Sequence record: NC_041874.1
Reading direction: 5' to 3' (one strand)
Source of the DNA: Escherichia phage JMPW1
DNA: 49,628 nt
Part shown: piece by piece, positions 1-49,628 of the stretch
Numbering within the stretch: position 1 is the stretch's first letter
Layout of the letters: every line of letters begins with the position of its first letter
Notes under the pieces: generated by a model
What the model was told of the DNA's origin: nothing
The model's input: the letters and a program-made list of their open reading frames with translations, nothing else
Database searches by the model: none
Translations under genes and position numbers: made by a program

Positions 1-102
1 ATTGCATGGTTTGCAACAGTTGGTTGATTTGTTGCTTAGATTGCAATGATTGTGAGAGGGGGGGATCTAGTGTTGCCCGGTTCGCCTGGTAGTCATCTCC
101 AT

Positions 103-121
103 TTTTAGCAAAAAGTGCTAT
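103..121 (-). promoter_or_regulatory. Conserved box, minus orientation (reads ATAGCACTTTTTGCTAAAA on - strand), at left genome end
   Basis: Plus-strand TTTTAGCAAAAAGTGCTAT matches the box family found at about 25 gene boundaries. Confidence 0.4.
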
Positions 122-136
122 CGATTACACTTTACC

Positions 137-165
137 TTGTCACAGATGTAATATTTGTCTAGAAT
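137..165 (+). promoter_or_regulatory. Sigma70-type promoter TTGTCA-17 bp-TAGAAT
   Basis: -35 TTGTCA at 137-142, 17-nt spacer, -10 TAGAAT at 160-165, read directly. Confidence 0.5.
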
Positions 166-225
166 CGCACTTGTGACAAAATTACACACTGTGACGCCTC
201 TAAATATACATATAGATATATGTAT

Positions 226-242
226 CTATATAATATATATAG
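226..242. repeat. 17-bp AT-rich motif CTATATAATATATATAG, copy 1 (exact second copy at 30755-30771)
   Basis: Identical 17-mer read in both AT-rich control regions. Confidence 0.7.
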
Positions 243-524
243 TGTTTTCTTTATTTATATATATAGATAATTATATTGTAATAGTTGTGTATAGTTGTCT
301 TACATTGTCTAGCGTACTGTTGGCATATTTCTATCTGCATGTTTATATATACAGTACTTTTTTGAGAGCTATATATTTCTATAGTGACTCTAGACAGCTA
401 GACAAATGTTACACAGCTTAATATCGGCTCGCAGTCATTGACAGCTCTGTATCGCACTGTCACAATGTCAATTGTTGACACATTATGACGCCATTTACAC
501 ACGAATAGACAAAGAGGATATATT

Positions 525-1040
525 ATGAGCAATACCAATCAGGAATTAAAAATCACCGATATGATTCGACTAACCTGCGATGCAATGTATCGCGACAAAG
601 GCATGAATGAGTTCTCTTTCGTGGCTGATGATATGGCCCTCGAGGCCGCGCGATTCTACTTCCGTGACCAGGAGGTAAGTGATAGCGATCTTGAATCTGC
701 CGCTGCCGGATGGGTGGACCAGAACCAGGGTGAGGTGGAGAAGCGATTCAAGTCTGCTTTCATTACGCCAATCATTACCCGGCACTTTTGCAAGTATGGC
801 AAGGTGGCAAAGGTGAAGGTAGGCCGGAATGACGCTGCAATCACAATGATAACGGTTATCGTTACCGACGAAGAGATTCCCGTGAAGAAGCGCCGCAGTC
901 GGAAGAAAGTTAGCCTGGCCGATTGCCTGGATTCGTTTGTGGTTGATGTGGGTAAACTGGCTGATAGCGAATTGATGACTCGTGACGTAAACGAGATCGT
1001 TCGCCAGATGAAGGCGCATATCGAAAAGTGTGGACTGTAA
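525..1040 (+). CDS. hypothetical early protein (171 aa)
   Basis: ORF with RBS AAAGAGGA 9 nt upstream of ATG; first gene after left control region. Confidence 0.6.
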   Translation: MSNTNQELKITDMIRLTCDAMYRDKGMNEFSFVADDMALEAARFYFRDQEVSDSDLESAAAGWVDQNQGEVEKRFKSAFITPIITRHFCKYGKVAKVKVGRNDAAITMITVIVTDEEIPVKKRRSRKKVSLADCLDSFVVDVGKLADSELMTRDVNEIVRQMKAHIEKCGL

Positions 1041-1054
1041 GCACTGAGCGGTAA

Positions 1055-1104
1055 ATAGCACTTTTTGTTAAAACCGGATCGGGATAACGCGGTATAGTTA
1101 TCCC
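1055..1104 (+). promoter_or_regulatory. Early promoter cassette: box + inverted repeat GGGATAAC/GTTATCCC enclosing -10 TATAGT
   Basis: Box ATAGCACTTTTTGTTAAAAC at 1055-1074; IR 1081-1104; -10 at 1093-1098. Confidence 0.6.
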
Positions 1105-1129
1105 ATCAACAACGAATGAGAAAACGAAG

Positions 1130-1324
1130 ATGGAAACGCAAATTGACGTAGTGGTTGTTCAGCGAGACTCAACTCATGAAAAGGGTCTGTTTAAGAAGGG
1201 AACGGAAATCACGATCGACCTTGAGGATATGGTTGCTTATCACTCTGGACTTACCTGGAACGTGGTGCGCGTAGGCAGCGACTATAAACTCAAAGGCTTT
1301 AACACTTACTTTGCAGAGGCTTAA
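1130..1324 (+). CDS. hypothetical small protein (64 aa)
   Basis: ORF downstream of cassette with RBS GAGAAAACGAAG. Confidence 0.5.
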   Translation: METQIDVVVVQRDSTHEKGLFKKGTEITIDLEDMVAYHSGLTWNVVRVGSDYKLKGFNTYFAEA

Positions 1325-1326
1325 TC

Positions 1327-1797
1327 ATGACAACCATTACCGTATTTCTGGCTAAAGATGAGATTGATGGCGAAATGTCATTCTTCGCATTTGAGCACAA
1401 AACCGGATCGCACTGGCATATGTATAGCCGCTACACGGTTATCGATATCAACTCATACCGCGCAGGCTCACTTACTGAAAAGCTGGGTTGCTTCATTGGA
1501 GCTATCAAGGTGAACAATGGCTGCGAGTGGGCAGATGAGCACGAAGAGCGCCGCATGTGCAATATGATTAACCCGGTCTATCTTGAGTCGTTCGAGCTTG
1601 ATGCTGATGTGAACATTAAGGTGAGAAAGTCTGGTGAGTTATTGCCAGGGATGCGTGTGCTGACTGGTTACTCGGGCCGTAAGGTGTGGCGCACCGTATC
1701 GAAGATTCGCCAGCGTTCTGCAACATGCTACAGCGTATTCTTTGAAGATGGCTGGAATATGATGTCCGGTAGTGAGGTGAAGTATCTCACCAAATAG
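1327..1797 (+). CDS. hypothetical protein (156 aa)
   Basis: ORF; its TAG stop is the TAG of the next box. Confidence 0.55.
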   Translation: MTTITVFLAKDEIDGEMSFFAFEHKTGSHWHMYSRYTVIDINSYRAGSLTEKLGCFIGAIKVNNGCEWADEHEERRMCNMINPVYLESFELDADVNIKVRKSGELLPGMRVLTGYSGRKVWRTVSKIRQRSATCYSVFFEDGWNMMSGSEVKYLTK

Positions 1798-1843
1798 CAC
1801 GAATTGTTAAAACCGGATCGGGGTATCTTGCTATAGTTACCCC
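1794..1843 (+). promoter_or_regulatory. Early promoter cassette: box + IR GGGGTA/TACCCC enclosing -10 TATAGT
   Basis: Box ATAGCACGAATTGTTAAAAC 1794-1813; IR 1820-1843; CCAATCAGAGGA RBS follows. Confidence 0.6.
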
Positions 1844-1875
1844 ATCGAAACGAGATACCAATCAGAGGAATAACC

Positions 1876-2106
1876 ATGTCAATCGTCAAGAACCAGCAAG
1901 CAATCGATTAAACCAATAACAACCGCTTTGCTATTTTCATCACATCGATAGGTCGCCGATTTGCAGTCAAAGCCGTTCCGGGTGGATACAAAACCTACAT
2001 GGAAGATAAAGGAAAGTGGGTGTGGTGCGAAAACCTTGCAAACTTCCTAGTCTGGAATGCAGACCTCCAGGGCTTTGATGATATCAGCACCTTAATTGAG
2101 GAATAA
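1876..2106 (+). pseudogene. Small gene with in-frame TAA at codon 12 (1909-1911); frame continues open to 2106
   Basis: ATG 1876 sits behind a full cassette and RBS; same frame reopens after TAA and runs to TAA at 2104-2106. Confidence 0.3.
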
Positions 2107-2112
2107 ATAATT

Positions 2113-2340
2113 ATGCCACGTTACAATAAACAGACTAAACTCACCCGCGTAAACGGGCACATGATTCCGGCTGAATCCACTCACTACGCAATGGGCGCAA
2201 AGCACGGAGTCTATTTCAAGTGGCGCGGTCAATGGAACTTCACGGCGGTTAGTAATTTCTACATGCGCGTCCCAGGTATTGACCCGCAGACGGTCGTAGA
2301 GGACTCAATCGGCAACAACAAGATCGAGGTGCTAAAATGA
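2113..2340 (+). CDS. hypothetical protein (75 aa)
   Basis: ORF with RBS GAGGAATAAATAATTATG. Confidence 0.5.
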   Translation: MPRYNKQTKLTRVNGHMIPAESTHYAMGAKHGVYFKWRGQWNFTAVSNFYMRVPGIDPQTVVEDSIGNNKIEVLK

Positions 2341-2447
2341 ACTTCAATACAATTGCTTTATGGTCTGCCGTCTGGTTCTTCTGTATGGGTCATGTCATGG
2401 TTGGAATCGTAGTTATGCTGCTACTGTGTGCGGGAGCGTTCGAATGA
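2337..2447 (+). CDS. putative small hydrophobic membrane peptide (36 aa)
   Basis: ATG overlaps upstream stop (ATGA); translation MNFNTIALWSAVWFFCMGHVMVGIVVMLLLCAGAFE is one TM-like segment. Confidence 0.35.
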   Translation: MNFNTIALWSAVWFFCMGHVMVGIVVMLLLCAGAFE

Positions 2448-2617
2448 TGCGCATTCTGATTTGCATGATGGCGGCGGTCGCACTGGCTATCCTGGTAGTG
2501 TCCGGCTGCGGAGAGGCCAAAGAGCGATGCCATGAAACCGGAAACCAGGTTACTACTTTCGTGATGGTTGGCAACGTATTGCTACCAATCACATCAAATG
2601 AAATCACTTGCGAATAG
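2444..2617 (+). CDS. putative small lipoprotein (57 aa)
   Basis: Signal-peptide-like N-terminus ending in lipobox LVVSGC; start overlaps stop of preceding peptide. Confidence 0.4.
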   Translation: MMRILICMMAAVALAILVVSGCGEAKERCHETGNQVTTFVMVGNVLLPITSNEITCE

Positions 2618-2626
2618 GATGTTAAA

Positions 2627-2818
2627 ATGGCTGATTTTATGCACCAAATGATTGCAGTATTCAAAGGTAGTGATGACCAGGAGGTGAAAGAGTGCTTTAC
2701 TGTAGACAAGCCTTATAGCGCATCGCTAACCAGCTTCGGGAATATCTCATTGCTTGATGATAACGGCGACCCCTGGGTATTCGACGAAGACACTGATTGC
2801 TTCGAAATTAAAGAATAG
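2627..2818 (+). CDS. small highly acidic protein (63 aa)
   Basis: ORF rich in D/E; stop TAG shared with next box. Confidence 0.5.
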   Translation: MADFMHQMIAVFKGSDDQEVKECFTVDKPYSASLTSFGNISLLDDNGDPWVFDEDTDCFEIKE

Positions 2819-2864
2819 CACTTTTTGTTAAAACTCAATATCGGGGTTGCGCTATAGTAACCCC
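2815..2864 (+). promoter_or_regulatory. Early promoter cassette: box + IR GGGGTT/AACCCC enclosing -10 TATAGT
   Basis: Box 2815-2834; IR 2843-2864; -10 2853-2858. Confidence 0.6.
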
Positions 2865-2889
2865 ATCGACAACAAACGAGGACACTAAC

Positions 2890-3378
2890 ATGAAAATCAA
2901 ATTGCTTTGCACTGGCGGTTACAAGGGCTTTACTCGCGACCTGGAAGCGGATCCTATCGTGATTGATGCGGTGAAGTGTGATGATAGCCTCGGCGGCTAC
3001 CGCGTGAAGGTTGACGACCTGGTGAAAGCTGGCGTGTACGATCTGGGCTATGGACTTTCGGTTAGCCCGGTAGTTGGTCCGGCAGACTTCAACGAGAAGG
3101 ATGGAACGATGTTCTTCTTCGAATGGGAAGTCCAGGCAAATCCTAAGCCGCGCAAGGTTCGTCTTCTCAGTAATGGCGGCTACCCGATGCGTCCAGGTTA
3201 TGAGAATCGCACATTCCCGGTTATCGTTGACTTTGAAGAAATCACCGCACACTTAGCTTATATCAACGGTGAACAGCTTCATGCTGTTGGATTCGTGGGA
3301 TGTATGAATCAAGAGGCGCTATGCTTCTTCCATTGTAAAGCCGAGCCGTTCGATATTGAGTGCGAGTTAGTATACTAA
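2890..3378 (+). CDS. hypothetical protein (162 aa)
   Basis: ORF after cassette; stop TAA is first codon of next box (TAAGCAC). Confidence 0.55.
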   Translation: MKIKLLCTGGYKGFTRDLEADPIVIDAVKCDDSLGGYRVKVDDLVKAGVYDLGYGLSVSPVVGPADFNEKDGTMFFFEWEVQANPKPRKVRLLSNGGYPMRPGYENRTFPVIVDFEEITAHLAYINGEQLHAVGFVGCMNQEALCFFHCKAEPFDIECELVY

Positions 3379-3423
3379 GCACGAATTGTTAAAAGGGGAT
3401 TTGGCCTGACTGGTATAATCCCC
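3376..3423 (+). promoter_or_regulatory. Early promoter cassette: box + IR GGGGAT/ATCCCC enclosing -10 TATAAT
   Basis: Box TAAGCACGAATTGTTAAAA 3376-3394; IR 3395-3423; -10 3414-3419. Confidence 0.6.
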
Positions 3424-3449
3424 GCATAAACCACTAAGAGGAAAGCATC

Positions 3450-3956
3450 ATGTTAAAATTAGAAGACGTAAAATTCCCGATTAAATTTATCAGCCTAGGT
3501 TGCGGTGAAATTACATTCACCAGTGAAGATAAAGGCAAGTGGGACAATGATAAAATGTCTCAGCTTAAGTTGGATTGGTTTATCAATCGGCACAATGAAG
3601 TAAATCCTGAAAACTCAGCCAAGAAGGATTACCATTACATTATTAGTGGTAGTCAGGATGCGTACGAAAAGTATGATGGTTGGAAAATTGTTCGATCAAT
3701 CTTCCACCCCGCAAAGCCAGAAATTAAACCGATGTTACAATGCGCTCAGATCGAGAACATTCCATTGAGCGCGACGCTAAAAGGAGTGCAGCTTGATGAT
3801 AAATCCTGGCTTGAAATAACCGCCACGCCGAAAACTATTGAAGTGCACGACGATATCGTCACTCTTCTATTGCATTACGGCAGCTTTAAGCACAAAGCGG
3901 TATCAGGTGAAATCAGCATTAAGCGCGGAACACTTGTGCGCTATGAGGTGAAATAA
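3450..3956 (+). CDS. hypothetical protein (168 aa)
   Basis: ORF with RBS AAGAGGAAAG. Confidence 0.55.
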   Translation: MLKLEDVKFPIKFISLGCGEITFTSEDKGKWDNDKMSQLKLDWFINRHNEVNPENSAKKDYHYIISGSQDAYEKYDGWKIVRSIFHPAKPEIKPMLQCAQIENIPLSATLKGVQLDDKSWLEITATPKTIEVHDDIVTLLLHYGSFKHKAVSGEISIKRGTLVRYEVK

Positions 3957-4101
3957 TGGCTGCATGGGTTTTGATTATCTTAATGAGTACCGGGCCGGAT
4001 CACGTATACATGGAAAGTCAGCAATCATGAAACAAGGTACGGGAAGTAATTGCAGAGAATAAGCCGTTCGGATATGAAGTAAAAACGATGTGCGTTAAAC
4101 G

Positions 4102-4151
4102 ATAGCACGAATTGCTAAACCTTCCGCAAGGCCATTTGATATAGTGGCCTT
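4102..4151 (+). promoter_or_regulatory. Early promoter cassette: box + IR AAGGCCA/TGGCCTT enclosing extended -10 TGATATAGT
   Basis: Box 4102-4120; IR 4128-4151; -10 4140-4145 preceded by TG. Confidence 0.6.
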
Positions 4152-4185
4152 ATTGAAGCAAGGCAACCAATCAGAGGAATCAGCT

Positions 4186-4392
4186 ATGGCTACACGACTA
4201 ACTCAGTGGCAGATTTACGACAAGGCCTCACGCCTTCGTGAATCGCTTCGCGGACTGACGCCGAATGACCGAATGGAGATTATCGGGCACGCATTGCACG
4301 AACTAACATCTCAGGACGTAATCTATCATTCATGCGGCAATAAATTCTGGAACGTGACATTCGAGGTAAAGAAAGATGAGCAAAACTCATAA
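4186..4392 (+). CDS. hypothetical protein (68 aa)
   Basis: Start placed at ATG 4186 after CCAATCAGAGGA motif; the upstream ATG 4144 lies inside the promoter hairpin. Confidence 0.45.
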   Translation: MATRLTQWQIYDKASRLRESLRGLTPNDRMEIIGHALHELTSQDVIYHSCGNKFWNVTFEVKKDEQNS

Positions 4393-4663
4393 GTTAAAAA
4401 TCGCCCCGATACATTTCATTGGTGTAATGAACGGAACCAAAACGGCAGAGTTCCGCATCAATGACCGCAACTTCCAGGTTGGTGATATCCTTGAGCTACG
4501 CGAGTTCGATCGTGACGACTTTACCGGGTGGGAAGTTCACGCCAGGGTGTCCGATGTTACAGACGTGACGCCATACATCAATCGCGGTTATGACGAGCAA
4601 GAATGCGACTTCACGCAATACGTGATGTTATCAATCAAGCCTTACAGGAAGGTTAGACCATGA
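4376..4663 (+). CDS. ASCH/DUF3850-like (PUA-fold) small protein (95 aa)
   Basis: Motif GTKTAEFRINDRNFQVGD recalled as typical of DUF3850/ASCH proteins. Confidence 0.4.
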   Translation: MSKTHKLKIAPIHFIGVMNGTKTAEFRINDRNFQVGDILELREFDRDDFTGWEVHARVSDVTDVTPYINRGYDEQECDFTQYVMLSIKPYRKVRP

Positions 4664-5298
4664 AATTTGAGTGCGTATCAAGTAGCGGATCTGGTTTTAA
4701 GTGGGGAAAAACTTACAAAGGTGTTCGCGTAAATGATGACAGCTTCATCATTACTGATGAGAACGGTTGCAACGTGAACGTTGTACGGCGTCACGAATAT
4801 CAGGAAATTTTCCTGCCTTATGGCGGTAGCTCAAAATATATCTTCCATCGAATCGTGGATGGTGTTAAATTTAACGACGTAATCGAAGCAATCAACCAAC
4901 TGCATAATAAAGAGGTAAAATTTATGAAATTCGAATGTATCAGCGACAACACTAAAAAATTTACCGTTGGAAAAATTTACAACGTTCCTTCTGAGCACGC
5001 TAAGCACACTTTAGCGCTGACCGACGACACAGGCTGCCAACGCATTGCAACCGTGACGCACAATGGCGAAGGTCTTCGCTGGAACAGCGGCGGCACTAAG
5101 TTCGCAACTTTCGGTAAGAAGCGCAAGCGCAATTTCCGCGTCAACGGCAAGATCAACACCAGCAAGATTAGCAACGTCAAGCCTATTAATGTTGACCACA
5201 AGCCAGAGCTTGATCTTAAAGGCAAGGTGGATATTCCTGATATGGCTTTAGCGATCCTTATTCTTGTTGCTCTAATTTCTATCATGCTCATCATGTAA
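4660..5298 (+). CDS. tandem-domain protein with C-terminal TM anchor (212 aa)
   Basis: Two internal repeats both starting MKFEC..; hydrophobic C-terminus; member of dispersed paralog family. Confidence 0.55.
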   Translation: MKFECVSSSGSGFKWGKTYKGVRVNDDSFIITDENGCNVNVVRRHEYQEIFLPYGGSSKYIFHRIVDGVKFNDVIEAINQLHNKEVKFMKFECISDNTKKFTVGKIYNVPSEHAKHTLALTDDTGCQRIATVTHNGEGLRWNSGGTKFATFGKKRKRNFRVNGKINTSKISNVKPINVDHKPELDLKGKVDIPDMALAILILVALISIMLIM

Positions 5299-5305
5299 TT
5301 TTAAC

Positions 5306-5339
5306 GGGGAATTGGCTCTGAGCGGTTCCCCTTTCTTTT
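5306..5339 (+). terminator. putative intrinsic terminator
   Basis: Stem GGGGAA/TTCCCC followed by TTTCTTTT. Confidence 0.4.
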
Positions 5340-5446
5340 GGAGAAAACACTATGCCAGACTTTTCTAACTGGAATAACGAGCCGCCATCATTTCAGGAGT
5401 TGCTATTCTGCCTCCTGGTCCTGACATTATCTCTTAAGGGTGTTTT

Positions 5447-5665
5447 ATGGCTACTATCATAACAGCAGAAGATGCAGCACGCGACGCAGTGGAAGGAATG
5501 CGCCCAAATACCTCCAGAATAGCACACTACTACAAATCTGAGGTGTCGGCAGTGCAATTGGTCAACGAAATTTTAAGGCTACCACAAGTCGATTCAGCGC
5601 GCGTGGTGACGTGCTTAAAAAATTATTTTTGCATCGCTATTAAAACGAATAGCACGAATTGCTAA
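5447..5665 (+). CDS. hypothetical protein (72 aa)
   Basis: ORF; stop TAA lies inside next box. Confidence 0.3.
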   Translation: MATIITAEDAARDAVEGMRPNTSRIAHYYKSEVSAVQLVNEILRLPQVDSARVVTCLKNYFCIAIKTNSTNC

Positions 5666-5696
5666 AACCTATCAAGGGGAATGCGCTATGATTCCC
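5649..5696 (+). promoter_or_regulatory. Early promoter cassette: box + IR GGGAAT/ATTCCC enclosing -10 TATGAT
   Basis: Box 5649-5668; IR 5677-5696. Confidence 0.55.
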
Positions 5697-5722
5697 ATGC
5701 ACCAACAAACGAGGAAGCACTC

Positions 5723-6169
5723 ATGAAACACTTAATTTGCATTGAAACGCCTAACGACCAGTACACCCTGCACGGCATTGGAATGTTCAAAGGTCACTAC
5801 ATGACAGCAAGTATTCATGATTCGCGTTGCGTCAATGGCGATCTGATGATTACGTCAAAAGAAGTAACTCCGTACATTATGCAGAATCTTGGCAATAACG
5901 AATATATGGCCTACGGATGCAATGCGGTGTACAAGCATATCAAGATCAGAAAACGCGTTGTTCGCGCATTCAAGAAAATTGCAATGAAACAATGGAAGAT
6001 GAGCAAGAAAGATGCTGGACGCTGGGCGCGTAACGTTGCAGATTCATACTTCTACCGTAACGGTGAGTCCTGCCACTTCCTTATCGATGAACTTATGGAA
6101 AACTACGGCGGCGACTTCAGTCAGGGTGGCTTTGACGCTTGGGCTGACTACGAGGTCGATTACTGGTAA
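5723..6169 (+). CDS. hypothetical protein (148 aa)
   Basis: Start placed at ATG 5723 after RBS GAGGAAG; upstream ATG 5681 lies in promoter hairpin. Confidence 0.5.
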   Translation: MKHLICIETPNDQYTLHGIGMFKGHYMTASIHDSRCVNGDLMITSKEVTPYIMQNLGNNEYMAYGCNAVYKHIKIRKRVVRAFKKIAMKQWKMSKKDAGRWARNVADSYFYRNGESCHFLIDELMENYGGDFSQGGFDAWADYEVDYW

Positions 6170-6218
6170 TAGCACGAATTGCTAAAACTTGCTCAAGGGC
6201 ATTTGATAGAATGCCCTT
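6169..6218 (+). promoter_or_regulatory. Early promoter cassette: box + IR AAGGGCA/TGCCCTT enclosing extended -10 TGATAGAAT
   Basis: Box 6169-6188; IR 6195-6218; -10 6207-6212; CCAATCAGAGGA RBS follows. Confidence 0.6.
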
Positions 6219-6252
6219 CGTTGAGTTAAGCAACCAATCAGAGGAATAAATC

Positions 6253-6864
6253 ATGGATAAAATTACCATTTGGGGCCAGACAATCAACCTGTTTCTCGGC
6301 ACGCGCCGCGTAGCAATCTTTGACTTTGATGGAACACTTAGCGATGGATCTGGTCGACTTCACCTGCTACCTACAAAGGATTTGCACTTAACTGAAAGCT
6401 GGTCCGAGTTTAACCGCGCGGCAATATTTGACAACCCTATCCAAAGCACGATCGATGTGATGAACTCTATGTATGCCGCTGGTCATCATGTGATCATTTT
6501 AACCGGGCGAAGTGATGAGGTGCGTTACGCATCTGAGTTGTGGCTTAAGCATCACGGCGCTCGATATGATTACCTGATTATGCGACCATACACCGATAAC
6601 CGGAAAGACACAGTAATGAAAGAAGAGGCGGTGCGCGCGATCGGCATTGATAACATTCTGGCGGCCTGGGATGACTCACCGCAAATTATTCCATTATTCC
6701 GCTCACTTGGAATAACCACTTACGCTGTAGTTGACTATGGCGATAAAGTTCACGATCATTTAAAATCTCACGGGGTAGATGAGGTTTGCAATCATGAACC
6801 ATCTGAGCCGCTACCGCCATTTGGTGAGAAAATTTGCATTAAGTGCAAGGAGTTATTGAAGTGA
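6253..6864 (+). CDS. HAD-superfamily phosphatase (nucleotidase-like) with C-terminal CxxC
   Basis: HAD motif I FDFDGTL near N-terminus; later ILTGRSD and WDDS motifs. Confidence 0.6.
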   Translation: MDKITIWGQTINLFLGTRRVAIFDFDGTLSDGSGRLHLLPTKDLHLTESWSEFNRAAIFDNPIQSTIDVMNSMYAAGHHVIILTGRSDEVRYASELWLKHHGARYDYLIMRPYTDNRKDTVMKEEAVRAIGIDNILAAWDDSPQIIPLFRSLGITTYAVVDYGDKVHDHLKSHGVDEVCNHEPSEPLPPFGEKICIKCKELLK

Positions 6865-6972
6865 ACCTATACGAATTTATTGCAGCACATCCGGTACTAA
6901 CAGTTATCATTCTGTTAATCATAAACTCCACCATCATCAATGTGGCGAAATTATTTTTAGGGAGATACTGAC

Positions 6973-7545
6973 ATGAAAACAGCTATCATTTTAAACGGTG
7001 CGCCTGGCGCGGGAAAAGACACTATAGGGTGCATCCTGGCTGACACTTACGATCATGTAGCGCTACGCAGCTTTAAAGCTCCAATGTTTGAGATTGCCCG
7101 AGCAATCCTGGGTGAGACTAATTTTGAGTATTTCATGTTCTTGTATGAGGACCGTCGCTATAAAGAAGAGCCAGCATCAATCCTGAACGGTAAAAGCCCG
7201 CGCCAGTTTATGATCTGGATTAGCGAGGAGGTTATCAAGCCGCAGTTCGGAAATCGCTTCTTCGGTATGCGAGCGGAAAGCAAGGTGAAAGAGTCTCACT
7301 CCCTTTCGGTATTTACTGACGGTGGATTCAAAGACGAAATCTTGCAGATGATTGAAGGTGAAATCCAGGTCAAGCTATGTCGAATCCATCGCAACGGTTG
7401 CAACTTTGACAACGACAGTCGCGACTACATCTATCTTGACGATATGATCGGGGTCAACGGTTATCAGGAATGTGACTTCTTCTCTGTCGAAGGTCATCCA
7501 GAAATTACCGCTCAGCACATAGCCGCCACGTTCATCAACAAATAG
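6973..7545 (+). CDS. P-loop kinase, deoxynucleoside monophosphate kinase-like
   Basis: Walker A GAPGAGKDT and LNGKSP motif resembling phage T4 gp1 dNMP kinase (from memory). Confidence 0.55.
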   Translation: MKTAIILNGAPGAGKDTIGCILADTYDHVALRSFKAPMFEIARAILGETNFEYFMFLYEDRRYKEEPASILNGKSPRQFMIWISEEVIKPQFGNRFFGMRAESKVKESHSLSVFTDGGFKDEILQMIEGEIQVKLCRIHRNGCNFDNDSRDYIYLDDMIGVNGYQECDFFSVEGHPEITAQHIAATFINK

Positions 7546-7589
7546 CACGAATTGCTAAAACGTCGGTGGGGTGACTTGATATAGTTACC
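7542..7589 (+). promoter_or_regulatory. Early promoter cassette: box + imperfect IR enclosing extended -10 TGATATAGT
   Basis: Box 7542-7561; IR about 7568-7589; -10 7580-7585. Confidence 0.55.
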
Positions 7590-7617
7590 TCATCGACAAC
7601 GAAGAGAGAAAATCGAA

Positions 7618-7827
7618 ATGATGGTATCAACTGATAAGTTTTTCACTTGCACTAAAACTTCTGAAGTATTCGAACTGGTTCATACTGATAATGGTGACTT
7701 CATGCATGACGGTTGCGACGTTTTCATTGAAGTGAAAGAAAGCGACTATGACTATGGGGTTTATTATAACCCGGCAGTGAACACTCAGTTTTTTACACCG
7801 ATCGAAGAGGAAGGAGAAGAAGCATGA
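7618..7827 (+). CDS. small acidic protein (69 aa)
   Basis: ORF after cassette. Confidence 0.5.
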   Translation: MMVSTDKFFTCTKTSEVFELVHTDNGDFMHDGCDVFIEVKESDYDYGVYYNPAVNTQFFTPIEEEGEEA

Positions 7828-8168
7828 TCACGATTAACCTGTCAGATAAACAAGCGCGTGAAATCCTCGATACTATCGGCGAACAGCTTCACGTAAAAGT
7901 CGCTACCGCTGAGATTCTTAACCAGATCGAAAGACAGCTAACCCCGGTGTCGACGAATCAGGCTGAGTTCTCAATCTGGAAAAGCGAGCGAATCCTGCCA
8001 AATATCATCAAGGCATGGAAGCGCAAGAATAAAAAAGAAATCAATGTTGATGACTTATTTTCTGATGAATTAAGTCCTTCAAAGGTTGCTCAATATCAGT
8101 TGCGATACATGGAATCAGTTTGCAATCAGGTTTTAAATGTCAACTTTTCATTCGGGAGTGGTAAATAA
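7824..8168 (+). CDS. hypothetical protein (114 aa)
   Basis: ORF overlapping upstream stop (ATGA). Confidence 0.5.
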   Translation: MITINLSDKQAREILDTIGEQLHVKVATAEILNQIERQLTPVSTNQAEFSIWKSERILPNIIKAWKRKNKKEINVDDLFSDELSPSKVAQYQLRYMESVCNQVLNVNFSFGSGK

Positions 8169-8398
8169 TGTTTGGTTTAAGTGAAGCGGAATGGAACGTG
8201 GTAAAGCGCGCGGCGAAGGAATTGAATAAATTCGTTAGCGGAATGAAGAAAGAAGATCGCAAAAACGAAAAGATTATGATTGATGTGATCTCAACTCATC
8301 ACAAAAAGGTTGAGCTACTCATCGACCGCTACAAGTTTGTATGGACCGCCGGATATATTGCAGGGCGCGTAGGTAACAAAGAGGGTGATTACGAATAA
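8168..8398 (+). CDS. hypothetical protein (76 aa)
   Basis: ORF, translationally coupled (TAATG). Confidence 0.5.
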   Translation: MFGLSEAEWNVVKRAAKELNKFVSGMKKEDRKNEKIMIDVISTHHKKVELLIDRYKFVWTAGYIAGRVGNKEGDYE

Positions 8399-8601
8399 TG
8401 GCTAACTTACCGAAGAAAGGCGATCAGGTTCGATGTGTTACATCACGCAATGGTGATGCTTTCTCAGCGGGATGCTTGTATGACGTTGAAAAAGTAAGTA
8501 AAGCAAAGAGACTCGTATTTGTATACGGAGACGATGGAAATATTCATGAGATTGACTACCCGCAGGATATTACTAATGGCCAATTTGAAATTAATGATTG
8601 A
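8398..8601 (+). CDS. small paralog-family protein (67 aa)
   Basis: ORF; shares K..C..F.VG..Y.V...DDG pattern with other small genes. Confidence 0.5.
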   Translation: MANLPKKGDQVRCVTSRNGDAFSAGCLYDVEKVSKAKRLVFVYGDDGNIHEIDYPQDITNGQFEIND

Positions 8602-8765
8602 CCTGAATCTCTGAGCGGTGATAGTATTAATCCCGTAGACAGACGAGGCGCAAATAAGCGCAACGCGTGAGACGATTCTCACACTTCCAGCTAACAAGCT
8701 CGGTTGCATAGTGGTTAAGCAACGCCGCAGACCCGTAAGCGGCAACAATTCAAGAGGATTGCATA

Positions 8766-8927
8766 ATGCAAAAAACTAAAGACGAATCAGTCAAAATTGA
8801 AATTAAAGTAACTCGCAACGGTGAAACCACTAGTTATAAAAAACGATTAAATCCTGGCGAGGCTGTTATTGGTCGCATTGCTGGCGTTATGATTAAGGCG
8901 CAGGAAGATGAAGCGATTCAAAGTTAA
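8766..8927 (+). CDS. hypothetical small protein (53 aa)
   Basis: ATG 8766 preceded by AAGAGGA; below the 60-aa cutoff of the ORF track. Confidence 0.4.
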   Translation: MQKTKDESVKIEIKVTRNGETTSYKKRLNPGEAVIGRIAGVMIKAQEDEAIQS

Positions 8928-8943
8928 ATTAATTATTCGAAAG

Positions 8944-9093
8944 ATGGGAATGTTTTGCCAGTCGTGCAAGCAATCTTTCGAAACTGAATTATCAGCAACC
9001 AGTCAGGATGAAGCCATCACGAAAGCAAAAAAACTTTCCGGCGCTAACCTTGACACTCACAAAATAAATATTGAATTAATCAAGGAGATTTAA
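8944..9093 (+). CDS. hypothetical small protein (about 49 aa, start uncertain)
   Basis: ORF 8908-9093 trimmed to first ATG after upstream stop. Confidence 0.3.
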   Translation: MGMFCQSCKQSFETELSATSQDEAITKAKKLSGANLDTHKINIELIKEI

Positions 9094-9094
9094 C

Positions 9095-9322
9095 ATGACA
9101 ATTTTTTTATTGATTATCGCTGGTGTCATTATTTTTGGTGCTGGTTTGTTTGCTGGCTTCGCACTTGTGGCGGCAGCAATTGCGATGGACGCGAAGGATA
9201 AAACTGGTGTATGGCTGACCTACTCGCCTAAGAAGGATCAATGGGAAATGACTGGCGACCTTGCTCACTGCTACTCTAAAGCTCAGACCCACCCTAAAGG
9301 CATTAAACGACGATTATCGTGA
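9095..9322 (+). CDS. small membrane protein (75 aa)
   Basis: Strong RBS AAGGAG; N-terminal hydrophobic segment IFLLIIAGVIIFGAGLFAGFALVAAAIA. Confidence 0.55.
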   Translation: MTIFLLIIAGVIIFGAGLFAGFALVAAAIAMDAKDKTGVWLTYSPKKDQWEMTGDLAHCYSKAQTHPKGIKRRLS

Positions 9323-9330
9323 TAAATACT

Positions 9331-9354
9331 AACCCGCTTCGGCGGGTTTTTTTA
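9331..9354 (+). terminator. intrinsic terminator ending early-left operon
   Basis: ACCCGC-TTCG-GCGGGT stem-loop followed by T7. Confidence 0.7.
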
Positions 9355-9372
9355 TGCCTGCAATATGGTAAA

Positions 9373-9391
9373 ATAGCACTAAATGTTAAAC
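9373..9391 (+). promoter_or_regulatory. Box (late-type context: no hairpin, immediately upstream of RBS)
   Basis: ATAGCACTAAATGTTAAAC preceded by -10-like TAAAAT. Confidence 0.45.
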
Positions 9392-9406
9392 AAAGAGGAT
9401 GGATTT

Positions 9407-9931
9407 ATGAGTGAACCTAAGAACGCCCCCGTAGTCCAGGGAGGTAATTTCAAAGAGCTATACAAGAAAAAGTTCGGCACTGTTCTTGCTAAAAACCGGG
9501 CAATGACGCCTGAGCAACTATTCGATCTGTCAGTTAAGTATTTCGAATGGGCTGAGGACAACGCAATCAAGGCGTCAGAATCAGCCAGCTTTCAGGGTGG
9601 CGTTTATGAATCGCTAGTTCATAAGCCGCGAGTCTTCACCTGGACCGGATACCGACTATTCATCGGTGCAAGCGAGGCAGCAATCATTAAGTGGAAGCGA
9701 GAGGAAGAATACAGTGAGGTTATGGAGTTTGTGGAATCGGTAATCAACGAGCAAAAATTCCAGCTTGCCGCCAACGGTGTTATTAATGCCTCCTTTATCG
9801 GTAAGGATCTCGGAATCGATAAGCCAGCCTCAATCAATATCGAAAACTCGTCAGCTTCCGCATCGACAGTAGTCGCCACCACTGAGGATGCAATGAAAGA
9901 GGCAGTAAATAGCATTCTTGACATGCTTTAA
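9407..9931 (+). CDS. terminase small subunit (putative)
   Basis: Position directly upstream of large terminase; start at ATG 9407 after AAAGAGGA. Confidence 0.5.
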   Translation: MSEPKNAPVVQGGNFKELYKKKFGTVLAKNRAMTPEQLFDLSVKYFEWAEDNAIKASESASFQGGVYESLVHKPRVFTWTGYRLFIGASEAAIIKWKREEEYSEVMEFVESVINEQKFQLAANGVINASFIGKDLGIDKPASINIENSSASASTVVATTEDAMKEAVNSILDML

Positions 9932-9970
9932 CGTTACGGGCGCGCGAGCGCCCACATGGGAGACTTAATC

Positions 9971-11539
9971 ATGATTCAATGGGAAGACCTTAACGCAACG
10001 CAGAAGTTAGCGATCAAGAAAATGAGCGAGGCCAATTTCGAAAAAATGATTCGGATCTGGTTCCAGCTTATGCAGGCGCAGCAGTTCCAGCCTAACTGGC
10101 ATCACCTTTACCTATGTCACGAAGTGGAGGAAATAATTGCAGGCCGACGCGGCAACACTATCTTTAACGTCACGCCTGGTTCCGGTAAAACTGAAGTGTT
10201 CTCAATTCACCTTCCGGTATACGCAATGCTCAAGTGTAAAAAGGTGCGAAACCTTAACGTGTCGTTTGCCGACAGCTTGGTTAAGCGTAACAGTAAGCGT
10301 GTCCGTGAGATTATCAGCAGCAACGAATTTCAAGAGCTATGGCCTTGCAAGTTCGGCACATCGAAAGACGAGGAGATGCAGGTTCTTAACGAAGATGGAA
10401 AGGTTTGGTTTGAGTTGATATCCGCAGCGGCTGGAGGTCGTATTACAGGTTCGCGTGGTGGCTACATGACGCCGGGATTCTCCGGTATGGTAATGCTCGA
10501 CGATATCGACAAGCCTGATGATATGTTCTCAAAGGTTAAGCGTGAGCGTACGCATATGCTACTGAAGAACACCATTCGCTCGCGCCGTATGCACAACGAA
10601 ACGCCAATCATCGCAATTCAGCAGCGACTACACGCACAGGATTCAACATGGTTCATGATGAATGGCGGGATGGGGATCGAGTTTGATCAAATCTCAATTC
10701 CGGCACTGGTGACTGAAGAATACGGAAAGACGCTTCCTGACTGGTTACAACCATACTTCGAGCGCGACGTTTTGTCGTCTGAGTATGTAGAATTGGATGG
10801 AGTTAAGCATTACTCATTCTGGCCCAGCAAGGAAAGCGTTCACGACCTGTTAGCTCTTCGAGAAGCGGACCAGTATACCTTTGACTCTCAGTATCAGCAG
10901 AAGCCGATCGCGCTTGGTGGCTCCGTGTTCAATTCGGAGTGGTGGACTTATTACGGCAGCAGCCTTGACGCTGATGAGCCGGATCCTGGTAAATATGATT
11001 ACCGTTTTATCACCGCTGATACCGCTCAGAAGACAGGTGAGCTAAACGACTACACAGTCTTTTGTTTATGGGGTAAGAAAAACGATAAGGTTTACTTTAT
11101 CGACGGCATTCGCGGAAAGTGGGAAGCGCCGGATATGGAGAAGCAATTTACCGCTTTCGTCAACCAAGCATGGAGGCACAATAAATCAATGGGGGTGCTT
11201 CGTAAAATCTATGTGGAAGATAAGGCGAGTGGTACGGGCTTAATCCAGAATCTAAGGAAAAAGACTCCGATATCCATCACTCCATTGCAGCGTAACAAAG
11301 ACAAAGTTACCCGAGCTATGGATGCCCAGCCAGTTATTAAAGCCGGGCGCGTGGTTCTGCCAGAAGAGCACCCCATGCTTGCGGAAATTATCGCGGAACA
11401 TAGCGCGTTCACTTACGATGACACGCATCCGCACGACGATATTGTCGATAACTTCATGGACGCTGCAAACATTGAACTACTGACAATTGACGATCCTATC
11501 GAGAGAATGAAGCGACTCGCCGGGATGGTTAAGCGGTAA
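9971..11539 (+). CDS. terminase large subunit
   Basis: Walker A VTPGSGKTE, Walker B-like MVMLDDID, size about 520 aa, followed by portal. Confidence 0.8.
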   Translation: MIQWEDLNATQKLAIKKMSEANFEKMIRIWFQLMQAQQFQPNWHHLYLCHEVEEIIAGRRGNTIFNVTPGSGKTEVFSIHLPVYAMLKCKKVRNLNVSFADSLVKRNSKRVREIISSNEFQELWPCKFGTSKDEEMQVLNEDGKVWFELISAAAGGRITGSRGGYMTPGFSGMVMLDDIDKPDDMFSKVKRERTHMLLKNTIRSRRMHNETPIIAIQQRLHAQDSTWFMMNGGMGIEFDQISIPALVTEEYGKTLPDWLQPYFERDVLSSEYVELDGVKHYSFWPSKESVHDLLALREADQYTFDSQYQQKPIALGGSVFNSEWWTYYGSSLDADEPDPGKYDYRFITADTAQKTGELNDYTVFCLWGKKNDKVYFIDGIRGKWEAPDMEKQFTAFVNQAWRHNKSMGVLRKIYVEDKASGTGLIQNLRKKTPISITPLQRNKDKVTRAMDAQPVIKAGRVVLPEEHPMLAEIIAEHSAFTYDDTHPHDDIVDNFMDAANIELLTIDDPIERMKRLAGMVKR

Positions 11540-11555
11540 TAAATGAGATATAATC

Positions 11556-11584
11556 AGGGCTGTCAATTGACGGCCCTTTTTATT
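11556..11584 (+). terminator. hairpin + T-run between terminase and portal
   Basis: AGGGCTGTC...GACGGCCCT followed by TTTTTATT. Confidence 0.35.
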
Positions 11585-11593
11585 GGAGGAAAC

Positions 11594-12877
11594 ATGAAAA
11601 TTGTTAAGCATGATGGATATAACGATATTTTTAACGGCGGTGCAGACGGATCGCCTAAGCCATTCTTTATGTCTGATGCATCATATCACGTCGGTTCTTT
11701 CTACAACGACAACGCAACCGCGAAGCGAATTGTGGATGTTATCCCGGAAGAGATGGTGACGGCTGGTTTTAAAATGTCAGGCGTTAAGGATGAAAAAGAG
11801 TTCAAGTCTTTATGGGATAGCTACAAACTTGATTCAAGTCTGGTGGATCTTCTTTGTTGGGCGCGACTTTACGGTGGCGCGGCGATGGTGGCAATCATCA
11901 ACGACAACCGGATGTTAACCAGTCAGGCAAAGCCTGGAGCCAAACTTGAAGGCGTCCGAGTTTACGATCGATTTGCTATCACTGTTGAAAAGCGAGTCAC
12001 CAATGCAAGATCCCCTCGCTATGGTGAGCCTGAAATCTACAAGGTATCCCCTGGCGACAATATGCAGCCGTATCTGATTCATCACTCAAGAGTCTTTATT
12101 GCTGATGGTGAGCGAGTAACGCAACAGGCAAGAAAACAGAATCAAGGATGGGGAGCATCGGTATTGAACAAGTCACTGATTGATGCAATCTGTGACTATG
12201 ATTACTGTGAATCTCTGGCTACTCAGATCTTGAGACGTAAGCAACAGGCTGTATGGAAGGTCAAAGGTCTTGCCGAAATGTGTGATGATGATGATGCTCA
12301 GTACGCCGCGCGCCTGCGACTTGCTCAGGTTGATGATAACTCCGGCGTGGGCCGTGCGATCGGTATCGATGCTGAGACTGAGGAATATGACGTTCTCAAC
12401 TCTGATATCAGCGGAGTTCCTGAGTTCTTATCAAGCAAGATGGACCGCATCGTCTCCCTATCCGGGATCCATGAGATTATCATCAAGAATAAGAACGTAG
12501 GCGGCGTATCAGCGAGCCAAAACACAGCGCTTGAGACTTTCTATAAGCTAGTCGATCGCAAGCGCGAGGAAGATTACAGGCCGCTTCTTGAGTTCTTGTT
12601 GCCGTTCATTGTTGATGAGGAAGAGTGGTCGATCGAGTTTGAGCCTTTGTCTGTTCCGAGTAAGAAAGAGGAATCAGAGATCACGAAGAATAACGTTGAG
12701 TCAGTCACGAAGGCTATCACTGAGCAAATCATCGATCTGGAAGAAGCTCGCGACACGTTGCGATCCATTGCCCCTGAGTTCAAACTCAAGGATGGTAATA
12801 ACATCAACATTCGCGAACCGGAAGAAACAACCGAACCGGAGCCGGGATTAGGGGAGAAGTTAGAAGATGAAAATTAA
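11594..12877 (+). CDS. portal protein
   Basis: About 427 aa, directly after TerL, acidic C-terminus; start ATG 11594 after GGAGGA. Confidence 0.7.
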   Translation: MKIVKHDGYNDIFNGGADGSPKPFFMSDASYHVGSFYNDNATAKRIVDVIPEEMVTAGFKMSGVKDEKEFKSLWDSYKLDSSLVDLLCWARLYGGAAMVAIINDNRMLTSQAKPGAKLEGVRVYDRFAITVEKRVTNARSPRYGEPEIYKVSPGDNMQPYLIHHSRVFIADGERVTQQARKQNQGWGASVLNKSLIDAICDYDYCESLATQILRRKQQAVWKVKGLAEMCDDDDAQYAARLRLAQVDDNSGVGRAIGIDAETEEYDVLNSDISGVPEFLSSKMDRIVSLSGIHEIIIKNKNVGGVSASQNTALETFYKLVDRKREEDYRPLLEFLLPFIVDEEEWSIEFEPLSVPSKKEESEITKNNVESVTKAITEQIIDLEEARDTLRSIAPEFKLKDGNNINIREPEETTEPEPGLGEKLEDEN

Positions 12878-13628
12878 TGGCGTTGCAACACAGTGGCGCT
12901 ATCCTGAAATGAGCGAGCGCGCAATGTCGCGCTCCCTACAGGATGTTGCAGCCAAACTAACTGAAAAAATGCGTGACGAATTAAAGCCGATGAAATTTGA
13001 CGCTACTGACGAAGAGATAGATCAGACAGAAAGGTCATTGCTTGATTACGTCGAATCACTCATCGCTCCGATTATTGGTTCTCTATCATCCGTTGCGCTC
13101 GCGATCTATAAATTCAACTCTAAGCAGTGGCTGCGCATCGCTCGCAATGCTGGAGGTAAGAAGAATCAAGCCGTGATGCTACTAGCCCTGATTGGTCCTA
13201 CCGCTGCCGAAAGCTGGTACTCAGGACAATATAATCTGTGGCGATCGCAGGTGACTACTTCTATCAGGAAATTTGCCGCCAACATGGTTACTGATTTCAC
13301 TGATAAACTTCGTGCGGCATCCGGTCAGGGTAAAAGCAAGGATTTTGTTGTTGAACTTGCTAAGGAGCGATTTGGTATTTACCGTAGCTGGGCCAAAAAT
13401 AGAGCGTCGGGAATTGTCGGAACCTGGAACAGTAGACTGATGCGGCAGCGCATAAAAGACGCTGGTGTATCTTACTATTTCTGGCGCGGGGTGATGGATT
13501 TACGCGAACGTGAAAAACATGTAAGATGGGAAGGTAAGCGCATAGCGGTAGATTCCGATCACGTATTCCCGGGTGAAGAATACAACTGCCGCTGTTGGGC
13601 TGTTCCAGACTTTTCTACAGGAGATTAA
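12867..13628 (+). CDS. minor head / head morphogenesis protein (putative)
   Basis: Gene order portal then morphogenesis protein; 253 aa with C-terminal CRCW motif. Confidence 0.45.
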   Translation: MKINGVATQWRYPEMSERAMSRSLQDVAAKLTEKMRDELKPMKFDATDEEIDQTERSLLDYVESLIAPIIGSLSSVALAIYKFNSKQWLRIARNAGGKKNQAVMLLALIGPTAAESWYSGQYNLWRSQVTTSIRKFAANMVTDFTDKLRAASGQGKSKDFVVELAKERFGIYRSWAKNRASGIVGTWNSRLMRQRIKDAGVSYYFWRGVMDLREREKHVRWEGKRIAVDSDHVFPGEEYNCRCWAVPDFSTGD

Positions 13629-13630
13629 AA

Positions 13631-14743
13631 ATGAAGGCAAAGCAAAGATTCGATTCAGTAAAAATCAAGGCTCACTTTGATGATAACGGTTTTTTAGTTG
13701 ACCGCCCAATCGTGGCGCGAATCGGCGCTCAGGTTTACAAAACGCCGCACGGCGATCGAGTTGAGTTCCGTCCGGCGTCCGAAGTTTTCAAGCAAGATTC
13801 CTTGCAAAGTTTTGCAGGCAAGCCGATAACAGTCGGTCACGTAACGGTGACACCCCAAAATGCTAAGGACGTTGTTGTCGGATCGTGTGCTGGCGCTGGT
13901 ATTGCTTCAGGGGTTGGCGTTGAAGTTCCTTTGAGTATTTACAGCGACTACGCGATCAGCAAAGCTAAAGCGAAGGAGGCCGGGGAATTATCTGTAGGGT
14001 ATACGTCGGTAGATATTGATAAGCCCGGCTGGGGTTCAAATGAGACTGGAGAATATATCTTCGAAGAGGATATGAAACAGGACGAAGCGCCGCCTGAAGG
14101 TTGGGTGAAATTCGACGCGGTACAAACTAATATCAAGGTCAACCATATTGCCCTAGTTTTTAAAGGTCGTGCGGGAATTGCTAAATTAAATCTTGATGCC
14201 GAACAGGAGTTCCCGTATGATAATAACGTTCAATTAACTAACGAGGACAAGCAAATGAAAAAAATTAAGATCGACTCAGTTGATGTGGAAGTAACCGAAG
14301 ACGTTGCGAACCATATCGAAAAATTAACCGCGCAGATTGCCACCATTCAGGGGAAAGCTGATGGCTTCGAAGCTGAGCGCGATGCGCTGAAGGTTAAGGT
14401 TGACTCTCTGCCGGAACTTGTGAAGGCCGAGGTAGAGAAGCAAAAAGCCGATGCCGCCGCACGCGCAGAAGTTACCGCAGTAGCAGAAACCGCAGGCGTC
14501 AAACATGATGGTCTTGATATCAAAGACGTCAAGATTGCCGTAGTTAAAGCCATGCTTGATAAAGATGTTAGTGAAAAATCAGACGCATATATCGACGCTA
14601 TGTTTGATGTTGCTAAAGATTCTGATATCATGGCTATTCAGCGTAAAGCAGTAAAAGGCGACTCTATCGAAGGCGGTAAGCCGGAAGAGAAAAACGACGC
14701 CGCGCCTGTTACGCCAAATTCACGTTTAAGCAAAGTAATGTAA
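13631..14743 (+). CDS. putative scaffolding / prohead protein
   Basis: Position before capsid genes; coiled-coil-like E/K/A-rich segment. Confidence 0.4.
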   Translation: MKAKQRFDSVKIKAHFDDNGFLVDRPIVARIGAQVYKTPHGDRVEFRPASEVFKQDSLQSFAGKPITVGHVTVTPQNAKDVVVGSCAGAGIASGVGVEVPLSIYSDYAISKAKAKEAGELSVGYTSVDIDKPGWGSNETGEYIFEEDMKQDEAPPEGWVKFDAVQTNIKVNHIALVFKGRAGIAKLNLDAEQEFPYDNNVQLTNEDKQMKKIKIDSVDVEVTEDVANHIEKLTAQIATIQGKADGFEAERDALKVKVDSLPELVKAEVEKQKADAAARAEVTAVAETAGVKHDGLDIKDVKIAVVKAMLDKDVSEKSDAYIDAMFDVAKDSDIMAIQRKAVKGDSIEGGKPEEKNDAAPVTPNSRLSKVM

Positions 14744-14754
14744 GGGGAAATATC

Positions 14755-15231
14755 ATGGCACAAATTAATGCATCTTATCAGCGAGATATGGCGATTGCGC
14801 TTCCGGGTATGGTTGCGGATACTTCAAAGTACAATATTGACGGCGCTTGTGTCGTTAATGAAGGTGATGTTCTTGTTGGCGCTGCCGTACAAGTTGTTCA
14901 AGCTCAGGCGGTTGATGGTCATAAGTTGGTTAAGGCTCTTACTACCGGAACCACTCCTTACGGCGTGGCAATCCGATCTCACTGGCAGACTGTTAACGCT
15001 CAAAATCAGATGATTTACGAAGATGGCGGCGCTATCAACGTGATGACTTCAGGCCGAGTATGGATGCTTTCCAAATCCACCGAAGCACCAACTTTCGGCT
15101 CTGCCGTTAAACTTGATGTTGATGGTCAGGAAAAATCTGATGGCACGATCGAAACAACCTGGACCTACGCTGGCGGTTGGACTAAATACAAAGATATTCA
15201 GCTTGTTGAGGTTCAGTTGCATCAACTGTAA
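14755..15231 (+). CDS. putative head decoration-like protein (158 aa)
   Basis: Paralog of next gene (shared YNIDGACV..G....G.AVQVV motif). Confidence 0.4.
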   Translation: MAQINASYQRDMAIALPGMVADTSKYNIDGACVVNEGDVLVGAAVQVVQAQAVDGHKLVKALTTGTTPYGVAIRSHWQTVNAQNQMIYEDGGAINVMTSGRVWMLSKSTEAPTFGSAVKLDVDGQEKSDGTIETTWTYAGGWTKYKDIQLVEVQLHQL

Positions 15232-15247
15232 TTAGCGTTTAATATGG

Positions 15248-15279
15248 GGACTATCTTTTTTTTGGATAGTCCTTTTTTT
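15248..15279 (+). terminator. intrinsic terminator
   Basis: GGACTATC / GATAGTCC stem, T-rich loop and tail. Confidence 0.5.
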
Positions 15280-15293
15280 ATGGAGAAATCATT

Positions 15294-16061
15294 ATGGCTT
15301 ACGAAAATTTGTTCTTGCGCCCCGCGTGTCCGGGAAATATTTCTGATACTTCAACCTACAATATTGATGGAGCTTGTGTGGCTCAAGGTGACATTGGGTT
15401 CGGCTCAGCGGTTCAGGTTGTAGGCATCGTTGACGGTGTAAAAGTTGTGGCGGCGCTTCCTGATGGTGGAACTCCTTACGGTATCGCTTTCCGTTCCCAA
15501 TATGAACACCTGAGCGGTAAAATCCTTGACGGTGAAGTGTGCAACGTCGTTTCTCACGGTCGCGTATGGACTCTTACTTCTCTTGGTGAGGCTCCCAGCT
15601 TGTTCTCAAAGTTACAGTTTGGGTCTGGTGGAGTTGTTACTGGTGGATCTGGTTCCGCAGGTTGGACATTTGCGGGTGGCTTTGTTAAGCATGAAGATGG
15701 CTACATCATTGAGGTTCAGGTGAAACAAAATGCTTTCATCGCTCCACCGCCACCGCCCCCTGTCGTTCTTGTTGAATCTGCTACAATCGCCACTGACAAG
15801 GAAAGCCCTCAACCAAACAATGTTACGATCCAGTGTGTAGCTAATGCTCTTCCGGATAATGCAACCGATAAGACTGGTAAATGGTCAATCGACGCTACCA
15901 ATATCGCCACTGTCGATCCGGACTCAGGTCTTGTAACTCCTGTTGGTGGAGAGGTAGTCGGTGATTTCAATATTACCTGGACGGCTAACGATGCCAGCAA
16001 GACGACGGCAACTATTGCTTATCGCGTAGAAGCAGTGCCAACGCCAGAGGTTGATGCATAA
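15294..16061 (+). CDS. putative decoration protein with C-terminal Ig-like (Big_2-like) domain
   Basis: N-terminus paralogous to 14755 gene; poly-Pro linker APPPPPPVV then Ig-like region. Confidence 0.4.
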   Translation: MAYENLFLRPACPGNISDTSTYNIDGACVAQGDIGFGSAVQVVGIVDGVKVVAALPDGGTPYGIAFRSQYEHLSGKILDGEVCNVVSHGRVWTLTSLGEAPSLFSKLQFGSGGVVTGGSGSAGWTFAGGFVKHEDGYIIEVQVKQNAFIAPPPPPPVVLVESATIATDKESPQPNNVTIQCVANALPDNATDKTGKWSIDATNIATVDPDSGLVTPVGGEVVGDFNITWTANDASKTTATIAYRVEAVPTPEVDA

Positions 16062-16081
16062 CATAAAAACACTTTGACGCT

Positions 16082-16132
16082 TTAACAAAAAGTGCTATTA
16101 TTGAAGCCGTGAACATAATCACGGCTTTTTTA
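16082..16132 (+). promoter_or_regulatory. Reverse-orientation box + IR AGCCGTGA/TCACGGCT enclosing CATAAT, followed by T-run (promoter/terminator composite before capsid gene)
   Basis: TTAACAAAAAGTGCTAT 16082-16098; hairpin 16105-16126; T6 16126-16131. Confidence 0.5.
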
Positions 16133-16152
16133 TTAACTACGGAGAAGTAATC

Positions 16153-17112
16153 ATGACTACTAAAAAATTTGATGAAGCAGATAAAAGCAATGTTGAAATG
16201 TATCTGATCCAGGCTGGCGTAAAACAGGATGCAGCCGCAACGATGGGTATCTGGACCGCTCAGGAACTACACCGCATCAAGAGTCAGTCCTATGAAGAAG
16301 ACTACCCGGTCGGCTCCGCTCTACGAGTATTCCCGGTTACAACCGAACTCTCTCCGACCGACAAGACGTTTGAGTACATGACCTTTGATAAGGTTGGTAC
16401 TGCTCAGATTATCGCTGACTATACCGATGACCTGCCTCTGGTTGATGCACTTGGTACTTCTGAATTTGGTAAGGTGTTCCGTTTGGGTAACGCGTATCTG
16501 ATCTCAATCGACGAAATCAAAGCAGGTCAGGCAACTGGTCGCCCACTGTCAACCCGTAAGGCGAGCGCGTGCCAGTTGGCGCATGATCAGCTTGTTAACC
16601 GCCTGGTGTTCAAAGGTTCCGCACCGCACAAGATTGTGTCCGTGTTTAACCATCCGAACATCACTAAAATTACCTCCGGTAAGTGGATTGATGCATCTAC
16701 TATGAAGCCGGAAACTGCGGAAGCTGAGCTAACTCAAGCGATCGAAACCATCGAGACGATTACTCGGGGTCAGCACCGCGCAACCAACATCCTGATCCCG
16801 CCTTCCATGCGTAAGGTTTTGGCGATTCGTATGCCTGAGACAACCATGTCTTATCTGGACTATTTTAAGTCTCAGAACTCCGGTATCGAAATCGACTCTA
16901 TCGCAGAGCTTGAGGATATTGACGGCGCAGGCACCAAAGGCGTACTGGTGTACGAAAAGAATCCGATGAACATGTCCATCGAGATCCCGGAAGCATTTAA
17001 TATGCTGCCAGCACAACCGAAAGACTTGCACTTTAAAGTGCCTTGCACTTCTAAGTGTACTGGTCTTACAATTTATCGCCCGATGACTATTGTCTTAATC
17101 ACTGGCGTGTAA
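16153..17112 (+). CDS. major capsid protein (putative)
   Basis: 319 aa, flanked by terminators, strong RBS GGAGAAG, position after scaffold/decoration genes. Confidence 0.6.
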   Translation: MTTKKFDEADKSNVEMYLIQAGVKQDAAATMGIWTAQELHRIKSQSYEEDYPVGSALRVFPVTTELSPTDKTFEYMTFDKVGTAQIIADYTDDLPLVDALGTSEFGKVFRLGNAYLISIDEIKAGQATGRPLSTRKASACQLAHDQLVNRLVFKGSAPHKIVSVFNHPNITKITSGKWIDASTMKPETAEAELTQAIETIETITRGQHRATNILIPPSMRKVLAIRMPETTMSYLDYFKSQNSGIEIDSIAELEDIDGAGTKGVLVYEKNPMNMSIEIPEAFNMLPAQPKDLHFKVPCTSKCTGLTIYRPMTIVLITGV

Positions 17113-17118
17113 TATTAT

Positions 17119-17146
17119 AGGGGCTAACTTAGTTAGTCCCTTTTTT
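17119..17146 (+). terminator. intrinsic terminator after capsid gene
   Basis: GGGGCTAACT / AGTTAGTCCC stem then TTTTTT. Confidence 0.55.
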
Positions 17147-17161
17147 ATTGGAGAAATCAAA

Positions 17162-17449
17162 ATGGCTAAAGAAAAAACTGTTGTTATCGTAAACGTTGGT
17201 GTAGCTCTTCAGATGTTCCGTCTTGAAGATGGTTCCTTTGCTAAAGTTCTTCCAGATGAAGAGGTCACGCTTCCGGCGTCCGTTCTTGATTTGCCTGGCC
17301 TGCGTTGCTTAATTGCTCGCGAAGAAATCGAAGTTAAAGACGACAGTGCAACCAACCGCAAAATCCGCGCTGAAATGGCAAAGATCACTAAGCCAGATCC
17401 GTGGGATAGCAAAAGCGTTAAAGAGCTTGAGGACGGCGGCGAATATTAA
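17162..17449 (+). CDS. hypothetical head-associated protein (95 aa)
   Basis: ORF with RBS GGAGAAATCAAA. Confidence 0.45.
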   Translation: MAKEKTVVIVNVGVALQMFRLEDGSFAKVLPDEEVTLPASVLDLPGLRCLIAREEIEVKDDSATNRKIRAEMAKITKPDPWDSKSVKELEDGGEY

Positions 17450-17454
17450 TCATC

Positions 17455-17482
17455 AAGGCGCTCATGTAGCGCCTTTTTTTAT
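17455..17482 (+). terminator. intrinsic terminator
   Basis: AAGGCGCTCATGTAGCGCCTT then T7. Confidence 0.55.
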
Positions 17483-17492
17483 GGGGGTAATT

Positions 17493-17903
17493 ATGAATCA
17501 AGAAACTTTAATTGCAGCTGTTGAGCAAATGCGAAAGCTGGTTCCGGCACTTCGTAAGGTTCCAGACGAAACGCTTTATGCGTGGGTAGAAATGGCTGAG
17601 CTTTTTGTATGCCAGAAGACCTTTAAAGACGCATACGTCAAAGCGATCGCTCTTTATGCATTACACCTTGCTTTCCTTGATGGGGCGCTAAAAGGTGAAG
17701 ATGAGGATCTGGAATCGTACTCACGCCGCGTTACGTCATTCTCACTGAGCGGTGAATTTAGCCAGACTTTCGGAGAGGTTACGAAGAACCAGTCAGGGAA
17801 CATGATGCTTTCTACGCCGTGGGGTAAGATGTTCGAACAGCTTAAAGCGAGACGCCGTGGTAGATTCGCATTAATGACAGGACTCCGTGGAGGATGCCAC
17901 TAA
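17493..17903 (+). CDS. putative head-tail connector/adaptor
   Basis: Gene order; start trimmed to ATG after terminator. Confidence 0.35.
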   Translation: MNQETLIAAVEQMRKLVPALRKVPDETLYAWVEMAELFVCQKTFKDAYVKAIALYALHLAFLDGALKGEDEDLESYSRRVTSFSLSGEFSQTFGEVTKNQSGNMMLSTPWGKMFEQLKARRRGRFALMTGLRGGCH

Positions 17904-18274
17904 TGAACTACTCACAGATTGAAAGAATGGCTCGCAAAGGCGTGGCTTTCTTCACCGATCCGTCAAGACCTATGAACCTGATAAAACAAGGTGAATACGG
18001 ATATGATGAAAACGGATTCGAGATCCCACCGATGGAACAGGTTATTCCAATATCCGGCGCGACGAGAAGACCGAACGCGCGTGAGATTGACGGGGAAACT
18101 ATCCGCGCCTCAGATATTTTGGGGATCTTCAATAATGATCATGAAATAAACGAAGGTGACTATATAGAGATTGATGGCATTCGTCATGTTGTCGTTGATG
18201 CTCGCCCGGTTCAGGCGTCACTGGAACCAGTTGCCTATCGTCCAGTGTTGCGGAGGGTATCAGTCGGTGGCTAA
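17894..18274 (+). CDS. putative head-closure / neck protein
   Basis: Gene order in head-tail joining block. Confidence 0.3.
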   Translation: MPLMNYSQIERMARKGVAFFTDPSRPMNLIKQGEYGYDENGFEIPPMEQVIPISGATRRPNAREIDGETIRASDILGIFNNDHEINEGDYIEIDGIRHVVVDARPVQASLEPVAYRPVLRRVSVGG

Positions 18275-18710
18275 TTATCAGATTCGTAGATTTCAAGGCG
18301 AGATTGATGCGTGGATTAAGGCAGCTGAAAGCACGTTAGAACATGCCATTGAGATATTCGTAAGGGATGTTCACGACGCTCTTGTTAGCCGCTCCCCTGT
18401 TGATACAGGTCGATTCAAGGGTAACTGGCAGATAACTTTTAACGAAATCCCTAACCACGCATTAAACCGATACGATAAAACTGGCAGTGTCGTAAGAGGT
18501 GAGGAGCAGGCCAAAACTTATGGCATGTTCAGCCGTGGCGGCGCGATAACATCAGTTCACTTTTCAAACATGTTGATTTATGCAAACGCTCTTGAGTACG
18601 GTCATTCACAGCAAGCACCGAGCGGAGTTGTCGGTCTTGTGGCATTAAGGCTGAGATCATATATGGCTGACGCAATCAAGCAGGCAAGGAGACAGCAAAA
18701 TGCACTATGA
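18267..18710 (+). CDS. putative tail completion / neck protein (GTG start)
   Basis: Frame open from GTG 18267 preceded by GGAGGG. Confidence 0.3.
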   Translation: MANYQIRRFQGEIDAWIKAAESTLEHAIEIFVRDVHDALVSRSPVDTGRFKGNWQITFNEIPNHALNRYDKTGSVVRGEEQAKTYGMFSRGGAITSVHFSNMLIYANALEYGHSQQAPSGVVGLVALRLRSYMADAIKQARRQQNAL

Positions 18711-19098
18711 GTTATCAGCGGCGGCGCGAGCCGCTTTTCTATCAAAGTACAGAGACTTTCCTCACTACATGGAAAACAGAAATTTCACACCTCCTAAGGA
18801 TGGCGGCATGTGGCTGAGGTTCAACTACATTGAGGGGGATACGCTTTATCTATCCATTGACAGAAAGTGTAAATCTTACATCGCAATCGTTCAGATCGGC
18901 GTAGTGTTCCCTCCAGGCTCCGGCGTTGACGAAGCAAGATTGAAGGCAAAAGAGATTGCTGATTTTTTCAAAGATGGTAAAATGCTTAACGTTGGTTATA
19001 TTTTCGAGGGTGCAATCGTGCATCAAATTGTTAAACATGAAAGCGGGTGGATGATTCCGGTTCGCTTTACAGTACGAGTAGACACAAAGGAGACTTAA
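18700..19098 (+). CDS. putative tail terminator-like protein
   Basis: Gene order immediately upstream of major tail protein. Confidence 0.3.
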   Translation: MHYELSAAARAAFLSKYRDFPHYMENRNFTPPKDGGMWLRFNYIEGDTLYLSIDRKCKSYIAIVQIGVVFPPGSGVDEARLKAKEIADFFKDGKMLNVGYIFEGAIVHQIVKHESGWMIPVRFTVRVDTKET

Positions 19099-19099
19099 T

Positions 19100-19768
19100 A
19101 TGCACTTACCAAATGGCGCGCAAATTTTCGTGGAAACCTCTCGCGGAGAAGAGATAGAGGCGACCGCTGTCACTAACGAAAAAAATCCTGTTGCTACAGT
19201 TGCATCTAAAGGTGACTTAGTAAAAGGTGATTACGTTATTGTAACTCAGTCAACTTGGGCTAAGATGGTTAGTCGAGTACTAATTGTTACTGACGCTCAG
19301 GAAACAAGTATTACTCTTGCTGGAATTGACACTACTGATACTCTTGTTTTCCCGGCTGGCGGTACAATGAGCTTTGCAAAAGTTACTGGTTGGACTGAGA
19401 TCCCTTGCGTACAGGAGATTGGTCAGGACGGCGGCGAGCAGCAGTATTACACTTATCAGTGTTTGTCCGACGATAAAGAACAGCAGATCCCTACGTTTAA
19501 ATCTGCAATCTCGCTAACGTACACCTTCGCGCACGAATTTGATAACCCTATCTATCCTATTCTGCGTAAGCTGGATTCTTCTGGTCAGGTAACTGCGGTT
19601 CGGATGTATGTTCCAAAAGCGAACGAGATGCGCATGTGGGCTGGTATCTTGTCTTTTAACGACATTCCGTCTACGCAAGTAAACGAAATGGAAACGGTAC
19701 AACTAGCCGTATCCCTGAAAGGTGACTTTACTTTCATCTCATCCACTCTGGCATCGCCTGGTGCTTAA
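19100..19768 (+). CDS. major tail protein (putative)
   Basis: 222 aa, followed by terminator and chaperone pair with frameshift. Confidence 0.55.
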   Translation: MHLPNGAQIFVETSRGEEIEATAVTNEKNPVATVASKGDLVKGDYVIVTQSTWAKMVSRVLIVTDAQETSITLAGIDTTDTLVFPAGGTMSFAKVTGWTEIPCVQEIGQDGGEQQYYTYQCLSDDKEQQIPTFKSAISLTYTFAHEFDNPIYPILRKLDSSGQVTAVRMYVPKANEMRMWAGILSFNDIPSTQVNEMETVQLAVSLKGDFTFISSTLASPGA

Positions 19769-19780
19769 ATACCATCCATA

Positions 19781-19805
19781 GGGGGCTTGCGCCCCCTTAT
19801 TCATT
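19781..19805 (+). terminator. intrinsic terminator after major tail gene
   Basis: GGGGGC-TTGC-GCCCCC then TTATTCATTT. Confidence 0.55.
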
Positions 19806-19843
19806 TCTGTAAAATCATCCTATCAACTCTATTCACTTAACTT

Positions 19844-19860
19844 TTAACAAAAAGTGCTAT
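19844..19860 (+). promoter_or_regulatory. Reverse-orientation box in leader of tail chaperone gene
   Basis: TTAACAAAAAGTGCTAT, then CCAATCAGGAGA RBS. Confidence 0.45.
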
Positions 19861-19881
19861 CAACCAATCAGGAGAAACATC

Positions 19882-20199
19882 ATGGCTAAATTCAATTTCG
19901 TGTTGGGCCAGCTTCCAGACTTCAAACTTCCGGTGACGTTCACCATGCCAAACGGCGAGGATGCAACTATTATTTTTACAGTGCGCCACCTTTCCAGTAA
20001 AGAAGTGCAAGATATGTATGCGAAGCAGGGCGAAATGAATGATAGCGATTTCATCACTAAGATCGCGTCAGGCTGGAATCTGGAAGAAGAATTTAACGAA
20101 GAGAATACGCGTAAACTGGTACAGTATTATCCTTCCGCAGCGTACAACCTGACGGCAACTTACATCAAGGCGCTTGCCGGACACCGCGCAAAAAACTAA
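19882..20199 (+). CDS. tail assembly chaperone (G-like)
   Basis: Position between major tail and tape measure; ends at slippery site. Confidence 0.6.
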   Translation: MAKFNFVLGQLPDFKLPVTFTMPNGEDATIIFTVRHLSSKEVQDMYAKQGEMNDSDFITKIASGWNLEEEFNEENTRKLVQYYPSAAYNLTATYIKALAGHRAKN

Positions 20200-20516
20200 A
20201 AAGGGCGGTTTATCTGTTATATCAGAAACCGCCGACAGAAGAGCAATTACGATCGGTTGGCCTCAGTCTTTCTGACTATGAAGACGAGGAACCGGAAACG
20301 ATAATCGGCGATACTGAAATGGTGAAGGCGTGGAATGTTTTTACGTCAATGCTCACTCAGTGGAGAAGTTCAGGCGCTGGAGCTTATGGTCTTGACTATA
20401 ATGTTTTGCCTATGTTGTTCAAAATCTATAAAATAGAAGATGAAGAACTGGCATTGCAGGACGTTAGAATCATGGAAGCGAAAGCGCTTGAAATGGTTGC
20501 TAAGCAAAACAACTAA
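19882..20516 (+). CDS. tail assembly chaperone -1 frameshift fusion product (GT-like)
   Basis: Slippery heptamer A_AAA_AAC at 20190-20196 just before TAA; -1 frame open through 20516. Confidence 0.55.
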
Positions 20517-20538
20517 GCCGCCGTTTGGCGGTTTTTTC
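20517..20538 (+). terminator. hairpin + T-run upstream of tape measure gene
   Basis: CCGCC-GTTT-GGCGG then TTTTTT. Confidence 0.45.
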
Positions 20539-20554
20539 GTATATAGGGGGTTAT

Positions 20555-23428
20555 ATGGTTGATAAGGTAGCAGGTCTGTCGCTTGACGTTGATGTGTCAA
20601 CAGTGCAGCGCGCCGTCAAGTCACTGAAAGAGTTTTCAAAGGCCAACGACCAGGCCGCTGATTCTATGGGTTCTTTAATCAATGAGTCAGAGGTTGCAAA
20701 ACAGAAGGCCAAAGAACACGCTGAACAACTAAGGCGCCAGAGAAAAGAGTATGAGGCCGTGGAGAAGGCAATCGATCCTACAGTATCAAAAATGGAAAGG
20801 TTGAAGATTGCATCTCAGCAGCTTGATAAACTCTGGCAGCAGGGAGTCGTTCCAGATGAGACGTTTTTCCGTTTGGGTGAAATGCTGGATCTGCAAAACG
20901 CAAAACTTGCTCGCAGCCGGGCTATGCTTACGGAAGAAGGTCAGGCGGCATTGCAGGAAGCGAAAGCAAAAGAGCAGGCGGCAGCACGAAGCAAGGCGTT
21001 CATGGATGCCCTGAATGGTCAAGTTAACGCGATCGGCAAGACTCATGCTGAATTGATGGAACTGAAAGCGGCTGAGCTTGGTTTATCGAAAGAAGCAGCA
21101 CCACTAATCGCAAAACTTAAAGATCAAGGCCGAGCTATGAATGCAGCAGGTATTAGCGCCGGGGAATACAGGCAAGCAATGCGAATGCTTCCTGCACAGA
21201 TTACCGACGTCGTTACATCTCTTGCGTCCGGCATGCCAGTTTGGATGGTTGCCATCCAGCAAGGCGGTCAAATCAAGGACTCGTTCGGCGGGATTGGTAA
21301 TACGTTTAAAGTGTTGCTGAGTTATATTAATCCAGTCACAGCAGGTATTGGCGTTCTTGTTGGTTCGTTAGGTCTTCTGGCGAAAGCTGGTTATGACTCT
21401 TACAAGTCAATAACTGATATTCAGAATGCGCTTATTGAGACTGGCGGTTATGCAGGTGTTACGGCTGAAGATCTTGATTCAGTGTCTAAAAAGATCGCGC
21501 AGACAAGTAACTCAACCATTGGGAGTATTCGCGAGATTGTAACGGAGTTGGCAAGTTCTGGTAAGTACACCCGCGAGCAGATCCAGAACATCACTAAGGC
21601 TACCGCAGAGTGGTCAGCGTCAACAGGAAAATCAGCAAGTCAAATTATTTCTGAGTTCGACAAAATCGCAAGCGATCCGGTAAAAGGTCTGAAGAAGTTA
21701 AATGAGCAATATAATTTCCTTGAAAAAGGGCAGCTTACCTATATCGATACATTAAGCCGGACGAAAGGAGAAACTGAGGCAGTATCTGAAGCAACGAAAT
21801 TATTCGCCGACGTAATGGAAAAGCGAATGAAGTCAATAGCGGATAATGCTACCCCTCTGGAAAAAATGTGGAACGATATTAAACAATGGGCTTCGGACGC
21901 GTGGGGATGGGTGGGTGATCATACACTTGGGGCGCTAAACCTGATTATTGATGTGGTTCAGGGTACAGTGATTCAGGTAAAAATGATTCTTGCGAAAGGT
22001 GACGAATACATCTCAAACTTTATTGCCTCTGCGATTAAGGCTACACAGTCTCTTCCTGGTATGAGTGATTTCGGCGCTGATGTACTGAAGGAGCAGGAGA
22101 ATATTGTAAAAAGTTCTCGCGACAACTACGATCAGTTATCTTCAGAGCTTGACGCTATTAACGCTCGTGTAGAAAAAGGAGAGATGGGATACATTGAAGC
22201 AATGAGGCAGCGTCGCACTCTTGAAAAGCAGTACAGCGAGGAAACTAAGGAGGCAATAAGGAAAGAAGCAGAAGAGATCGAGAAGCGAAACCGAGAACGA
22301 AATAAGCAGTCGAAAATTGTACGCTCACCGACAGAGCAATTCGACAAGGAGTTAATTTCACTCAAGGCTCAACTTAAGGTATTGCAGGAGCACAAGGAGA
22401 TCGGGCAAAAACTTTCCGCACAGAGAAAGGCGTTGTTTACAACTGAGGCTACGATCGCTGTTCTTCGCGAAGCCAGCTCTAAGCGTCAGTTGTCTGCGGA
22501 AGAAAAAGCGTTGCTGGCAAGTCAGGAGAGAGTTATTGAGCTTGCAAAACAGAAGGCCGAGATTGGCGATCAGATTGTTAAGCAACAACAGTTGAATGAT
22601 CTTACCGATAAATCTCTGAAGTTTGTCAATGAGATGACGGCGGCGACAGAACAGCTTAACGCGTCACGCGGTCTTAGCACGCGCGAAATGGAACGACAAG
22701 CGGAACTGGCTAAAATAACCACTGATTACATCAACTCTGGAGGTAGTGAGGGAGACGAAAAACTCCAGAACATGATTAAGGCGCAAAATGATTACTACGC
22801 TGCGGAAGATGCCAAGCGTGCTGACTGGTTAGCTGGTGCTGAAAGTGCTTTTGCTGATTACGGTGATGCAGCAATGGATATGTACGGCAATGTTAACGAT
22901 ATCGCGTCAAGTGCACTTAACGGAATGTCAGATATGATGGTTCAATTTCTGACCACAGGAAAAGCGAACTTTGAGGACTTTGCGAAAAATATCATCGGCA
23001 TGATTATAAAGATGATTGCTCAGATGGTAATCTTCAATACGATCTCAGGCATGATGGGCGGTAAGACGTGGAGCTTTGCTGGAGGGGCGTCGTCTGGTGC
23101 TTCTGCGGCATCACAGGCAACCCCTACACCTGCCGCTTCTGTTTTTAGATCTGCATCATCCGGCGGGGCCGCTGTATCACTTGCTGCCGCAGCGGGTAGC
23201 GTGGCAACCTCTGGATTCAACGCATCAAACTCGGCGCCAAAGGCGATAAACCATTCAGGAGGTGGAACGGTAGTTGATGTTAGTGGAATGGAGGTGAGAG
23301 TTGACAACGGCTCAGATCCGAGGGGGATTTCTCAGGGTGTAGAAATGATGTTCAAAAAGATGATTCGCGAGTCTTGTTCGCAGGGCGGCGAGGTTTATAA
23401 TTACATTCAGGAAAAAACAGGAGGCTAA
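20555..23428 (+). CDS. tail tape measure protein
   Basis: About 957 aa, coiled-coil-rich, Gly/Ala/Met-rich hydrophobic segment, follows frameshift chaperones. Confidence 0.85.
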
Positions 23429-23430
23429 TA

Positions 23431-23784
23431 ATGGCTGCACTTGACACTTTCGGTTGGTGTACGCAGGTTCAAGGGGGCGGCGGCTCCCTTACCACTACCA
23501 ATAACGACCGCTCCATCCAGTTTGGTAACGGCTACATGCAGCTTGCATCGTCTGGATTTAACACCACTCGACGCGAGTATTCAGTCGTCTATGCCGGGGA
23601 AGATTTCATGGCTGTTTACGACTTCTGCAACTCTCACCGCATAAAGCCGTTCGCATGGACGCCGCCGGACGGGAAGATCGGAATATGGGTTGTAAAGCCT
23701 AACAGCTTGGGAGCTAAGCCAGTATCACGCGACGTGATGGAAATTAACGTAACGTTTATGGAGCAGTTTACATCTATGGAATAG
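23431..23784 (+). CDS. minor tail protein M-like
   Basis: Size and motifs FGNGY.Q and FAWTPP recalled from lambda gpM. Confidence 0.7.
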   Translation: MAALDTFGWCTQVQGGGGSLTTTNNDRSIQFGNGYMQLASSGFNTTRREYSVVYAGEDFMAVYDFCNSHRIKPFAWTPPDGKIGIWVVKPNSLGAKPVSRDVMEINVTFMEQFTSME

Positions 23785-23873
23785 CACCTCATGACAAAAG
23801 CCCGCCTTGCGCGGGTGGCGCTCAGGTTTACAGATTTCACGGAGAGAATATCCAGTACACTCCAGAAGAAATA

Positions 23874-24479
23874 ATGCAGGCCCAGCAAACCGGAACACTA
23901 CCGCCGAAAGAAATTACATTCCGTGGTGAGCAATACGGAGCGCGCCCGTTCGGTATATCCGGGATCTCGTTTGATAGTTCCGGCAAGGCAACAAAACCAC
24001 AATTAACAGTGGCAAATATTGATAGCAGAGTGTCGGCAATGATTCGCGCATATAACGGATTGATGCAGGCGAAGGTGACAATCTGGATCACTCAAAAGGA
24101 CTTAATTCAACCTGACGGCTCAATCGCTGATGGAGCTTACCGTAAACTGGTATACTATATCGAACGCCCGAGCTATGTCGATAAGAGTGTTGCGTGGTTC
24201 GATCTCACATCACCGTATGATATGGATGGCATCATGATCCCATCTCGACTCACACAAAGCGTATGCTATTGGGCGCAGCGTGGATGGTATAAAACCGGGA
24301 AGGGCTGCGGATATAACGGGCAAAACGGTTACTTTGATAAAGACAATAACCCGGTAGATGATCCTTCACTGGACTTTTGCCCAGGAACGGTAACGGCCTG
24401 CCGCCTGCGATTCGGCGCAAACAATGAATTGGATTTTGGCGGTTGCGCTGTCGCTTCACTACAGAGGAAAAATCAATGA
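23874..24479 (+). CDS. minor tail protein L-like
   Basis: Gene order M-L-K-I-J; RGEQYGARPFGISG and LTVANI resemble lambda gpL; start uncertain. Confidence 0.6.
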   Translation: MQAQQTGTLPPKEITFRGEQYGARPFGISGISFDSSGKATKPQLTVANIDSRVSAMIRAYNGLMQAKVTIWITQKDLIQPDGSIADGAYRKLVYYIERPSYVDKSVAWFDLTSPYDMDGIMIPSRLTQSVCYWAQRGWYKTGKGCGYNGQNGYFDKDNNPVDDPSLDFCPGTVTACRLRFGANNELDFGGCAVASLQRKNQ

Positions 24480-25210
24480 TTAGTGCAAAAATTAAACTTG
24501 AAATTATGACTCACGCTCAAGAAGAATACCCACGCGAATGCTGCGGGGTAGTCACCCAAAAGGGCCGATTGCAAAAATACCATCGCGTTGATAATGTACA
24601 TCGCGATCCTGAGAATCACTTCATGATGGACGCAGTGCAATACGCATGTATTGAGGACGACGCAGACTCAACCACGATCGCAATTGTCCACAGCCACACC
24701 GGTGACGGAGCTACAACTCTTCCCAGCGCTCACGATACGTGCATGTGTAATGAGATGGAAGTGACCTGGATTATTGTTAGCGTGCCGGAAGGAGATATGC
24801 GCTTTGTGAAGCCTGAGAAATTGCCCCTGATTGGTCGCCCGTGGTCGTTAGGCTCCTTTGATTGTTACGGCCTTGTGATGGCGTGGCATAAAGAGCATGG
24901 CGTAGAGTTGCGCGATCGCCGATTGAATTTTGAATGGTGGAAGCCTGAGCACGGACTTAATCTCTATCAGGATTATTACAAGCAAGATGGATTCGTAGAG
25001 ATTCCAGATCAGAATAACCCGTCATTCGGTGATATGGTAATCATGCAGATAGGGCAAAACGTTCCGGTATGGAACCATGCAGGGATTTACCTGGGAGATA
25101 ATCAGATCTTGCATCATGCCTTCGGCAAGCTATCTCGTCGTGATATTTATTCCGGATGGTATCAGGATCACACTGTTTTAATTGTTCGCCATAAGGATCT
25201 CAAATTATGA
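24476..25210 (+). CDS. tail assembly protein K-like (JAB/MPN + NlpC/P60-like)
   Basis: JAB-type HSHTGDGATTLPSAHD motif; overlapping start (ATGA). Confidence 0.65.
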   Translation: MISAKIKLEIMTHAQEEYPRECCGVVTQKGRLQKYHRVDNVHRDPENHFMMDAVQYACIEDDADSTTIAIVHSHTGDGATTLPSAHDTCMCNEMEVTWIIVSVPEGDMRFVKPEKLPLIGRPWSLGSFDCYGLVMAWHKEHGVELRDRRLNFEWWKPEHGLNLYQDYYKQDGFVEIPDQNNPSFGDMVIMQIGQNVPVWNHAGIYLGDNQILHHAFGKLSRRDIYSGWYQDHTVLIVRHKDLKL

Positions 25211-25806
25211 ATGATGTAAAAGTAATCAAATTATCAGGTTCACTTGGAAGGCGCTTTGGCGTCTTTCACCGATTTGCTGTTGACTCTTACCCGGAAGCTA
25301 TCCGGGCGCTATCTAGTCAGGTAGACGGATTTAAAGAATACATGCAAAGTGAGGTAGGTTCGCGTAGCAAGTTTGCAATATTTGTGGACGGCGTTAACGT
25401 AGGCCACCATGAAGAGGAGAAATTCAAGTGCGCAAAAGAGATAAGAATTGTGCCGATCCCAACTGGTTCTAAGTCCGGCGGTCTATTCCAGGTGGTATTG
25501 GGAGCGGCAATAATGGTTGCGGCATTCTATACTGGAGGCGCATCTCTGGCGTTAATGGGTACAATGTCCTCATCACTGTTTATGATGGGCGGCGCTATGG
25601 TGTTGGGTGGAGTGATGCAGATGATTTCACCGCAGCCGGGAGGCGCAAACTTTGAAGTTCAATCAAGCAAGAATAAACCTTCTTACGCGTTCGGCGGTGC
25701 TGTCAATACGACGGCGGCTGGATACCCTCTCCCGGTCCCGTATGGATATCGCGCCGGAGGTGGCGCAACTTTCTCAGCAGGTTCTTATGCCGAGGATATG
25801 AGTTAA
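25207..25806 (+). CDS. tail assembly protein I-like
   Basis: Position; C-terminal Gly/Ala/Met-rich hydrophobic region as in lambda gpI. Confidence 0.6.
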   Translation: MNDVKVIKLSGSLGRRFGVFHRFAVDSYPEAIRALSSQVDGFKEYMQSEVGSRSKFAIFVDGVNVGHHEEEKFKCAKEIRIVPIPTGSKSGGLFQVVLGAAIMVAAFYTGGASLALMGTMSSSLFMMGGAMVLGGVMQMISPQPGGANFEVQSSKNKPSYAFGGAVNTTAAGYPLPVPYGYRAGGGATFSAGSYAEDMS

Positions 25807-25810
25807 AATT

Positions 25811-25838
25811 AACCCGCCTTGCGCGGGTTTTTTTTCGC
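25811..25838 (+). terminator. intrinsic terminator
   Basis: AACCCGCC-TTGC-GCGGGTT then T8. Confidence 0.65.
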
Positions 25839-25861
25839 CTGTATAATGAGTCCACCGATAA

Positions 25862-25880
25862 ATAGCACAAAAAGGTAAAC
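25862..25880 (+). promoter_or_regulatory. Box variant in leader of central fibre gene (downstream of -10 TATAAT 25842-25847)
   Basis: ATAGCACAAAAAGGTAAAC directly before ATG 25884. Confidence 0.4.
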
Positions 25881-25883
25881 ATC

Positions 25884-28800
25884 ATGATTCAAAAAGTGAT
25901 AAGTGGATCTAAAGGCGGCTCGCCTAAGCCTCATAATCCAGTTGAGATGGAAGACAATCTAATCTCAATCAACAAAATCAAGATCCTGTTAGCTGTATCT
26001 GATGGTGAAATTGACGAAACATTCAGCCTGAAGCAGTTGATGTTTAACTCAGTCCCGGTGCAAAACGAGGATGGATCGTTCAACTTCGAAGGGGTAAAGG
26101 CTGAGTTCAGGCCGGGAACTCAGACGCAGGAATACATCAAGGGCATGGAGGATAGTTCCAGCGAGGTAACTGTAAATCGTGAGGTTACTACCGATAACCC
26201 ATACACGATCTCAGTGACCAATAAAACACTATCGGCAATACGCATCAAAATGTTCATGCCTCGCGGTGTACGAATTGAAAGTAACGGTGATAAAAATGGC
26301 GTAAGAGTTGAGTATGAGGTGCAACAAGCTGTTGATGGCGGTTCGTTTGAGACTGTTCTTACTGACGTAATTGAAGGCAAAACAATGTCAGGTTACGACA
26401 GAAGTCGACGTGTAAACCTGCCTAGCTTTAACAACCAGGTAATATTCAGAGTTGTTCGAAAGACTCCAGACTCTAACGACTCTAACGTTGTTGATGCGAT
26501 CCAGGTAAAGAGCTATGCCGAGGTGATTGATGCCAAATTCCGTTACCCTCTGACAGGTCTTCTTTTCGTCGAGTTCGACTCGAAGATGTTCCCAAACCAG
26601 TTACCTACGATCTCAATTCGTAAGCGCTGGAAGATTGTAAACGTTCCATCAAACTACGATCCGGAATCACGAACCTACAACGGCAATTGGGATGGGACTT
26701 TCAAGAAGGCGTGGACTAACAACCCGGCATGGGTTCTATACGATCTGATGATTAATCAGCGCTACGGTCTGGATCAGAAGGAGCTTGGAATCTCCGTCGA
26801 TAAATGGGCGCTCTACGAGGCCGCGCAATATTGCGATCAGATGGTTCCTGATGGGAAGGGCGGGACGGAGCCTAGATACCTTTGCGACGTGATAATTCAG
26901 TCACAGACTGATGCGTACAAGGTGATTCGAGATATTTGCTCAATATTCCGTGGCATGAGCTTCTGGAATGGTGAAAGCATCTCGGTAATCATCGACAGAC
27001 CGCGTGAGCCTGCGTACATCTTCACTAACGACAACGTTGTTAATGGTGACTTCTCCTATACGTTCGCAAGCGAAAAGAGTATGTACACGACGTGTAACGT
27101 GATGTTTGACGATGAACAAAACATGTATCAACAGGACGTTGAGCCAGTATTCGATCGCGAGGCGACTCTGCGGTTCGGTAATAACGTAACCAGCATTACA
27201 GCGATAGGTTGCACGCGTCGAAGCGAGGCTAACCGACGAGGGCGATGGATTCTGAAGACCAACCTTCGCAGCACTACGGTAAACTTCGCGACCGGACTGG
27301 AAGGGATGATCCCGACAATCGGAGATGTTGTGGCAATAGCTGATAACTTCTGGTCAAGTAACTTGACGATGAACCTATCAGGGCGCTTGCTCGAAGTGTC
27401 TGGAAGTCAGATTTTCTTGCCGTTCCGTGTGGATGCACGCGCGGGTGACTTTATTATCGTAAATAAGCCAGATGGCAAGCCCGTGAAGCGCACAATCTCA
27501 AGCGTTAGTGCGGATGGCAAGACTATAGAGATTAACATCGGCTTTGGCTTTCCTGTAAAGCCTAACACGGTATTCGCTATCGACAGAACCGACATTGCGT
27601 TACAGCAGTACGTCGTGACAAAAATCGATAAGGGCGATGATGACGAGGAATTTACCTACAAAATCACGGCGGTGGAGTACGATCCTAACAAGTACGATGA
27701 GATTGATTACGGAGTTAACATCGACGACAGGCCGACGAGCATCGTTGAACCAGATCAGATCCCTAGACCGGAAAACGTGCAAGTGTCCTCAGAGTCGAGA
27801 ATCGTCCAGGGGATGAGCGTAGAAACGATGATTGTTAGCTGGGATAAAGTGCCGTACGCAGTTTTCTATGACGTACAGTGGAGAAAGGATAACGGCAACT
27901 GGCAAAACGTTCCGCAGACAGCAAACAAAGAGGTTTATGTTGAAGGGATTTACGCTGGCAACTATCAGGTTCGCGTTCGCTCCGTAGCTGGTTCCGGTAC
28001 GACTTCAGGATGGTCAAATGTCGTAGCTGCGACGCTGACGGGCAAACAAGGTGAGCCGGGTGGACCGATTAACCTTACAGCTACGGATGATGTTGTTTTT
28101 GGTATCCGTACAAAATGGGGGTTCTCTGATGGTTCTGGAGATACGGCCTATACAGAGTTGCAACAGTCACCAGATGGAACAGTGGATAACGCAAGTTTGC
28201 TTTCTTTGATTCCGTACCCGCAGCATGAGTATTATCACTCACCGATGCCTGGAGGGAATATTGTTTGGTATCGTGTAAGGACGGTTGATAGGATCGGTAA
28301 CGTGTCTCAGTGGACTGATTTTGTCAGAGGTATGGCATCAACAAACGTTGACGATATCATTGGGGAGATTTCTGTCGATATCGAAAACTCGCCGGGTTAC
28401 GAGTGGCTTGTTGATAACGCAACCGACAACGCGGCGCAGAACGCAGCTAACGCAGAGGCAGCAATAGAAAACGCGCTCGCCAATGACAAAGACGCGATCT
28501 ACATGAAGAAGGAGAACGGAAAACGAAAAGCTGAGTACACGAAATCACTGAAACTTATTGCTGATGAGACGCAGGCGCGAGTGACGGCGATCGAGCAATT
28601 GAAGGCAAGTTTTGGCGATCAGATTAGCGCTAGCAACAGCGAATTGCGTGAAGTTATCGCAACTGAGACTGGAGCGCTATCGCGTGAAATTGACCAACTC
28701 AGGGCAGAGATTGGTGATGATATCCAGGCAAGTTTGACCGATATCAGAGAGGCTATAGCAAACGAGACTGAGGCGAGAACGCAAGCTGACTTGTCGTTAA

Positions 28801-29303
28801 GCGCGAGGCTTGGGAATAATGAGGCAGCACTTTCTCAAAAACTTGATTCGTGGAGCAATGCAGATTCGACTGGTGCAATGTACGGCGTCAAGCTCGGTCT
28901 GAAGTATAACGGCCAAGAATACAGTGCAGGCATGGCTATGTCTCTGATTGGTTCCGGAGCTGCGGTTAAGGCGCAGATTTTGTTTGAGGCATCACGATTT
29001 GCCATCATGAATGGAATGAATGGTCAGACTCAGTACCCATTCGTTGTTGAGAATGGCCAGGTTATTTTAAGTAGCGCGATTATCAAGAACGGATTCATCA
29101 CTAACGCAATGATTGGAAACTTCATCCAGTCGAATAACTATGTATTTAACCAGTCCGGATGGAGGCTTGACAAGGGTGGAACATTCGAAAACTACGGAAG
29201 TGACGGTGAGGGTGCAATGAAGCAAACTAATACCACAATATCTGTTAGGGATGCGAGTGGTCGCCTGAGGGTTCAGATTGGCAGGTTGACTGGTTCATGG
29301 TAA
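25884..29303 (+). CDS. central tail fibre / host specificity protein J-like
   Basis: 1139 aa, last gene of M-L-K-I-J order. Confidence 0.8.
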   Translation: MIQKVISGSKGGSPKPHNPVEMEDNLISINKIKILLAVSDGEIDETFSLKQLMFNSVPVQNEDGSFNFEGVKAEFRPGTQTQEYIKGMEDSSSEVTVNREVTTDNPYTISVTNKTLSAIRIKMFMPRGVRIESNGDKNGVRVEYEVQQAVDGGSFETVLTDVIEGKTMSGYDRSRRVNLPSFNNQVIFRVVRKTPDSNDSNVVDAIQVKSYAEVIDAKFRYPLTGLLFVEFDSKMFPNQLPTISIRKRWKIVNVPSNYDPESRTYNGNWDGTFKKAWTNNPAWVLYDLMINQRYGLDQKELGISVDKWALYEAAQYCDQMVPDGKGGTEPRYLCDVIIQSQTDAYKVIRDICSIFRGMSFWNGESISVIIDRPREPAYIFTNDNVVNGDFSYTFASEKSMYTTCNVMFDDEQNMYQQDVEPVFDREATLRFGNNVTSITAIGCTRRSEANRRGRWILKTNLRSTTVNFATGLEGMIPTIGDVVAIADNFWSSNLTMNLSGRLLEVSGSQIFLPFRVDARAGDFIIVNKPDGKPVKRTISSVSADGKTIEINIGFGFPVKPNTVFAIDRTDIALQQYVVTKIDKGDDDEEFTYKITAVEYDPNKYDEIDYGVNIDDRPTSIVEPDQIPRPENVQVSSESRIVQGMSVETMIVSWDKVPYAVFYDVQWRKDNGNWQNVPQTANKEVYVEGIYAGNYQVRVRSVAGSGTTSGWSNVVAATLTGKQGEPGGPINLTATDDVVFGIRTKWGFSDGSGDTAYTELQQSPDGTVDNASLLSLIPYPQHEYYHSPMPGGNIVWYRVRTVDRIGNVSQWTDFVRGMASTNVDDIIGEISVDIENSPGYEWLVDNATDNAAQNAANAEAAIENALANDKDAIYMKKENGKRKAEYTKSLKLIADETQARVTAIEQLKASFGDQISASNSELREVIATETGALSREIDQLRAEIGDDIQASLTDIREAIANETEARTQADLSLSARLGNNEAALSQKLDSWSNADSTGAMYGVKLGLKYNGQEYSAGMAMSLIGSGAAVKAQILFEASRFAIMNGMNGQTQYPFVVENGQVILSSAIIKNGFITNAMIGNFIQSNNYVFNQSGWRLDKGGTFENYGSDGEGAMKQTNTTISVRDASGRLRVQIGRLTGSW

Positions 29304-29310
29304 TATCAAG

Positions 29311-29336
29311 GGCATCGAGAGATGCCATTTTCTTTT
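29311..29336 (+). terminator. intrinsic terminator
   Basis: GGCATC-GAGA-GATGCC then ATTTTCTTTT. Confidence 0.5.
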
Positions 29337-29348
29337 GGAGGATTTATT

Positions 29349-29654
29349 ATGGCGTACGGTATATCAACTTGGGACGCAAATGGCGTTTATAATAACTATG
29401 GAATTAAGCCTGTTACGGTTGTTGGTTGGAACTTTTTGTCAGCAGGACAGAATTCAGCATCGTTCAGCTATCAAGTTCCTCCTGGTATGCATGTGAACTA
29501 CGTTATAAGCCTTGACGATGGCGCCATTAGTGGGCCTGGCAGGAAAATTATTGCTAGCGGTAATACGATAACAGTAACGCCAACAAACTCACCTGGGCCA
29601 AACGTGTACCCATCATCAAACTGTTACTTAATAGCATATCTGGAGAATGATTAA
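29349..29654 (+). CDS. hypothetical tail-associated protein (101 aa)
   Basis: ORF trimmed to ATG after GGAGGA. Confidence 0.4.
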   Translation: MAYGISTWDANGVYNNYGIKPVTVVGWNFLSAGQNSASFSYQVPPGMHVNYVISLDDGAISGPGRKIIASGNTITVTPTNSPGPNVYPSSNCYLIAYLEND

Positions 29655-30343
29655 TGTCATACGGTGCTTTTATAGATGTAAACGGAAACCCATTCATAAC
29701 CCCGTTATCCACGCCATTCGCCTTATATGAGAGAGGGGAAATTCAATCAGTAAATGTTAGTGGTTCACAGGTTGCGGAGAGATATGTTCGGATACCTACA
29801 GGTGTTCCGGTTATAGCTTTTTGCAAAACAACAAACACGCAGCAGGGGACCGCGCTTTCAGCCTTTACTTTCAGAAGCGGACCCAATGTTGGAACTGTTT
29901 ATATAAGGGGGACAAATCCAGCAAACCAATCATACACGCTAACATACTACATATTTGCCATATTTGAGCAGTCACTACCGAGCTGGGGTATGGCAATATG
30001 GGATTCGTCAGGAAAGCTAGTGCTGACAAATGAGACAAAAGTCCTTAGTGATTTGGTTACAATCGGCACTCCTGGATACGCTGGAGGTGGATTAAACATA
30101 GACACAACACTCAGCGGAAGCTACGCAGTTGTTCCAACTATACTTGGCAACTATCAAATTGTTATTGGCAGGCTGCCAACTGGGCAACCCATAATAGGAA
30201 ACTCAACAGCAGGCAGCTCATGCAGGTACAACGGGAGCGCAACTAGGATAAATGCAGCAGCAACCACAGCGGCAGGTCAGATAATGAACACCACGAATAA
30301 TGGAAATATCATAACAGCAATCAACACAGCAGCGTATGACTAA
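29654..30343 (+). CDS. hypothetical tail-associated protein (229 aa)
   Basis: ORF; T/N/G-rich composition. Confidence 0.4.
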   Translation: MSYGAFIDVNGNPFITPLSTPFALYERGEIQSVNVSGSQVAERYVRIPTGVPVIAFCKTTNTQQGTALSAFTFRSGPNVGTVYIRGTNPANQSYTLTYYIFAIFEQSLPSWGMAIWDSSGKLVLTNETKVLSDLVTIGTPGYAGGGLNIDTTLSGSYAVVPTILGNYQIVIGRLPTGQPIIGNSTAGSSCRYNGSATRINAAATTAAGQIMNTTNNGNIITAINTAAYD

Positions 30344-30366
30344 GCCCCTTGCGGGGCTTTTCTTTT
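30343..30366 (+). terminator. intrinsic terminator ending late operon
   Basis: AGCCCC-TTGC-GGGGCT then TTTCTTTT. Confidence 0.65.
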
Positions 30367-30592
30367 ATATCGAGCAATCGTGAGACTTGAAGTTTTTCTC
30401 TGATACGTAGTTGAATGAGAATGGGTATCCAGCACGCAATAGCATCTCCTCTCCGCGCATCTTAGATCCAAAAACGTAAACCGAGTACTCTGCGCCTCCT
30501 GATTCATAAATTGCCGTACAAGTGCGCTCAGGCATCGATGAGCAACCAGTCAGGATGAATGCCGCAGCGATAATGGTGATTAACTTTTTCAT
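30365..30592 (-). CDS. small lipoprotein, candidate superinfection-exclusion protein (Cor/Llp-like)
   Basis: Signal peptide ending in lipobox LTGC; lone reverse-strand gene downstream of tail genes; own sigma70 promoter. Confidence 0.45.
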   Translation of the reverse strand: MKKLITIIAAAFILTGCSSMPERTCTAIYESGGAEYSVYVFGSKMRGEEMLLRAGYPFSFNYVSEKNFKSHDCSI

Positions 30593-31116
30593 TTGTATGT
30601 CCTCGTCGTTAGTGTGATTGCATTGTATGTCGCATTTACTTTTATTGCAATAGCACTATTACAATTTTTTCGTGTAACAGGTGTCTATTTTTGTAACCGG
30701 AGCGGGTGTTACAAAATCCACCCCATCCGACCGCAGAGGGATATGATAAAAACTCTATATAATATATATAGATAGATAATATTTAATTTTAGCTTTATAT
30801 ATAATTATTGTTGTGTAACAGTTGTCTATTGTGTAACTGGTGATTTGATTGATTCGTCAAATTTCTATCATATATGTTCAAAATTTAATCAATATGGATT
30901 CTACTTGTAGCTATCTCTGTATTTCTAAGAAAAAGCGGTTACAAGTATTACACAGTAGACATCACATAAAAATAGACTTAAGCCATTGATTCCGTTAATG
31001 CTGGTTGTAACTTGAGCGATATAGACACGCTATTACACACCAATTACATGTATCCGATTGACTAAACGCTGTTAATGGCTATAATGGATTCATCGTAAAC
31101 GAAGGAGATAAACGCA
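30593..31116. promoter_or_regulatory. Divergent AT-rich control region with iteron-like repeats (candidate origin or early control region)
   Basis: No convincing ORF; direct repeats GTGTAACAG(G/T)TGTCTATT at 30672-30689 and 30813-30830; CTATATAATATATATAG at 30755-30771; several TTACACA motifs. Confidence 0.5.
31058..31085 (+). promoter_or_regulatory. Sigma70-type promoter TTGACT-16 bp-TATAAT for recombination operon
   Basis: -35 31058-31063, -10 31080-31085. Confidence 0.55.
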
Positions 31117-32181
31117 ATGTTCCAAGTATTCACATCAAGTCAGCTTTCTAATGACGAGTATCATAGCAACGAAGGTTGGGCGGCAGAGTATGTAAGCGGT
31201 TCGAGCCTTGCAGAAATTTATCAGACTTGCCCGGCTAACTGGCGATTCAAGAAGAACGAGACGACTAAAGCGCTGGAGTTTGGTACTCAGTCGCACACCA
31301 ACTTTGAGAGCCGAGATCTGTTTACTGCATCGTATGCGCGTTGTCCGGCTCCGGCAGAGTTTAAAGATCTCATTACTTCGCAGGCGGCGCTGGCAGCAAA
31401 ATTAAAATCTTTTGGCCTGAAAGGTACATCCGGTAAGCAGTACCCGGACCTCATCAAAATGATGGTTGATTGTGGCGAAGACCTTAACGTTCAATACCTG
31501 ATTGAACTGATCGCAGAGGCTGAGGCGCGCGCTGAAGGAAAGAAACTCGTCGACGCTGATAAATACGACGCCTGCATGAAGATGAGAGCTATACTTGAAC
31601 AGAACCCCGATCATGAAGCGTGCATCAACAGCGAAACAGCGCAGCGTGAAATCTCAATATTCGGTGAAATATCCGGCGTCAAGGTTAAGGTTCGACTAGA
31701 TCATCTTGACTACAAAGAGAATGTACCAGGTCGTGTACTGACTGGTTATGATGAGAATGGTGATCCGGTATTTGAAGACGTAATTTTCCCGGAAGCACTG
31801 ATTATCACAGATTTCAAAACTACGATGAGCGCCAACCCGTTAGAGTTCCCGAGACTGGCATACAATCACGGTTATTACCTGAAGATGGCATTGCAGCATG
31901 ACCTGCTACGTCGCGCAATCCAGGCTGGCGCTTTTGAAGGAAACTTCCCGGAAGATATTCCGATCGTAGTTCGATTGCTTGCGCAGGAGAAAAAAGAGCC
32001 TTATATCGCACTGGCTTACCGTATGACTATGGAGCAAATCAGGATCGGTCGTAACCAGTACATTAGCGTAGTCCACACTTACAAGGCTTGCTCTGAAATG
32101 GATGTTTGGCCTGGGTACGCTGGCGACGCAAGCGAGATCGAACTTGAAACGCCATCATGGGTGCGTTACCAAAATAAGTAA
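31117..32181 (+). CDS. putative recombination exonuclease
   Basis: First gene of exo-ERF-SSB module; D..D/E.K-like ITDFKT segment. Confidence 0.5.
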   Translation: MFQVFTSSQLSNDEYHSNEGWAAEYVSGSSLAEIYQTCPANWRFKKNETTKALEFGTQSHTNFESRDLFTASYARCPAPAEFKDLITSQAALAAKLKSFGLKGTSGKQYPDLIKMMVDCGEDLNVQYLIELIAEAEARAEGKKLVDADKYDACMKMRAILEQNPDHEACINSETAQREISIFGEISGVKVKVRLDHLDYKENVPGRVLTGYDENGDPVFEDVIFPEALIITDFKTTMSANPLEFPRLAYNHGYYLKMALQHDLLRRAIQAGAFEGNFPEDIPIVVRLLAQEKKEPYIALAYRMTMEQIRIGRNQYISVVHTYKACSEMDVWPGYAGDASEIELETPSWVRYQNK

Positions 32182-32255
32182 ACGGCACAAATAGCTAAAC
32201 AAATAATTAATGAGGTGTTATAATGCACCTCATACACCAATCAGGAGAAGTTAAG

Positions 32256-32903
32256 ATGCAATTATCACCAGAAACAAACGAAATCCTTCCTGCACTGTTC
32301 AATGCTCGCAACAAATTCGCGAAAGCAAAGAAGGACGCTAAAAACAATCACCTGAAAAACTCATACGCAACTCTTGATGCAATGATGGCGGCAGTAAGCC
32401 CAGCACTAACCGATAACGATATTATGATCCTGCAATCAATGCTGGATACCAGCACTGAAACAACTTTCCATCTTGAAACTATGCTTATTCACAAATCCGG
32501 GCAGTGGGCCAAATTCTTCATGATGATGCCGATTGCAAAGCGCGATCCGCAAGGCGTAGGTTCCGCAATGACGTATGCTCGACGTTACTCATTAGCCGCA
32601 GCGCTGGGGATTAGCCAGAGTGATGACGATGCTCAGCTTGCAGTGAAATCTGTCAAGGACTGGAAAAAAGAACTTGATGCGTGTGAAGATATCGAATCAC
32701 TGAAAGAGGCATGGGCTAACGCTTACCGCCAGACGGACACGGCAAGCAAGTCAATCATTCAGGATCACTACAACGCACTTAAGGCTAAGTTTGAGATCGG
32801 TAAAGCTCGTGGCATTCGCCCGGCGCAACCGGAACAGAAAAAACAGGTTGAAGCAACGAGCGCGAAGCCTGTACAATCTCAATCAATCACCAACTTCGAA
32901 TAA
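32256..32903 (+). CDS. erf: ERF-family single-strand annealing protein
   Basis: Motif GVGSAMTYARRYSLAAALGI; adjacent to SSB and exonuclease; start at ATG 32256 after CAGGAGA. Confidence 0.65.
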   Translation: MQLSPETNEILPALFNARNKFAKAKKDAKNNHLKNSYATLDAMMAAVSPALTDNDIMILQSMLDTSTETTFHLETMLIHKSGQWAKFFMMMPIAKRDPQGVGSAMTYARRYSLAAALGISQSDDDAQLAVKSVKDWKKELDACEDIESLKEAWANAYRQTDTASKSIIQDHYNALKAKFEIGKARGIRPAQPEQKKQVEATSAKPVQSQSITNFE

Positions 32904-32948
32904 CCATCAGGGCGGCTTCGGTCGCCCATAAATTTTAGGAGAGAAATA

Positions 32949-33365
32949 ATGCATATTATCACTGGCGAGATCCGCAAAGAACCTAAGATTCTTGAACGTA
33001 ACGGCGGCAATACTTATATCATCGAACTGGCAGAAAGCTATAAGCCTCGCGATGGCGATCGTGAATACACCAACTACACATTCTTTTTTAGCGATGGTGG
33101 AAAGCCTGGCCTTGCTGACTGGTATCGTGAAGCGTTCCAGGTTGGTCGCGTAGTATCAGTGTCGTGCGAAACTCTGAAAATCTCATCCCGTGAGCACAAC
33201 GGAACTGTTTACAATTCATTGCAGGCCGCTGATTTTCCTAAGCTGGTATTCAGTCAGCGAGGACAAAGCAATCAACAACAGCGATCGCCTCAGCAACAAC
33301 AGCGAACTCAACAACAACCACAACCGAACCATCAGTCAACATTTGACGATGATATCCCATTCTAA
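32949..33365 (+). CDS. ssb: single-stranded DNA-binding protein
   Basis: Gln/Pro-rich linker and acidic C-terminal tail DDDIPF. Confidence 0.8.
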   Translation: MHIITGEIRKEPKILERNGGNTYIIELAESYKPRDGDREYTNYTFFFSDGGKPGLADWYREAFQVGRVVSVSCETLKISSREHNGTVYNSLQAADFPKLVFSQRGQSNQQQRSPQQQQRTQQQPQPNHQSTFDDDIPF

Positions 33366-33368
33366 TAA

Positions 33369-33397
33369 GAAAGCCCCGCATTGCGGGGCTTTTCTTT
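33369..33397. terminator. bidirectional intrinsic terminator
   Basis: Palindrome AGCCCCGCA/TGCGGGGCT flanked by A-run and T-run. Confidence 0.65.
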
Positions 33398-35243
33398 ATG
33401 ATTGTTTAAGTGATTTTATTTCTTCTTTTAGAGAAGATACTTGCTTTGAAAGCTCCTGTATCGCAGCTATAGCGTCAAGCAAAAGAACGTTCTCATCCAG
33501 TGATAGCGTGTAATCTTCTCCATTCATATTTCCGTACTTTCTAACGTACTGACTATCTATGCTCATAAGTTGTTGAGCTATGAACCCTCTCCTTACAGTT
33601 TTCTCCTTGTCATAATTGTATGTGAATGATCGGTATTTCATTTTCATCAAATTATCAAGCGCCAATCTTGTTTCAATATCATTTATGTCGCTTTTAAGTC
33701 TCTCATCTGACACTGGAGACTTTGAAAATATATAGTTGACAGTACCTGAGTTATTCCCAAACGTTATGTCGTAACTCTCAGCGTTGAACGATGTATTCCT
33801 TACAATGTTACCGTTTGGCTGATTACCTGAAGCTATATCATAATCGTACACCTGAGATATTACCGCGTGGGGGTGAGAACCATTTGGAAAAATAAGCGAA
33901 CCAAGAGAGATAAAATTCCTCCAACCGCCGTTGGATACACCAACGCCGCCACCAACTAAACCAATATAACCGCTGTACTGAGAACTCATCCATGTGTTAG
34001 CCAATGTCAAATAGGTATTACCTGGAGCATATCCAGTTCCATTTGGTACTAGACCCTTGTTAAAAATCAACTTTCCGTCCAGTTTGAAATCCCACGTTGC
34101 CGCGCCCTGCTTATATCTGTCATTGATTGTTGTTATCCTTGTCCATATATCTATTTCATTACCTCCCTGCAATTCGAAAGAGGATCTGTACTTATCAACT
34201 TCACCAACCTTGAATTTTGAATCAATCCTGCCGCCTGAAGAATCGGAACCGCTTGGCGGCTCAGAGTCTACATTTTTATAAATAGACCAGTCGTTTACTT
34301 TTAGGCCTTTCTCAACCCAACCCTTAGTAGTTGCGTCCATATTGCCTTCAGGATCTTTAAGTAACTCTAATGGGGCGTCTGGCCTCAAGTTTTTCCATGA
34401 TTCTAATTTATCCTCAAGACCAGCTAAATTACCGTCCTTAGTTAAAAGATTGTCAGCATTAACGCTATTTGCTGCGTCTTTCGCTTCCTGAGCACTTACT
34501 GCCGCCGCGTCTTTTGAACTAACCGCATCATCACGCGCCGATTGAGCATCGTTCTTTGCAGAGGTTGCAGTTTGTGCTGCCGTTTGAGCGTCATTAACGT
34601 AACCTGATAAATCACCTTTCGCCTCATTAATGGCCTGAATCGCTGCCGCCTCTTCAGTGTCAATGTGAGTGATGACAGATGATTCCTTAGATCCGATATC
34701 AGTAATAGCCTGTTCCTTTGCTGCATTAATACTACCTACAGCACCGTCAACAATTTGTTGAGTCTGGTTCTTGATTGAGTTAGTTTCATCGCGTGCAGCG
34801 TTGGCTGCGTCACGCGCTAATTCAGCCTGATTTTGCGCAGCTTGAGAATCAGGTTTCGCCTTATTCACCTCAGTAACTATTTGCTCAAGTTTATCCATAT
34901 CAAGCTGATTGATGATATCAAGAGCCGCAGCAATCTCAGTTTCTTTGCTCTGGTAGTATCGCAGCGTTTCAGCAACGTTTTGAGCTAAGCCGTTTACAGT
35001 CAGTGAATCGTTAAGCAGGATCACATACTTACCGTCAGCGGCAGTCTGACCATCCGTAGAGATAGCCTTTAACTCAGTGTCGCTCACGATATCGCTGATT
35101 ACAGCCAGCTTAATTGGTTGCTCCAGGAATACGATAGTTGCACCTACTCGAATCAGAGCAAGCTGATCCTTCCATTTTGTATCGGTTCCGCGAACCGTTC
35201 CATCTGCATCCATTGATGCTGTACCGCGTCTATATAAAGCCAT
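33396..35243 (-). CDS. tail fibre with C-terminal intramolecular chaperone (peptidase S74-like) domain
   Basis: 615 aa; coiled-coil A/Q/D-rich shaft; C-terminal SDERLKSDINDIETRLALDNL segment. Confidence 0.7.
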   Translation of the reverse strand: MALYRRGTASMDADGTVRGTDTKWKDQLALIRVGATIVFLEQPIKLAVISDIVSDTELKAISTDGQTAADGKYVILLNDSLTVNGLAQNVAETLRYYQSKETEIAAALDIINQLDMDKLEQIVTEVNKAKPDSQAAQNQAELARDAANAARDETNSIKNQTQQIVDGAVGSINAAKEQAITDIGSKESSVITHIDTEEAAAIQAINEAKGDLSGYVNDAQTAAQTATSAKNDAQSARDDAVSSKDAAAVSAQEAKDAANSVNADNLLTKDGNLAGLEDKLESWKNLRPDAPLELLKDPEGNMDATTKGWVEKGLKVNDWSIYKNVDSEPPSGSDSSGGRIDSKFKVGEVDKYRSSFELQGGNEIDIWTRITTINDRYKQGAATWDFKLDGKLIFNKGLVPNGTGYAPGNTYLTLANTWMSSQYSGYIGLVGGGVGVSNGGWRNFISLGSLIFPNGSHPHAVISQVYDYDIASGNQPNGNIVRNTSFNAESYDITFGNNSGTVNYIFSKSPVSDERLKSDINDIETRLALDNLMKMKYRSFTYNYDKEKTVRRGFIAQQLMSIDSQYVRKYGNMNGEDYTLSLDENVLLLDAIAAIQELSKQVSSLKEEIKSLKQS

Positions 35244-35263
35244 AGTATAAACTCCTTAAGTAA

Positions 35264-35301
35264 ATAGCACTAATTGCTAAACGCTGATTTTATCATTGTG
35301 C
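35264..35301 (-). promoter_or_regulatory. Box in leader of tail fibre gene
   Basis: ATAGCACTAATTGCTAAAC 35264-35282 plus GTGCTAT at 35295-35301; minus-strand -10-like GATAAAAT. Confidence 0.45.
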
Positions 35302-35317
35302 TATCCGACTTGCAATG

Positions 35318-35343
35318 GACAATAAAAAACCGCCAGAAGGCGG
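35318..35343 (-). terminator. intrinsic terminator after primase gene
   Basis: CCGCC-TTCTG-GCGG hairpin followed by T-run on minus strand. Confidence 0.5.
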
Positions 35344-36279
35344 TCAGAGTAGGTCACTTGCTGAGAATAACTTGGCTTGCATTCCTGAGCGGTATCCTCC
35401 AGGATTTGGGATGATTATTTTTAATTGTCGGTCGTCTGCCATGTATAAAGTCTCCTTGTCTGAAGGTTCGCACGCAACCCTTACTTCTCGATCCCCTTTA
35501 TATCTGTATGCAACCATTTCCAGATTCTCAGGAGTGAAGCAGGCCCATACCTCTTGCTTTGTGTGAAATGCAATATGCTGAGCATCAATCCAATTAAGGC
35601 ATAAGTAGATCGCTTTTTCTGTTTTACCAGTCACGGCAACCGAGCAACTTGTGTATTTCTTAGCGTAAAATGACTCCCTACCCTCCTCATCAATAATCAA
35701 AATATTACAAAACTCATCATCAAGACCGTCCTCGTGTACAAGTTGACATGGTATGGTGTGAAATACGCTCTCGCCGCCATCCTCGCGACGTTTTACGCCA
35801 ACGTCGAATGATTCAGTAGGTAGAGATTCAAACATGCTTAGAGGTGTGTTTACGCGCTTCTCTGTGCGCTCCATGACTTTCATCACCGCTTCATGATCTG
35901 CCATCATGACATTGACACCAGATACCGGAGTTCGGCGCGCTTTCTTGTTTGCCTTGACGATGTATTCCTGCGGAACTTTTCCGAGAAATCTTCCCAGGAT
36001 ATTTATGCATTCGCTATACGGCATACCAGTTAATTTCATTAGCCACCCGATCCCGGAGTCGTTACCGCATGAGTTGCAGATCGCACCTCCGTCGCCCGGA
36101 GTGTTCAGGTTATCAGTCCAGCGAAAGCGGTCTTTACCTCCGCAGTTAGGGCAAGGTTGGTGCTTCTTATTAAAAACATCATTCGGCAATCCGCAGATTG
36201 ATTGGAAAGCCTCGCGCCATAACCCCTTCATGTACGGCAAAACGTCCTCTTTCTGAAACATCATAAATTCTTCGTTCAC
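35344..36279 (-). CDS. putative DNA primase (zinc-binding)
   Basis: CPNCGGKDRFRW and CNSCGND cysteine motifs; divergent from helicase. Confidence 0.45.
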   Translation of the reverse strand: MNEEFMMFQKEDVLPYMKGLWREAFQSICGLPNDVFNKKHQPCPNCGGKDRFRWTDNLNTPGDGGAICNSCGNDSGIGWLMKLTGMPYSECINILGRFLGKVPQEYIVKANKKARRTPVSGVNVMMADHEAVMKVMERTEKRVNTPLSMFESLPTESFDVGVKRREDGGESVFHTIPCQLVHEDGLDDEFCNILIIDEEGRESFYAKKYTSCSVAVTGKTEKAIYLCLNWIDAQHIAFHTKQEVWACFTPENLEMVAYRYKGDREVRVACEPSDKETLYMADDRQLKIIIPNPGGYRSGMQAKLFSASDLL

Positions 36280-36340
36280 TTCCAGATCTCCAAAATAAAA
36301 AACGCGTAGAAGGATGTTAACCCGCTACGCGTCGTTTGTT

Positions 36341-36793
36341 TTAACTAAAAATGCTATTGGTCGTTCCGATATCTTCCTTCTTCACGACGCGCATAAATTT
36401 CTTGTTCTTGCATCGCTTCTCAAGGCACTTGCCGTTACCGTCAAACTTCAGGTCGAATCGCAACCATGCGGCACGAAATCCTTTGCACCCCTGTCGGCGG
36501 TAAGCGCGATGCGCAGCTTCAGCGCCTTGCCATGAAATCATATTTCGATCTTTCCAGCCTTGCACCGTCTGATTGCTAACTTTTAGAGCCTTTGCGCAGG
36601 CCGCAGGGCCGCCGTAATATTCGATAAGAGCATCAAGTCGCGCTCGCAGTCCGGCGCGTGTTTCTTCTTTATGAATATAGAACCCGCAACGCTGTCGAGG
36701 CTTTTTATCTTTACCGCGCCGTGTTCCGTTGTTACCATTGATGTGACGTTTATCGATTTTACCAGTTGATTCTGCGATACGTTGAATACTCAT
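36341..36793 (-). CDS. putative helix-turn-helix DNA-binding regulator
   Basis: HTH-like AACAKALKVSNQTVQGWKD; basic protein in divergent replication control region. Confidence 0.4.
   Translation of the reverse strand: MSIQRIAESTGKIDKRHINGNNGTRRGKDKKPRQRCGFYIHKEETRAGLRARLDALIEYYGGPAACAKALKVSNQTVQGWKDRNMISWQGAEAAHRAYRRQGCKGFRAAWLRFDLKFDGNGKCLEKRCKNKKFMRVVKKEDIGTTNSIFS
36342..36358 (-). promoter_or_regulatory. Box, minus orientation, upstream of primase
   Basis: Plus-strand TTAACTAAAAATGCTAT; overlaps stop of regulator gene. Confidence 0.4.
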
Positions 36794-36805
36794 CTTGATT
36801 CTCCT

Positions 36806-36861
36806 ATAGCACTTTTTGCTAAAAACGTTTACTTTATGCCGTGTATTATAGCGTAAACGTT
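36806..36861 (+). promoter_or_regulatory. Promoter cassette for helicase operon: box + IR AACGTTTAC/GTAAACGTT
   Basis: Box 36806-36825; IR arms 36824-36832 and 36853-36861 enclosing TATTAT. Confidence 0.55.
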
Positions 36862-36886
36862 ACAACGATTCAAAGGATTAATAGCC

Positions 36887-38905
36887 GTGACAATGAACAT
36901 TAAAAAACAGATTGCGTTACTTGGAGAGGACTACATAAAGCGAACTCAGGAGCGATTCACTGTAGGTGAGGTAGTTCCTTATCCGTATCAGGTTGTTGCT
37001 TACGCCGAGATCGCGAAGCGCTTGTCAAATTATGAGCACCCATTCTTCGTTAAAGCGTCTGTATCCGCAGGCAAGACAATTATTTTCGCTATGGTGGCAA
37101 AGCAGTGTCAGAAAATGGGCTTAAAAATGCTTGTCCTGGCTCGACAGGGTGAGATTGTCGATCAGGATAGCGAAGAGATCGACAACTTCGGGGTAACGAA
37201 CTCCATCTTCTCAGCATCGCTTGGAATCAAGTCCTGCTACTTCCCGATCGTGGTTGGCTCTGAGGGTACGGTTGCAAATGGCCTCGACAATGAGTTGGCT
37301 GATTTTGTCCCGCATGTAATTGGGATCGACGAATGTCACCAGGTGGATTGGGAAGACCTTGCGCAAGCCATCGAGGGTAAGGAAACAATGGAACAGATGA
37401 GGGGCGAGAAAGGGAAAATTATCATGGACGGAGATATTCCCCTGATTGGTAATGATGGAAAACCTTTGCTTGGAACTAAGCGTAGTCAGTACACGATCGT
37501 AATCATGGAAATGATGCGGCGCTGTAAAAAGGTTCACGGGCACGATCTTAGAATATTCGGCATGACGGGATCTGAATTTCGTGGCGTAGTTCCTATTCTG
37601 GTAGAGAATCCGAAAGCATTGGGATTCTGGCGTGAGCGAGTAACTGATATCGACACAAACTATCTGATTGAGTTCGGCTCTGTCGTTCCGACTATATTCG
37701 GATCAACAGACGGAGTTCATTACGATCTGGATAAGTTCAAGGCGTCTAGCGAGGACGGAGTGCAGGACTTTACAGAGAAAGACATGAAGGCTATGGAAGA
37801 TGAGATCCTTCATGATAAATCTCTGACTCAGCGAATCATGCAAATGGTCGCCAAAAAGGCAGAAGAACGCAATGCGGTCTTGATTACATGTGCTGGTGTG
37901 CGCCACTGCAAAGAGGCAGCGGCAGCACTTCCTCCGGGAAGCACCTATGCAATTATTACTGGCGACACAGACAACAAATCGCGCAAGAAGATTCTGGACG
38001 ATGTAAGGGCTGGGAAAATTAAATACACCTTTCAGGTTATGGCGCTCACTACTGGCGTTAACGTTCCAAATTGGGATTTCAGTGTCATACTCCGCAAGAT
38101 AGGGTCGCTCACACTATTGATTCAACTTTTGGGTAGGGGTATGCGTCTGCTTAAATCCTGGCAGGTTGCTGAGGGAATGGTTAAGCAGGACCATCTGGTA
38201 TGGGATTTCGCAGGTACGATGGATGAGTTGGGTCAGCTTTATTTCGATCCGATACTTGAGCAGGCGCAATTCCAAAATCGTTTTGAAAACGGCAAAGATC
38301 CGAAAACATGTCCGAAATGCGGTTGCGTAAATAGCTTCTATGCTCGACGATGCGTTAATGTCATTGATGGTGAACGTTGCGATCATTTCTGGACTTCTCA
38401 AATTTGTGAGGACCAGGTTGACGAGCGCACCGGAAAAATCCTTGTTAAAGGATGCGGTGCAGAGAATGACGTTGTGGCCCGAGTCTGTCGCTGTTGCGAT
38501 GTTTCTCTTGTTGATCCTAACCTTAAGTTATCCGGTAAGGCGTACACTAAGAATGACTGGTACGAGGTCAAGAATTTTGAAGTTACGTTAACCAAAAACC
38601 AAAAGGGTGTGATATACAAATACACACTTATTAATGATGAGGGTGACGAGTTCAAGGCGTATGAAAAATTCTTCCCTGAGTCAGACTCTAAGATTTGCGG
38701 TACGCTATGGAAAACGAAAGGAGTATTACCTCACGTATCAGATCCTAAAATGCGCCGCTACTTTATCGGAATGAAGAACGCCATCAAGATCGTGCAGTAC
38801 GCACATCATATTGCTCACCCGGTGCGCGTAACTCATCGTCGCAACCAGAAGAAAGAAGATATTATCTCACGCAAAGACTTCGGTATGGAGGATATCCCGG
38901 AATGA
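36887..38905 (+). CDS. SF2 DNA helicase (DEAD/DEAH-box type) with C-terminal Cys-rich zinc-binding region
   Basis: Walker A-like SAGKT, DECH box IGIDECHQ, multiple CxxC pairs. Confidence 0.75.
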   Translation: MTMNIKKQIALLGEDYIKRTQERFTVGEVVPYPYQVVAYAEIAKRLSNYEHPFFVKASVSAGKTIIFAMVAKQCQKMGLKMLVLARQGEIVDQDSEEIDNFGVTNSIFSASLGIKSCYFPIVVGSEGTVANGLDNELADFVPHVIGIDECHQVDWEDLAQAIEGKETMEQMRGEKGKIIMDGDIPLIGNDGKPLLGTKRSQYTIVIMEMMRRCKKVHGHDLRIFGMTGSEFRGVVPILVENPKALGFWRERVTDIDTNYLIEFGSVVPTIFGSTDGVHYDLDKFKASSEDGVQDFTEKDMKAMEDEILHDKSLTQRIMQMVAKKAEERNAVLITCAGVRHCKEAAAALPPGSTYAIITGDTDNKSRKKILDDVRAGKIKYTFQVMALTTGVNVPNWDFSVILRKIGSLTLLIQLLGRGMRLLKSWQVAEGMVKQDHLVWDFAGTMDELGQLYFDPILEQAQFQNRFENGKDPKTCPKCGCVNSFYARRCVNVIDGERCDHFWTSQICEDQVDERTGKILVKGCGAENDVVARVCRCCDVSLVDPNLKLSGKAYTKNDWYEVKNFEVTLTKNQKGVIYKYTLINDEGDEFKAYEKFFPESDSKICGTLWKTKGVLPHVSDPKMRRYFIGMKNAIKIVQYAHHIAHPVRVTHRRNQKKEDIISRKDFGMEDIPE

Positions 38906-39318
38906 TTACAGACAAAGGTGATTATTTAGAGTTTTACGAGCGAGATCCCAGCGACACTCGAAAGGAGGACGCTCATCAGGTGGATTGTGTGTCCTGGCTG
39001 AAATACAATTTCCCTCACCTTCTATTTTGGCACACTGTCAATGAAGGTGAAAAAACAATCACATCAGCGCTCAGGGATGAGCAGGCCGGATTACTTAAAG
39101 GAGTGTCGGACTTCGTTATCCTGATTGGTGTTAACTCAAGATACCCGTTTGCAGCAATCGAACTTAAGCGGGTTAATAAGTCAGGCAAAGGAAAGGCGTC
39201 ACCAGTCAGCGACAAGCAAAGGGAATTTCTCAGAAAGGTCATGGAGCGTGGCGGCTTCTCTGCCGTCGCATACGGATTTGAGCAATTCAAGATCGCAATT
39301 TACGAAATGATGAAATAG
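38902..39318 (+). CDS. VRR-NUC domain nuclease
   Basis: D...ELK signature VSDFVILIGVN...AIELK. Confidence 0.55.
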   Translation: MITDKGDYLEFYERDPSDTRKEDAHQVDCVSWLKYNFPHLLFWHTVNEGEKTITSALRDEQAGLLKGVSDFVILIGVNSRYPFAAIELKRVNKSGKGKASPVSDKQREFLRKVMERGGFSAVAYGFEQFKIAIYEMMK

Positions 39319-39370
39319 CACTTTTTGTTAAAACTGCCGGAATGGAATCTGGCATTATTATCTCACCAAC
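39315..39370 (+). promoter_or_regulatory. Promoter cassette: box + IR
   Basis: Box ATAGCACTTTTTGTTAAAAC 39315-39334; IR about 39335-39354; TAG stop of VRR-NUC gene inside box. Confidence 0.5.
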
Positions 39371-39385
39371 ACTAGAGGACTAAAA

Positions 39386-40099
39386 ATGAAAGACTTTAAT
39401 GATATCGAAACTATCGACTTTGCTGAAACTGGTTGCTCATTCACTCGCGAAGCAATAGCGTTTGGCGGTTATTATCAGGCACTAAAAACTCCAACATGCA
39501 AAGAGATTTCAGGCCGTCGATATAAGGGAACCAATACGCCGGATGTTGTTCGTGATTTATGGTCAACCCCGCGCGAGGTTATTGCGTACCTTGAGGGGCG
39601 TTATGGAAAATACGATCTCGACGCTGCGGCAAGCGAAGAAAATAAAGTTTGCGAGAAGTTTTATTCTCAGGAAACAAACTGCTTAAAACGTTGGTGGGGT
39701 AAAAACAAGCATGTATGGTTAAACCCTCCTTATAGTCGACCTGATATATTCGTCAAGAAGGCGATCGAGCAAATGGAGCACAATAATCAGATTGATATTC
39801 TGTTGCCTGCCGATAATTCTACAGCGTGGTTTACTGAGGCGCGACAGCACGCGGCTGAAATCATCTGGATTGAAGCTGACTTGACTGAGGATATTGACGG
39901 CAACAAGTATGCTCGATCCGGACGACTGGCGTTTATATCCGGTGAAACCGGAAAGGCCGTAGATGGTAATAACAAAGGTTCGGTAATTTTTATCATGCGC
40001 GAACTTAAAGATGGTGAGACGCAGCAAACTCACTATATCCCAATCACAAGCATTTTCCCTTCGGTGAAAAACAAGCGCGCAAAAGTGAGGAAAGTATGA
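39386..40099 (+). CDS. dam: DNA N6-adenine methyltransferase (Dam-like)
   Basis: Catalytic NPPY motif (WLNPPYSRPD); size 237 aa. Confidence 0.75.
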   Translation: MKDFNDIETIDFAETGCSFTREAIAFGGYYQALKTPTCKEISGRRYKGTNTPDVVRDLWSTPREVIAYLEGRYGKYDLDAAASEENKVCEKFYSQETNCLKRWWGKNKHVWLNPPYSRPDIFVKKAIEQMEHNNQIDILLPADNSTAWFTEARQHAAEIIWIEADLTEDIDGNKYARSGRLAFISGETGKAVDGNNKGSVIFIMRELKDGETQQTHYIPITSIFPSVKNKRAKVRKV

Positions 40100-40347
40100 T
40101 GAACGAGAAAATGATTCCGGTTAAGTTAACTGATCAAGGTTTATGGCTGCTTTATCGAGCTACCTGCTGCGAAATTATGGAGCGAAACGGATTGACTCAG
40201 GATGTTATTGGTTGCGATCTGTGGGAGTTCACTAGTTCTCTTGATATGTCTTTCGATGAGATAAAAAATGAATACATAGAGAATTGGCCTTCAATCATAC
40301 AGAAAGACGTGGAAGAACTTAAAGCTGATACAATCGTACAGCACTAA
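40096..40347 (+). CDS. hypothetical protein (83 aa)
   Basis: Overlapping start; stop TAA embedded in next box. Confidence 0.5.
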   Translation: MMNEKMIPVKLTDQGLWLLYRATCCEIMERNGLTQDVIGCDLWEFTSSLDMSFDEIKNEYIENWPSIIQKDVEELKADTIVQH

Positions 40348-40381
40348 TTGCTAAAAATACCCGACGAAAGTCGGGTATAGT
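40338..40381 (+). promoter_or_regulatory. Promoter cassette: box + perfect hairpin ACCCGAC-GAAA-GTCGGGT + -10 TATAGT
   Basis: Box 40338-40357; IR 40359-40376; -10 40376-40381. Confidence 0.6.
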
Positions 40382-40413
40382 TATTTCATAGAAACGAAAT
40401 GAGGAATCAGAAG

Positions 40414-40623
40414 ATGGCACGCATTAATGCAAACTTTTTCAATATCGCTCAACAGTCCGCAAAAATGGCTGTTCATATCACTGACAAGAAAGGCGGCAAC
40501 TTTGATTGGGATATTGCTATGAACTTCCTAAAAATGGCTTATTACCTCTGCTCAGTCAAAGAGGTTGAGTGTTTTATTGAAAGCGTGGAGAAACTAACTA
40601 ATGCTGATAAAAAAACAAGGTAA
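40414..40623 (+). CDS. hypothetical protein (69 aa)
   Basis: Start at ATG after RBS GAGGAATCAGAAG. Confidence 0.5.
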   Translation: MARINANFFNIAQQSAKMAVHITDKKGGNFDWDIAMNFLKMAYYLCSVKEVECFIESVEKLTNADKKTR

Positions 40624-40873
40624 ACGCGAGGTTTGGGAACACGCGAAGGAATGTGGGATCTCAGACGATATAGCGCTAATAGCGAAATATTTCGATATAA
40701 AGGATGTTAGCATTATCTCAAACGGCAAGATTTCATTTATGGAAGATATGCCGAGAAAAATGCATAGAGTTCCAGCAACTCCATCACTTGAGTTTTACCG
40801 CGAAGAGGGAAAGAGAATTGAGCGAGAAAGAAAATCCACAAAAAACGGCAAGTCTTCCCGGCTTAAATATTAA
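40601..40873 (+). CDS. hypothetical protein (90 aa)
   Basis: ORF; overlaps next ORF in another frame. Confidence 0.4.
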   Translation: MLIKKQGKREVWEHAKECGISDDIALIAKYFDIKDVSIISNGKISFMEDMPRKMHRVPATPSLEFYREEGKRIERERKSTKNGKSSRLKY

Positions 40874-41105
40874 TGCGGACGAATACCAGGCAATATGGAT
40901 CGGTAAAAAGCAGGTTAAGCAAATTCATTTCTCTGACTGGTTGCCACCTGACTTTGTTAACGTGCTTTGCACTATCGGTATTGAGCAGGAGTTGCATATA
41001 GGTTACTACTCACCTGGCCGAAACAGTATGATGCTTGAGGTTGACGGAAAACTCGTTGAGTTTAAATCTTCAGATCTAGGATTCTGGTTGAAGGCTGTGG
41101 CATGA
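40704..41105 (+). CDS. hypothetical protein (start uncertain; alternative TTG 40818 after RBS AGAGGGA)
   Basis: Long ORF overlapping previous; ATG 40704 or TTG 40818 both possible. Confidence 0.35.
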   Translation: MLALSQTARFHLWKICREKCIEFQQLHHLSFTAKRERELSEKENPQKTASLPGLNINADEYQAIWIGKKQVKQIHFSDWLPPDFVNVLCTIGIEQELHIGYYSPGRNSMMLEVDGKLVEFKSSDLGFWLKAVA

Positions 41106-41183
41106 AACTTTATTTTGCTGTAGTATTAACACCGCTAATTTCATTTTCAGTAATGTATTTCATTATCATGTAAGGATTAAAAT

Positions 41184-42335
41184 ATGTCACAAGCTAAAAT
41201 CACTACCGAGCAACTTGTCGAAGAGCGCATGAACGGCCTTACACTTCGCGAGATCGCGGAAAAGTACGGTATGCATATTCGAACTGTTGAGGCTCGACAC
41301 GCAAAATTGGCAAAAGAAGGCCACTTTCACGGCAATGAGCATGTTGCTAAAAACGTTCCTGAAGGCTTCATGGTAAAAGGCACATCAACAATGATTCGCG
41401 GTGATGGGACTGAGGTCGTGCGATGGGTTAAGACCGATCAGGACCGTGAGAAGATTGCAGCTATGATGGAAGCTGCACGCATTGCATTTTGTGAAGACTT
41501 GCCGCGAGCAAAGCCAACTGAGCTGCTCACATCGCAAGGTCTTACAACCTCTATTGGAAAGCTGGCACTATACCCGGTGTTCGATCTTCACATTGGCGCG
41601 CTTGCTCATAAGCATGAATGTGGAGAGAACTACTCTACCGACGTAGCGGAAAAAGTGCTTAGCGACTTCTTTAATTACGCGATCGATATTGCTCCGAACG
41701 CAGAGAAGGCCGTTCTTTTAATCGGCGGTGACTTCCTTCACTCGGACGGTCTTGATGCTGTTACCCCGGCAAGTGGTCACGTTCTGGATCAGGATTCACG
41801 ATATGCAAAATTGGTGCATGTAGCTATTAGATCTGTTCGTCGCGCTATCGACAAAATGCTACTGAAACACAAAGAAGTCGAGGTCCAGGTTATCGAAGGG
41901 AACCACGATCAGTCTGGGATGATTTGGCTGCGCGCTGCAATGTCGGCATATTATGAAGACGAGCCGCGAGTATTCGTTGACGTTAGTCCTATGATTCTGC
42001 ATAAGACTCGTTGGGGAAATACCTTGTTGGGATACACTCACGGGCACACTATGAAAAAGGCAGAGACTCGACTCGCAGCTATGGCAGCAGATTTCCGCGC
42101 AGATTTTGGTGAAAGCAAATACGTGTACACGCATAGCGGTCACTGGCATCACCAGACAATCACTGAGCACTCACTCGGTATTGATGAGGTTCACGGCCAG
42201 TTAGGCGCGAAAGACGCATACGCAGCACGAGGAGGGTGGCGCTCGTATCGCCAGGCGGCTGTAATTGTTTACGATAAGCAATTTGGGGAAATCGGTCGTT
42301 TCATCTATCGTCCAGAAATGACAGGATCGCACTAA
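41184..42335 (+). CDS. HTH-fused calcineurin-like metallophosphoesterase
   Basis: N-terminal HTH-like LTLREIAEKYGMHIRTVEARH; phosphoesterase motifs FDLH, GGDFLHSD, GNHD, GHWHH. Confidence 0.65.
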   Translation: MSQAKITTEQLVEERMNGLTLREIAEKYGMHIRTVEARHAKLAKEGHFHGNEHVAKNVPEGFMVKGTSTMIRGDGTEVVRWVKTDQDREKIAAMMEAARIAFCEDLPRAKPTELLTSQGLTTSIGKLALYPVFDLHIGALAHKHECGENYSTDVAEKVLSDFFNYAIDIAPNAEKAVLLIGGDFLHSDGLDAVTPASGHVLDQDSRYAKLVHVAIRSVRRAIDKMLLKHKEVEVQVIEGNHDQSGMIWLRAAMSAYYEDEPRVFVDVSPMILHKTRWGNTLLGYTHGHTMKKAETRLAAMAADFRADFGESKYVYTHSGHWHHQTITEHSLGIDEVHGQLGAKDAYAARGGWRSYRQAAVIVYDKQFGEIGRFIYRPEMTGSH

Positions 42336-42369
42336 TTGATAAAAACTCCCGAAGGGATTCGGGCATAGT
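42326..42369 (+). promoter_or_regulatory. Promoter cassette: box variant + IR CCCGAA/TTCGGG + -10 CATAGT
   Basis: Stop TAA of upstream gene inside box; IR 42348-42363. Confidence 0.5.
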
Positions 42370-42398
42370 AACCACATCGAAAACAAAGAGGCTATATC

Positions 42399-42575
42399 AT
42401 GAAGCTAGTTAAGTGCATCCGAAATGATTCCAAAACGCTTCCATTCCGCGTAAATCAGATCTATAGTGTTGGTTATGATTTCGGTGGTGGATTATTTGAG
42501 GTTTACGACGGGAGAGGCTCGGCAATCCATGTTCCTCTGAACGGTCACTACCTGGAATTTATTGAGATAGATTAA
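42399..42575 (+). CDS. small paralog-family protein (58 aa)
   Basis: ATG 42399 after RBS AAGAGG; MKLVKCIRND...VGYDFGGG...VYDGRG matches dispersed family. Confidence 0.5.
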   Translation: MKLVKCIRNDSKTLPFRVNQIYSVGYDFGGGLFEVYDGRGSAIHVPLNGHYLEFIEID

Positions 42576-42693
42576 CAATAGCATTCATCACCTTACAGGC
42601 TGGCATGATTTAGATGCTGGCCTTTTTGCGTTGTGTCAAATAAATTTGAAGGTTAAAATCAACTCACTTGTTCAAAAAATATATGGTGAGATT

Positions 42694-42909
42694 ATGAAAG
42701 AATTTTTAACCGCAGCTACGTCTAGCACGGGCGGGGCTTCATTAGTGGGGGCGGCGACCGGGCAGCTTTATATTGCTGGCGCTACATTCATTTGCTTTCT
42801 GCTTTTTGGTGCTTGGGGCGCATACTGGAAGTATCGTGATAGCAAGGCGATTCAGGAAGCGTTAAACGATGGCGATCTAAATAAGGCACTTAAGATCAGG
42901 GGGAGATAA
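42694..42909 (+). CDS. holin (pinholin-like, two TMDs)
   Basis: 71 aa; Gly/Ala-rich TMD1, hydrophobic TMD2, charged C-terminus; directly upstream of endolysin. Confidence 0.55.
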
Positions 42910-43397
42910 TGAGCTTAAAAAATAACGTTATAGGCGCATCGATCGGGGCTGCTTTGACGTTGACGCCTACCCTGCTGGAACGAATCGAAGGGATAGAATA
43001 CGAGGTGTATTACGATATAGCCGGAGTCCCTACCGTATGCAGCGGAATAACCGGGCCGGACGTCATACCTGGTAAGAAATACACTAAGCGAGAATGCGAT
43101 GCATTGCTGATAAAACATATCGGCGTCGCTCAGCGATACGTTGACAAAAAGGTGAATGTTGATATTCCGGTAACGATGCGCGCGTCACTGTACAGCTTCA
43201 CTTTCAACGTCGGTACTGGCGCGTTCGGATCTTCTACAATGCTTAAGCTAATAAATCAGAGTAAGCACAAGGAAGCGTGCAATCAGTTATGGCGATGGGT
43301 ATACTACTACAACCCAAAAACCAAAAAGCGCGAAGTGTCTAGAGGACTAAAGAACCGACGCGCTGAAGAATACGCGTATTGCGTTAAGGAATTATGA
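42909..43397 (+). CDS. endolysin, lysozyme with N-terminal SAR-like signal-anchor
   Basis: [19 protein letters not shown] and VDIP...RASLYSF.FNVGTG.F resemble phage P21 R lysozyme (from memory); hydrophobic Gly/Ala-rich N-terminus. Confidence 0.8.
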
Positions 43398-43798
43398 TGA
43401 AACTGAAGAAAACGTGCATTGCGATTGCAGTGGCTGTTGGCGTTATTTCCCTATCCGGTTGTTCGACGGCATCTGCCCTGAGCGGTTTAATCGGATCTAA
43501 ACCGGAAGTTACAGCACAAATCGGAGAGGAGAACACAAAGCAATTAGCAGGAGTAACCGCAAAATCCGAAGATAAGCGAGATGTTAAAGTTGAGAAGTCC
43601 AATGTAGGAAAGATTGACTCTTCCTTGAAGAAGTCAATTGAAGTGTCAACCATTAAGGCTAACACGGTTAACGCTGAAAGCATCACAGTAACAAAACCGG
43701 AAAACTGGTACGATGCTATCGTTGGCTGGATTCTCGTTTTTATCGGTCTATTGCTGGTTTATTTTTCACTTCGTAAGGACGAAAAAAAGGAGGCTTAG
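43394..43798 (+). CDS. unimolecular spanin (u-spanin)
   Basis: N-terminal lipoprotein signal with lipobox LSGC plus C-terminal TM segment; overlaps endolysin stop. Confidence 0.6.
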
Positions 43799-43812
43799 CC
43801 TCCTTTGTTATT
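43783..43812. terminator. bidirectional intrinsic terminator between convergent blocks
   Basis: GGAGGCT-T-AGCCTCC stem flanked by A7 and T-rich tracts. Confidence 0.6.
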
Positions 43813-43919
43813 TGTACCTTTTTACGTTAAGTAGTAACTCCCCATCCTGGTCGCAAAGATTATGCTCGCTTTCGTTACTGGCCCTCATTGAAGTGAGCAA
43901 CAGACTCAACAACCCTTGC

Positions 43920-44327
43920 TCAAATTCTTCTTTCGTAAGCTGGAGCCTTGCGCACAATTCGACGTTCCGATCTATCAATGTTTCTACGTTCTCCAAACAA
44001 ATCCTCATCACTCATCTCTCCAATGTGCATCATTTCCCACGTATACCGATTGTTGTAGCCATCAATACACATCAGCTTCATCATTACCGGGCGCTTAATC
44101 TTTCCCTTGCACCAGTAAAACCCATCCCTGCAATCAAGATAACCCTCAGTTACACAGCGTGAGCAAAACTCCTTAGATAGCGCGCTTGTAAATTCACGGC
44201 GAGTCATTCCTGCGGCCTTAGCAAATCGCTCACTTTCCTTGTGGGCGTATATAAATTTCGCTATGTGCTGTCGAGTGTATTTGTCGTAACCTTCGCAGAA
44301 CCTGAACAGATCTAAAAGAAGAAGCAT
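43920..44327 (-). CDS. Cys-rich hypothetical protein (135 aa), possibly zinc-binding
   Basis: Multiple Cys (CEGY, CSRC, C..C); last gene of minus-strand operon. Confidence 0.45.
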   Translation of the reverse strand: MLLLLDLFRFCEGYDKYTRQHIAKFIYAHKESERFAKAAGMTRREFTSALSKEFCSRCVTEGYLDCRDGFYWCKGKIKRPVMMKLMCIDGYNNRYTWEMMHIGEMSDEDLFGERRNIDRSERRIVRKAPAYERRI

Positions 44328-44331
44328 ATTA

Positions 44332-45900
44332 TTAACCCATCAGTCGAGGGTTGATGAAAACAATATCATCAATCCGGCAAGTGTAGTTCATCTCTTCGAG
44401 CGTGATCAGCAGGCTGTCGATTCGCTCAGATACTTTCTGTTGACCGTTGAACGGCGTAACGTTCCGGCACTTTGCAACGATGCTATGAATAGGTGCGCGG
44501 CCTTTGTTCTTCTTCGCGATCTCAGTGATAACATCAATCAGCTTACGAGATTCAGCCTCATCACCTGCATACCCGGCAGCGCTGGCAGATGACAGGTAAG
44601 TCCTGGAAAGCTCATTGAAGATCATGATCGCTTCCTGCATTGTTTCAAGGTCAATCTCACGATTAGATCGGTTCGGTGATTCACCCTCCCAATTCTTGAT
44701 CGTGTGAAGAACTGAAGCAATGCGCAAAGCGTGCTTATCGAACTTACCGAGATGACCGCGTAGCATTGAGTGAGAGTATTTGCCCCCGGCGGCGAAATCA
44801 GGCTCCATCGCCTGGCGAGCAAGGTTTAATTCACGCATAGCGTTACGGCTTACAGAGAGAACGACGTTGTCCTCCTTCATAATGTTGTGCACGAGTCTGT
44901 AATATTTGCTAACCAGTCCGCGATCTACTTCCTTATACAGCGCATCACCATTTTCATCGCAAAGAATACGAGTACCTAAAAGCGGTTCCTCTCGAACCAG
45001 GAGGAAACGCTCAGATACACCGATACCGCGCTGGCCTGCGTCCATGATACCCTTGATTGTTTCATCCTGCGCAATGACGCAGATCGAACCGACCGGGCAA
45101 AGAGATAAGTTGTTGTCCTGATTTGAACGCGCGACCTCCATATGGTTTTTATCCCACGCCTTAAGAATAAGCTCGCTGTTTGATTTCTTATCAGAACCGC
45201 CATAAGTCAGACCAAGCAATGTATTGATTGCCGTTGCTTCATCAGATATTACGGAAAAGTGGCCTTGAACAGCCGCAACTTTCGCAAGACCTTCAGGTGT
45301 AGGATCTGATACCGCGAAAACAATATCAGCCATCTTCTTGATCTTTTCTTCCAGTTTTTCCTTGTCTTCGTACAGAGCCGCCGTCGTGTTACCCTTTGGA
45401 TCGTTTTTTATTTCTTTCTCGACCTGACGTAGCTGACTGGTTAAACGTATGCGCTCCTTTTTGCGCTCTTCATTCAGTCGCTGAATCTCCGCACGCATAG
45501 GTGTAATCGCCGCTGAGTTAATAGCGGACTTACCTGTTGATGGTGGCTGGCTGATTACCATGTAAAGCGCGGTCGGCTGTTCTTCGCCGTGATATTGCAC
45601 CCAAAACTTCCCGAGCATAGCGGCTGAGATGCACCCAATGAAATGAGCGTACGCAGACGAAACAGGGAACTGTACAGACTCAGCCTTTGCCTTTGCATAT
45701 TCGAATACCAGGTTATCGCCACCTAACGAAATCAGCGGGAACTTATCGTTTCCACTGTTGATATCGATCGGATCTTGCCAAAACGAAACTGAATCCCCAT
45801 AGCTGTTTTCACGAATTGCGATCGACACCGGATTAACTCCAGTGCTATTTGCGATCTCAATAATCTGTTGGTAATTCAATTTTGGCTTAATATTAAACAT
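44332..45900 (-). CDS. large hypothetical protein with Walker A-like PPSTGKS motif (about 522 aa)
   Basis: Start moved to ATG 45900 (RBS AAGGAG); ORF-track start 45963 lies inside the box. Confidence 0.5.
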   Translation of the reverse strand: MFNIKPKLNYQQIIEIANSTGVNPVSIAIRENSYGDSVSFWQDPIDINSGNDKFPLISLGGDNLVFEYAKAKAESVQFPVSSAYAHFIGCISAAMLGKFWVQYHGEEQPTALYMVISQPPSTGKSAINSAAITPMRAEIQRLNEERKKERIRLTSQLRQVEKEIKNDPKGNTTAALYEDKEKLEEKIKKMADIVFAVSDPTPEGLAKVAAVQGHFSVISDEATAINTLLGLTYGGSDKKSNSELILKAWDKNHMEVARSNQDNNLSLCPVGSICVIAQDETIKGIMDAGQRGIGVSERFLLVREEPLLGTRILCDENGDALYKEVDRGLVSKYYRLVHNIMKEDNVVLSVSRNAMRELNLARQAMEPDFAAGGKYSHSMLRGHLGKFDKHALRIASVLHTIKNWEGESPNRSNREIDLETMQEAIMIFNELSRTYLSSASAAGYAGDEAESRKLIDVITEIAKKNKGRAPIHSIVAKCRNVTPFNGQQKVSERIDSLLITLEEMNYTCRIDDIVFINPRLMG

Positions 45901-45920
45901 CACAATAAACTCCTTAGTTG

Positions 45921-45974
45921 ACGGTGTGAATGATACACCGCCAATGGTACACGCGTTTTGCAAAAAGTGCTATT
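45921..45974 (-). promoter_or_regulatory. Promoter cassette, minus strand: box + IR CGGTGT/ACACCG
   Basis: Minus-strand box ATAGCACTTTTTGCAAAA (plus 45957-45974); hairpin plus 45921-45945. Confidence 0.5.
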
Positions 45975-45976
45975 GG

Positions 45977-46393
45977 TTATAAGTATTTGGCCTCAAAGGT
46001 TGTGCCATCTGCGATACTAAAACCGATCTCTTCGCGAAATAATGTCCAACGGCATCCGTCCTCATCAAAGATGTAACCAGCTACGCCGCCGAGAGCGCGA
46101 CCGCTTTCTACCTGGTAACGCTTTCCAACTTTGAATGATTTTTTCATCGGGTTGCGATGGTCAAGTCCGGTGCACTTTAGCGTCTTTGTTTTCAACTCGG
46201 TGAATTTCGCGAAGAAGATTTCATCAGTTCCGTGAATCTGTAATTCATCATGCTTTTCAAGTTTTAAATACTTCCCGCATTTTAGTTTTACTTCGCGAGT
46301 ACCATCATAGCGCTCACGACCTTTATACAAATTGTTTACTTCGAATCCTGTGATCTTGTCTGCGGAAGTGCATTTCAGTTTGATGGATTTCAT
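45977..46393 (-). CDS. paralog-family protein, two tandem small domains (138 aa)
   Basis: Repeats containing KCT...F.VG.RY and DEDGC; RBS CCAATCAGGAG. Confidence 0.5.
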   Translation of the reverse strand: MKSIKLKCTSADKITGFEVNNLYKGRERYDGTREVKLKCGKYLKLEKHDELQIHGTDEIFFAKFTELKTKTLKCTGLDHRNPMKKSFKVGKRYQVESGRALGGVAGYIFDEDGCRWTLFREEIGFSIADGTTFEAKYL

Positions 46394-46409
46394 GGCGCTA
46401 GCTCCTGAT

Positions 46410-46473
46410 TGGTTATCTTGAATAAGGCCACTTTATCAAATGACCTTACGGCAATATTAACAAATCGTGCTAT
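46410..46473 (-). promoter_or_regulatory. Promoter cassette, minus strand: box + IR
   Basis: Minus-strand ATAGCACGATTTGTTAA (plus 46455-46473); IR AAGGTCA/TGGCCTT. Confidence 0.5.
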
Positions 46474-46686
46474 TTACCAGGGAATATAATTGTCGTCGTC
46501 CTCATCAATATCATCACCAGGTAACTCGAAGTCTGGATTATATTCGCTTTCTGCGTCCATATCCATATTCCCTAGAGCGTCATCAAGCGTAATTTCTTTA
46601 TACGCAACCTTTATACACCATTCCGCACTAAGCCCAGCATCAAGAGCGGCAAAATAACGAGTCCAGAAATTATCCTGCTCCATCAA
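46474..46686 (-). CDS. small acidic protein with SSB-tail-like C-terminus (70 aa)
   Basis: C-terminus DIDEDDDNYIPW resembles SSB acidic tip (DDDIPF). Confidence 0.45.
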   Translation of the reverse strand: MMEQDNFWTRYFAALDAGLSAEWCIKVAYKEITLDDALGNMDMDAESEYNPDFELPGDDIDEDDDNYIPW

Positions 46687-46911
46687 TCAACCCCATGAAT
46701 TAATGTAAATTGAGTTAGCCTCAAGCGTAGCGCGCACATCCGCATCTGTTGCATTTACTAAGCGCGAGCCTGGCGTGCTGCCGATAACGTTATTACCGTT
46801 ACGAGCCTTAGTTACCGTCATTGAAATAAAACCGGAAGACTTATCCATTTTGATAACTACACGGCCTTTAGCGTTCAGGTGCGTGATGATATTCTCAACT
46901 TTAATGCTCAT
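46687..46911 (-). CDS. hypothetical protein (74 aa)
   Basis: ORF downstream of minus-strand box. Confidence 0.45.
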   Translation of the reverse strand: MSIKVENIITHLNAKGRVVIKMDKSSGFISMTVTKARNGNNVIGSTPGSRLVNATDADVRATLEANSIYINSWG

Positions 46912-46972
46912 TTTTAATTCCTTTGTTTCGTTTGGTGTGGGAGTAATATACCTTACCCCCTATTGTATGTCT

Positions 46973-46990
46973 TTAGCAATTCGTGCTATC
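46973..46990 (-). promoter_or_regulatory. Box, minus orientation
   Basis: Plus-strand TTTAGCAATTCGTGCTAT is reverse complement of ATAGCACGAATTGCTAAA. Confidence 0.5.
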
Positions 46991-47128
46991 AGTACTCAGA
47001 AATTACTTTGCACTCTTTGATTGTTCCACCCAAAACTACTTTCTGCATCATTGCTTTTTGTTGGCTATCGTAAACGCGAACATTTTTTACTCTGTTAAAT
47101 TTGCCAGTATAGAAGGTGTGAATATAAA

Positions 47129-47452
47129 TCATTTTTTACCGTCCCACGTTTGATATGCCGTAACCAGGTTAATGCTGTGGTCGAACTCGTCAACGCTAAG
47201 CGATCCGATTCTAACAAGCTCTTTGTCGTGCTTAATATCAATCATCCGGCTATATGGATGGCCTGGCACATACTTGAACAGTCGTTTGCTGTCGGCAATG
47301 TCTGCGTTGATTCCGTAGAATCGGCCTACCGCCGCCTTAACGCGCTCCATGATGTTTTTTTCGTGGATTGCCGCCGCGTTATTTAGTGCCGCAACCGTGC
47401 TTCCGTTAATCTTCGGTGACTTCGTTGTGATTTTGTAAGTGTGGTTCATCAT
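47129..47452 (-). CDS. hypothetical protein (107 aa)
   Basis: Start trimmed to ATG 47452 after RBS AGGGGGA. Confidence 0.45.
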   Translation of the reverse strand: MMNHTYKITTKSPKINGSTVAALNNAAAIHEKNIMERVKAAVGRFYGINADIADSKRLFKYVPGHPYSRMIDIKHDKELVRIGSLSVDEFDHSINLVTAYQTWDGKK

Positions 47453-47465
47453 TCCCCCTAACCAG

Positions 47466-47666
47466 TCAGGATAGCTTTCGCGCTTCATCAATGATAACAG
47501 GCTCAAGGCGTTCAAGTCGAACGCGGAACGAGTTCATAAATCCTTCGTTGTTCTTCAGTAGTTCGAATGCGTCTGTAGCTTCAATGGCGCTATTCCCCAT
47601 GTAGGCAATTACTTTTTTCTGAGTCTTACGTGAGATCGCCACTACGCGGTAAATATTATCACTCAT
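47466..47666 (-). CDS. hypothetical protein (66 aa)
   Basis: Start trimmed to ATG downstream of upstream gene stop. Confidence 0.4.
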   Translation of the reverse strand: MSDNIYRVVAISRKTQKKVIAYMGNSAIEATDAFELLKNNEGFMNSFRVRLERLEPVIIDEARKLS

Positions 47667-48030
47667 ACAATGCCTCTTTAACACGATCCGCTACACATGA
47701 GTTAACGGTGATTGAATAGTTAGCCACGCCCCATAATGCAATATTGCCAAGCTCGGTACGCATTGATGGATTGTTTAGCTGAATGATTGTCTCGCCAGTA
47801 TCTTTATCGACGAAGCGAGACACGCCAGAATGGTCCACCACGCGCGTTACTCGGTTCACGCACTCCATTGCATCACTTACACCATAATAGGCGGTTAGGG
47901 CGGCTCTCACGGCCTTCTCTTGCTTGTTGTAAATCTTGCGAGCGATGTTCTCGATCGCTACGCTTTCTTTCTCGTCAGTCTGGATTGCCGTGCTGGCTGA
48001 GAAGTCCAGATCTGTGAACTGCTTAAACAT
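47659..48030 (-). CDS. hypothetical protein (123 aa)
   Basis: Start ATG 48030 after RBS GAGGAAATAATC. Confidence 0.45.
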   Translation of the reverse strand: MFKQFTDLDFSASTAIQTDEKESVAIENIARKIYNKQEKAVRAALTAYYGVSDAMECVNRVTRVVDHSGVSRFVDKDTGETIIQLNNPSMRTELGNIALWGVANYSITVNSCVADRVKEALYE

Positions 48031-48055
48031 GATTATTTCCTCGTTTGCTGCTGAT

Positions 48056-48105
48056 GGGATGACTATACCAGCCATCCCGGATGCGCGTTTAGCAAAAAGT
48101 GCTAT
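48056..48105 (-). promoter_or_regulatory. Promoter cassette, minus strand: box + IR GGGATG/CATCCC enclosing extended -10 TGGTATAGT
   Basis: Plus-strand TTAGCAAAAAGTGCTAT 48089-48105; hairpin 48056-48078. Confidence 0.6.
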
Positions 48106-48291
48106 TTAGAATTTTACTTCCTCAACAAGCTCAACCATTTTATAACCCAGGCGATATGAGTCGCCGAACAACAACAGACCCATAAATTCATCGTTGGTTA
48201 TCGACTCCTTACCAACAGTTTTAAGTTCTCCGTTGTGAATCACAGTATCGCCGATCTTGATTTCTGATTTATGCACTAATTTCGTTTTCAT
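48106..48291 (-). CDS. small protein (61 aa), distant paralog-family member
   Basis: ORF; weak similarity to small beta-rich family. Confidence 0.4.
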   Translation of the reverse strand: MKTKLVHKSEIKIGDTVIHNGELKTVGKESITNDEFMGLLLFGDSYRLGYKMVELVEEVKF

Positions 48292-48306
48292 TTGTTAGCC
48301 TGTTAA

Positions 48307-48492
48307 TTAAAAGAACGCTACATAGTTTGCAATACCTTTTGCATCGTCGTTAGGCATCGCCTTGACAGCCAGGTCATAACCAGCCTCTACCTTCTGCTTT
48401 GCTGATTCTTCGTTGTATCCCCAAATAACCAGGATTTTAACTACGTTTTCTTTGTTCAGAACTTTAAGGTATTTAGTGATGCGACGTGCCAT
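48307..48492 (-). CDS. hypothetical small basic protein (61 aa)
   Basis: Start trimmed to ATG after RBS GAGGAAAAACAAA. Confidence 0.4.
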   Translation of the reverse strand: MARRITKYLKVLNKENVVKILVIWGYNEESAKQKVEAGYDLAVKAMPNDDAKGIANYVAFF

Positions 48493-48509
48493 TTTGTTTT
48501 TCCTCAATC

Positions 48510-48570
48510 TCGTTTCGATGAGGTAATTATGCCAAATCGCACCGATCGAGTTTTAACAAAAAGTGCTATT
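48510..48570 (-). promoter_or_regulatory. Promoter cassette, minus strand
   Basis: Plus-strand TTAACAAAAAGTGCTAT 48554-48570; minus-strand -10-like CATAAT downstream. Confidence 0.45.
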
Positions 48571-49257
48571 TGCGATCGCTTTGAAAAATCCACGAGGAGA
48601 TAAGGAACGTATCAGCTTCGTTTTGGCAGACTTGCCGCCCAGCTTGTTTTGCTGTGCAGAGTACCCGTCATGCAGGTTTACAGGCTTCCTTTCTGGCATG
48701 ACAAAGTCGTCCGAAGTCCAAAGACAAGTTTTCTTCGGGTAAGCATCGCGCGGCGCAATATACATCGGGAACCAGGGGTGTGCGTCATTCTCAGGAAGAT
48801 AGCCGCCATACTCCCAGGGATTGAAAGTGTGGTCAGCCTTTCGCCAGGCTGATGACAGGACGCTAACCGGATTCTCAATGATGTAAGTCACACCCAGGCT
48901 ATCACCGATGTTCGCGGCAATCCGGGCGGTGGCAACAGCTTTCTCCTGGAATAGCGGATCACGTTTACGCTTGCTGGCAAAGTGTCGAGCACCACTAACG
49001 GCCAGGTCAGTGCACGGCGGGAAGGCCATAATGAAATCCGGCTTGCCATACACACCCGCGATCGCATCACGTTCGAACGTTTCATCAATGAACACGTTCA
49101 CATACTCAATGTTGGGATGCTCTACCCGGGCATTGTACTTTGCATAATCTCCGTGATCGGCTCCGTCAAAGTTGAAGCACATCACTTTATGACCTTGCTT
49201 TGCCAGTTCATGACCAGCCAGGCCCGAGCCGTCGAATAGTGACCAGATTAATTTCAT
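48553..49257 (-). CDS. compact DNA (cytosine-5)-methyltransferase-like protein (234 aa)
   Basis: Motif I-like LFDGSGLAG, PC motif FPPCTD, ENV-like IIENPV in canonical order; short for a C5-MTase. Confidence 0.5.
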   Translation of the reverse strand: MKLIWSLFDGSGLAGHELAKQGHKVMCFNFDGADHGDYAKYNARVEHPNIEYVNVFIDETFERDAIAGVYGKPDFIMAFPPCTDLAVSGARHFASKRKRDPLFQEKAVATARIAANIGDSLGVTYIIENPVSVLSSAWRKADHTFNPWEYGGYLPENDAHPWFPMYIAPRDAYPKKTCLWTSDDFVMPERKPVNLHDGYSAQQNKLGGKSAKTKLIRSLSPRGFFKAIANSTFC

Positions 49258-49466
49258 TTCGTTACCTCCTGGAAAACAGTTTGTCCGCTATTGGTCAGGA
49301 AGCGCCCGATCTTATTCATTGACCGGAACACGCCGATCTGATTCTGATGATTGTCAGTCGCGAAGTAACCGCCATCAATAAGGTAGATTTCATACACTGA
49401 TTGATTCGTGAAGCTGTCAGTGCTGACGCTAACACATCGTACGGTACATTCAAATTCTGGTTCCAT
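49254..49466 (-). CDS. hypothetical protein (70 aa)
   Basis: ORF with CCAATCAGAGGA RBS, first gene of right-hand minus-strand block. Confidence 0.5.
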   Translation of the reverse strand: MEPEFECTVRCVSVSTDSFTNQSVYEIYLIDGGYFATDNHQNQIGVFRSMNKIGRFLTNSGQTVFQEVTK

Positions 49467-49524
49467 TGCCTGAGTCCTCTGATTGGTTGATGTGATGAAT
49501 CATACCCTGCCGACCTGGCTGAGT

Positions 49525-49543
49525 CGTTAGCAAAAAATGCTAT
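49525..49543 (-). promoter_or_regulatory. Box, minus orientation, upstream of right-hand minus-strand block
   Basis: Plus-strand TTAGCAAAAAATGCTAT. Confidence 0.5.
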
Positions 49544-49589
49544 TCCAATAATTGCTCATTATTCCATCAATAGCGGAATAGGTGGAATA
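49541..49589. repeat. Cluster of four GGAATA/TATTCC hexamers near right genome end
   Basis: TATTCC at 49541 and 49560, GGAATA at 49575 and 49584. Confidence 0.5.
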
Positions 49590-49628
49590 ATTCTGATTGC
49601 GATTGATTGCAAATGATGAAACGTGATT

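Follow-up and report, generated by a model that had tools for sequence, protein, structure and literature searches.

The window analyzed here, a 49.6-kb stretch of DNA from Escherichia phage JMPW1 (NC_041874.1; 49,628 nucleotides), carries genes for terminase, portal, capsid, and tail proteins, a RecE-like exonuclease VIII, Erf, SSB, a primase, two helicases, a VRR-NUC protein, Dam, and lysis proteins. This full T1-like gene set identifies the window as a complete T1-like phage genome (Drexlerviridae, Tunavirus). The 8-kb region around positions 41184–42335 is 100% identical to Escherichia phage phi2013 and 92–99.9% identical to many Tunavirus genomes. Within it lies an ATG-initiated ORF (Table 1) that a preliminary description, made from the sequence alone, had placed at exactly these coordinates on the + strand and that proves to be a genuine gene; its product joins a helix-turn-helix (HTH) segment to a metallophosphoesterase core. 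Among the enzyme genes of a rightward operon, this one comes last, preceded by genes for a helicase, the VRR-NUC protein (four genes upstream), and Dam, and by three small ORFs. Downstream follow, in order, an SH3-type gene, a terminator-like hairpin, and the holin, endolysin, and spanin genes. The hairpin is the top-listed (+)-strand site in a scan of positions 36500–44400 and, on this pattern match, probably marks where the transcription unit containing the phosphoesterase gene ends.

Table 1. Features of the HTH-metallophosphoesterase gene and its downstream flank. Residue numbers refer to the encoded protein; fractions give conservation in a 67-sequence alignment.
Feature	Position	Strand	Basis or conservation
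HTH-metallophosphoesterase CDS, 383 aa + stop	41184..42335	+	ORF list; PHROG 704 member
N-terminal three-helix HTH, residues 8-44 (helices 8-16, 21-28, 32-44)	41205..41315	+	
Family-specific beta-hairpin, residues 62-86, and helix 88-105	41367..41498	+	
Metallophosphoesterase core, residues 123-383	41550..42332	+	
Motif I, D134-L-H136 (DxH)	41583..41591	+	Sequence; D134, H136 67/67
Motif II, G182-D183-F-L-H186 (GDxxH, Mre11-like)	41727..41741	+	G182, D183 67/67; H186 65/67
Motif III, G239-N240-H241-D242 (GNHD)	41898..41909	+	N240, H241 67/67
Motif IV, H286-G287-H288 ('GH')	42039..42047	+	H286 67/67; G287 65/67; H288 58/67
Motif V, G319-H320-W-H322 (GHxH)	42138..42149	+	G319, H322 67/67; H320 65/67
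SH3-type gene, 58 aa	42399-42575		Directly after the phosphoesterase gene
Terminator-like hairpin, 10 bp stem then T-run	42597..42623	+	Consensus scan, pattern match only

The gene had been described as lying just upstream of the lysis cassette. It does lie upstream, but it does not adjoin the cassette, because the SH3-type gene and the hairpin stand between them. No signal peptide, hydrophobic N-terminus, or membrane segment is seen in the protein sequence, which, together with the hairpin, indicates that the gene is near the lysis genes by position alone. On the same grounds, the protein being hydrophilic and cytoplasmic by sequence, a functional connection with lysis was rejected, and also because in other phages examined the homolog has no lysis genes beside it.

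The gene is a member of a known, widely annotated phage gene family and in this respect an ordinary finding; public annotation already covers the gene itself, the family, and the enzyme class to which it likely belongs. The product matches phrog_704, 'DNA repair exonuclease', with E = 1.9e-156 and 522 bits (residues 4–380 on positions 2–389 of the 390-position profile) and is a full member of PHROG 704, having the same three-part architecture with no difference. With a deposited vB_EcoS_SH2 phage protein, it shares 100% identity. Members of PHROG 704 are annotated as phosphoesterase, metallophosphoesterase, or DNA repair exonuclease, the last of these a computed family name, and are carried by Drexlerviridae, Jerseyvirus, Jedunavirus, Vibrio, Roseobacter, and other phages. 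Homologs occur in 2016 phage records of the searched collection, and an exhaustive HMMER search (E <= 1e-3) yielded 4614 homolog clusters at 50% identity, spanning siphoviruses, myoviruses, podoviruses, and prophages; the best 150 of the 4614 have a median length of 392 aa. Literature searches found no biochemical or genetic test of any PHROG 704 member, and the literature on Metis defense, daunorubicin sensitivity, and phage escape mutants contained nothing on the JMPW1 gene. An exonuclease–holin–endolysin–spanin block is carried by 508 of 522 Drexlerviridae (PMC13164509), a distribution more in keeping with a core role in DNA metabolism than with an accessory role.

The five metal-ligand motifs of the metallophosphoesterase superfamily occur in the canonical order DxH, GD, GNH[D/E], H, and GHxH, as checked by script on the sequence, and their conservation across 67 homologs, in an alignment reaching ~30% identity, is far beyond chance. 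An active site that is invariant or nearly so over this range indicates that the family has been selected as an enzyme. Most of the motif set listed in the preliminary description (DxH, GNHD, GH, and GHxH) stands as given; the exception is motif II, reported as GDxxD, which actually reads GDFLH (GDxxH), the form found in archaeal and eukaryotic Mre11. D188 lies two residues past H186 of this motif, and a conserved family loop, T194-P-x-S-G-H-x-L201-D202-x-D204-x-R206, follows it (T194 in 65/67, D202 in 66/67, and R206 in 65/67 sequences). Several further positions are conserved at a level of at least 90%, among them E145, T194, L201, D202, D204, R206, R262, and D344. Pfam scores of the JMPW1 product fall below the respective cut-offs for both phosphoesterase models, PF12850 (16.4 bits vs 27) and PF00149 (15.5 bits vs 21.5). 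Because the sequence is this divergent, its assignment to the superfamily rests on the motifs and the fold; with the HTH segment likewise below cut-off, profiles alone would have missed the protein.

The motifs also argue against a protein phosphatase, one of the functions proposed at the outset. Identity with the PPP phosphatases was rejected, since the sequence lacks their signature motifs (GDxHG, GDxVDRG, and GNHE). The specific case of a Ser/Thr/Tyr phosphatase of the lambda NinI (lambda-PPase) kind, with phosphoproteins of the host or the phage as substrates, draws on membership in the same superfamily and on gene position in a lambdoid prophage of a Cellvibrionaceae metagenome-assembled genome (L020), in which the homolog comes immediately after NinB/Orf and NinG/Rap, within the nin region and ahead of the terminase genes. 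In lambda itself, ninI occupies the matching place on the map, just after NinG/Rap, so that the nin-region position of the lambda PPP enzyme is comparable in this one prophage. A NinI-like activity is nevertheless very improbable, given that the protein has GDFLH and GNHD in place of GDxxDRG and GNHE and that such an activity would leave the HTH unexplained.

An AlphaFold2 model computed with the 67-sequence alignment (pLDDT 93.8, pTM 0.81) comprises three parts, namely the HTH (8–44), the hairpin and its helix (62–105), and the phosphoesterase core (123–383), which adopts the two-layer beta-sandwich phosphoesterase fold. The best fold matches are DNA nucleases (DP1 15.9, Mre11 14.7, SbcD 14.6), followed by small phosphodiesterases and LpxH at 12–14, with the PPP protein phosphatases at only 8.8–9.5. 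A search of PDB sequences with the single protein returned only noise, a profile search of the PDB gave marginal HTH and Mre11 matches, and a search of NCBIfam gave only sub-threshold ones.

The nuclease structures compared differ from the phage protein in instructive ways. T. maritima Mre11 (3qg5), S. aureus SbcD (7dog), and P. furiosus Mre11 (3dsd) possess a phosphoesterase nuclease domain with the Mre11-type motif II (GDLFH/D) that is present here too, at marginal sequence similarity to the phage family (profile vs PDB, E = 0.13–0.5). The phage protein carries an extra N-terminal HTH and hairpin, and only 189 of the 362 residues of T. maritima Mre11 align with it. Its chain ends 61 residues past motif V, and these residues form core strands, leaving no Mre11-type capping domain. 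Rad50/SbcC was not found in PHROG scans of the neighboring and larger non-structural ORFs of this genome, which instead returned helicases, a primase, exonuclease VIII, Erf, SSB, methylases, and VRR-NUC, nor was it found in the 14 other gene contexts examined. The phage protein would work like Mre11/SbcD but is not one, having neither the capping domain nor the Rad50/SbcC partner. The earlier proposal of an Mre11/SbcD-like nuclease thus survives in part: the fold ranking, the GDxxH motif, and the gene neighbors favor such a nuclease, but not a true Mre11 or SbcD. The top fold match, DP1 (5ihe), is the small subunit of archaeal PolD and a 3'-5' proofreading exonuclease with 12% identity to the phage protein. 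DP1 has an OB-fold before its core, where the phage model shows only a two-stranded hairpin, and binds the catalytic polymerase subunit, whereas the phage protein has no DP2 partner; identity with DP1 was rejected on both counts. PdeM, the ligase-associated metallophosphoesterase, was likewise rejected (TIGR04123, 11.5 bits vs a cut-off of 150, E = 0.15). The P. putida enzyme (6nvo) is an Mn2+-dependent ssDNA endonuclease of the Lhr-ligase repair operon and, unlike the phage protein, lacks an HTH and is encoded by a bacterial repair-operon gene.

The N-terminal segment folds into a bundle of three helices, the second and third joined by a turn, and matches HTH profiles; LuxR/GerE, sigma region 4, and resolvase types were compared. 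Many Pfam HTH models match family members, the best scores being 1.5e-9 (Sigma70_r4_2) and 2.4e-8 (GerE), although the JMPW1 product itself lies below the curated cut-off for every HTH family. These results bear out the N-terminal HTH that had been proposed and, with it, the structural reading of the protein as an HTH joined to a complete, conserved binuclear metallophosphoesterase site. HMMs of the single segments match most of 145 full-length representatives (the HTH in 121, the hairpin in 134). Two representatives without an HTH match whose N-termini were read (P0157 and P0158) have a different HTH-like sequence in the same place, suggesting selection for DNA binding as such. The hairpin-helix element is more conserved than the HTH and contains VKGTSTLY..DG....QWVKT, the N-terminal motif that the family conserves best, in which W81 is invariant; no structural match accounts for this element. 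Members of this very large phage family have the HTH-hairpin-phosphoesterase arrangement as their standard architecture, and the fusion, being typical family-wide, is therefore neither a local event nor a peculiarity of JMPW1. The calculated pI is 6.5 for the whole protein and 8.2 for the HTH segment, so the protein is not basic.

Two further explanations turn on this N-terminal region. The protein could be chiefly an HTH regulator of transcription or packaging, for example in the switch from replication to late functions, with the phosphoesterase domain as an accessory. The resemblance of the HTH to sigma region 4 and LuxR-type domains points in this direction, as does the frequent position of the gene where early and late genes meet, either ahead of lysis, terminase, or portal genes or behind tail genes. 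Against it, the catalytic residues do not vary, whereas conservation is lowest in the HTH, which is sometimes replaced and in some homologs missing altogether, as in the 320-aa protein of Campylobacter phage PC5, and a primarily regulatory role appears remote. An anti-defense phosphodiesterase, with second messengers (the cyclic oligonucleotides used in CBASS, Pycsar, or type III CRISPR defense) or further small phosphodiesters as substrates, is very improbable for the converse reason that a near-universal N-terminal HTH has no obvious use in a small-molecule enzyme. Moreover, the gene is a core gene in Drexlerviridae with a fixed place among DNA-metabolism genes, whereas anti-defense loci vary, and a PADLOC search gave no relevant match.

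Gene contexts of homologs, sampled non-systematically from annotated phage records, contigs, and one genome scan, typically show the gene closing a replication/recombination module at the border with late genes, and no fixed partner gene was found among the contexts examined. The gene precedes terminase genes in Jedunavirus, and in one metagenomic contig a single small gene separates it from the portal gene downstream; in some marine phages, a run of genes for virion structure terminates with it, and PolA and DnaB-primase genes lie opposite. Structure-specific nucleases are recurrent neighbors, in phages unrelated to one another. In contig L017, a PDDEXK_15 nuclease gene overlaps the start of the homolog, and in contig L016, the homolog follows a FEN-type exonuclease and a primase-helicase in one operon, facing lysis genes. 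In Ralstonia phage Reminis (Autographiviridae), Endonuclease VII is encoded directly upstream. The same phage encodes a separate T7 gp6-type exonuclease (phrog_107) two genes upstream of the homolog, and for this reason the idea that the homolog replaces such an exonuclease in Autographiviridae was rejected. The family extends to a Peduoviridae phage. Salvage genes are occasional neighbors as well, among them dUTPase_2 (L002), a weak DNMK match (L013), and deoxyribosyltransferase-like and MazG-like genes, and in some Drexlerviridae, a dNMP kinase or polynucleotide kinase (PNK) gene directly follows the exonuclease gene (PMC13164509).

These neighborhoods bear on a possible role in end healing, in which a 2',3'-cyclic phosphodiesterase/3'-phosphatase, like the phosphoesterase module of bacterial Pnkp, would work with a polynucleotide kinase and a ligase to repair cleaved tRNA or nicked DNA. 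Reminis encodes a PNK directly downstream of the homolog and an ATP-dependent ligase four genes downstream, and PNK is a frequent downstream neighbor in those Drexlerviridae that have no SH3 gene (PMC13164509). On the other side, the scanned genes of the JMPW1 window include no PNK or ligase, most homolog contexts are without either, and a PNK of the T4 type already has its own 3'-phosphatase, making this role highly unlikely.

Taken together, the comparisons tentatively favor a stand-alone, Rad50-independent DNA nuclease of the Mre11/DP1-like type, tethered through its N-terminus and processing phage DNA before packaging, as the most plausible function of the protein. Three lines of evidence lead to this reading. 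The near-universal, exchangeable HTH implies that the protein acts on DNA or at it; by fold ranking and by its GDxxH motif, the protein groups with the nuclease branch of the superfamily; and the gene is repeatedly found near recombination genes and near nucleases specific for junctions and other structures, an association indicative of DNA processing. The enzyme would be a cytoplasmic two-metal phosphodiesterase, probably using Mn2+, and would act on DNA, on which it may be held by the HTH and perhaps also by the conserved beta-hairpin. Such tethering could replace the job done by the capping domain together with Rad50 in true Mre11 enzymes. During recombination-dependent replication and before packaging, the enzyme would most likely trim DNA ends, hairpins, or branched intermediates, and it may also attack host DNA. 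A polarity of cutting is, for the present, only inferred. Several observations count against a nuclease: the JMPW1 product scores below the Pfam cut-offs for Metallophos and HTH, the protein is not basic, it has no fixed partner gene and its contexts vary, and an HTH like that of sigma region 4 could also serve protein contacts or regulation.

The closest rival to phage-DNA processing is that the protein's main role is to destroy the host chromosome, for nucleotide salvage and/or for silencing host defenses. This alternative, in which the DNA-binding module of the JMPW1 product would be fused to the nuclease, would match two phage precedents and is a serious though less probable one. The A1 protein of phage T5, predicted to be a metallophosphatase, has Mre11/DP1-like features and has been described as resembling nucleases of double-strand break repair and proofreading; in vivo, it is both necessary and sufficient to break down host DNA, and it acts together with A2, a DNA-binding protein encoded separately (bioRxiv 10.64898/2026.04.02.716235). 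Gp48 of mycobacteriophage A10ZJ24 is a phosphodiesterase that digests DNA in vitro, whether linear, plasmid, or genomic, and also degrades the host's DNA in vivo (PMC12287305). The salvage genes adjoining family members (dUTPase_2, DNMK, deoxyribosyltransferase-like, MazG-like, dNMP kinase, and PNK) are in keeping with such a role. Phage T1 itself degrades host DNA; classical T1 gene 2.5, which is needed for this degradation and whose mutant phenotype is a raised frequency of generalized transduction, is not known to have been assigned to a sequence.

The precedents are nonetheless distant. T5 A1, like the JMPW1 product, is a phage-encoded, stand-alone predicted metallophosphatase, but it has 556 aa, is the product of a pre-early gene, and belongs to PHROG 1745. 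Close homology was rejected, because hhalign gives a probability of 16% over 19 columns around GNHD, a superfamily-level relationship only, and T5 A2 shows no similarity to the N-terminal domain of the JMPW1 product. The cluster A metallophosphoesterases (A10ZJ24 Gp48 and Bxb1 gp47; PHROG 221) are likewise small and stand-alone, and their genes sit among replication genes (primase, endonuclease VII, and DNA polymerase). They differ in having 255 aa, no HTH or hairpin, and motif I at residue 10. Close homology to Bxb1 gp47 was also rejected (hhalign probability 25% over 89 columns; PHROG 221, not 704). Bxb1 gp47, which doubles as a recombination directionality factor, is reported to be required for phage DNA replication, according to the title of a paper by Savinov et al. 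(2012) that PMC12287305 cites.

Beyond the superfamily-level distance of T5 A1 and Bxb1 gp47, two observations weigh against destruction of the host chromosome. Family members are present in one lambdoid prophage and one Peduoviridae phage, temperate types that as a rule do not destroy the host chromosome, which argues against host destruction as the family's general role; and the JMPW1 gene stands at the end of an early/middle operon, not among the genes first expressed. A narrower proposal, that the HTH-phosphoesterase is the T1-type nuclease degrading the host chromosome, a single-chain counterpart of T5 A1 plus A2 in which the HTH and hairpin replace Rad50, is rather unlikely. The HTH/hairpin module might, in such a protein, direct cutting to host rather than phage DNA.

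The HTH-metallophosphoesterase is one of the few enzymes common to nearly all T1-like phages, and its function has so far only been predicted. If it is a Rad50-independent, HTH-tethered nuclease, as tentatively favored here, it would fill a gap in the DNA processing of phages that have neither a polymerase of their own nor an Mre11-Rad50 pair, and its value in this regard would be the same with phage intermediates as with the host chromosome as its target. Demonstration of a nuclease would correct an annotation that is purely computed, with the modest further gain that the protein might be the founding case of a class of Rad50-independent, HTH-guided Mre11-like nucleases. Should it be the T1-type nuclease of host DNA, it would represent a very widespread class of Rad50-independent Mre11-like phage nucleases.

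A place in the lysis module has been proposed for the small SH3-type gene that follows the phosphoesterase gene (PMC13164509). The pattern of terminator-like sites argues for a different assignment in JMPW1. In the consensus scan of the region (36500-44400), the top-listed (+)-strand site is a hairpin lying between the SH3-type gene and the holin gene, and the scan places no (+)-strand terminator-like site between the phosphoesterase gene and the SH3-type gene. Because such a hairpin stands before the holin gene and none precedes the SH3-type gene, the latter would share a transcript with the phosphoesterase gene, not with the lysis genes. A mechanically called 92-aa holin would begin just 8 nt past this hairpin; the holin of relatives is annotated at 71 aa, corresponding to 42694-42909.

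Coordinates of features in the JMPW1 genome
Feature	Position	Strand	Details
SH3-type gene with its 3' hairpin	42399-42623		gene 42399-42575, 58 aa, phrog_4788
Terminator-like hairpin	42597-42623	+	3' of SH3-type gene
Holin ORF	42631-42909		92 aa, TTG start
Second hairpin	43786-43806	both	perfect, 9-bp stem
Leftward gene	43920-44327	-	convergent with spanin
Leftward helicase gene	44332-45963	-	convergent with spanin
ORF, unknown function	47129-47515	-	128 aa, phrog_10555

The second hairpin separates the end of the rightward spanin gene from the leftward genes that converge on it; as both of its strands receive a terminator score and converging genes flank it, it is likely to be a bidirectional terminator. 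Within the operon closed by the phosphoesterase gene, the helicase gene just ahead of VRR-NUC ends at 38905, and its stop shares bases with the VRR-NUC start (ATG at 38902), which suggests that translation of these two genes is coupled.

Further along the leftward strand, the ORF assigned to phrog_10555 equals in length the reported Mokosh type I sensitivity determinant of the T1-like phage SECphi27, a 128-aa protein of unknown function (bioRxiv 10.1101/2022.08.27.505566).

Several records of Jerseyvirus, Escherichia and Klebsiella phages (matches H19-H21, H23, H25 and H38) show homologues of the phosphoesterase gene in parts, either as two annotated CDSs or as 2-3 match pieces, and PHROGs holds separate families for the N-terminal and C-terminal halves (phrog_20703 and phrog_20762). 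This splitting may stem from frameshifts, from errors in sequencing or from a homing endonuclease active at the locus; in Vibrio phage 93E29-1a, an HNH endonuclease gene lies directly 3' of the homologue.

More distantly, phage T5 A1 (L019 1706-3376) has in common with the family a short extended motif III, (E/G)-(S/G)-NHD-x2-S-x-WL (residues 233-251 of the JMPW1 protein), the sole segment aligned between them by hhalign (probability 16%). In a lambdoid prophage of a Cellvibrionaceae MAG (L020 6216-9391), a homologue sits directly 3' of NinB/Orf and NinG/Rap in a lambda-like nin region. In lambda the same position is occupied by NinI, a phosphoesterase of an unrelated family. The prophage arrangement looks like the swapping of one phosphoesterase type for another at the same position.

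Follow-up and report, generated by a model that had tools for sequence, protein, structure and literature searches.

A T1-type lysis cassette in Escherichia phage JMPW1 encoding a pinholin-like holin, a SAR-like endolysin and a unimolecular spanin

Gene content and conservation of the cassette

Positions 42694-43798 of the Escherichia phage JMPW1 sequence (record NC_041874.1; the window is the whole stretch analysed, 49,628 nt) encode what is, with essential certainty, a holin–endolysin–u-spanin lysis cassette of the T1 type. Because the three predicted proteins are identical to their T1 counterparts at 71/71, 160/162 (99%) and 104/133 residues (78% over the full length of the spanin), we identify the open reading frames (ORFs) as the orthologues of T1 genes 13, 12 and 11, respectively, using record MN153797 as the T1 reference for both DNA and protein comparisons. 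The best explanation of the region, and in our judgement a probable one, is that it serves a T1-like siphophage as late lysis cassette, in which a SAR endolysin would be freed when the holin depolarizes the membrane and the u-spanin would act last.

The first-pass annotation had proposed a three-gene cassette at this place, and the ORFs are indeed found there on the plus strand, with PHROG and Pfam matches far beyond chance. The holin ORF (42694-42909, 71 aa, with a charged C-terminal tail predicted to be cytoplasmic) matches PHROG 2877 'holin' (E = 1.9e-38); the endolysin ORF (42909-43397, 162 aa, a GH24 or T4-type lysozyme) matches Pfam Phage_lysozyme (PF00959, E = 3.8e-33) and PHROG 7 'endolysin'; and the spanin ORF (43394-43798, 134 aa, or 133 aa for 43397..43798 when read from its second ATG) matches PHROG 1804 'Rz-like spanin' (E = 9.1e-48). 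At the gene junctions, stop and start codons overlap in the ATGA manner, and the genes 3' of the cassette lie convergently on the minus strand. An NCBIfam search matched no model to the holin, the spanin or the product of the upstream DUF7244 gene, and an Rfam search over the whole window returned nothing at threshold.

The source genome is SH2-like and belongs to the genus Tunavirus of the Drexlerviridae. Across 42600-43850 it shows 100% nucleotide identity to Escherichia phage vB_EcoS_SH2 and four other Tunavirus records, the identical ones including IME167, phi2013 and vB_Henu5_2, and >90% identity to dozens more T1-like coliphages and to Shigella phages. The T1 genes have the same order, overlapping junctions, flanking hairpins and LSGC lipobox as those described here. 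The two cassettes differ in the spanin, where the periplasmic domain and the transmembrane domain (TMD) have diverged and the ATG at the gene start is doubled in JMPW1. Other Drexlerviridae cassettes (TLS, Stevie, Sushi, KanT1 and vB-EcoS_57-3) share the three-gene architecture, with proteins that are 41-65% identical.

Counting codon differences from T1, we found 16 synonymous and 0 non-synonymous changes in the holin and 30 and 2, respectively, in the endolysin. As synonymous changes dominate, both frames are under strong purifying selection, their N-terminal hydrophobic parts included. The spanin gene carries 28 synonymous and 29 non-synonymous differences, the latter being concentrated in the periplasmic domain and TMD. 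Two minus-strand ORFs lying over the cassette (42915-43118 and 43384-43686) were rejected as genes, as they conflict with the pattern of synonymous substitution in the plus-strand frames. The gene identities, the homologies, and the sequence features and their conservation reported here are direct observations.

Cassettes of T1 relatives have already been described in print in the same terms, as a pinholin with a SAR endolysin and a u-spanin (PMC6139136, PMC11447400, PMC13164509), and those of the other Drexlerviridae named above likewise, with a SAR endolysin called R21-like. The earlier interpretation of this DNA is thus supported and already known, and beyond correct annotation the cassette adds little, being a textbook T1 lysis cassette. 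Several public records give the holin a wrong start, which changes its length from 71 aa to 54 or 87 aa, or list the spanin as 'hypothetical'.

The endolysin is an R21 homologue with a SAR-like N-terminus

The best matches of the endolysin among PDB sequences are full-length R21 of phage 21 (3HDE, E = 7e-34), truncated R21 (3HDF) and RrrD of prophage DLP12 (4ZPU), with E values of about 1e-33; identity to R21 is 46%. A structure model built with AF2 from an alignment of 84 homologues reached a mean pLDDT of 89.6, and a Foldseek search of this model against the PDB again returned 4ZPU and 3HDE at the top, with TM scores of 0.81-0.84 over the full length. R21 and RrrD are true homologues that have the catalytic triad E-x8-D-x5-T in common with the JMPW1 enzyme, in which it reads from the sequence as E27-x8-D36-x5-T42 (42987..43034, plus strand); all three residues are invariant in the 84 aligned homologues. 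For the purpose of comparison, the EssD/RrrD pair of the E. coli prophage DLP12 was grouped with S21/R21 of phage 21.

N-terminal to this core lies a SAR-like segment (aa 7-23, V7 to L23; 42927..42977, plus strand). A single basic residue, K4, precedes it. Its 17 residues, rich in Gly, Ala, Ser and Thr, are all uncharged and give way to E24, the last of them lying four positions ahead of the catalytic Glu27; the segment is Cys-free and contains Pro20. These features, together with R21 and RrrD as the best matches in both sequence and fold, support the annotated SAR-like N-terminus on a lysozyme core resembling that of P21 R. We estimated hydrophobicity as a summed apparent insertion energy on the Hessa 2005 biological scale. 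The best 17-residue sum is +2.7 kcal/mol compared with +0.15 for R21, and the best 19-residue sum is +6.8 compared with +0.8. The R21 counterpart is longer by 8 residues and more hydrophobic; the JMPW1 segment can thus be called SAR-like, yet shorter and weaker than the prototype.

Is such a weak segment unusual? In a sample of about 115 homologous database sequences (34-98% identity), nearly all members carry a basic residue somewhere in positions 2-8, and their catalytic Glu is immediately preceded by 15-20 residues without charge. Their 17-residue sums are mostly between 0 and +4, making the JMPW1 enzyme typical of its family. As this character is kept while the sequence itself drifts, the N-terminal region behaves as a membrane segment. 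Annotations of relatives vary in their reading of it, from 'SAR endolysin' and, in Sin4, 'weak N-terminal signal-anchor-release' to 'signal peptide found with Phobius' in vB_EcoS-95 and 'putative soluble endolysin' in Sazh.

The last of these labels corresponds to a soluble cytoplasmic enzyme whose N-terminal helix would be part of the fold and which a large-hole holin would release. In keeping with it, the hydrophobic run spans just 17 aa, includes a proline and is weaker than that of R21, and residues 3-27 of the AF2 model form one continuous helix that runs into the catalytic helix. However, soluble relatives such as P22 gp19 (2ANV) do not have the N-terminal extension, their alignment beginning at residue 21 of the JMPW1 protein, and the roughly 115 homologues preserve an uncharged, basic-tipped N-terminus despite sequence drift. 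Published expression experiments also argue against it. Expression of the endolysin alone, which the first-pass annotation had suggested as a check, has been reported for the 99%-identical T1 enzyme: under an arabinose promoter it lysed E. coli within 2 h in the absence of a holin, with an arabinose MIC of 0.1%, whereas the cytoplasmic T7 endolysin alone had no effect (MIC above 3.2%) (PMC10954549, 2024). Moreover, increasing doses of azide progressively inhibited lysis by 57_3Lys, a Drexlerviridae homologue from the genus Veterinaerplatzvirus (bioRxiv 10.64898/2026.09.09.750462). The endolysin of vB_EcoS-2005IV, which is close to 57_3Lys judging by the quoted N-terminal sequence of the latter, is 45% identical to the JMPW1 protein. 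We therefore regard a soluble, cytoplasmic endolysin as highly improbable.

Export could also be directed by a cleavable Sec signal peptide, leaving the enzyme free in the periplasm and controlled in some other way. Phobius predicts a signal peptide in the vB_EcoS-95 orthologue, and SignalP 6.0 does likewise for 57_3Lys. However, the uncharged run ends four residues before Glu27 within the same helix, so that cleavage would truncate the fold, and on reading the sequence we found no clear A-x-A site after the hydrophobic run. A freely secreted active lysozyme would, in addition, lyse the host prematurely. R21 keeps its SAR segment, which becomes part of the refolded, active enzyme, as Sun et al. 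reportedly found in 2009. This reading of the N-terminus is, in our view, scarcely credible.

Holin-independent export of the endolysin can be accepted, and membrane tethering is the likely means of its control. With R21 as a homologue, a conserved N-terminal layout and the two published experiments in support, we hold with good confidence that the enzyme reaches the periplasm by itself via Sec and is kept inactive on the membrane until depolarization. No direct experiment on the topology of gp12 was found in the literature searched.

The holin resembles S21 in hydropathy but not in sequence

The holin is uncharged from F4 to W45 and then continues into the charged tail. Within this stretch we delineated two segments, which correspond to the Gly/Ala-rich first segment and the hydrophobic second segment noted previously. 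Segment 1 (aa 4-22; 42703..42759, plus strand) is weakly hydrophobic, rich in Gly, Ala, Ser and Thr and resembles a SAR domain, and segment 2 (aa 25-45; 42766..42828, plus strand) is strongly hydrophobic and predicted to form a transmembrane helix. Only three residues, TGQ, separate the two.

We compared this arrangement with S21, the proven pinholin of phage 21, using an S21 sequence that is 100% identical to the phage 21 record. Over 19 residues, segment 1 sums to +5.6 and S21 TMD1 to +6.4; segment 2 (aa 25-43) sums to +0.2 and S21 TMD2 to +1.0. Both proteins are 71 aa long, with a weak first segment, a strong second one and a basic C-terminal tail. The holin thus reproduces the weak-then-strong pattern of S21, and 'pinholin-like' is a fair description of it.

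In sequence, on the other hand, the two proteins appear non-homologous. BLASTP of the holin against S21 gave no match, an hhalign comparison of their profiles gave a probability of 0.1%, and in Pfam the holin matched no holin family, whereas S21 matched PF04971 at 8.6e-36. Judged by these searches, the holin is not a member of the phage 21 S holin family PF04971. Further differences from S21 are the three-residue link between the segments, a TMD2 with fewer hydroxylated residues and the lack of a dual-start motif for an antiholin. A possible dual start is seen in TLS-type holins (M1RDFLLM7) but not in the JMPW1 holin.

Because of this missing sequence relationship, 'pinholin' is used for this holin by analogy and not as a demonstrated property; what suggests the name is the S21-like hydropathy pattern together with the partner enzyme. 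Among the seven family members sampled, every holin gene adjoins an endolysin with an N-terminal hydrophobic segment. Pairing with a SAR endolysin is no proof of a pinholin, however, since such enzymes also work with large-hole holins. In phage P1, the SAR endolysin Lyz is paired with LydA, a large-hole holin and not a pinholin, and a SAR endolysin working with a large-hole holin is likewise reported for phage N4. As a SAR endolysin could work with any holin that depolarizes the membrane, whatever the size of its holes, the pinhole claim is the weakest link of the proposed mechanism, and we lean only slightly towards pinholes over large holes.

It is unlikely, though worth serious weight, that the cassette and its exported endolysin operate with a holin that is not a pinholin. 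Such a holin would be either a large-hole protein or a protein with a single TMD (N-out, C-in) and a non-inserting N-terminal segment, and would trigger lysis by depolarization whatever its hole size. Besides the missing homology to S21 and the pairing of SAR endolysins with other holins, this would agree with the very weak hydrophobicity of segment 1 (+5.6), with the TGQ link as the sole connection between the segments and with the Sin4 record, which cites TMHMM as giving one TMD for the holin. In addition, the adjacent gene encodes a cytoplasmic SH3-like protein, which would need large holes if it acted on the cell wall. On the other side, S21, a pinholin proven by experiment, has a TMD1 that scores just as weakly on this scale. 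Residues G13, G14, T22 and G23, in or at the edge of segment 1, are invariant among seven members of the holin family, which argues for a specific role of the segment; together with the lack of any non-synonymous change relative to T1, this indicates that segment 1 is no disposable tail. Expressed alone, the T1 holin inhibited growth on plates and was weakly toxic but not lytic, whereas the large-hole T7 holin lysed cells slowly (PMC10954549). The non-lytic behaviour of the T1 holin fits a non-permeabilizing holin without proving one.

The pinholin-triggered, secretion-dependent lysis proposed in the first-pass annotation is therefore supported with two reservations: the SAR-like segment is weaker than that of R21, and the pinholin stands as an analogy. 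The label is widely repeated for T1 gp13, and in the literature searched it is a prediction throughout; the pinholin (class II) assignment of T1-family holins is given as such in PMC11447400, PMC4319613, PMC6139136 and PMC13164509, and we found no report there or elsewhere in that literature that measured the hole size or topology of gp13.

Other starts were considered for the holin gene. The SH2 record begins it at GTG 42745 (54 aa), a codon that reads GTA in T1, for which reason we take ATG 42694 and the 71-aa product as correct; the 17 codons upstream of the GTG show synonymous changes only. Two TTG codons were rejected as starts, 42646 (giving 87 aa, the choice made in T1 record MN153797) and 42631, neither being preceded by a Shine-Dalgarno sequence.

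The third gene encodes a u-spanin of the T1 gp11 family

The third gene had been read as a u-spanin from an LSGC lipobox and a C-terminal transmembrane segment. Both are present, and the protein proves to be an orthologue of T1 gp11 itself. A lipoprotein signal peptide (43397..43462, plus strand) begins with MKLKK, continues with a hydrophobic core and ends in the lipobox L19-S20-G21-C22 (nt 43451-43462), LSGC also being the lipobox of wild-type gp11 (PMC6139136). As Ser and not Asp follows C22, the protein carries no inner-membrane retention signal. G21 and C22 do not vary among 10 members of the spanin family, including those of Autographiviridae podophages of Klebsiella and Pectobacterium, and tblastn found relatives in 1126 phage records. 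The periplasmic domain has about 80 residues and is Cys-free, with no Cys anywhere after C22. Near the C-terminus, a predicted transmembrane helix (aa 107-125; 43715..43771, plus strand) is the most hydrophobic segment in the cassette (-2.7 over 19 aa) and is followed by the charged tail RKDEKKEA.

The T1 gp11 u-spanin family has been delimited at 40% identity over 40% of the length (Kongari et al. 2018), a level that the identity to gp11 exceeds; taken with the lipoprotein signal and the C-terminal helix, this makes the JMPW1 protein a member of that family. Family u-spanins are without periplasmic Cys, and gp11 complements lambda Rz/Rz1 mutants (PMC6139136). The same study reports that the cassettes of all gp11-family members but two encode a pinholin and a SAR endolysin, and that spanins evolve fast, which matches the divergence seen here relative to T1. 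The T1 spanin was found to be toxic (PMC10954549). Disruption of the outer membrane by the JMPW1 spanin would follow by analogy, being reported for T1 gp11 and carried over to a 78%-identical variant. This single-chain arrangement contrasts with phage 21, which has a two-component, embedded Rz/Rz1 spanin. The u-spanin of T1 is the prototype of its kind and has been studied since 2007.

The start of the spanin gene is most likely the second ATG at 43397, giving 133 aa, because T1 has the second ATG only and because the Shine-Dalgarno sequence TAAGGA is better spaced for this codon. Four candidate codons for internal in-frame starts were inspected, and none had a convincing Shine-Dalgarno sequence; Kongari et al. 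(2018, J Virol) reportedly describe a shorter, inhibitory gp11 product. There is no embedded second spanin (o-spanin) frame. Only one further plus-strand ORF of 30 aa or more overlaps the spanin gene (43713-44162), and it was rejected as an o-spanin, as it starts near the 3' end of that gene, continues into the genes that converge on the cassette and lacks a lipobox.

Proposed order of events in lysis

Taken together, these features suggest the following pathway. The endolysin, a GH24 lysozyme of the R21 type, would be exported by Sec, with its weakly hydrophobic N-terminal helix (aa 7-23) holding it at the inner membrane. Because this helix reaches to within four residues of the catalytic Glu27, the tethered enzyme would stay inactive. 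Meanwhile the 71-aa holin would build up in the inner membrane and trigger at a set time, collapsing the membrane potential. Upon depolarization, the N-terminal helix would leave the bilayer, and the enzyme would refold and degrade the cell wall. The spanin would be anchored in the outer membrane through the lipid on Cys22 and in the inner membrane through its C-terminal helix. Once the restraint of the peptidoglycan is gone, it would disrupt the outer membrane, probably through fusion of that membrane with the inner one; its place as the last actor, after loss of the peptidoglycan, is taken from published work on gp11. For the T1 proteins, direct support comes from the complementation by gp11 and from lysis by the endolysin without a holin. 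Tethering and release of gp12 are steps that we infer, as is, above all, the small size of the holes.

Flanking hairpins and the upstream DUF7244 gene

Hairpins lie at both ends of the cassette. Upstream, between the DUF7244 gene and the holin, a terminator-like hairpin (42597..42623, plus strand) has a 10-pair stem followed by a T-run, TTTTTGCG. It is kept in T1 save for one loop base, and an annotated terminator occupies the corresponding position in the record of phage Sin4. We take this hairpin as the putative 5' boundary of the cassette, presumably acting as a terminator; a sigma-70 scan found no promoter between it and the holin gene. Downstream, a bidirectional terminator-like hairpin on both strands (43786..43806), with a 9-pair stem, overlaps the spanin stop codon and stands between the cassette and the convergent minus-strand genes. 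This one, too, is conserved in T1, and terminators are annotated at the same place in the Sin4 record.

The DUF7244 gene (42399..42575, plus strand) encodes a 58-aa SH3-like protein that matches Pfam PF23896 (E = 4.6e-28). The gene is present in JMPW1, and among 522 Drexlerviridae it lies beside the lysis cassette in 188, about a third (PMC13164509). Its product is a proposed, unproven accessory of the lysis module. A further reading, which we consider quite improbable, assigns it a larger part: the T1-type holin would be a separate class unrelated to S21, whose Gly-rich N-terminal segment never spans the membrane and acts from the periplasmic side, and the DUF7244 protein would be a fourth lysis component. 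In that case it may, for example, regulate timing by binding the cytoplasmic tail of the holin, in place of the missing dual-start antiholin. The surroundings of this gene differ between the two phages: in T1 an HNH homing endonuclease gene lies upstream of it, whereas in JMPW1 it is directly preceded by a DNA-repair exonuclease gene.

Start codon of the holin gene and its upstream neighbour

Public records differ in where the holin begins: it is a 54-aa protein with a GTG start in the SH2 record (NC_047828, locus L001, 3146-3310) and an 87-aa protein with a TTG start in one phage T1 record (MN153797, locus L002, 750-1013). T1 has GTA at the position of the SH2-record GTG, and the codons upstream show only synonymous changes between the window and T1. 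The GTG start is thereby ruled out and, judged from this codon comparison, the ATG giving a 71-aa holin (window 42694-42909) is the correct start. Directly upstream lies a plus-strand gene (42399-42575) for a 58-aa protein matching DUF7244 (PF23896, E = 4.6e-28), with a terminator-like hairpin (42597-42623) between this gene and the holin. DUF7244, described as a 'standalone SH3 domain', was recently proposed to be an accessory to the Drexlerviridae lysis module (PMC13164509). The protein is without a signal sequence. A pinholin, the type predicted for this holin, would pass no protein, which fits poorly with a cytoplasmic DUF7244 protein that binds the cell wall.

Divergence of the spanin

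The spanin gene (window 43397-43798) shares 80.7% nucleotide identity with that of T1 (L002, 1501-1902), with 29 non-synonymous and 28 synonymous codon differences. The neighbouring holin and endolysin genes are far less diverged, at ~93% nucleotide identity to T1 and 0-2 non-synonymous differences. The patch of the spanin that differs most from T1 is aa 32-45, directly after the lipobox. At the sequence level, this divergence points to relaxed or diversifying selection, or else to a recombination patch. The stop codon of the spanin gene falls within a perfect 9-bp hairpin (43786-43806) that has a terminator score on either strand. Facing the cassette across it, on the minus strand, are a gene at 43920-44327 and a DUF3987 gene with a helicase annotation at 44332-45963, and the putative terminator is common to the cassette and these convergent genes.

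Related proteins in other phages

Unimolecular spanins of the T1 gp11 type, 30-40% identical, are also carried by Autographiviridae podophages, including Klebsiella phage SU503 (Drulisvirus; locus L009) and Pectobacterium phage PPWS1 (locus L010). In these two phages the gene order is spanin-holin-endolysin, whereas that of the window cassette is holin-endolysin-spanin. Among the endolysin homologues, a 141-aa protein of Shigella phage vB_SsoS_008 (P0101), annotated as 'endolysin', starts with residues encoded ahead of the holin, followed by the N-terminal part of the holin itself, yet nonetheless matches lysozyme and PF27028 domains. A wrongly assigned start codon, a frameshift or a misassembly in the vB_SsoS_008 record may account for this composition.

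Follow-up and report, generated by a model that had tools for sequence, protein, structure and literature searches.

Two genes of Escherichia phage JMPW1 (NC_041874.1) lie one behind the other on the minus strand, and both were recovered here, from the list of open reading frames and the sequence, at the positions at which an earlier inspection of the letters alone (the sequence-only reading) had placed them. The large gene (44332-45900) encodes a protein of 522 aa from its ATG (58 kDa), and the small one (43920-44327) encodes a protein of 135 aa, which belongs to phrog_2794 and is called the partner below. A Shine-Dalgarno sequence, AAGGAG, is read directly from the minus strand at 45910-45915, in front of the large gene. 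The stop codon of this gene and the ATG of the partner gene are 4 nt apart, and this short distance suggests that translation of the partner is coupled to that of the large gene. Among 77 metagenomic loci from IMG/VR, the gap is 1-12 nt in 73, and the remaining four are accounted for by a contig end, an insertion, a frameshifted helicase gene, and an unverified assembly.

The operon had been described as a unit of two genes, but a further ORF of 66 aa is found on the minus strand at 43808-44008. It runs in the +1 frame across the final ~30 partner codons, and its ribosome-binding site (GGAGAG) and ATG lie within the partner codons for IGEMSDED. This ORF matches phrog_9539 (E = 4e-29) and has homologues in T1, SECphi27, and LL5. 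An HMM detects it in each of the 77 IMG/VR loci that bear the partner, with the two ORFs overlapping in 75, and it is left unannotated in the records of T1 and vB_Henu5_2. With such a conserved ORF overlapping the 3' end of the partner gene, the operon reads as one of three genes. It is followed by a rho-independent terminator (43786-43806), which has a 9-bp GC-rich stem and T-runs on both strands and is also annotated as a terminator in T1. From its sequence, this terminator acts in both directions, and is predicted to end the minus-strand operon as well as the plus-strand lysis cassette.

On the upstream side, a box of the form ATAGCAC-N4-TG(C/T)(T/A)AA is located on the minus strand at 45957-45973, 57 nt from the ATG of the large gene. 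The sequence-only reading had rightly put a box in front of the operon. The pattern ATAGCAC-N4-TGnTAA occurs 24 times in the window (the whole 49,628-nt stretch analysed), against 0.26 copies expected by chance, and all 24 copies are oriented with transcription. In 26 of 70 related loci, the box is 69-77 nt upstream of the helicase start. An identical 21-nt repeat was described in phage TLS, where no function was assigned to it (PMC11447400). The copy at 45957-45973 is probably a promoter-associated element at the start of the transcription unit of the operon.

In megablast searches, positions 43800-46400 of JMPW1 match 64 phage records, and the Escherichia phages phi2013, vB_Henu5_2, and IME167 are at least 99% identical in this part. 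The operon region itself is 100% identical to that of phi2013 and vB_Henu5_2 and 94.6% identical to that of T1. By these identities, the window is taken to be the complete genome of a T1-like phage of the genus Tunavirus (Drexlerviridae). The 522-aa gene corresponds to T1 orf9 (CPTT1_071) and the 135-aa gene to T1 orf10 (CPTT1_070), the orf numbers being assigned by gene order. In the curated T1 record, CPTT1_071 is a 'putative ATPase' with an HHpred match to RavA, and CPTT1_070 is an 'HTH domain-containing protein'. The large gene is named 'DNA helicase' or 'putative helicase' in RefSeq, in PHROG-based annotations, and in the BASEL record, and the Drexlerviridae genome paper (AAS23) already gives the orthologue as a putative DUF3987 helicase (PMC8004638). 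Since the two genes, the family assignment, and the 'HTH' nature of the partner are present in public annotation and literature, the operon is counted as already known, and as an ordinary core replication set.

The 522-aa protein is an AAA+ P-loop ATPase of the DUF3987/SF6 helicase family, which bears out the earlier description of it as NTPase-like; the searches did not lead to a replication protein without an NTPase fold. It matches Pfam DUF3987 (PF13148) with an E-value of 3e-42 and 145.6 bits, membership being defined as a score above the curated gathering cut-off of the family HMM, here 27. The match spans aa 78-432 and takes in positions 2-355 of the 364 positions of the model. PF13148 is carried by all 120 helicase homologues listed, and the JMPW1 protein also matches phrog_2373, 'DNA helicase' (E = 1e-233). 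No match was obtained to Pfam MCM (PF00493) at E <= 0.1, to DnaB in Pfam, to any PDB chain by phmmer and profile search, or in the NCBIfam search.

A set of 40 homologues, the most divergent with 34% identity, was used to score motif conservation. The P-loop-like PPSTGKS noticed earlier (aa 119-125) forms part of a Walker A motif, QPPSTGKS (aa 118-125; 45526-45549, minus strand), which is kept as QPPSxGKS: Q118, P119, P120, S121, G123, and K124 are invariant in the 40 homologues, and residue 125 is either S or T. The sequence-only reading recognised no other motif, but several are conserved in the same set. Walker B, ISDE (aa 218-221; 45238-45249, minus strand), lies where a predicted beta strand (214-219) ends; I218, S219, and E221 are invariant, and D220 is changed to Ala in 10 of the 40. 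In IAQDE (aa 276-280), I276, A277, D279, and E280 are invariant. SERF (aa 296-299; 45004-45015, minus strand) stands directly before strand 299-303 as a putative arginine finger, with S296, E297, and R298 invariant. R381-G382 is also invariant, and R381 is the Arg in the lid.

The structural model of the 522-aa protein consists of a helical N-terminal domain (aa 1-95), an AAA+ core (96-345), a lid (346-443), and a C-terminal winged helix (444-522). Its best-scoring full-length structural matches are AAA+ proteins, and the fold of the model is of the MCM type; as in MCM, a beta-hairpin (aa 254-267) is predicted to precede the sensor-1 strand. The motifs (Walker A, Walker B, hairpin, sensor-1, SERF, and lid Arg) are taken by us to follow one another in an order and at intervals that parallel those of MCM. 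Likewise, SERF presumably occupies the position of the MCM 'SRF' motif, a correspondence based on the established MCM motifs rather than on a residue-level alignment. There are also clear differences from the archaeal and eukaryotic MCM proteins (PDB 3f8t, 4r7z, and 3ja8), beyond the missing Pfam MCM match at the sequence level. True MCMs have an N-terminal domain with an OB-fold and a zinc site, whereas no such domain is found in the model of the phage protein, whose short N-terminal domain (residues 1-95) contains helices only. C90 is the sole Cys within these residues, which therefore offer no Cys cluster to bind zinc. In addition, a helical hairpin of ~75 residues is inserted after Walker A, and the polarity would be opposite to that of MCM, that is 5'->3', if the phage protein behaves like AgaPH.

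AgaPH is a PriCT-DUF3987 helicase from a pAgo-carrying mobile element, and is an oligomeric, ATP/dATP-dependent 5'->3' helicase that requires both Walker A and Walker B (PMC11724360). Bacteriophage DUF3987 proteins were placed by Kazlauskas et al. [quoted passage not shown] The T1-type protein shares with these DUF3987 helicases the full-length match to the same Pfam family, the conserved Walker A and B, the C-terminal winged helix, and the role predicted for it, that of a replicative helicase; an association with a primase is seen for its relatives, in whose phage genomes the two genes are linked. Unlike AgaPH and its relatives, it has no PriCT or AEP-primase domain and its N-terminus is short and helical; the primase of T1-type phages is of the DnaG/T7 type and is encoded ~8 kb away. 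Another comparison is offered by the self-loading MCM-like helicases of staphylococci, SCCmec Cch (5dgk) and SaPI5 Pri-Rep (7ola), which likewise combine an AAA+ MCM-like core with a small mobile genome and a host polymerase, and in which the origin is recognised through winged-helix/DNA-binding domains. The logic of the operon, in which a small DNA-binding cofactor is coupled to a replicative helicase and the polymerase is borrowed from the host, is also that of lambda O/P with DnaB, SPP1 G38P/G39P/G40P, and T4 gp41/gp59. However, the helicases of these systems are RecA-fold proteins of the DnaB type without homology to the phage protein, and a loader role of the T1-type partner is only hypothetical.

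The partner had been regarded as a Cys-rich, zinc-binding protein. The count of Cys holds (6 of 135 residues, 4.4%), but the positions C55, C58, C66, and C73, which form a CxxC...C...C pattern, are variable among homologues of 50-76% identity. In close homologues, C55 is replaced by V, T, or I, C58 by G, S, or M, C66 by R, G, or N, and C73 by L or S; C87 is missing in SECphi27 and in the more distant relative L005. Because of this variation, a structural zinc site is not supported, and the assignment of the partner as a zinc-finger protein was rejected. In the predicted structure, residues 1-75 form a winged helix with the order H-H-H-beta-hairpin, helices 86-111 follow and end in a conserved SD(E/D)(E/D)LF motif, and residues 113-135 are a basic disordered tail. 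The pI is 9.2 for the whole protein and 11.5 for the tail. From its model, the partner is thus described as a basic winged-helix protein and not as a zinc protein. The SD(E/D)(E/D)LF motif recalls the beta-clamp-binding motif QL[SD]LF, but the conserved Gln is absent and we assume a resemblance only.

The partner family is narrow. A word-indexed search gave 16 clusters, and the partner HMM found only 20 matches among 1.84 billion representative proteins, all of them short and of phage type. A fold search of BFVD returned only orthologues, apart from two odd entries of phage Vc1 named 'primase' and 'helicase'; these were treated as artefacts of older annotation, because the current Vc1 record has the usual separate helicase and partner genes. 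The idea that the partner is a copy of the helicase's own winged-helix/HTH domain was also rejected, with an hhalign probability of 0.1%. The partner is missing from L004, Bas78, and TW1, the most distant phages that bear the helicase. It cannot therefore be obligatory for the helicase mechanism, and, as far as its distribution tells, is a lineage-specific addition and not part of the core of that mechanism.

Within the family, both genes belong to the core. The helicase is present in 924 phage records and the partner in 834, the latter being near universal in Drexlerviridae, and they are conserved vertically, so the placement of the operon in an accessory right arm does not hold. In JMPW1, the large gene does not adjoin the gene of the primase (Zn_Ribbon_Prim; ~35.3-36.3 kb), a protein of 306 aa with a T7/P4-type zinc ribbon. 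In L004-L006 and Bas78, whose helicases are 35-47% identical, the gene is directly beside those of the primase and the SF2 helicase, and adjoins a primase/SF2-helicase/exoVIII/SSB module. The primase gene of Pseudoalteromonas phage TW1 starts 4 nt past the helicase gene, within a co-directional module composed of a small gene and the genes of the DUF3987 helicase, primase, SF2 helicase, exoVIII, SSB, and resolvase. The JMPW1 genome also encodes an SF2 helicase (ResIII and Helicase_C) with a VRR-NUC nuclease, exonuclease VIII, Erf, and methylases. Neither a DNA polymerase nor a second candidate for a ring helicase is encoded in it, so that the DUF3987 protein is the only candidate for a hexameric helicase at the fork. 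No convincing iterons or origin were found beside or inside the operon, and a genome-wide scan revealed a repeat cluster at 30.6-31.1 kb. No helicase loader or origin-binding protein has been recognised in Drexlerviridae (PMC8004638).

The 522-aa protein is probably the replicative helicase of the phage. The sequence-only reading had suggested a replication accessory factor; its part in replication stands, and it is most likely the main replicative helicase. We infer helicase activity, the role at the fork, and any function of the partner in the following scheme. The helicase would be made early in infection from a unit that runs from the box and promoter through the helicase, the partner, and the 66-aa ORF to the terminator. 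The protein would assemble into an AAA+ ring and unwind phage DNA at the fork by ATP hydrolysis, with K124 of Walker A, E221 of Walker B, and R298, an arginine finger supplied in trans, as the residues involved. It would probably move 5'->3' on the lagging strand, like the characterised homologue, a polarity that would fit its coupling with the primase of the phage and Pol III of the host. No DNA polymerase is encoded by the phage, so the helicase would cooperate with host Pol III and with the T7-type zinc-ribbon primase, whose gene lies elsewhere. The partner, whose synthesis would keep pace with that of the helicase by translational coupling, may bind nucleic acid through its winged helix and basic tail, and may serve the helicase as a loader, origin adaptor, or regulator, by targeting the ring to phage DNA, loading it there, or controlling it. 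This role of the partner as a helicase cofactor, rather than for instance a transcription factor binding the box, is put forward tentatively and with somewhat less than even confidence.

Some observations count against a helicase. The Walker B residue D220 is Ala in a quarter of the homologues, and the N-terminal domain is short and helical, without a match to MCM or the PDB at the sequence level. In addition, the T1/TLS literature assigns the role of 'the' replication helicase to the SF2 enzyme encoded beside the primase. According to old genetic work, T1 reportedly depends on some of the host dna genes for elongation, and if dnaB is among them, a role of the 522-aa protein as fork helicase would be weakened.

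A different part for the large protein would be that of an origin-binding initiator or loader, which melts the origin and recruits host DnaB in the manner of ORC/Cdc6 or DnaC. The HTH-like helical N-terminal domain and the C-terminal winged helix, which resembles that of ORC/Cdc6, are in line with this, as is the lack of any recognised initiator or loader in the family. However, the structural matches to ORC/Cdc6 align over 75-99 residues only, which are the winged helix, while the AAA+ core fits MCM far better than the cores of ORC/Cdc6, and the hairpin before the sensor-1 strand also points to MCM. Moreover, the phage encodes its own primase, normally paired with a phage helicase, and the DUF3987 homologue AgaPH is a bona fide helicase (PMC11724360). 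An initiator or loader is thus quite unlikely. It is very improbable that the protein is a chaperone-like ATPase of the MoxR/RavA type with no direct role in unwinding, a notion that goes back to the GenBank note of T1. Scarcely any weight is given to the view, raised by the sequence-only reading, that the operon is a defence, anti-defence, or other accessory cassette. It does belong to the early right arm, where small genes of unassigned function are numerous, and its immediate upstream neighbour is the orthologue of a known defence trigger, the 128-aa Mokosh-I trigger of SECphi27 (this trigger was also considered as an orthologue of the partner and rejected). Yet the GC content of the operon is that of the rest of the genome, and PADLOC gave no significant match; the helicase reached no more than 14 bits, in a coiled-coil match to LmuB, and the partner matched nothing. 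Together with the presence and synteny of the genes across the family and their location within the replication module in relatives, these results do not support an accessory or defence cassette.

For the partner, the alternative is a phage transcription factor that binds the dyad-containing box ATAGCAC-N4-TGCTAA before ~24 transcription units, and that is kept in the helicase operon for timing only. Every locus with the partner has the box, and the three loci without the partner lack it, but phylogeny confounds this co-occurrence, as the three phages without the box are simply the most distant ones. Being generic, the winged-helix fold fits a transcription factor equally well. On the other hand, strict adjacency to the helicase with translational coupling, as in the 73 of 77 loci mentioned above, is unexpected for a global regulator, and the searches revealed no sequence-level similarity of the partner to any regulator family. 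A box-binding transcription factor is therefore considered unlikely.

The invariant three-gene cassette could be a self-contained system for origin recognition and helicase loading, of a kind new for bacterial viruses; this extension is speculative and rather doubtful. If true, the winged-helix protein, perhaps together with the 66-aa protein, would be the loader or origin adaptor that has been missing from T1-like phages, analogous in function to the winged-helix-mediated loading of MCM by Cdt1 and ORC-Cdc6. The partner would then bring the AAA+ ring onto phage DNA and link it with the Pol III holoenzyme of the host, possibly via the conserved SD(E/D)(E/D)LF. T1 is a classical coliphage and a notorious contaminant of laboratories and fermentations. 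That orf9, and not the usually cited SF2 enzyme, is the sole candidate for a ring helicase narrows experiments on its replication to a small target, and the constant company of orf9, a winged-helix protein and an overlapping 66-aa gene, focuses them likewise.

The gene directly upstream of the helicase, the 522-aa MCM-like AAA+ protein, encodes a 138-aa product of phrog_2684 (window 45977-46393, minus strand). This gene is the orthologue of that for a 128-aa protein of phage SECphi27, with 59% identity across the 75 C-terminal residues. When the SECphi27 protein is expressed, it sets off the Mokosh type I defence system, and escaper phages carry the frameshift E7fs in the trigger gene; a variant of the same gene, Y109C, was likewise assayed by expression (bioRxiv 10.1101/2022.08.27.505566). 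Since SECphi27 escapers with E7fs in the orthologue were obtained, the 138-aa upstream gene is probably dispensable.

The space between the helicase and the 138-aa upstream gene is occupied in phages T1 and JMPW2 by an HNH homing-endonuclease gene, located at 5601-6140 of the T1 locus (L001). Its counterpart in JMPW1, window ~45901-45976, lacks this insertion when compared with L001. The junction between the helicase and its partner, the 135-aa winged-helix protein encoded directly 3' of it, is undisturbed by the HNH insertion. In phage LeonhardEuler, an extra gene of 71 aa separates the spanin gene from the shared terminator (3710-3925 of its locus, L002), and comparison with that locus showed that the window does not contain it.

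In the helicase itself, the Walker B aspartate (D220; window 45240-45242) is alanine in 10 of 40 homologues, a replacement uncommon in active AAA+ ATPases. The glutamate directly after D220 is invariant among the same 40. The 3' end of the partner gene is overlapped in the +1 frame by a 66-aa ORF matching phrog_9539 (window 43808-44008, minus strand), whose RBS and ATG sit within the conserved IGEMSDEDLF codons of the partner. Among related IMG/VR loci, this ORF was found in all 77, in 75 of which it overlaps the partner; it is unannotated in the records of T1 and vB_Henu5_2.

The repeated box ATAGCAC-N4-TGnTAA, already described as a 21-nt repeat in phage TLS (PMC11447400), occurs at 24 sites in the window against 0.26 expected. 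All 24 copies are oriented in the direction of transcription, for example those at 1055-1071 and 36806-36822 on the plus strand and at 45957-45973 and 48089-48105 on the minus strand. A TAGCA/TGCTA dyad is part of the box. The five copies examined in the right arm, all on the minus strand, have a -10-like hexamer 22-23 nt downstream of TTGYTA, often with the TG of an extended -10.

Repeats of a different kind, resembling TGTCTAyTGTGTAAC, are clustered in both orientations (at about 30667-30689, 30808-30842, 30946-30961 and 31030-31044) in an AT-rich non-coding region of 520 bp (30593-31116). They flank an AT-rich palindromic stretch (30741-30810), and the region also holds a near-consensus sigma-70 promoter, TTGACT-17-TATAAT (31058-31086). 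Judging from the gene order in vB_Henu5_2, the bordering ORFs of 75 aa (30365-30592, minus strand) and 354 aa (31117-32181, plus strand) probably correspond to the cor-like gene and the gene for exonuclease VIII. What lies between them may serve as a regulatory hub, or else be a candidate origin of replication.

Follow-up and report, generated by a model that had tools for sequence, protein, structure and literature searches.

The tip of SSB is a central docking signal of bacterial genome maintenance and is read by more than 12 enzymes. The side chain of its terminal Phe and the free carboxylate enter a hydrophobic, basic-rimmed pocket of the partner protein, and in E. coli these partners include chi (Pol III clamp loader), PriA, DnaG, ExoI, RecQ, RecG, RecO and RNase HI. 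Acidic tails with an aromatic end can also occupy the DNA clefts of OB folds in cis, as they do in E. coli SSB, T7 gp2.5 and T4 gp32. In phage T7, the SSB (gp2.5) and the helicase-primase (gp4) both carry acidic tails ending in Phe, and both dock on the T7 DNA polymerase. The gp2.5 tail is described in 10.64898/2026.02.22.705581. A further example is the phage SSB-like protein Bas52_0087, which has two predicted OB folds and ends in FDDDIPF. It is needed to trigger the DRT10 defence (bioRxiv 10.64898/2026.04.29.721553), and an interface with ExoI and other host partners of SSB has been proposed for it.

Here we analyze a gene of Escherichia phage JMPW1 (NC_041874.1) encoding a small acidic protein, Gp69, that carries an SSB-like tip; the complete stretch of 49,628 nucleotides is referred to below as the window. 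Like E. coli SSB (...MDFDDDIPF), Gp69 combines a folded domain, a predicted disordered linker, an acidic stretch and a Phi-Pro-aromatic core at its extreme C-terminus. Unlike SSB, it has no OB fold, its folded part being a 38-residue domain predicted to be helical, and in its tip the terminal Phe is exchanged for Trp and an extra Tyr stands ahead of the Ile. Most relatives of Gp69 differ from SSB by a Cys4 knuckle where SSB has its Asp run, and some relatives carry an additional residue after the Phe. The locus resembles T7 in that an aromatic-ended acidic tail is found on more than one protein, here SSB and Gp69 and, in phage AugustePiccard, also a dNMP-kinase-like enzyme. However, Gp69 is a dedicated small protein rather than an enzyme, shares no sequence similarity with gp2.5 or gp4, and comes from a phage whose large ORFs, as scanned, yielded no polymerase, whereas in T7 the polymerase is the reader; here that part would fall to a protein of the host or to another one of the phage. 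Gp69 has in common with Bas52_0087 that both are phage proteins with an SSB-type tip, but it lacks OB folds and is unrelated in sequence. The literature that we searched contains no description of the Gp69 family, of any other non-SSB phage protein built on an SSB-type tip, or of a mimic of the SSB C-terminus (SSB-Ct). What appears to be new here is a known type of docking motif on a new scaffold, together with a Cys4-knuckle form of it.

The window is from a T1-like phage: over 1.7 kb around the gene, it is 100% identical to Escherichia phage phi2013 (Drexlerviridae, Tunavirus), and its identity to many T1-like Escherichia and Shigella phages is 92-94%. The gene lies on the minus strand at 46474..46683, stop codon included, where it is present in the list of open reading frames and corresponds to a 210-nt CDS of phi2013 annotated as hypothetical protein Gp69 (MT427400.3). 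Its product matches phrog_9085 over its full length (E 5.8e-46) and phrog_9323 over residues 1-47 (E 8.2e-24), both of them uncharacterised families. Across seven T1-clade copies, dN/dS is 0.05 overall, 0.02 for residues 1-38 and 0.22 for residues 39-65, and the codons of the terminal YIPW show synonymous changes only. The ORF is a real gene under purifying selection. A longer version of it (46474..46686, minus strand) opens with a TTG at 46686 that is followed directly by the ATG at 46683. The ATG is the likelier start, given a GGGG Shine-Dalgarno sequence 7 nt upstream of it, the 210-nt GenBank CDS and the MEQDNFW sequence with which nearly all homologues begin. A preliminary description of this locus had reported a 70-aa protein with a strongly acidic C-terminal half; the gene and its acidity are borne out, and the length becomes 69 residues when counted from the ATG.

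The protein (MEQDNFWTRYFAALDAGLSAEWCIKVAYKEITLDDALGNMDMDAESEYNPDFELPGDDIDEDDDNYIPW) has a pI of 4.05 and a net charge of -17, with 20 Asp or Glu residues against three Lys or Arg. Its last 31 residues (39-69) contain 13 Asp or Glu and no Lys or Arg, and it terminates in DDDNYIPW (DIDEDDDN-Y-IPW), with a TAA stop directly after W69. AlphaFold2, run on the family alignment, predicts three short helices (residues 6-15, 20-27 and 33-38; block-mean pLDDT 74-85) in the N-terminal domain, which comprises residues 1-38 and is encoded at 46570..46683 on the minus strand. The domain is the most conserved part of the family and the most strongly constrained part of the protein, marked both by its low dN/dS and by invariant residues, with G17, V26, A36, L37 and G38 retained across the distant homologues. 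Past residue 38 no secondary structure is predicted and the block-mean pLDDT falls to 53-57. This predicted disordered tail begins with an acidic motif (residues 38-52; 46528..46572, minus strand) of the form G-[DN]-M-D-M-D-x-E-S followed by E-[YF]-[DN]-P-[DN]-F, identified through its conservation in the family. Within it, ALGDMDMDxES is the best-conserved stretch of the family, and SE[YF][DN]P[DN]F is kept in the T1 clade and present in some distant homologues. A variable acidic linker follows (residues 53-65, ELPGDDIDEDDDN; 46489..46527, minus strand), which differs among close homologues and is replaced in most other clusters of the family by a C-x-C-x5-C-x2-C knuckle. The C-terminal tip, Y-I-P-W followed by the stop codon (46477..46488, minus strand), is a putative docking motif resembling the SSB tip and is singled out by its conservation and by the synonymous-only changes in its codons.

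On the predicted model, the layout of Gp69 is therefore that of a folded domain, a flexible acidic linker and a tip, the same as SSB without its OB fold. Gp69 itself was considered as an SSB and rejected, since its predicted fold is three short helices, with no OB fold in the model, and searches of Pfam, NCBIfam and PHROGs returned no SSB match. More generally, searches of Pfam, NCBIfam and PDB sequences with single members and profiles of the family yielded nothing significant, and when the model was compared with PDB structures by Foldseek, no match was better than E 5.7, the domain being too small to place.

Relatives of Gp69 were collected by searching 1.84 billion representative proteins exhaustively with a profile, which found 30, and further relatives with the same pattern came from IMG/VR loci and a second database search. 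Nearly all short relatives share an N-terminal region of about 48 residues (consensus FWxRxxAAxDAGLNxEWAxKVAYxExTLDxALGDMDMDxES), followed by a variable segment and an IPF, IPW, LPF or FPF end. Within the T1 clade (59-99% identity), I67, P68 and W69 do not vary and Y66 hardly does, while the acidic run before them differs in sequence and length; distant homologues, at 35-60% identity, end in IPF, LPF, FPF or IPW. The tip is present in 114 of 116 unique short family members, the two others being a frameshifted fusion and a protein with a different end. Counted over unique sequences, IPW occurs 64 times, IPF 23, FPF 16 and LPF 3. When the family is clustered at 60% identity, a tip of the form [IFLVE]P[FW], PF[WL] or ISF is kept in 22 of 23 clusters; the terminal residue is Phe or Trp in 19 of the 23, and three have Trp or Leu added after the Phe. 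The forms follow lineage and include YIPW, CIPF, CFPF (as R-C-FPF), IPFW, VPFL and VPFW. As a background, all the DNA retrieved contains 7,769 stop-to-stop segments that are 40 aa or longer; 48 of them end in [ILVFM]P[FW], and only about five of these 48 are neither an SSB nor a member of the Gp69 family. Judged against this sequence background, the Gp69 tip is beyond chance. One alternative-frame ORF of the window (23795..23929) also ends in NYIPW, and was set aside as a chance match overlapping the start of a tail gene.

The segment that carries the tip comes in two designs. In the T1 clade and a few other clusters it is free of Cys, strongly acidic and ends in IPW or LPF, and in most clusters the four-Cys knuckle C-x-C-x5-C-x2-C directly precedes IPF or FPF. 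Relatives with the knuckle usually retain one Asp or Glu two positions before the tip ([DE]-C-IPF), with Arg at this position in the FPF group. Some family sequences join linker motifs of the T1 type with the Cys4 knuckle. All representatives of the family are acidic, with net charges from -4 to -19. The persistence of the tip through a complete change of linker is the strongest sign that it is the working part of the tail.

The core of the Gp69 tip is I-P-W, as compared with I-P-F or L-P-F in the SSB-type ends DDDIPF and DDDLPF. As in those ends, the aromatic residue is terminal and carries the free carboxylate, acidic residues precede the core, and the segment leading to it is a linker that AlphaFold2 predicts to be disordered. 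We know of no test of Trp in place of the terminal Phe in any SSB-tip pocket. The preliminary description had likened this end to the tip of the phage's own SSB. The likeness has gained much support: IPF itself ends distant homologues, nothing else in the tail persists as well as the tip, and an acidic disordered segment is predicted before it. The other member of that comparison is likewise upheld: the protein encoded at 32949..33365 on the plus strand matches the SSB family phrog_44 (and, weakly, TIGR00621) and ends in STFDDDIPF, the codons for DDDIPF lying at 33345-33362. In four further Drexlerviridae, belonging to three genera, the SSB terminates in DFDDDIPF, and all tips of the phage SSBs examined read DFDDDIPF, DDDIPF or NDDIPF. 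A second small acidic protein that had been pointed out at 2627..2818 does exist as an ORF of 63 aa, but it belongs to the unrelated phrog_11551, a family of unknown function, and has no such tip. Taken together, a Phi-Pro-aromatic end on an acidic flexible tail is most simply explained, by analogy, as a docking signal of the SSB-tip type. Other C-terminal signals were compared with the Gp69 end and rejected. Neither the beta-clamp motif QL[SD]LF nor the ClpX and Lon degrons match it; the C-terminal peptide DIPAFL of FtsZ lies internally, and one more residue separates its Pro from its Phe; and the C-terminal Phe/Trp signal of OMPs is ruled out for an acidic, cytoplasmic protein with no signal peptide.

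The family is present in at least 447 phage records, as detected by tblastn with one distant member as query, and the hosts named in these records are Escherichia, Klebsiella, Shigella, Salmonella, Citrobacter, Enterobacter and Cronobacter. Among the records listed, the ORF is labelled hypothetical or is mis-assigned to the neighbouring methylase gene. No member was found in GTDB genomes (one per bacterial species) or in plasmids, so the family appears to be confined to virulent phages. It was also considered as a universal core gene of Drexlerviridae, which was rejected because Rogunavirus Jk06 has no detectable member and Braunvirinae have only a remote one. In AugustePiccard (Braunvirinae), no copy is detectable by HMM, and the syntenic position is taken by a 57-aa protein of the uncharacterised phrog_9053 that ends in CCDGLGCEECLPW, keeping the knuckle and carrying an LPW tip; in profile comparison, which is the basis of this relationship, it aligns with the family profile at an hhalign probability of 83.7% (E 8e-6). 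In Ackermannviridae, proteins of 166-206 aa carry the central domain of Gp69 without the tip, and the neighbours of these long homologues have nothing in common with the Drexlerviridae context. Copies of the gene are disrupted in two records (vB_SsoS_008 and vB_EcoS-DELF2), which would make it dispensable in laboratory culture if the disruptions are real; the HIDEN-SEQ essentiality preprint does not cover Drexlerviridae.

The gene is the second of a two-gene unit. A 74-aa gene (phrog_4344; 46687..46911, minus strand) ends 3 nt before the ATG of gp69, the junction reading TGA TTG ATG, and is its neighbour in most related phages. Its product is modelled by AlphaFold2 as an alpha-beta4-alpha fold (mean pLDDT 70), for which a fold search returned non-significant matches only, to dsRBD- and YfiA-like folds. 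The unit is bracketed by ATAGCACGAWTTG elements: a perfect copy of a repeated intergenic motif, ATAGCACGAATTG, lies upstream of it at 46977..46989 and a second perfect copy, ATAGCACGATTTG, lies directly after the stop codon of gp69 at 46461..46473, both on the minus strand. The motif has 22 matches in the window, against 3.1 expected, and all of them run along the local direction of transcription. Downstream of gp69, and also on the minus strand, follow a conserved syntenic gene of 138 aa (phrog_2684; 45977..46393) and a DUF3987 helicase (phrog_2373 'DNA helicase'; 44332..45963, with an annotated start at 45900; Pfam DUF3987 E 3.4e-42). The order gp69, methylase, 138-aa gene and DUF3987 helicase is kept in 11 distant Drexlerviridae loci; the helicase lies downstream of gp69 in all related phages examined, and the 74-aa gene was detected upstream in seven of these 11. 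In the window, the methylase is found further upstream (48553..49257) and not between gp69 and the 138-aa gene. Among the products of the window are Erf, a PDDEXK exonuclease, SSB, a primase, two helicases, VRR-NUC and Dam. Its large ORFs that were scanned yielded no DNA polymerase, and the phage appears to depend on that of the host.

The reading that we favour, tentatively and as one that may well prove wrong, is that Gp69 is a two-module protein in which the N-terminal domain binds a partner of its own and the tip docks in SSB-tip pockets, tying the two together. The first module (residues 1-38), a tightly conserved domain with three predicted helices, would bind a specific partner, for which the replication proteins encoded beside it, the DUF3987 helicase and the products of the 74-aa and 138-aa neighbours, are the best candidates. 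That this domain must bind something by itself is suggested by its dN/dS of 0.02 and by its occurrence without the tip in Ackermannviridae. The second module (residues 39-69) is an acidic tail, predicted to be disordered, whose last residues, Y-I-P-W in this phage and C-I-P-F or C-F-P-F in the majority of relatives, would form a short docking motif of the SSB-Ct type. By docking in one or a few SSB-tip pockets, the tip would tie the partner of the N-terminal domain to that particular reader. The most likely purpose would be to link the phage helicase and primase machinery to host replication proteins, as no phage DNA polymerase was found. We infer each element of this proposal, namely the binding of the tip to SSB-tip pockets, the identity of its reader and of the N-domain partner, and a role as adaptor or as decoy, from the comparisons presented above.

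Several features speak against this reading. The form of the tip is specific to each lineage, though the phages infect enterobacteria and their SSB tips stay near-canonical. In the three clusters with a residue after the Phe (IPFW and VPFL, for instance), the carboxylate read by canonical pockets would be shifted, and the FPF group has Arg, not Asp or Glu, two positions before the tip. The synteny with the helicase may reflect only a shared cluster of early or replication genes. The drift among lineages, the extra residues and the Arg are compatible with one reader of greater tolerance, or with a phage-encoded reader. A Gp69 with one reader can drift whereas an SSB with many cannot, which would account for lineage-specific tips beside nearly fixed SSB tips.

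The same evidence on tip and tail is open to a second explanation, which we regard as possible though on the unlikely side: Gp69 would be a decoy or competitive inhibitor that, produced early and in abundance, fills host SSB-tip pockets and uncouples the host SSB from chosen partners. Competition for SSB-interacting host proteins had been raised in the preliminary description. Rather unlikely in the same degree are the specific targets that may be envisaged, either ExoI, RecJ and RecQ, which could attack the ends of phage DNA as well as recombination intermediates, or PriA and chi, whose capture would shut down host replication. We would likewise give only a modest chance to the corresponding role of the N-terminal domain, which might provide extra contacts for specificity or oligomerise for avidity. 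A small, very acidic protein encoded in a co-oriented cluster of small genes of unknown function does resemble a typical host-takeover product. The DRT10 defence is under the control of ExoI (SbcB) dosage and of a phage SSB-like protein that ends in FDDDIPF (10.64898/2026.04.29.721553), and several defence systems respond to phage SSB (10.64898/2026.02.22.705581), so that interfering with the readers of the SSB tip would have plausible selective value. However, the tip of the phage's own SSB is canonical, and a general decoy would therefore compete with it as well. A single monomeric tip, moreover, would compete weakly with tetrameric SSB assembled on ssDNA, SSB-Ct affinities being micromolar, and a second, specific partner is indicated by the very strong constraint on the N-terminal domain and by the tip-less forms of this domain in Ackermannviridae. 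These last two features, together with the synteny with the helicase, the apparent dependence on the host polymerase and the tip shared with the phage SSB, make an adaptor role more likely than a decoy. In addition, the dNMP-kinase-like enzyme of AugustePiccard, whose homologues elsewhere have no such tip, ends in DDIPW, which fits the addressing of an enzyme to a site better than inhibition.

It is also conceivable, if doubtful, that the tip is read not by host pockets but by a co-evolving partner encoded by the phage, in which case its likeness to the SSB tip would be convergent or partial. The readers that come into question, with equally low probability, are the DUF3987 helicase, the primase, Erf, the exonuclease and the product of the 74-aa neighbour. 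Such co-evolution would agree with a tip that varies by lineage while the SSB tips examined are almost invariant, with the extra residues after Phe in three clusters, and with the location of gp69, which is separated by 3 nt from a conserved 74-aa gene and shares synteny with the helicase. On the other hand, a Phi-P-[F/W] end behind an acidic disordered tail is the exact format of SSB-Ct. A phage protein that reads the tip of the phage SSB would still be an SSB-tip reader, and to that extent this explanation merges with that of an adaptor.

The preliminary description had also entertained a DNA mimic active against restriction, and mimicry of DNA aimed at restriction or other DNA-targeting defences, in the manner of Ocr, ArdA and Arn, would have an acidic surface imitate the DNA backbone and block nucleases. 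Gp69 shares with T7 Ocr, ArdA and T4 Arn a small size and a very negative net charge (-17, and -4 to -19 across the family), but those proteins are fully folded and display rigid arrays of carboxylates. In Gp69, only about 38 residues are predicted to be folded; the acidic part is predicted to be disordered and varies among homologues, leaving no folded scaffold with a regular carboxylate array, and in most clusters the acidic run gives way to the Cys4 knuckle while the tip is kept. No likeness to a known mimic, in sequence or in fold, was found with Pfam, a PDB sequence profile or Foldseek against the PDB, and plasmids and bacterial genomes, in which anti-restriction genes are common, yielded no member of the family. 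The restriction phenotype that has been published for the phage family is a further argument against this role, and we consider the idea poorly supported and highly improbable. A regulator of SSB, with the acidic aromatic-ended tail of Gp69 bound in the OB-fold ssDNA cleft of the phage or host SSB and tuning its binding of ssDNA, has the precedent of the cleft-occupying tails and the strong acidity of the T1-clade tail in its favour, but is very improbable too, because most tails of the family are Cys4 knuckles of only moderate charge, the conserved feature is the Phi-P-aromatic tip and not the charge, and gp69 lies about 13 kb from ssb with no genomic linkage to it.

The adaptor reading may be extended to the phages as a group, although we hold this broader proposal to be improbable. 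The SSB tip would serve in them as a general address label, carried by SSB, by a Gp69 adaptor and by occasional enzymes such as a dNMP kinase, and through it the DUF3987 helicase and primase machinery would be linked to a host reader, for example chi. If this were true, it would constitute a previously undescribed viral way to capture the host replisome, and the Cys4 knuckle with its IPF end would add a new structural form to the SSB-tip motif.

The Gp69 family is relevant to the defence systems, known in growing number, by which SSB and its partners are monitored. If its tip docks in SSB-tip pockets, the family would offer highly diverse natural variants of the motif (IPW, FPF and Cys4-knuckle-IPF) with which the specificity of these pockets could be mapped. 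It would also suggest an answer, open to testing, to the question of how T1-like phages with no apparent polymerase of their own connect their helicase and primase to the host replisome or, alternatively, of how they disarm host nucleases.

The acidic Gp69 protein of JMPW1 has relatives of markedly different length. In Escherichia phage AugustePiccard (MZ501051.1), the 57-aa product of bas01_0062 (phrog_9053; 44190-44363, minus strand), which ends in CCDGLGCEECLPW, is a remote homologue whose kinship with the Gp69 family is detected by profile-profile comparison alone, and its gene occupies the position syntenic with that of Gp69, upstream of the DUF3987 helicase gene. Longer homologues of 166-206 aa (phrog_4823, found in 246 phage records) are encoded in the ~157-kb genomes of Ackermannviridae (loci L041-L046, 5680-6300, plus strand; also L040). 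These proteins share with the Gp69 family a central DAGL...ALGDMDMDxE domain, flanked on one side by an N-terminal beta-rich region and on the other by a conserved acidic stretch and a C-terminal helix (…GGEDDNTPPLEILMAGG.AAWEWQNEKNAWLDSRL); they lack the IPF tip. Broken copies of the Gp69-family gene were identified in two deposited genomes, those of Shigella phage vB_SsoS_008 (P0063) and Escherichia phage vB_EcoS-DELF2 (L021, 5977-6063; P0105). In one case the upstream 74-aa gene is joined to the copy, which is cut off ahead of the tail; in the other the copy is split into two pieces of 28 and 51 aa. They represent either sequencing errors or an indication that loss of the gene can occur in culture.

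In JMPW1 this 74-aa neighbour (phrog_4344) maps to 46687-46911 on the minus strand, and it was detected beside the Gp69 gene in most, not all, related phages. Its predicted fold comprises a helix, four strands and a helix, for which fold comparison returned no significant match, and all its close homologues end in YINSW[SG]. An intergenic motif, ATAGCAC(G/T)(A/T)(A/T)TTG, is repeated in the window, with 22 matches against 3.1 expected when up to two mismatches are allowed (e.g. 1794-1806, 4102-4114, 5649-5661, 6169-6181 and 7542-7554 on the plus strand; 46461-46473 and 46977-46989 on the minus strand). Most copies lie at gene boundaries, all 22 follow the local direction of transcription, and two sub-types can be distinguished (...CACGAATTG and ...CACTTTTTG). 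The motif is likely to be an element associated with promoters or terminators in T1-like phages.

A 44-codon segment at 23795-23929 (plus strand) ends in ERNYIPW, its final five residues being identical to those of Gp69; it lies in an alternative frame, overlaps the start of a tail gene (23874-24479) and is best regarded as a chance occurrence. The second small acidic protein pointed out in the preliminary description is indeed encoded at 2627-2818 (plus strand; 63 aa, phrog_11551), is unrelated to Gp69 and terminates in ...DCFEIKE, with no SSB-like end. An SSB-like tip, DYEWVDDIPW, forms the C-terminal end of AugustePiccard bas01_0069, a dNMP-kinase-like P-loop protein (phrog_139; 47002-47616, plus strand). 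This tail is missing from its homologues at 10 further loci of Drexlerviridae where the C-terminus can be read, among them 6973-7545 in the window, and the tip looks to have been acquired independently by an enzyme.

Follow-up and report, generated by a model that had tools for sequence, protein, structure and literature searches.

The window analysed here, 49,628 nucleotides of DNA from Escherichia phage JMPW1 (NC_041874.1), contains close to its right-hand end a leftward open reading frame with an ATG start whose translation is a protein of 234 residues; the coordinates of the frame in Table 1 include the stop codon. A sequence-only reading had described this protein as a compact relative of the DNA cytosine-C5 methyltransferases (C5-MTases), and the reading frame, its length and the three motifs behind that description, in their canonical order, were all confirmed from the translation and the DNA. 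At the genome's far right end the gene comes second in a leftward transcription unit, and its start codon overlaps the stop codon of the preceding 70-residue ORF in the sequence ATGA. That upstream ORF belongs to PHROG 16851, of unknown function, and the immediate neighbours of the MTase gene are PHROGs of unknown function. A promoter scan of positions 47900-49628 found no sigma-70-like promoter.

Escherichia phages IME167, phi2013 and Henu5_2 match the MTase region at 99.9% identity. Phage phi2013 is assigned to Drexlerviridae, Tunavirinae, Tunavirus JMPW1; shifted by 853 bp, its gene map coincides with that of the window. The window represents a T1-like coliphage of the Tunavirus JMPW1 group. 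When the window was compared with phage T1 by blastn the alignment covered positions 2..48106 only, and therefore we regard everything to the right of this as an accessory segment; tblastn found no homologue of the MTase in phage T1. A second DNA-modification gene had also been proposed elsewhere in the genome, and it proved to encode a T1-type Dam, annotated as "DNA N-6-adenine-methyltransferase" in phi2013.

Table 1. Positions of the methyltransferase gene, its motifs and associated features in the window
Feature	Position	Strand	Basis or remark
Compact Dcm-like C5-cytosine DNA methyltransferase, CDS (probable function)	48553..49257	-	234 aa
Motif I, F8-D-G-S-G12, glycine-rich SAM-binding loop	49222..49236	-	translation; hhalign onto Dcm FAGIGG
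Motif IV, F79-P-P-C82-T-D, catalytic cysteine	49006..49023	-	codons TTC CCG CCG TGC ACT GAC
Motif VI, I-I-E128-N-P-V (residues 126-131), ENV-type glutamate	48865..48882	-	codons checked on DNA
Non-canonical motif VIII region, D171-A-Y-P-K175-K176-T-C-L-W180	48718..48747	-	alignment; strand 177-181 in model
Residues 182-216, short segment at TRD position, with K-L-G-G-K-S-x-x-T-K	48610..48714	-	between strand 177-181 and terminal helices
C-terminal element R217-S-L-S-P-R222-G223-F-F-K-A227, motif IX-like or replacing motif X	48577..48609	-	conservation; begins last helix
Shine-Dalgarno AGGAGG, 7 nt 5' of the MTase ATG	49265..49270	-	read from DNA
70-aa ORF upstream of the MTase, same leftward transcription unit	49254..49466	-	ORF list and DNA
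Right-end accessory segment: two small ORFs, MTase, 70-aa ORF, intergenic region	48107..49628		not in phage T1
T1-type Dam N6-adenine methyltransferase, second DNA-modification gene	39386..40099	+	PF05869 E=2.2e-68

A profile-HMM search, which the sequence-only reading had recommended as a check, matched residues 1-231 of the protein to the phage family PHROG 757, "DNA methyltransferase" (E=2.2e-84), and the length of the protein falls within the ~225-250 residues that, together with a full-length profile match, we took to define membership of this family. Homologues are numerous, with 4834 clusters at E<=0.001 in a collection of 5.8 billion proteins (933 clusters at the 50% level) and tblastn matches in 1516 phage records (Escherichia, Klebsiella, Salmonella, Vibrio and others). 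Because the median length of the 270 homologues that we fetched is 233 residues (interquartile range 226-243), the small size is, judged from these sequences, the normal state of the PHROG 757 family and no truncation, and an enzyme of ~230 residues is among the smallest known C5-methyltransferases. Longer relatives (284-414 residues) gave no Pfam match for any extra domain. In the BFVD collection of viral models the matches were family members named "DNA-cytosine methylase"; two giant phage proteins found there have a similar domain fused to helicase-type regions.

General-purpose profiles recognise the family poorly. The protein scored 12.3 bits against Pfam PF00145 (E=0.11), below the gathering cut-off of 22, and when 50 diverse family members were compared with PF00145, no more than 8 matched it at E<=1; an NCBIfam scan of the MTase returned no family. 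With the single protein as query, a sequence search of the PDB gave only a chance match to TrwG and no solved C5-MTase, and with the family profile it gave only M.HaeIII (E=0.022), over motifs I-IV.

Conservation was counted over 231 full-length homologues, and read alongside a 50-sequence alignment in which mean column identity is only 37%. Residues 7-15 read LFDGSGLAG, and the JMPW1 protein thus has the FxGxG of motif I that characterises the C5-MTase superfamily; across the family this motif is degenerate, with a consensus of LFDxTG in which the position of G10 is glycine in 124 and that of G12 in 201 of the 231 sequences. The Pro-Cys pair of motif IV is present (P81-C82), Cys82 being kept in 224/231 homologues, and the glutamate of motif VI is present as an ENP variant, with Glu128 kept in 227/231 and Pro130 in 229/231. 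The order I-IV-VI is thus canonical within a protein of only 234 residues.

Beyond motif VI the protein departs from the standard plan. The QxRxR of canonical motif VIII is absent, and in its stead is D-x-Y-x-K-x-T-x-x-W, of which D171, Y173, K175, T177 and W180 never vary across the 50 aligned sequences and are retained by 94% or more of the 231 homologues (Lys175 in 221 and Trp180 in 225 of them). The interval between motifs VIII and IX holds no target-recognition domain (TRD) of the usual kind: in the predicted structure described below the motif VIII strand (177-181) and the last helix (222-232) are only ~35-40 residues apart, and ~50 residues in all follow motif VIII. Within this interval 74-88% of homologues retain L206, G207, G208, K209 and T213, and we infer a role for residues 182-216 in DNA recognition. 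The C-terminal part has a single motif-like element, R-S-L-[ST]-P-R-G-F, with R217 kept in 222/231, P221 in 222/231 and G223 in 224/231 homologues. The earlier view that so small a protein cannot house a standard TRD as well as motifs IX and X thus proved correct in substance, with some 35-40 residues after the motif VIII strand and one conserved C-terminal element.

On visual inspection, and in one of the hhalign runs, the R217 element resembles motif IX (RxLTPRE) more closely than motif X (GNSV). In that run it was placed on residues 270-283 of M.HhaI (TRKLHPRECARVM), which is motif IX, at a non-significant E=0.26; alignment to M.HhaI alone and to M.HhaI plus Dcm gave differing placements, neither of them significant (E=0.19 and 0.26, respectively). 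Pfam searches with ten C-terminal fragments returned nothing relevant.

Structure prediction, also recommended at the outset, gave a confident C5-MTase-like model. The AlphaFold2 model built from the 50-sequence alignment (mean pLDDT 94.1, pTM 0.91) has the catalytic-domain fold of the C5-MTases, with strands and helices alternating as expected and final helices at 211-218 and 222-232. The top Foldseek matches were DNMT3A and DNMT3B only. This fits, as no characterised C5-methyltransferase is known to have a smaller TRD than the DNMT3 enzymes.

The most direct indication of what the gene does comes from a relative. Phage K42, a member of the Drexlerviridae, is 95.4% identical to KarlJaspers/Bas06, and all four of its mutants that escape retron Ec86 were altered within a 711-bp DNA cytosine methyltransferase gene or immediately before it, for instance by a C-to-A substitution 9 bp ahead of the dcm start (bioRxiv 10.1101/2023.08.16.553469). 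Expression of K42 dcm alone was toxic only to cells carrying Ec86, and 5-methylcytosine (5mC) in the retron msDNA, measured by LC-MS, was high with the wild-type enzyme and low with the C82A/E128A/K175A/K176A variant or the empty vector (10.1101/2023.08.16.553469). On the basis of a superposition on DNMT3A the same authors named K175 and K176 as substrate-binding residues and proposed them as the motif VIII equivalents, and they found the gene in 34 of 35 Ec86-sensitive phages (10.1101/2023.08.16.553469). This work has since appeared as Wang et al. (Cell Rep 2024, 43:114857), and later retron papers cite the result as established.

The corresponding gene of KarlJaspers (MZ501090, bas06_0055) is likewise 711 bp and is annotated "Dcm-like C5 cytosine methyltransferase". 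Its product shares 56% identity and 71% similarity with the JMPW1 protein over 228 residues (E=9e-89), and all four of the residues altered in K42 are present in JMPW1 at identical numbers (FPPC82, IIE128NP and PK175K176T). Two points count against a simple transfer of this function: a phage 99.9% identical to JMPW1 was isolated on BL21(DE3), a natural carrier of Ec86, and the link from the JMPW1 enzyme to a demonstrated activity runs through a 56%-identical protein.

Taken together, the conserved catalytic residues, the predicted fold and the activity of the K42 orthologue make it very probable that the product is an active, stand-alone (orphan) DNA cytosine-C5 methyltransferase that depends on SAM and belongs to the compact phage "Dcm-like" family, PHROG 757. 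The stand-alone status is consistent with the neighbouring ORFs, which are not conserved. For distant homologues the setting is a phage replication module with SSB, AAA_24 and small genes, in one case close to another PF05869 Dam; no nuclease gene was found by Pfam near these distant homologues, most of whose neighbours have no Pfam match at all. We also considered a partner subunit that would supply the TRD in trans, in the manner of a split MTase. This was rejected, as the flanking ORFs are non-homologous between JMPW1 (PHROG 16851) and KarlJaspers (PHROG 9323/9085), no fusion to a small PHROG 9085/9323 protein was present among 270 relatives, and the K42 gene alone suffices in vivo (10.1101/2023.08.16.553469).

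The sequence-only reading had left three options for so short a protein, and the K42 orthologue together with the conservation upholds the first of them, a minimal MTase, and goes against the other two, a hypermodification enzyme and an inactive relic. Both the family and its function in a relative are already known, and the original finding, while correct, is not new: the gene is annotated in the near-identical GenBank genomes (as "putative site specific DNA methylase" in the records of IME167, phi2013 and Henu5_2), has a PHROG family of its own, carries a Dcm-like label in the BASEL collection and has a published function in a relative. The labels given to it in other relatives are "DNA methyltransferase" or "DNA cytosine methyltransferase".

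For the target of the enzyme, the inner C of CCWGG appears most likely, by analogy with host Dcm. In the preprint CCWGG was taken over from the literature on host Dcm and supported by motif mutants of the msDNA, defence being lost when the CCTGG of the stem was replaced by AATGG, ACTGG or CATGG (10.1101/2023.08.16.553469). A base-resolution methylome for the compact Dcm-like family was not found in the literature. We therefore looked at site usage in the genomes themselves. Under a maximal-order Markov model the observed/expected ratio of CCWGG is 0.95 in JMPW1, 1.03 in KarlJaspers and 0.82 in T1, which is without the gene; an apparent twofold enrichment against dinucleotide shuffles (100 vs 53) disappeared under this model (0.95). 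CCSGG is depleted in KarlJaspers (0.17), and many 6-bp palindromes are absent, AAGCTT occurring 0 times against 17 expected and CTGCAG 0 times against 8. Because a non-specific cytosine methylase would lessen the need to avoid C-containing sites, this avoidance argues against non-specific methylation, and together with the unavoided CCWGG it weakly suggests a methylation that is narrow and covers CCWGG.

An active C5-MTase with some other target, be it a different short site, a relaxed specificity, or hairpin or single-stranded DNA such as msDNA, is unlikely on the present evidence. Such a target would follow from the near absence of a TRD, which is reduced to ~35 residues and has no similarity to that of Dcm/EcoRII, and the assignment of CCWGG is itself an assumption carried over from host Dcm. 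Moreover, the control msDNA in dcm+ MG1655 was low in 5mC despite its CCTGG (10.1101/2023.08.16.553469), from which it follows that phage enzyme and host Dcm are unlike either in their activity on msDNA or in their specificity. The preprint authors also mention toxicity of phage Dcm itself (10.1101/2023.08.16.553469). Against these points stand the CCTGG mutants of msDNA, which abolish defence, and the genomic pattern, in which C-containing 6-bp palindromes are strongly avoided and CCWGG is not. In addition, these phages grow on K-12 hosts, where broad methylation should be self-harming. The McrBC system of K-12 cuts R-5mC DNA.

A stronger version of this proposal is that the protein is a minimal C5-MTase that has no TRD, and possibly no motif X, and reads DNA in a novel way, through DNMT3A-like pairing or through recognition of DNA shape, hairpins or single strands, with a specificity that differs from CCWGG. 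We consider this rather doubtful. Were it true, a mode of DNA reading not described before would also explain why Ec86 is triggered by the phage enzyme and not by host Dcm.

It is very improbable that the protein is a hypermodification enzyme that transfers something other than methyl, such as carboxymethyl from host-made Cx-SAM, with 5mC as a side product. The model for such an activity is CmoX, a phage DNA cytosine C5-carboxymethyltransferase with a 372-residue chain that uses only Cx-SAM, in which an Arg in place of Asn304 of M.HhaI binds the Cx-SAM carboxyl and the gene for which typically adjoins those for CmoA (the Cx-SAM synthase) and CmoY (a ligase) (PMC12783734). E. coli makes Cx-SAM that expressed CmoX can use (PMC12783734), and the JMPW1 protein has in its corresponding C-terminal region two arginines, Arg217 and Arg222, that are near-invariant in its family, either of which may be a candidate equivalent of the CmoX Arg. 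However, 5mC measured by LC-MS rises with the orthologue of the JMPW1 enzyme and, unlike the situation with CmoX, there is no CmoA- or CmoY-like gene among the 79 annotated genes of the 99.9%-identical phi2013. Furthermore, DNMT3A, which uses SAM, likewise carries an Arg where motif X has its Asn.

The notion of an inactive relic, a pseudoenzyme with remnants of MTase motifs, is scarcely credible: the family goes unrecognised by the Pfam and NCBIfam models, its motif I is degenerate and its motifs VIII and X are non-canonical, but the catalytic Cys and Glu and ~25 other positions are near-invariant in spite of the 37% mean column identity, the ORF is full-length with a strong Shine-Dalgarno sequence and a confident, compact predicted fold, and the activity of the orthologue needs the catalytic residues. 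Methylation of RNA, as by the tRNA methyltransferase DNMT2, is equally hard to credit, given that DNMT2-type matches scored below DNMT3B, DNMT3A and M.HhaI and that it was the DNA portion of msDNA on which the orthologue acted as a methylase.

Returning to the preferred reading, an active DNA cytosine-C5 methyltransferase, the chemistry would be that of the canonical C5-MTases, in which Cys82 of the PC motif would attack C6 of a flipped-out cytosine and Glu128 of the ENP motif would protonate N3, after which the methyl group of SAM would pass to C5 and beta-elimination would free the enzyme. Lys175 and Lys176 would replace the arginines of motif VIII. If the usual TRD of 80-130 residues has shrunk to ~35, the reading of DNA must come from other parts of the protein, for which the basic catalytic loop (85-101), the K-L-G-G-K-S-x-x-T-K segment and possibly a DNMT3A-like oligomerisation are candidates. 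The overlap with the preceding ORF suggests that the MTase is translationally coupled to it within a leftward operon of small genes, and the position of this operon at the right end of the genome would be consistent with early expression. Once made, the enzyme would act on the phage genome and on whatever other DNA the cell contains, and this methylation could plausibly protect against CCWGG-type restriction. Methylation of the msDNA of retron Ec86 (Eco1) could likewise trigger abortive infection, as demonstrated in the relative. In the BASEL paper N6-adenine and C5-cytosine methyltransferases are abundant in the Drexlerviridae, and no simple link was seen between Drexlerviridae methyltransferase genes and resistance to restriction.

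T1-like phages with this gene would thereby gain a second DNA mark besides that of Dam, probably against CCWGG-type restriction, and the enzyme of a relative is what retron Ec86/Eco1 senses. The value that remains in the locus is mechanistic, and lies in site specificity and in how DNA is recognised without a TRD.

Compared with known systems, the JMPW1 enzyme would share with E. coli Dcm and M.EcoRII the same chemistry and presumably the same target, with motifs I, IV and VI colinear. E. coli Dcm has 472 residues; it is extended at its N-terminus and possesses a full TRD and canonical motifs VIII-X, and its gene overlaps vsr; tblastn with E. coli Vsr as query found no vsr homologue in the window (best E=0.09). 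Between Dcm and the JMPW1 protein hhalign covers motifs I-VI only (E=0.029), and BLASTP detects no significant similarity, TRD included (E=7.9); the corresponding value for Dcm and M.HhaI is E=3e-44. As judged by these comparisons, "Dcm-like" is a functional label that carries no orthology. M.HhaI has a TRD interval of ~80-130 residues; it possesses a small domain of ~80 residues (194-275), motif IX and a motif X GNSV helix, and unlike it the phage protein ends ~50 residues past motif VIII and is sub-threshold for PF00145.

The catalytic domains of DNMT3A and DNMT3B, the nearest in predicted fold, are only 12-16% identical to the phage protein, with a TM-score of ~0.5; these are eukaryotic domains of ~280 residues that target CpG and form dimers or tetramers with DNMT3L. 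The closest system is that of K42/KarlJaspers. KarlJaspers belongs to the Tempevirinae (Hanrivervirus) and JMPW1 to the Tunavirinae, and the position and neighbours of the gene differ between them; the two are nonetheless alike in that both are Drexlerviridae, both also carry a Dam, and both encode a PHROG 757 protein of almost the same length (234 residues in JMPW1 and 236 in K42/KarlJaspers).

The rightmost 1.5 kb of the window (48107-49628) has no counterpart in the deposited genome of phage T1, as judged by blastn of the window and tblastn of the methyltransferase against T1, and elsewhere the window and T1 align colinearly, with 77-96% identity (blastn). The methyltransferase gene is accordingly accessory within Tunavirus.

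Features of the right-end segment and the 70-aa acidic-tail protein
Feature	Window position	Strand	Related loci (other retrieved sequences)
Small ORF, right-end segment	48106-48291		
Small ORF, right-end segment	48307-48507		
Methyltransferase, right-end segment	48553-49257	minus	
ORF upstream of methyltransferase, right-end segment	49254-49466		
Intergenic region	part of 48107-49628		
70-aa protein, PHROG 9085/9323	46474-46686	minus	L005 40807-41031; L001 971-1180

T1-type Dam and this compact C5 enzyme recur as a pair beyond Tunavirus, since on the metagenomic contig L009 (134-697 and 1214-1957) a PF05869 Dam gene is followed ~500 bp downstream by a distant methyltransferase homologue, P0209 (37% identity). 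A domain that structurally resembles the compact methyltransferase (TM ~0.62-0.66, identity 23-27%) is present in each of two uncultured-phage proteins, 1397 and 1126 aa long (BFVD A0A6J5SE15_1 and A0A6J5NPY6_2), and the annotation of a helicase/UvrB N-terminal region in one of them suggests that the domain has been fused into large multidomain phage proteins.

The 70-aa PHROG 9085/9323 protein, the C-terminal half of which is very acidic, shares 56% identity over 46 residues with the ORF directly upstream of the Dcm-like gene of the Drexlerviridae phage KarlJaspers. In phage EF3-1 the homologous protein carries the annotation 'putative cytosine DNA methylase'; this homologue is far below the length of such an enzyme, and the label is probably a carry-over from the adjacent gene. 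No fusion of the PHROG 9085/9323 protein to the methyltransferase was found among 270 methyltransferase relatives.

Site counts against expectation showed that 6-bp palindromic restriction sites are strongly avoided across the whole window: AAGCTT (~17 expected) and CTGCAG (8 expected) are absent, as are CCATGG, CCGCGG, CGGCCG, GAGCTC, GCCGGC, GGTACC and CACGTG, and GAATTC occurs once (8.7 expected). CTAG (0.45) and CTTGG/CCAAG (0.49) are also underrepresented. The avoidance patterns of KarlJaspers and T1 are similar.

The records MH051912.1 and MH051911.1 give E. coli BL21(DE3) as the isolation host of phages IME167, which is 99.9% identical to the window at 48553-49257, and IME18. BL21(DE3) is reported to have Ec86 as a native retron and to be killed when the Dcm of phage K42 is induced (bioRxiv 10.1101/2023.08.16.553469). 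Either native Ec86 is weakly protective, or it is poorly triggered by the window allele, or it is countered by the phage.

The CCWGG specificity assumed for the phage enzyme derives from the host Dcm literature (bioRxiv 10.1101/2023.08.16.553469). In the same study, msDNA from dcm+ MG1655 carrying empty vector was low in 5mC despite a CCTGG in the msDNA stem, and therefore the phage enzyme and host Dcm behave non-identically on this substrate.

Follow-up and report, generated by a model that had tools for sequence, protein, structure and literature searches.

The DNA analysed here, the complete record NC_041874.1 of Escherichia phage JMPW1 (49,628 nucleotides, hereafter the window), is, judged from its sequence, a complete and circularly permuted T1-like (Tunavirus) genome opened at base 1 of the T1 reference. 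The region in which its last base adjoins its first is firmly placed as the pac region of the phage, while the exact cut base within it follows from homology rather than from reads of JMPW1. On balance, it is probable that the pac cut lies between bases 69 and 70, that a phased array of GATTG/TTGCA motifs serves as the loading site of the small terminase subunit (TerS), and that a cluster of TATTCC/GGAATA hexamers further to the left forms an operator-like array at a leftward promoter, P_L. By homology, the locus is the T1-family pac region, already known from T1 genetics, from annotation and from read mapping in the Tunavirus vB_EcoS_Chapo; the phased array, the hexamer module and the layout of a family repeat plus a -10 element are refinements of this known system. 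The coordinates of the features are collected in Table 1.

Table 1. Features in and around the pac region of JMPW1, with the terminase genes, the candidate regulator gene and the family repeats (positions in the window).
Feature	Position	Strand	Remarks
P_L, -10-like hexamer	49499..49504	-	TATGAT; read from sequence; predicted start near 49492; gene starts at 49466
21-nt family repeat, copy at P_L	49527..49543	-	ATAGCAYnnnTTGnTAA; plus strand TTAGCAAAAAATGCTAT; upstream element of P_L
Four-hexamer array	49541..49589		TATTCC, N13, TATTCC, N9, GGAATA, N3, GGAATA; operator-like; about -44 to -92 of P_L
GATTG/TTGCA array, left part	49594..49628	+	strand-specific repeats, continuing over the artificial junction
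GATTG/TTGCA array, right part	1..52	+	palindrome TTGCA-TGGTT-TGCAA (2-16, inverted repeat I6) and GATTGCAATGATTG (39-52)
G7 homopolymer	58..64	+	5 nt upstream of the inferred cut
Inferred pac cleavage	69..70	+	between GGGGGGGATCTA and GTGTTGCC; by homology to Chapo; packaging rightward
Imperfect inverted repeat	75..88		CCCGG-TTCG-CCTGG; just inside the packaged end; perfect in T1, ACCAGG-TTCG-CCTGGT
21-nt family repeat, second copy	105..121	-	plus strand TTAGCAAAAAGTGCTAT; orphan; right border of the conserved block
Sigma-70-like promoter	137..165	+	TTGTCA-17-TAGAAT; rightward early transcription; consensus match alone, 10/12
Three-hexamer array	6685..6714		ATTATTCC, ATTATTCC, N8, GGAATA; inside the polynucleotide kinase gene (6253-6864)
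TerS, P22 gp3-type	9383..9931	+	Pfam PF16677 GP3_package, E 8.4e-10; PHROG 606 terminase small subunit, E 8e-61
TerL	9956..11539	+	Pfam PF17289 Terminase_6C, E 8.9e-15; 55-68% identical to annotated TLS and Rtp TerL
Xre/lambda-repressor-type HTH regulator (T1 gp23 homologue)	36341..36793	-	PHROG 2856 transcriptional regulator, E 2.8e-76
Family repeat sites, plus strand	1055, 1794, 2815, 4102, 5649, 6169, 7542, 36806, 39315	+	
Family repeat sites, minus strand	45973, 46473, 46989, 48105, 48569, 49543	-	

In a sequence search, the last 429 and the first 600 bases of the window matched T1-like phages, with 100% identity in phi2013 and 98.6-100% identity in IME167 and Henu5_2 over the parts present in their records. 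In phi2013, the last base of the window is record position 48775 and the first is 48776, and the same junction is continuous in IME18, Eco_BIFF, pSf-2, the Sfin phages and many other independent records; therefore, the two ends are neighbours on a circular map and the sequence contains no terminal repeat. In addition, the window ends coincide base for base with those of the phage T1 reference NC_005833, and authors of related genomes orient their sequences to T1 and report circular permutation with no fixed or defined termini (PMC13164509; PMC7471380). Thus, since the junction is contiguous in relatives, the ends match those of T1 and related genomes are oriented to T1, the window ends are a convention and not termini, and the assembly is that of a circularly permuted genome.

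The cut position is taken from Chapo, whose record start was aligned to T1 and in which identical ends in about 20% of the reads at that place put the pac cut at 68/69 (PMC7471380). In an alignment of Chapo, T1 and the window, this position falls between window bases 69 and 70, and the independent SH2 record begins at window base 70. The G7 run just upstream of the cut is the sole G or C run of at least six in the window, and corresponds to G6 in T1 and Chapo; the initial annotation had counted it as G8 at 55-62, a reading that the sequence corrects to seven bases at 58-64. In the Rtp-like phage MSK, a forward PhageTerm peak at 36,862 is separated from the conserved 17-nt element on its left by about 150 nt, the matching distance in the window being 154 nt. 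The pac end of TLS was placed in the homologous region by restriction analysis (PMC11447400), and the ends of two Webervirus records, K7 and P7a, differ by 3 nt, lying after TTGCATA and after the AAT that follows it, at the aligned position of the Tunavirus cut. Some further records have their break at neighbouring bases (Shfl1 at 54/55, IME167 and Henu5_2 at 89/90, IME347 about 16 nt rightward of the cut), which may reflect an imprecise cut or arbitrary ends. A search for contigs ending at the cut, made with a conserved 34-mer just to its right, gave one internal match in the metagenome scan and none in the genome scan, none of the Logan, ENA and NCBI contigs with the first rightward gene started at the cut, and several publications on T1-like and Webervirus phages mention PhageTerm results without coordinates. 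The terminase would most likely make its first cut at 69/70, five bases past the G7 run, with headful packaging then proceeding rightward.

The junction sits in about 690 bp of non-coding DNA that separate the leftward from the rightward early operon. Within the 1.3 kb around it, the non-coding block from 49526 to 122 is the best conserved part, with a mean pairwise identity of 0.75-0.96 among nine tunavirus-like sequences, and in the same nine sequences the flanking genes are less conserved (0.7-0.8 for the methylase gene and 0.3-0.5 for the first rightward gene). At each edge of the block stands a direct copy of TTAGCAAAAARTGCTAT (49527-49543 and 105-121). The imperfect inverted repeat at 75-88 is highly conserved in tunaviruses (0.91 mean pairwise identity). 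In single-strand folding, its energy is ordinary, the z-scores of the hexamer segment (-2.25) and of the array segment (-2.72) are modest, and the cut segment has no notable z-score; a hairpin role is accordingly not invoked. The first leftward gene, at 49254-49466 on the minus strand, encodes 70 amino acids (PHROG 16851, unknown function) and occurs in only some tunaviruses; in those that lack it, the conserved promoter block is followed directly by the methylase gene or by another small gene.

Between the last hexamer and the cut lie 108 bp (49590-49628 and 1-69), in which GATT occurs seven times against 0.69 expected, GATTG five times against 0.2 expected and TTGC six times. Every one of these motifs is on the plus strand, the minus strand having none (AATC is absent), and the TTGC starts are spaced 10, 23, 9, 21 and 9 nt apart. 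The homologous stretch of Webervirus has seven GATT, spaced 10, 11, 20, 10, 21 and 19 nt apart, and those of MSK and TLS have five and nine, respectively, so that a strand-specific enrichment of motifs with a spacing of about 10 bp is seen in four Drexlerviridae lineages. Its last motif stops 17 nt short of the inferred cut, and the whole array is on the unpackaged side. Its parts had in fact been noticed in the initial annotation, which described GATTGCGATTGATTGCAAATGATG and a left end with ATTGCATGGTTTGCAA and GATTGCAATGATTG, all of which are present, at 49595-49618, 1-16 and 39-52, respectively. However, the end-to-end similarity that was read from them does not hold as such: a repeat comparison of both ends found no direct terminal duplication in the window but only a shared motif of 8-12 nt, which represents two members of the GATTG/TTGCA array on either side of an artificial junction. 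The shared GATTGCAA motifs, then taken as elements of a packaging site, do belong to an array that is credible as a pac recognition element, a role that we infer.

The genome encodes a T1-type TerS and TerL, and its TerS is about 98% identical to another Tunavirus TerS, 49-51% identical to that of Webervirus, 50% to that of TLS and 52% to that of Rtp. With its place on the unpackaged side, its end 17 nt short of the cut and its family-wide occurrence, which parallels that of a TerS conserved at about 50%, the GATTG/TTGCA array would most likely be the TerS loading site. The approximately eight direct, roughly helically phased motifs would load a small terminase ring of the gp3 type. In the literature examined, no description of this phased array was found, nor any experimental definition of the sequence recognised by the terminase in a T1-like pac.

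To the left of the array lies P_L, for which both the -10 element and the transcription start are predictions. A -10-like hexamer (TATGAT, TATAGT, CATAAT or TATTAT) is present at the same position in Tunavirus, Badaguanvirus, Webervirus, TLS and Rtp/MSK. The repeat copy upstream of it is conserved in Tunavirus, Webervirus, TLS and Rtp/MSK, and Webervirus, Badaguanvirus, TLS and Rtp/MSK all retain the arrangement of repeat plus -10. On the opposite strand, TTAGCAAAAARTGCTAT reads ATAGCAYTTTTTGCTAA, which matches the 21-nt repeat consensus aaATAGCACnnnTTGnTAAAA published for TLS and also reported in T1 and Rtp, its function being listed as open (PMC11447400). In the copy read from 49543 to 49527, the -10 follows 22-23 nt downstream and the ATG lies 77 nt from the first base (usually about 76), while the copy read from 121 to 105 fits the consensus and has neither a -10 nor a gene downstream.

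The window contains 19 copies of this family repeat, with the form ATAGCAC(TTT/GAA)TTG(C/T)TAAAA across sites. At 15 of the 19, a -10-like hexamer (TATAGT, TATGAT or similar) is found about 22 nt downstream, followed on the same strand, about 30 nt past the -10, by a ribosome binding site and a start codon; a canonical -35 is absent, and because of this absence a scan for consensus promoters gave no site at P_L. Four orphan copies, at 121-105, at 16098 and 19860 (minus strand) and at 35264 (plus strand), have neither a -10 nor a gene, and two of the orphans stand antisense between late structural genes. The repeat plus -10 looks like a phage-specific class of promoter, in which the repeat would serve as an activator site or else as a -35/UP element with unusual spacing. 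Compared with the 21-nt repeats of TLS and T1-like phages, the 17-nt copies at 49527-49543 and 105-121 match the same consensus, and the element is associated with promoters genome-wide and is not specific to pac. These repeats were not among the observations of the initial annotation, and no description of the layout of repeat plus -10 as a promoter was found in the literature examined.

The four hexamers on which the initial annotation centred are present at 49541-49546 and 49560-49565 (TATTCC) and at 49575-49580 and 49584-49589 (GGAATA). Their symmetric arrangement holds for the mirror orientation, two TATTCC being followed by two GGAATA, but not for the spacing, as the starts are 19, 15 and 9 nt apart. 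The first hexamer, at 49541, overlaps the 5' end of the family repeat at P_L, and the array contains the inverted repeat I5 (ATTATTCCATCAAT / ATAGGTGGAATAAT). The window has two places at which one hexamer, counted with its complement, is present in four non-overlapping copies within 50 bp, against a mean of 0.01 such clusters per genome in 200 runs of first-order Markov simulation; the other of the two, CCATTC/GAATGG four times within 50 bp at 29009-29056, lies inside the large tail fibre gene (25884-29303). The hexamer array is conserved in Tunavirus, Badaguanvirus, Webervirus and Hanrivervirus, although in the IMG/VR loci the search pattern itself, through ascertainment, accounts for part of the conservation seen in the first two hexamers. 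With Webervirus, the blastn match is limited to a hexamer block of about 80 nt with about 80% identity, the rest of the intergenic region being unmatched, and in Hanrivervirus the array is fully symmetric, [TATTCC N3 TATTCC] N8 [GGAATA N3 GGAATA], and adjoins the family repeat of P_L. The distance from the hexamers to the -10 of P_L is 35-37 nt in three genera, and the sequence between them is not conserved. In TLS and Rtp/MSK, the array is absent from the homologous place, yet the cut is at the homologous position.

Exactly where T1-like phages have their hexamers, TLS carries two tandem TAGACCGATTGGTCTA palindromes (885-925 of the TLS piece compared), which points to a modular exchange of an operator cassette beside the same promoter repeat. 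In the unrelated 52-kb myovirus vB_EcoM_4HA13, an array [TATTCC N3 TATTCC] N8 [GGAATA N2 GGAATA] stands 4 nt from the -35 of a TTGACA-18-TATAAT promoter; an extra GGAATATTGGAATAAT pair is found 40 nt off, near an anti-restriction gene (10400-10520 of the piece compared). Among the promoters of the window, no other carries a hexamer array, the second array being intragenic, and a consensus sigma-70 scan found nothing inside the hexamers. In this second array, within the polynucleotide kinase gene (pnk), the hexamers use the rare codons GGA ATA. IME347 (Badaguanvirus) has three hexamers at the same spot of pnk, TATTCC N8 GGAATA TT GGAATA (6491-6518 of the piece compared), written through different codons and residues, and Webervirus pnk has no hexamers (GGT ATT); the comparison suggests DNA-level selection for a second binding site.

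Owing to their position at P_L, their absence in TLS and Rtp/MSK, the lack of any tracking with TerS and their occurrence at the 4HA13 promoter, the hexamers are most likely an operator-like array at P_L for a candidate DNA-binding protein. They would form a separate module at the far edge of the conserved block, directly upstream of P_L, on which a putative dimeric or tetrameric protein would control this promoter, and they are probably not a packaging signal. The host factors DnaA, IHF, Fis, CRP, RcsAB, NarL, CytR and SlyA were considered, and none is known to fit the hexamer layout. Speculatively, the HTH regulator encoded at 36341-36793 is a candidate for the hexamer-binding protein. In a comparison of five sequences only, the gp23-type recognition helix has the form S-x-Q-x-V-Q/N-x-W in three lineages with the hexamers, whereas TLS and one Rtp-like phage have a different one, and the overall identity of the gp23-type regulator does not covary with the hexamers. 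It is a tentative possibility that the hexamers are the operator of a regulator, perhaps of this gp23-type Xre protein, which would gate P_L beside pac, would be shared by several Drexlerviridae genera and an unrelated coliphage, and would have a second site embedded in the codons of pnk. If true, this operator and the phased GATTG/TTGCA array would together make the T1-family pac a composite locus, a stretch of 230 bp over which terminase loading and early transcription either compete or cooperate. In the literature examined, no description was found of the hexamer operator module or of its patchy distribution.

Alternatively, the hexamers themselves could be the recognition element of TerS, a distal 'pacL' that would, together with an A-tract, position the terminase 108 bp from the cut. 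They are indeed situated on the unpackaged side, no more than about 110 bp away from the inferred cut, they belong to the best conserved non-coding block, and it is precisely a block of about 80 nt around them, about 80% conserved, to which the match between Tunavirus and Webervirus is limited. The pac and cos sites of P1, SPP1 and lambda (cosB) also use short repeated or inverted motifs, at comparable distances. However, TLS and Rtp/MSK cut at the homologous place without the hexamers, and in no part of the protein is the TerS of Webervirus (49-51%), which has them, closer to that of the window than those of TLS (50%) or Rtp (52%); TerS covariation with the hexamers was thus negative, with no sub-region tracking them. 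Moreover, the array is also found at the consensus promoter of 4HA13 and inside pnk, and what is conserved across genera is its spacing of 35-37 nt to the -10 of P_L. We therefore regard a TerS site at the hexamers as unlikely, and of the packaging-site reading in the initial annotation it is the region that stands, by its homology to the T1 ends and the Chapo cut carried over to 69/70, while TerS binding at the hexamers is its improbable part.

The repeats could also belong to replication, with the array, the hexamers or both acting as iterons of an origin, the AT-rich block at 190-290 as its unwinding element, and pac merely adjacent. This block, filled with palindromes (ATATAGATATATGTATCTATATAATATATATAG and others), has an identity of 0.80-0.87 among tunaviruses, has a counterpart in Webervirus, TLS and Rtp, and could be an element of DNA unwinding or bending. 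A secondary citation reports that the ATATA repeats of T1 have been considered in relation to the pac site. On either side of the block (125-190 and 380-480) are lineage-specific inverted repeats, with TGTAATATTTGTCTAG at 147-162 and CTAGACAAATGTTACA at 398-413 being 94% complementary, and the flanks also carry GTGACA/TGTCAC motifs. Phage T1 has CGATTA(A)C repeats at the matching places instead, and this difference amounts to a swap of operator-like sites between close relatives. Direct, helically phased repeats beside a conserved AT-rich block are what an origin would offer, no defined T1-like origin was found in the literature examined, and the intragenic position of the second hexamer array recalls the intragenic origin of phage lambda. 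Nevertheless, terminase loading would predict an array placed like this one, on the unpackaged side and with its end 17 nt from the mapped cut. No gene resembling an initiator was identified, and more than 120 bp, with promoter-like sites among them, separate the AT-rich block from the cut. An origin at this place is accordingly judged improbable, and the array is retained as the candidate TerS loading site.

It is very improbable that the window ends are physical termini or the boundary of a collapsed direct terminal repeat; the initial annotation had offered the boundary of a terminal redundancy as one reading. The T1 reference annotates bases 1..2800, from the homologous base 1 onward, as a repeat_region, but this 2.8-kb repeat is the terminal redundancy of headful packaging and not a fixed direct repeat. 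The proposal fails on the contiguity of 49628 and 1 in phi2013 and many other independent assemblies and on the circular permutation that authors report; furthermore, the read-mapped cut is at 68/69 in Chapo and not at base 1, and no terminal sequence is duplicated in the window. Least probable of all is that the motifs are functionless products of chance or composition, since, short as they all are and AT-rich as several of them are, clusters of this kind number 0.01 per simulated genome and the motifs are conserved in four genera while their flanks diverge.

T1-like phages are common contaminants of laboratories and fermentations, generalized transducers and candidates for phage therapy, and the location of their pac has been known since the 1980s. 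The result is mostly a confirmation of known biology and of modest interest. What it provides is a base-level map, with the promoter, the family repeat, the hexamer operator, the phased array, the G run and the cut, by which the questions of the TerS site and of the role of the repeats become testable. For annotators, it implies that the record ends of T1-like genomes are to be read as conventions and not as termini.

Among known systems, the pac site of P1 consists of clusters of TGATCA/G hexamers on both sides of the cut, under the control of Dam methylation. The window resembles it in having clustered hexamers near a pac cut, but these hexamers lack GATC, lie on the left side only and 108 bp from the cut, and recur as an array at a promoter in an unrelated phage; the site is not of the P1 type. 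In SPP1, pac (pacL, pacC and pacR) overlaps the small terminase gene, and TerS is of another family. Short boxes on the unpackaged side, a cut tens of base pairs off, a conserved segment on the packaged side and headful packaging are common to both, whereas the pac of JMPW1 is 9.3 kb from terS, in a region of divergent early promoters, and is paired with a TerS of the P22 gp3 type. The operator of HipB, an HTH dimer of the Xre/HipB type, is TATCC-N8-GGATA. The inner palindrome of the hexamer arrays, TATTCC-N8/9-GGAATA, has half-sites one base longer, is accompanied by extra half-sites and stands upstream of a promoter; the likeness is one of resemblance only. The closest comparison is with the pac of T1 and the cut of Chapo, to which the locus is homologous base for base, sharing the G run and then AT(C/T)TA, the cut and GTGTT. 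Terminase type, headful packaging and terminal redundancy are the same, nothing essential differs, and JMPW1 is in this respect another isolate of the same system.
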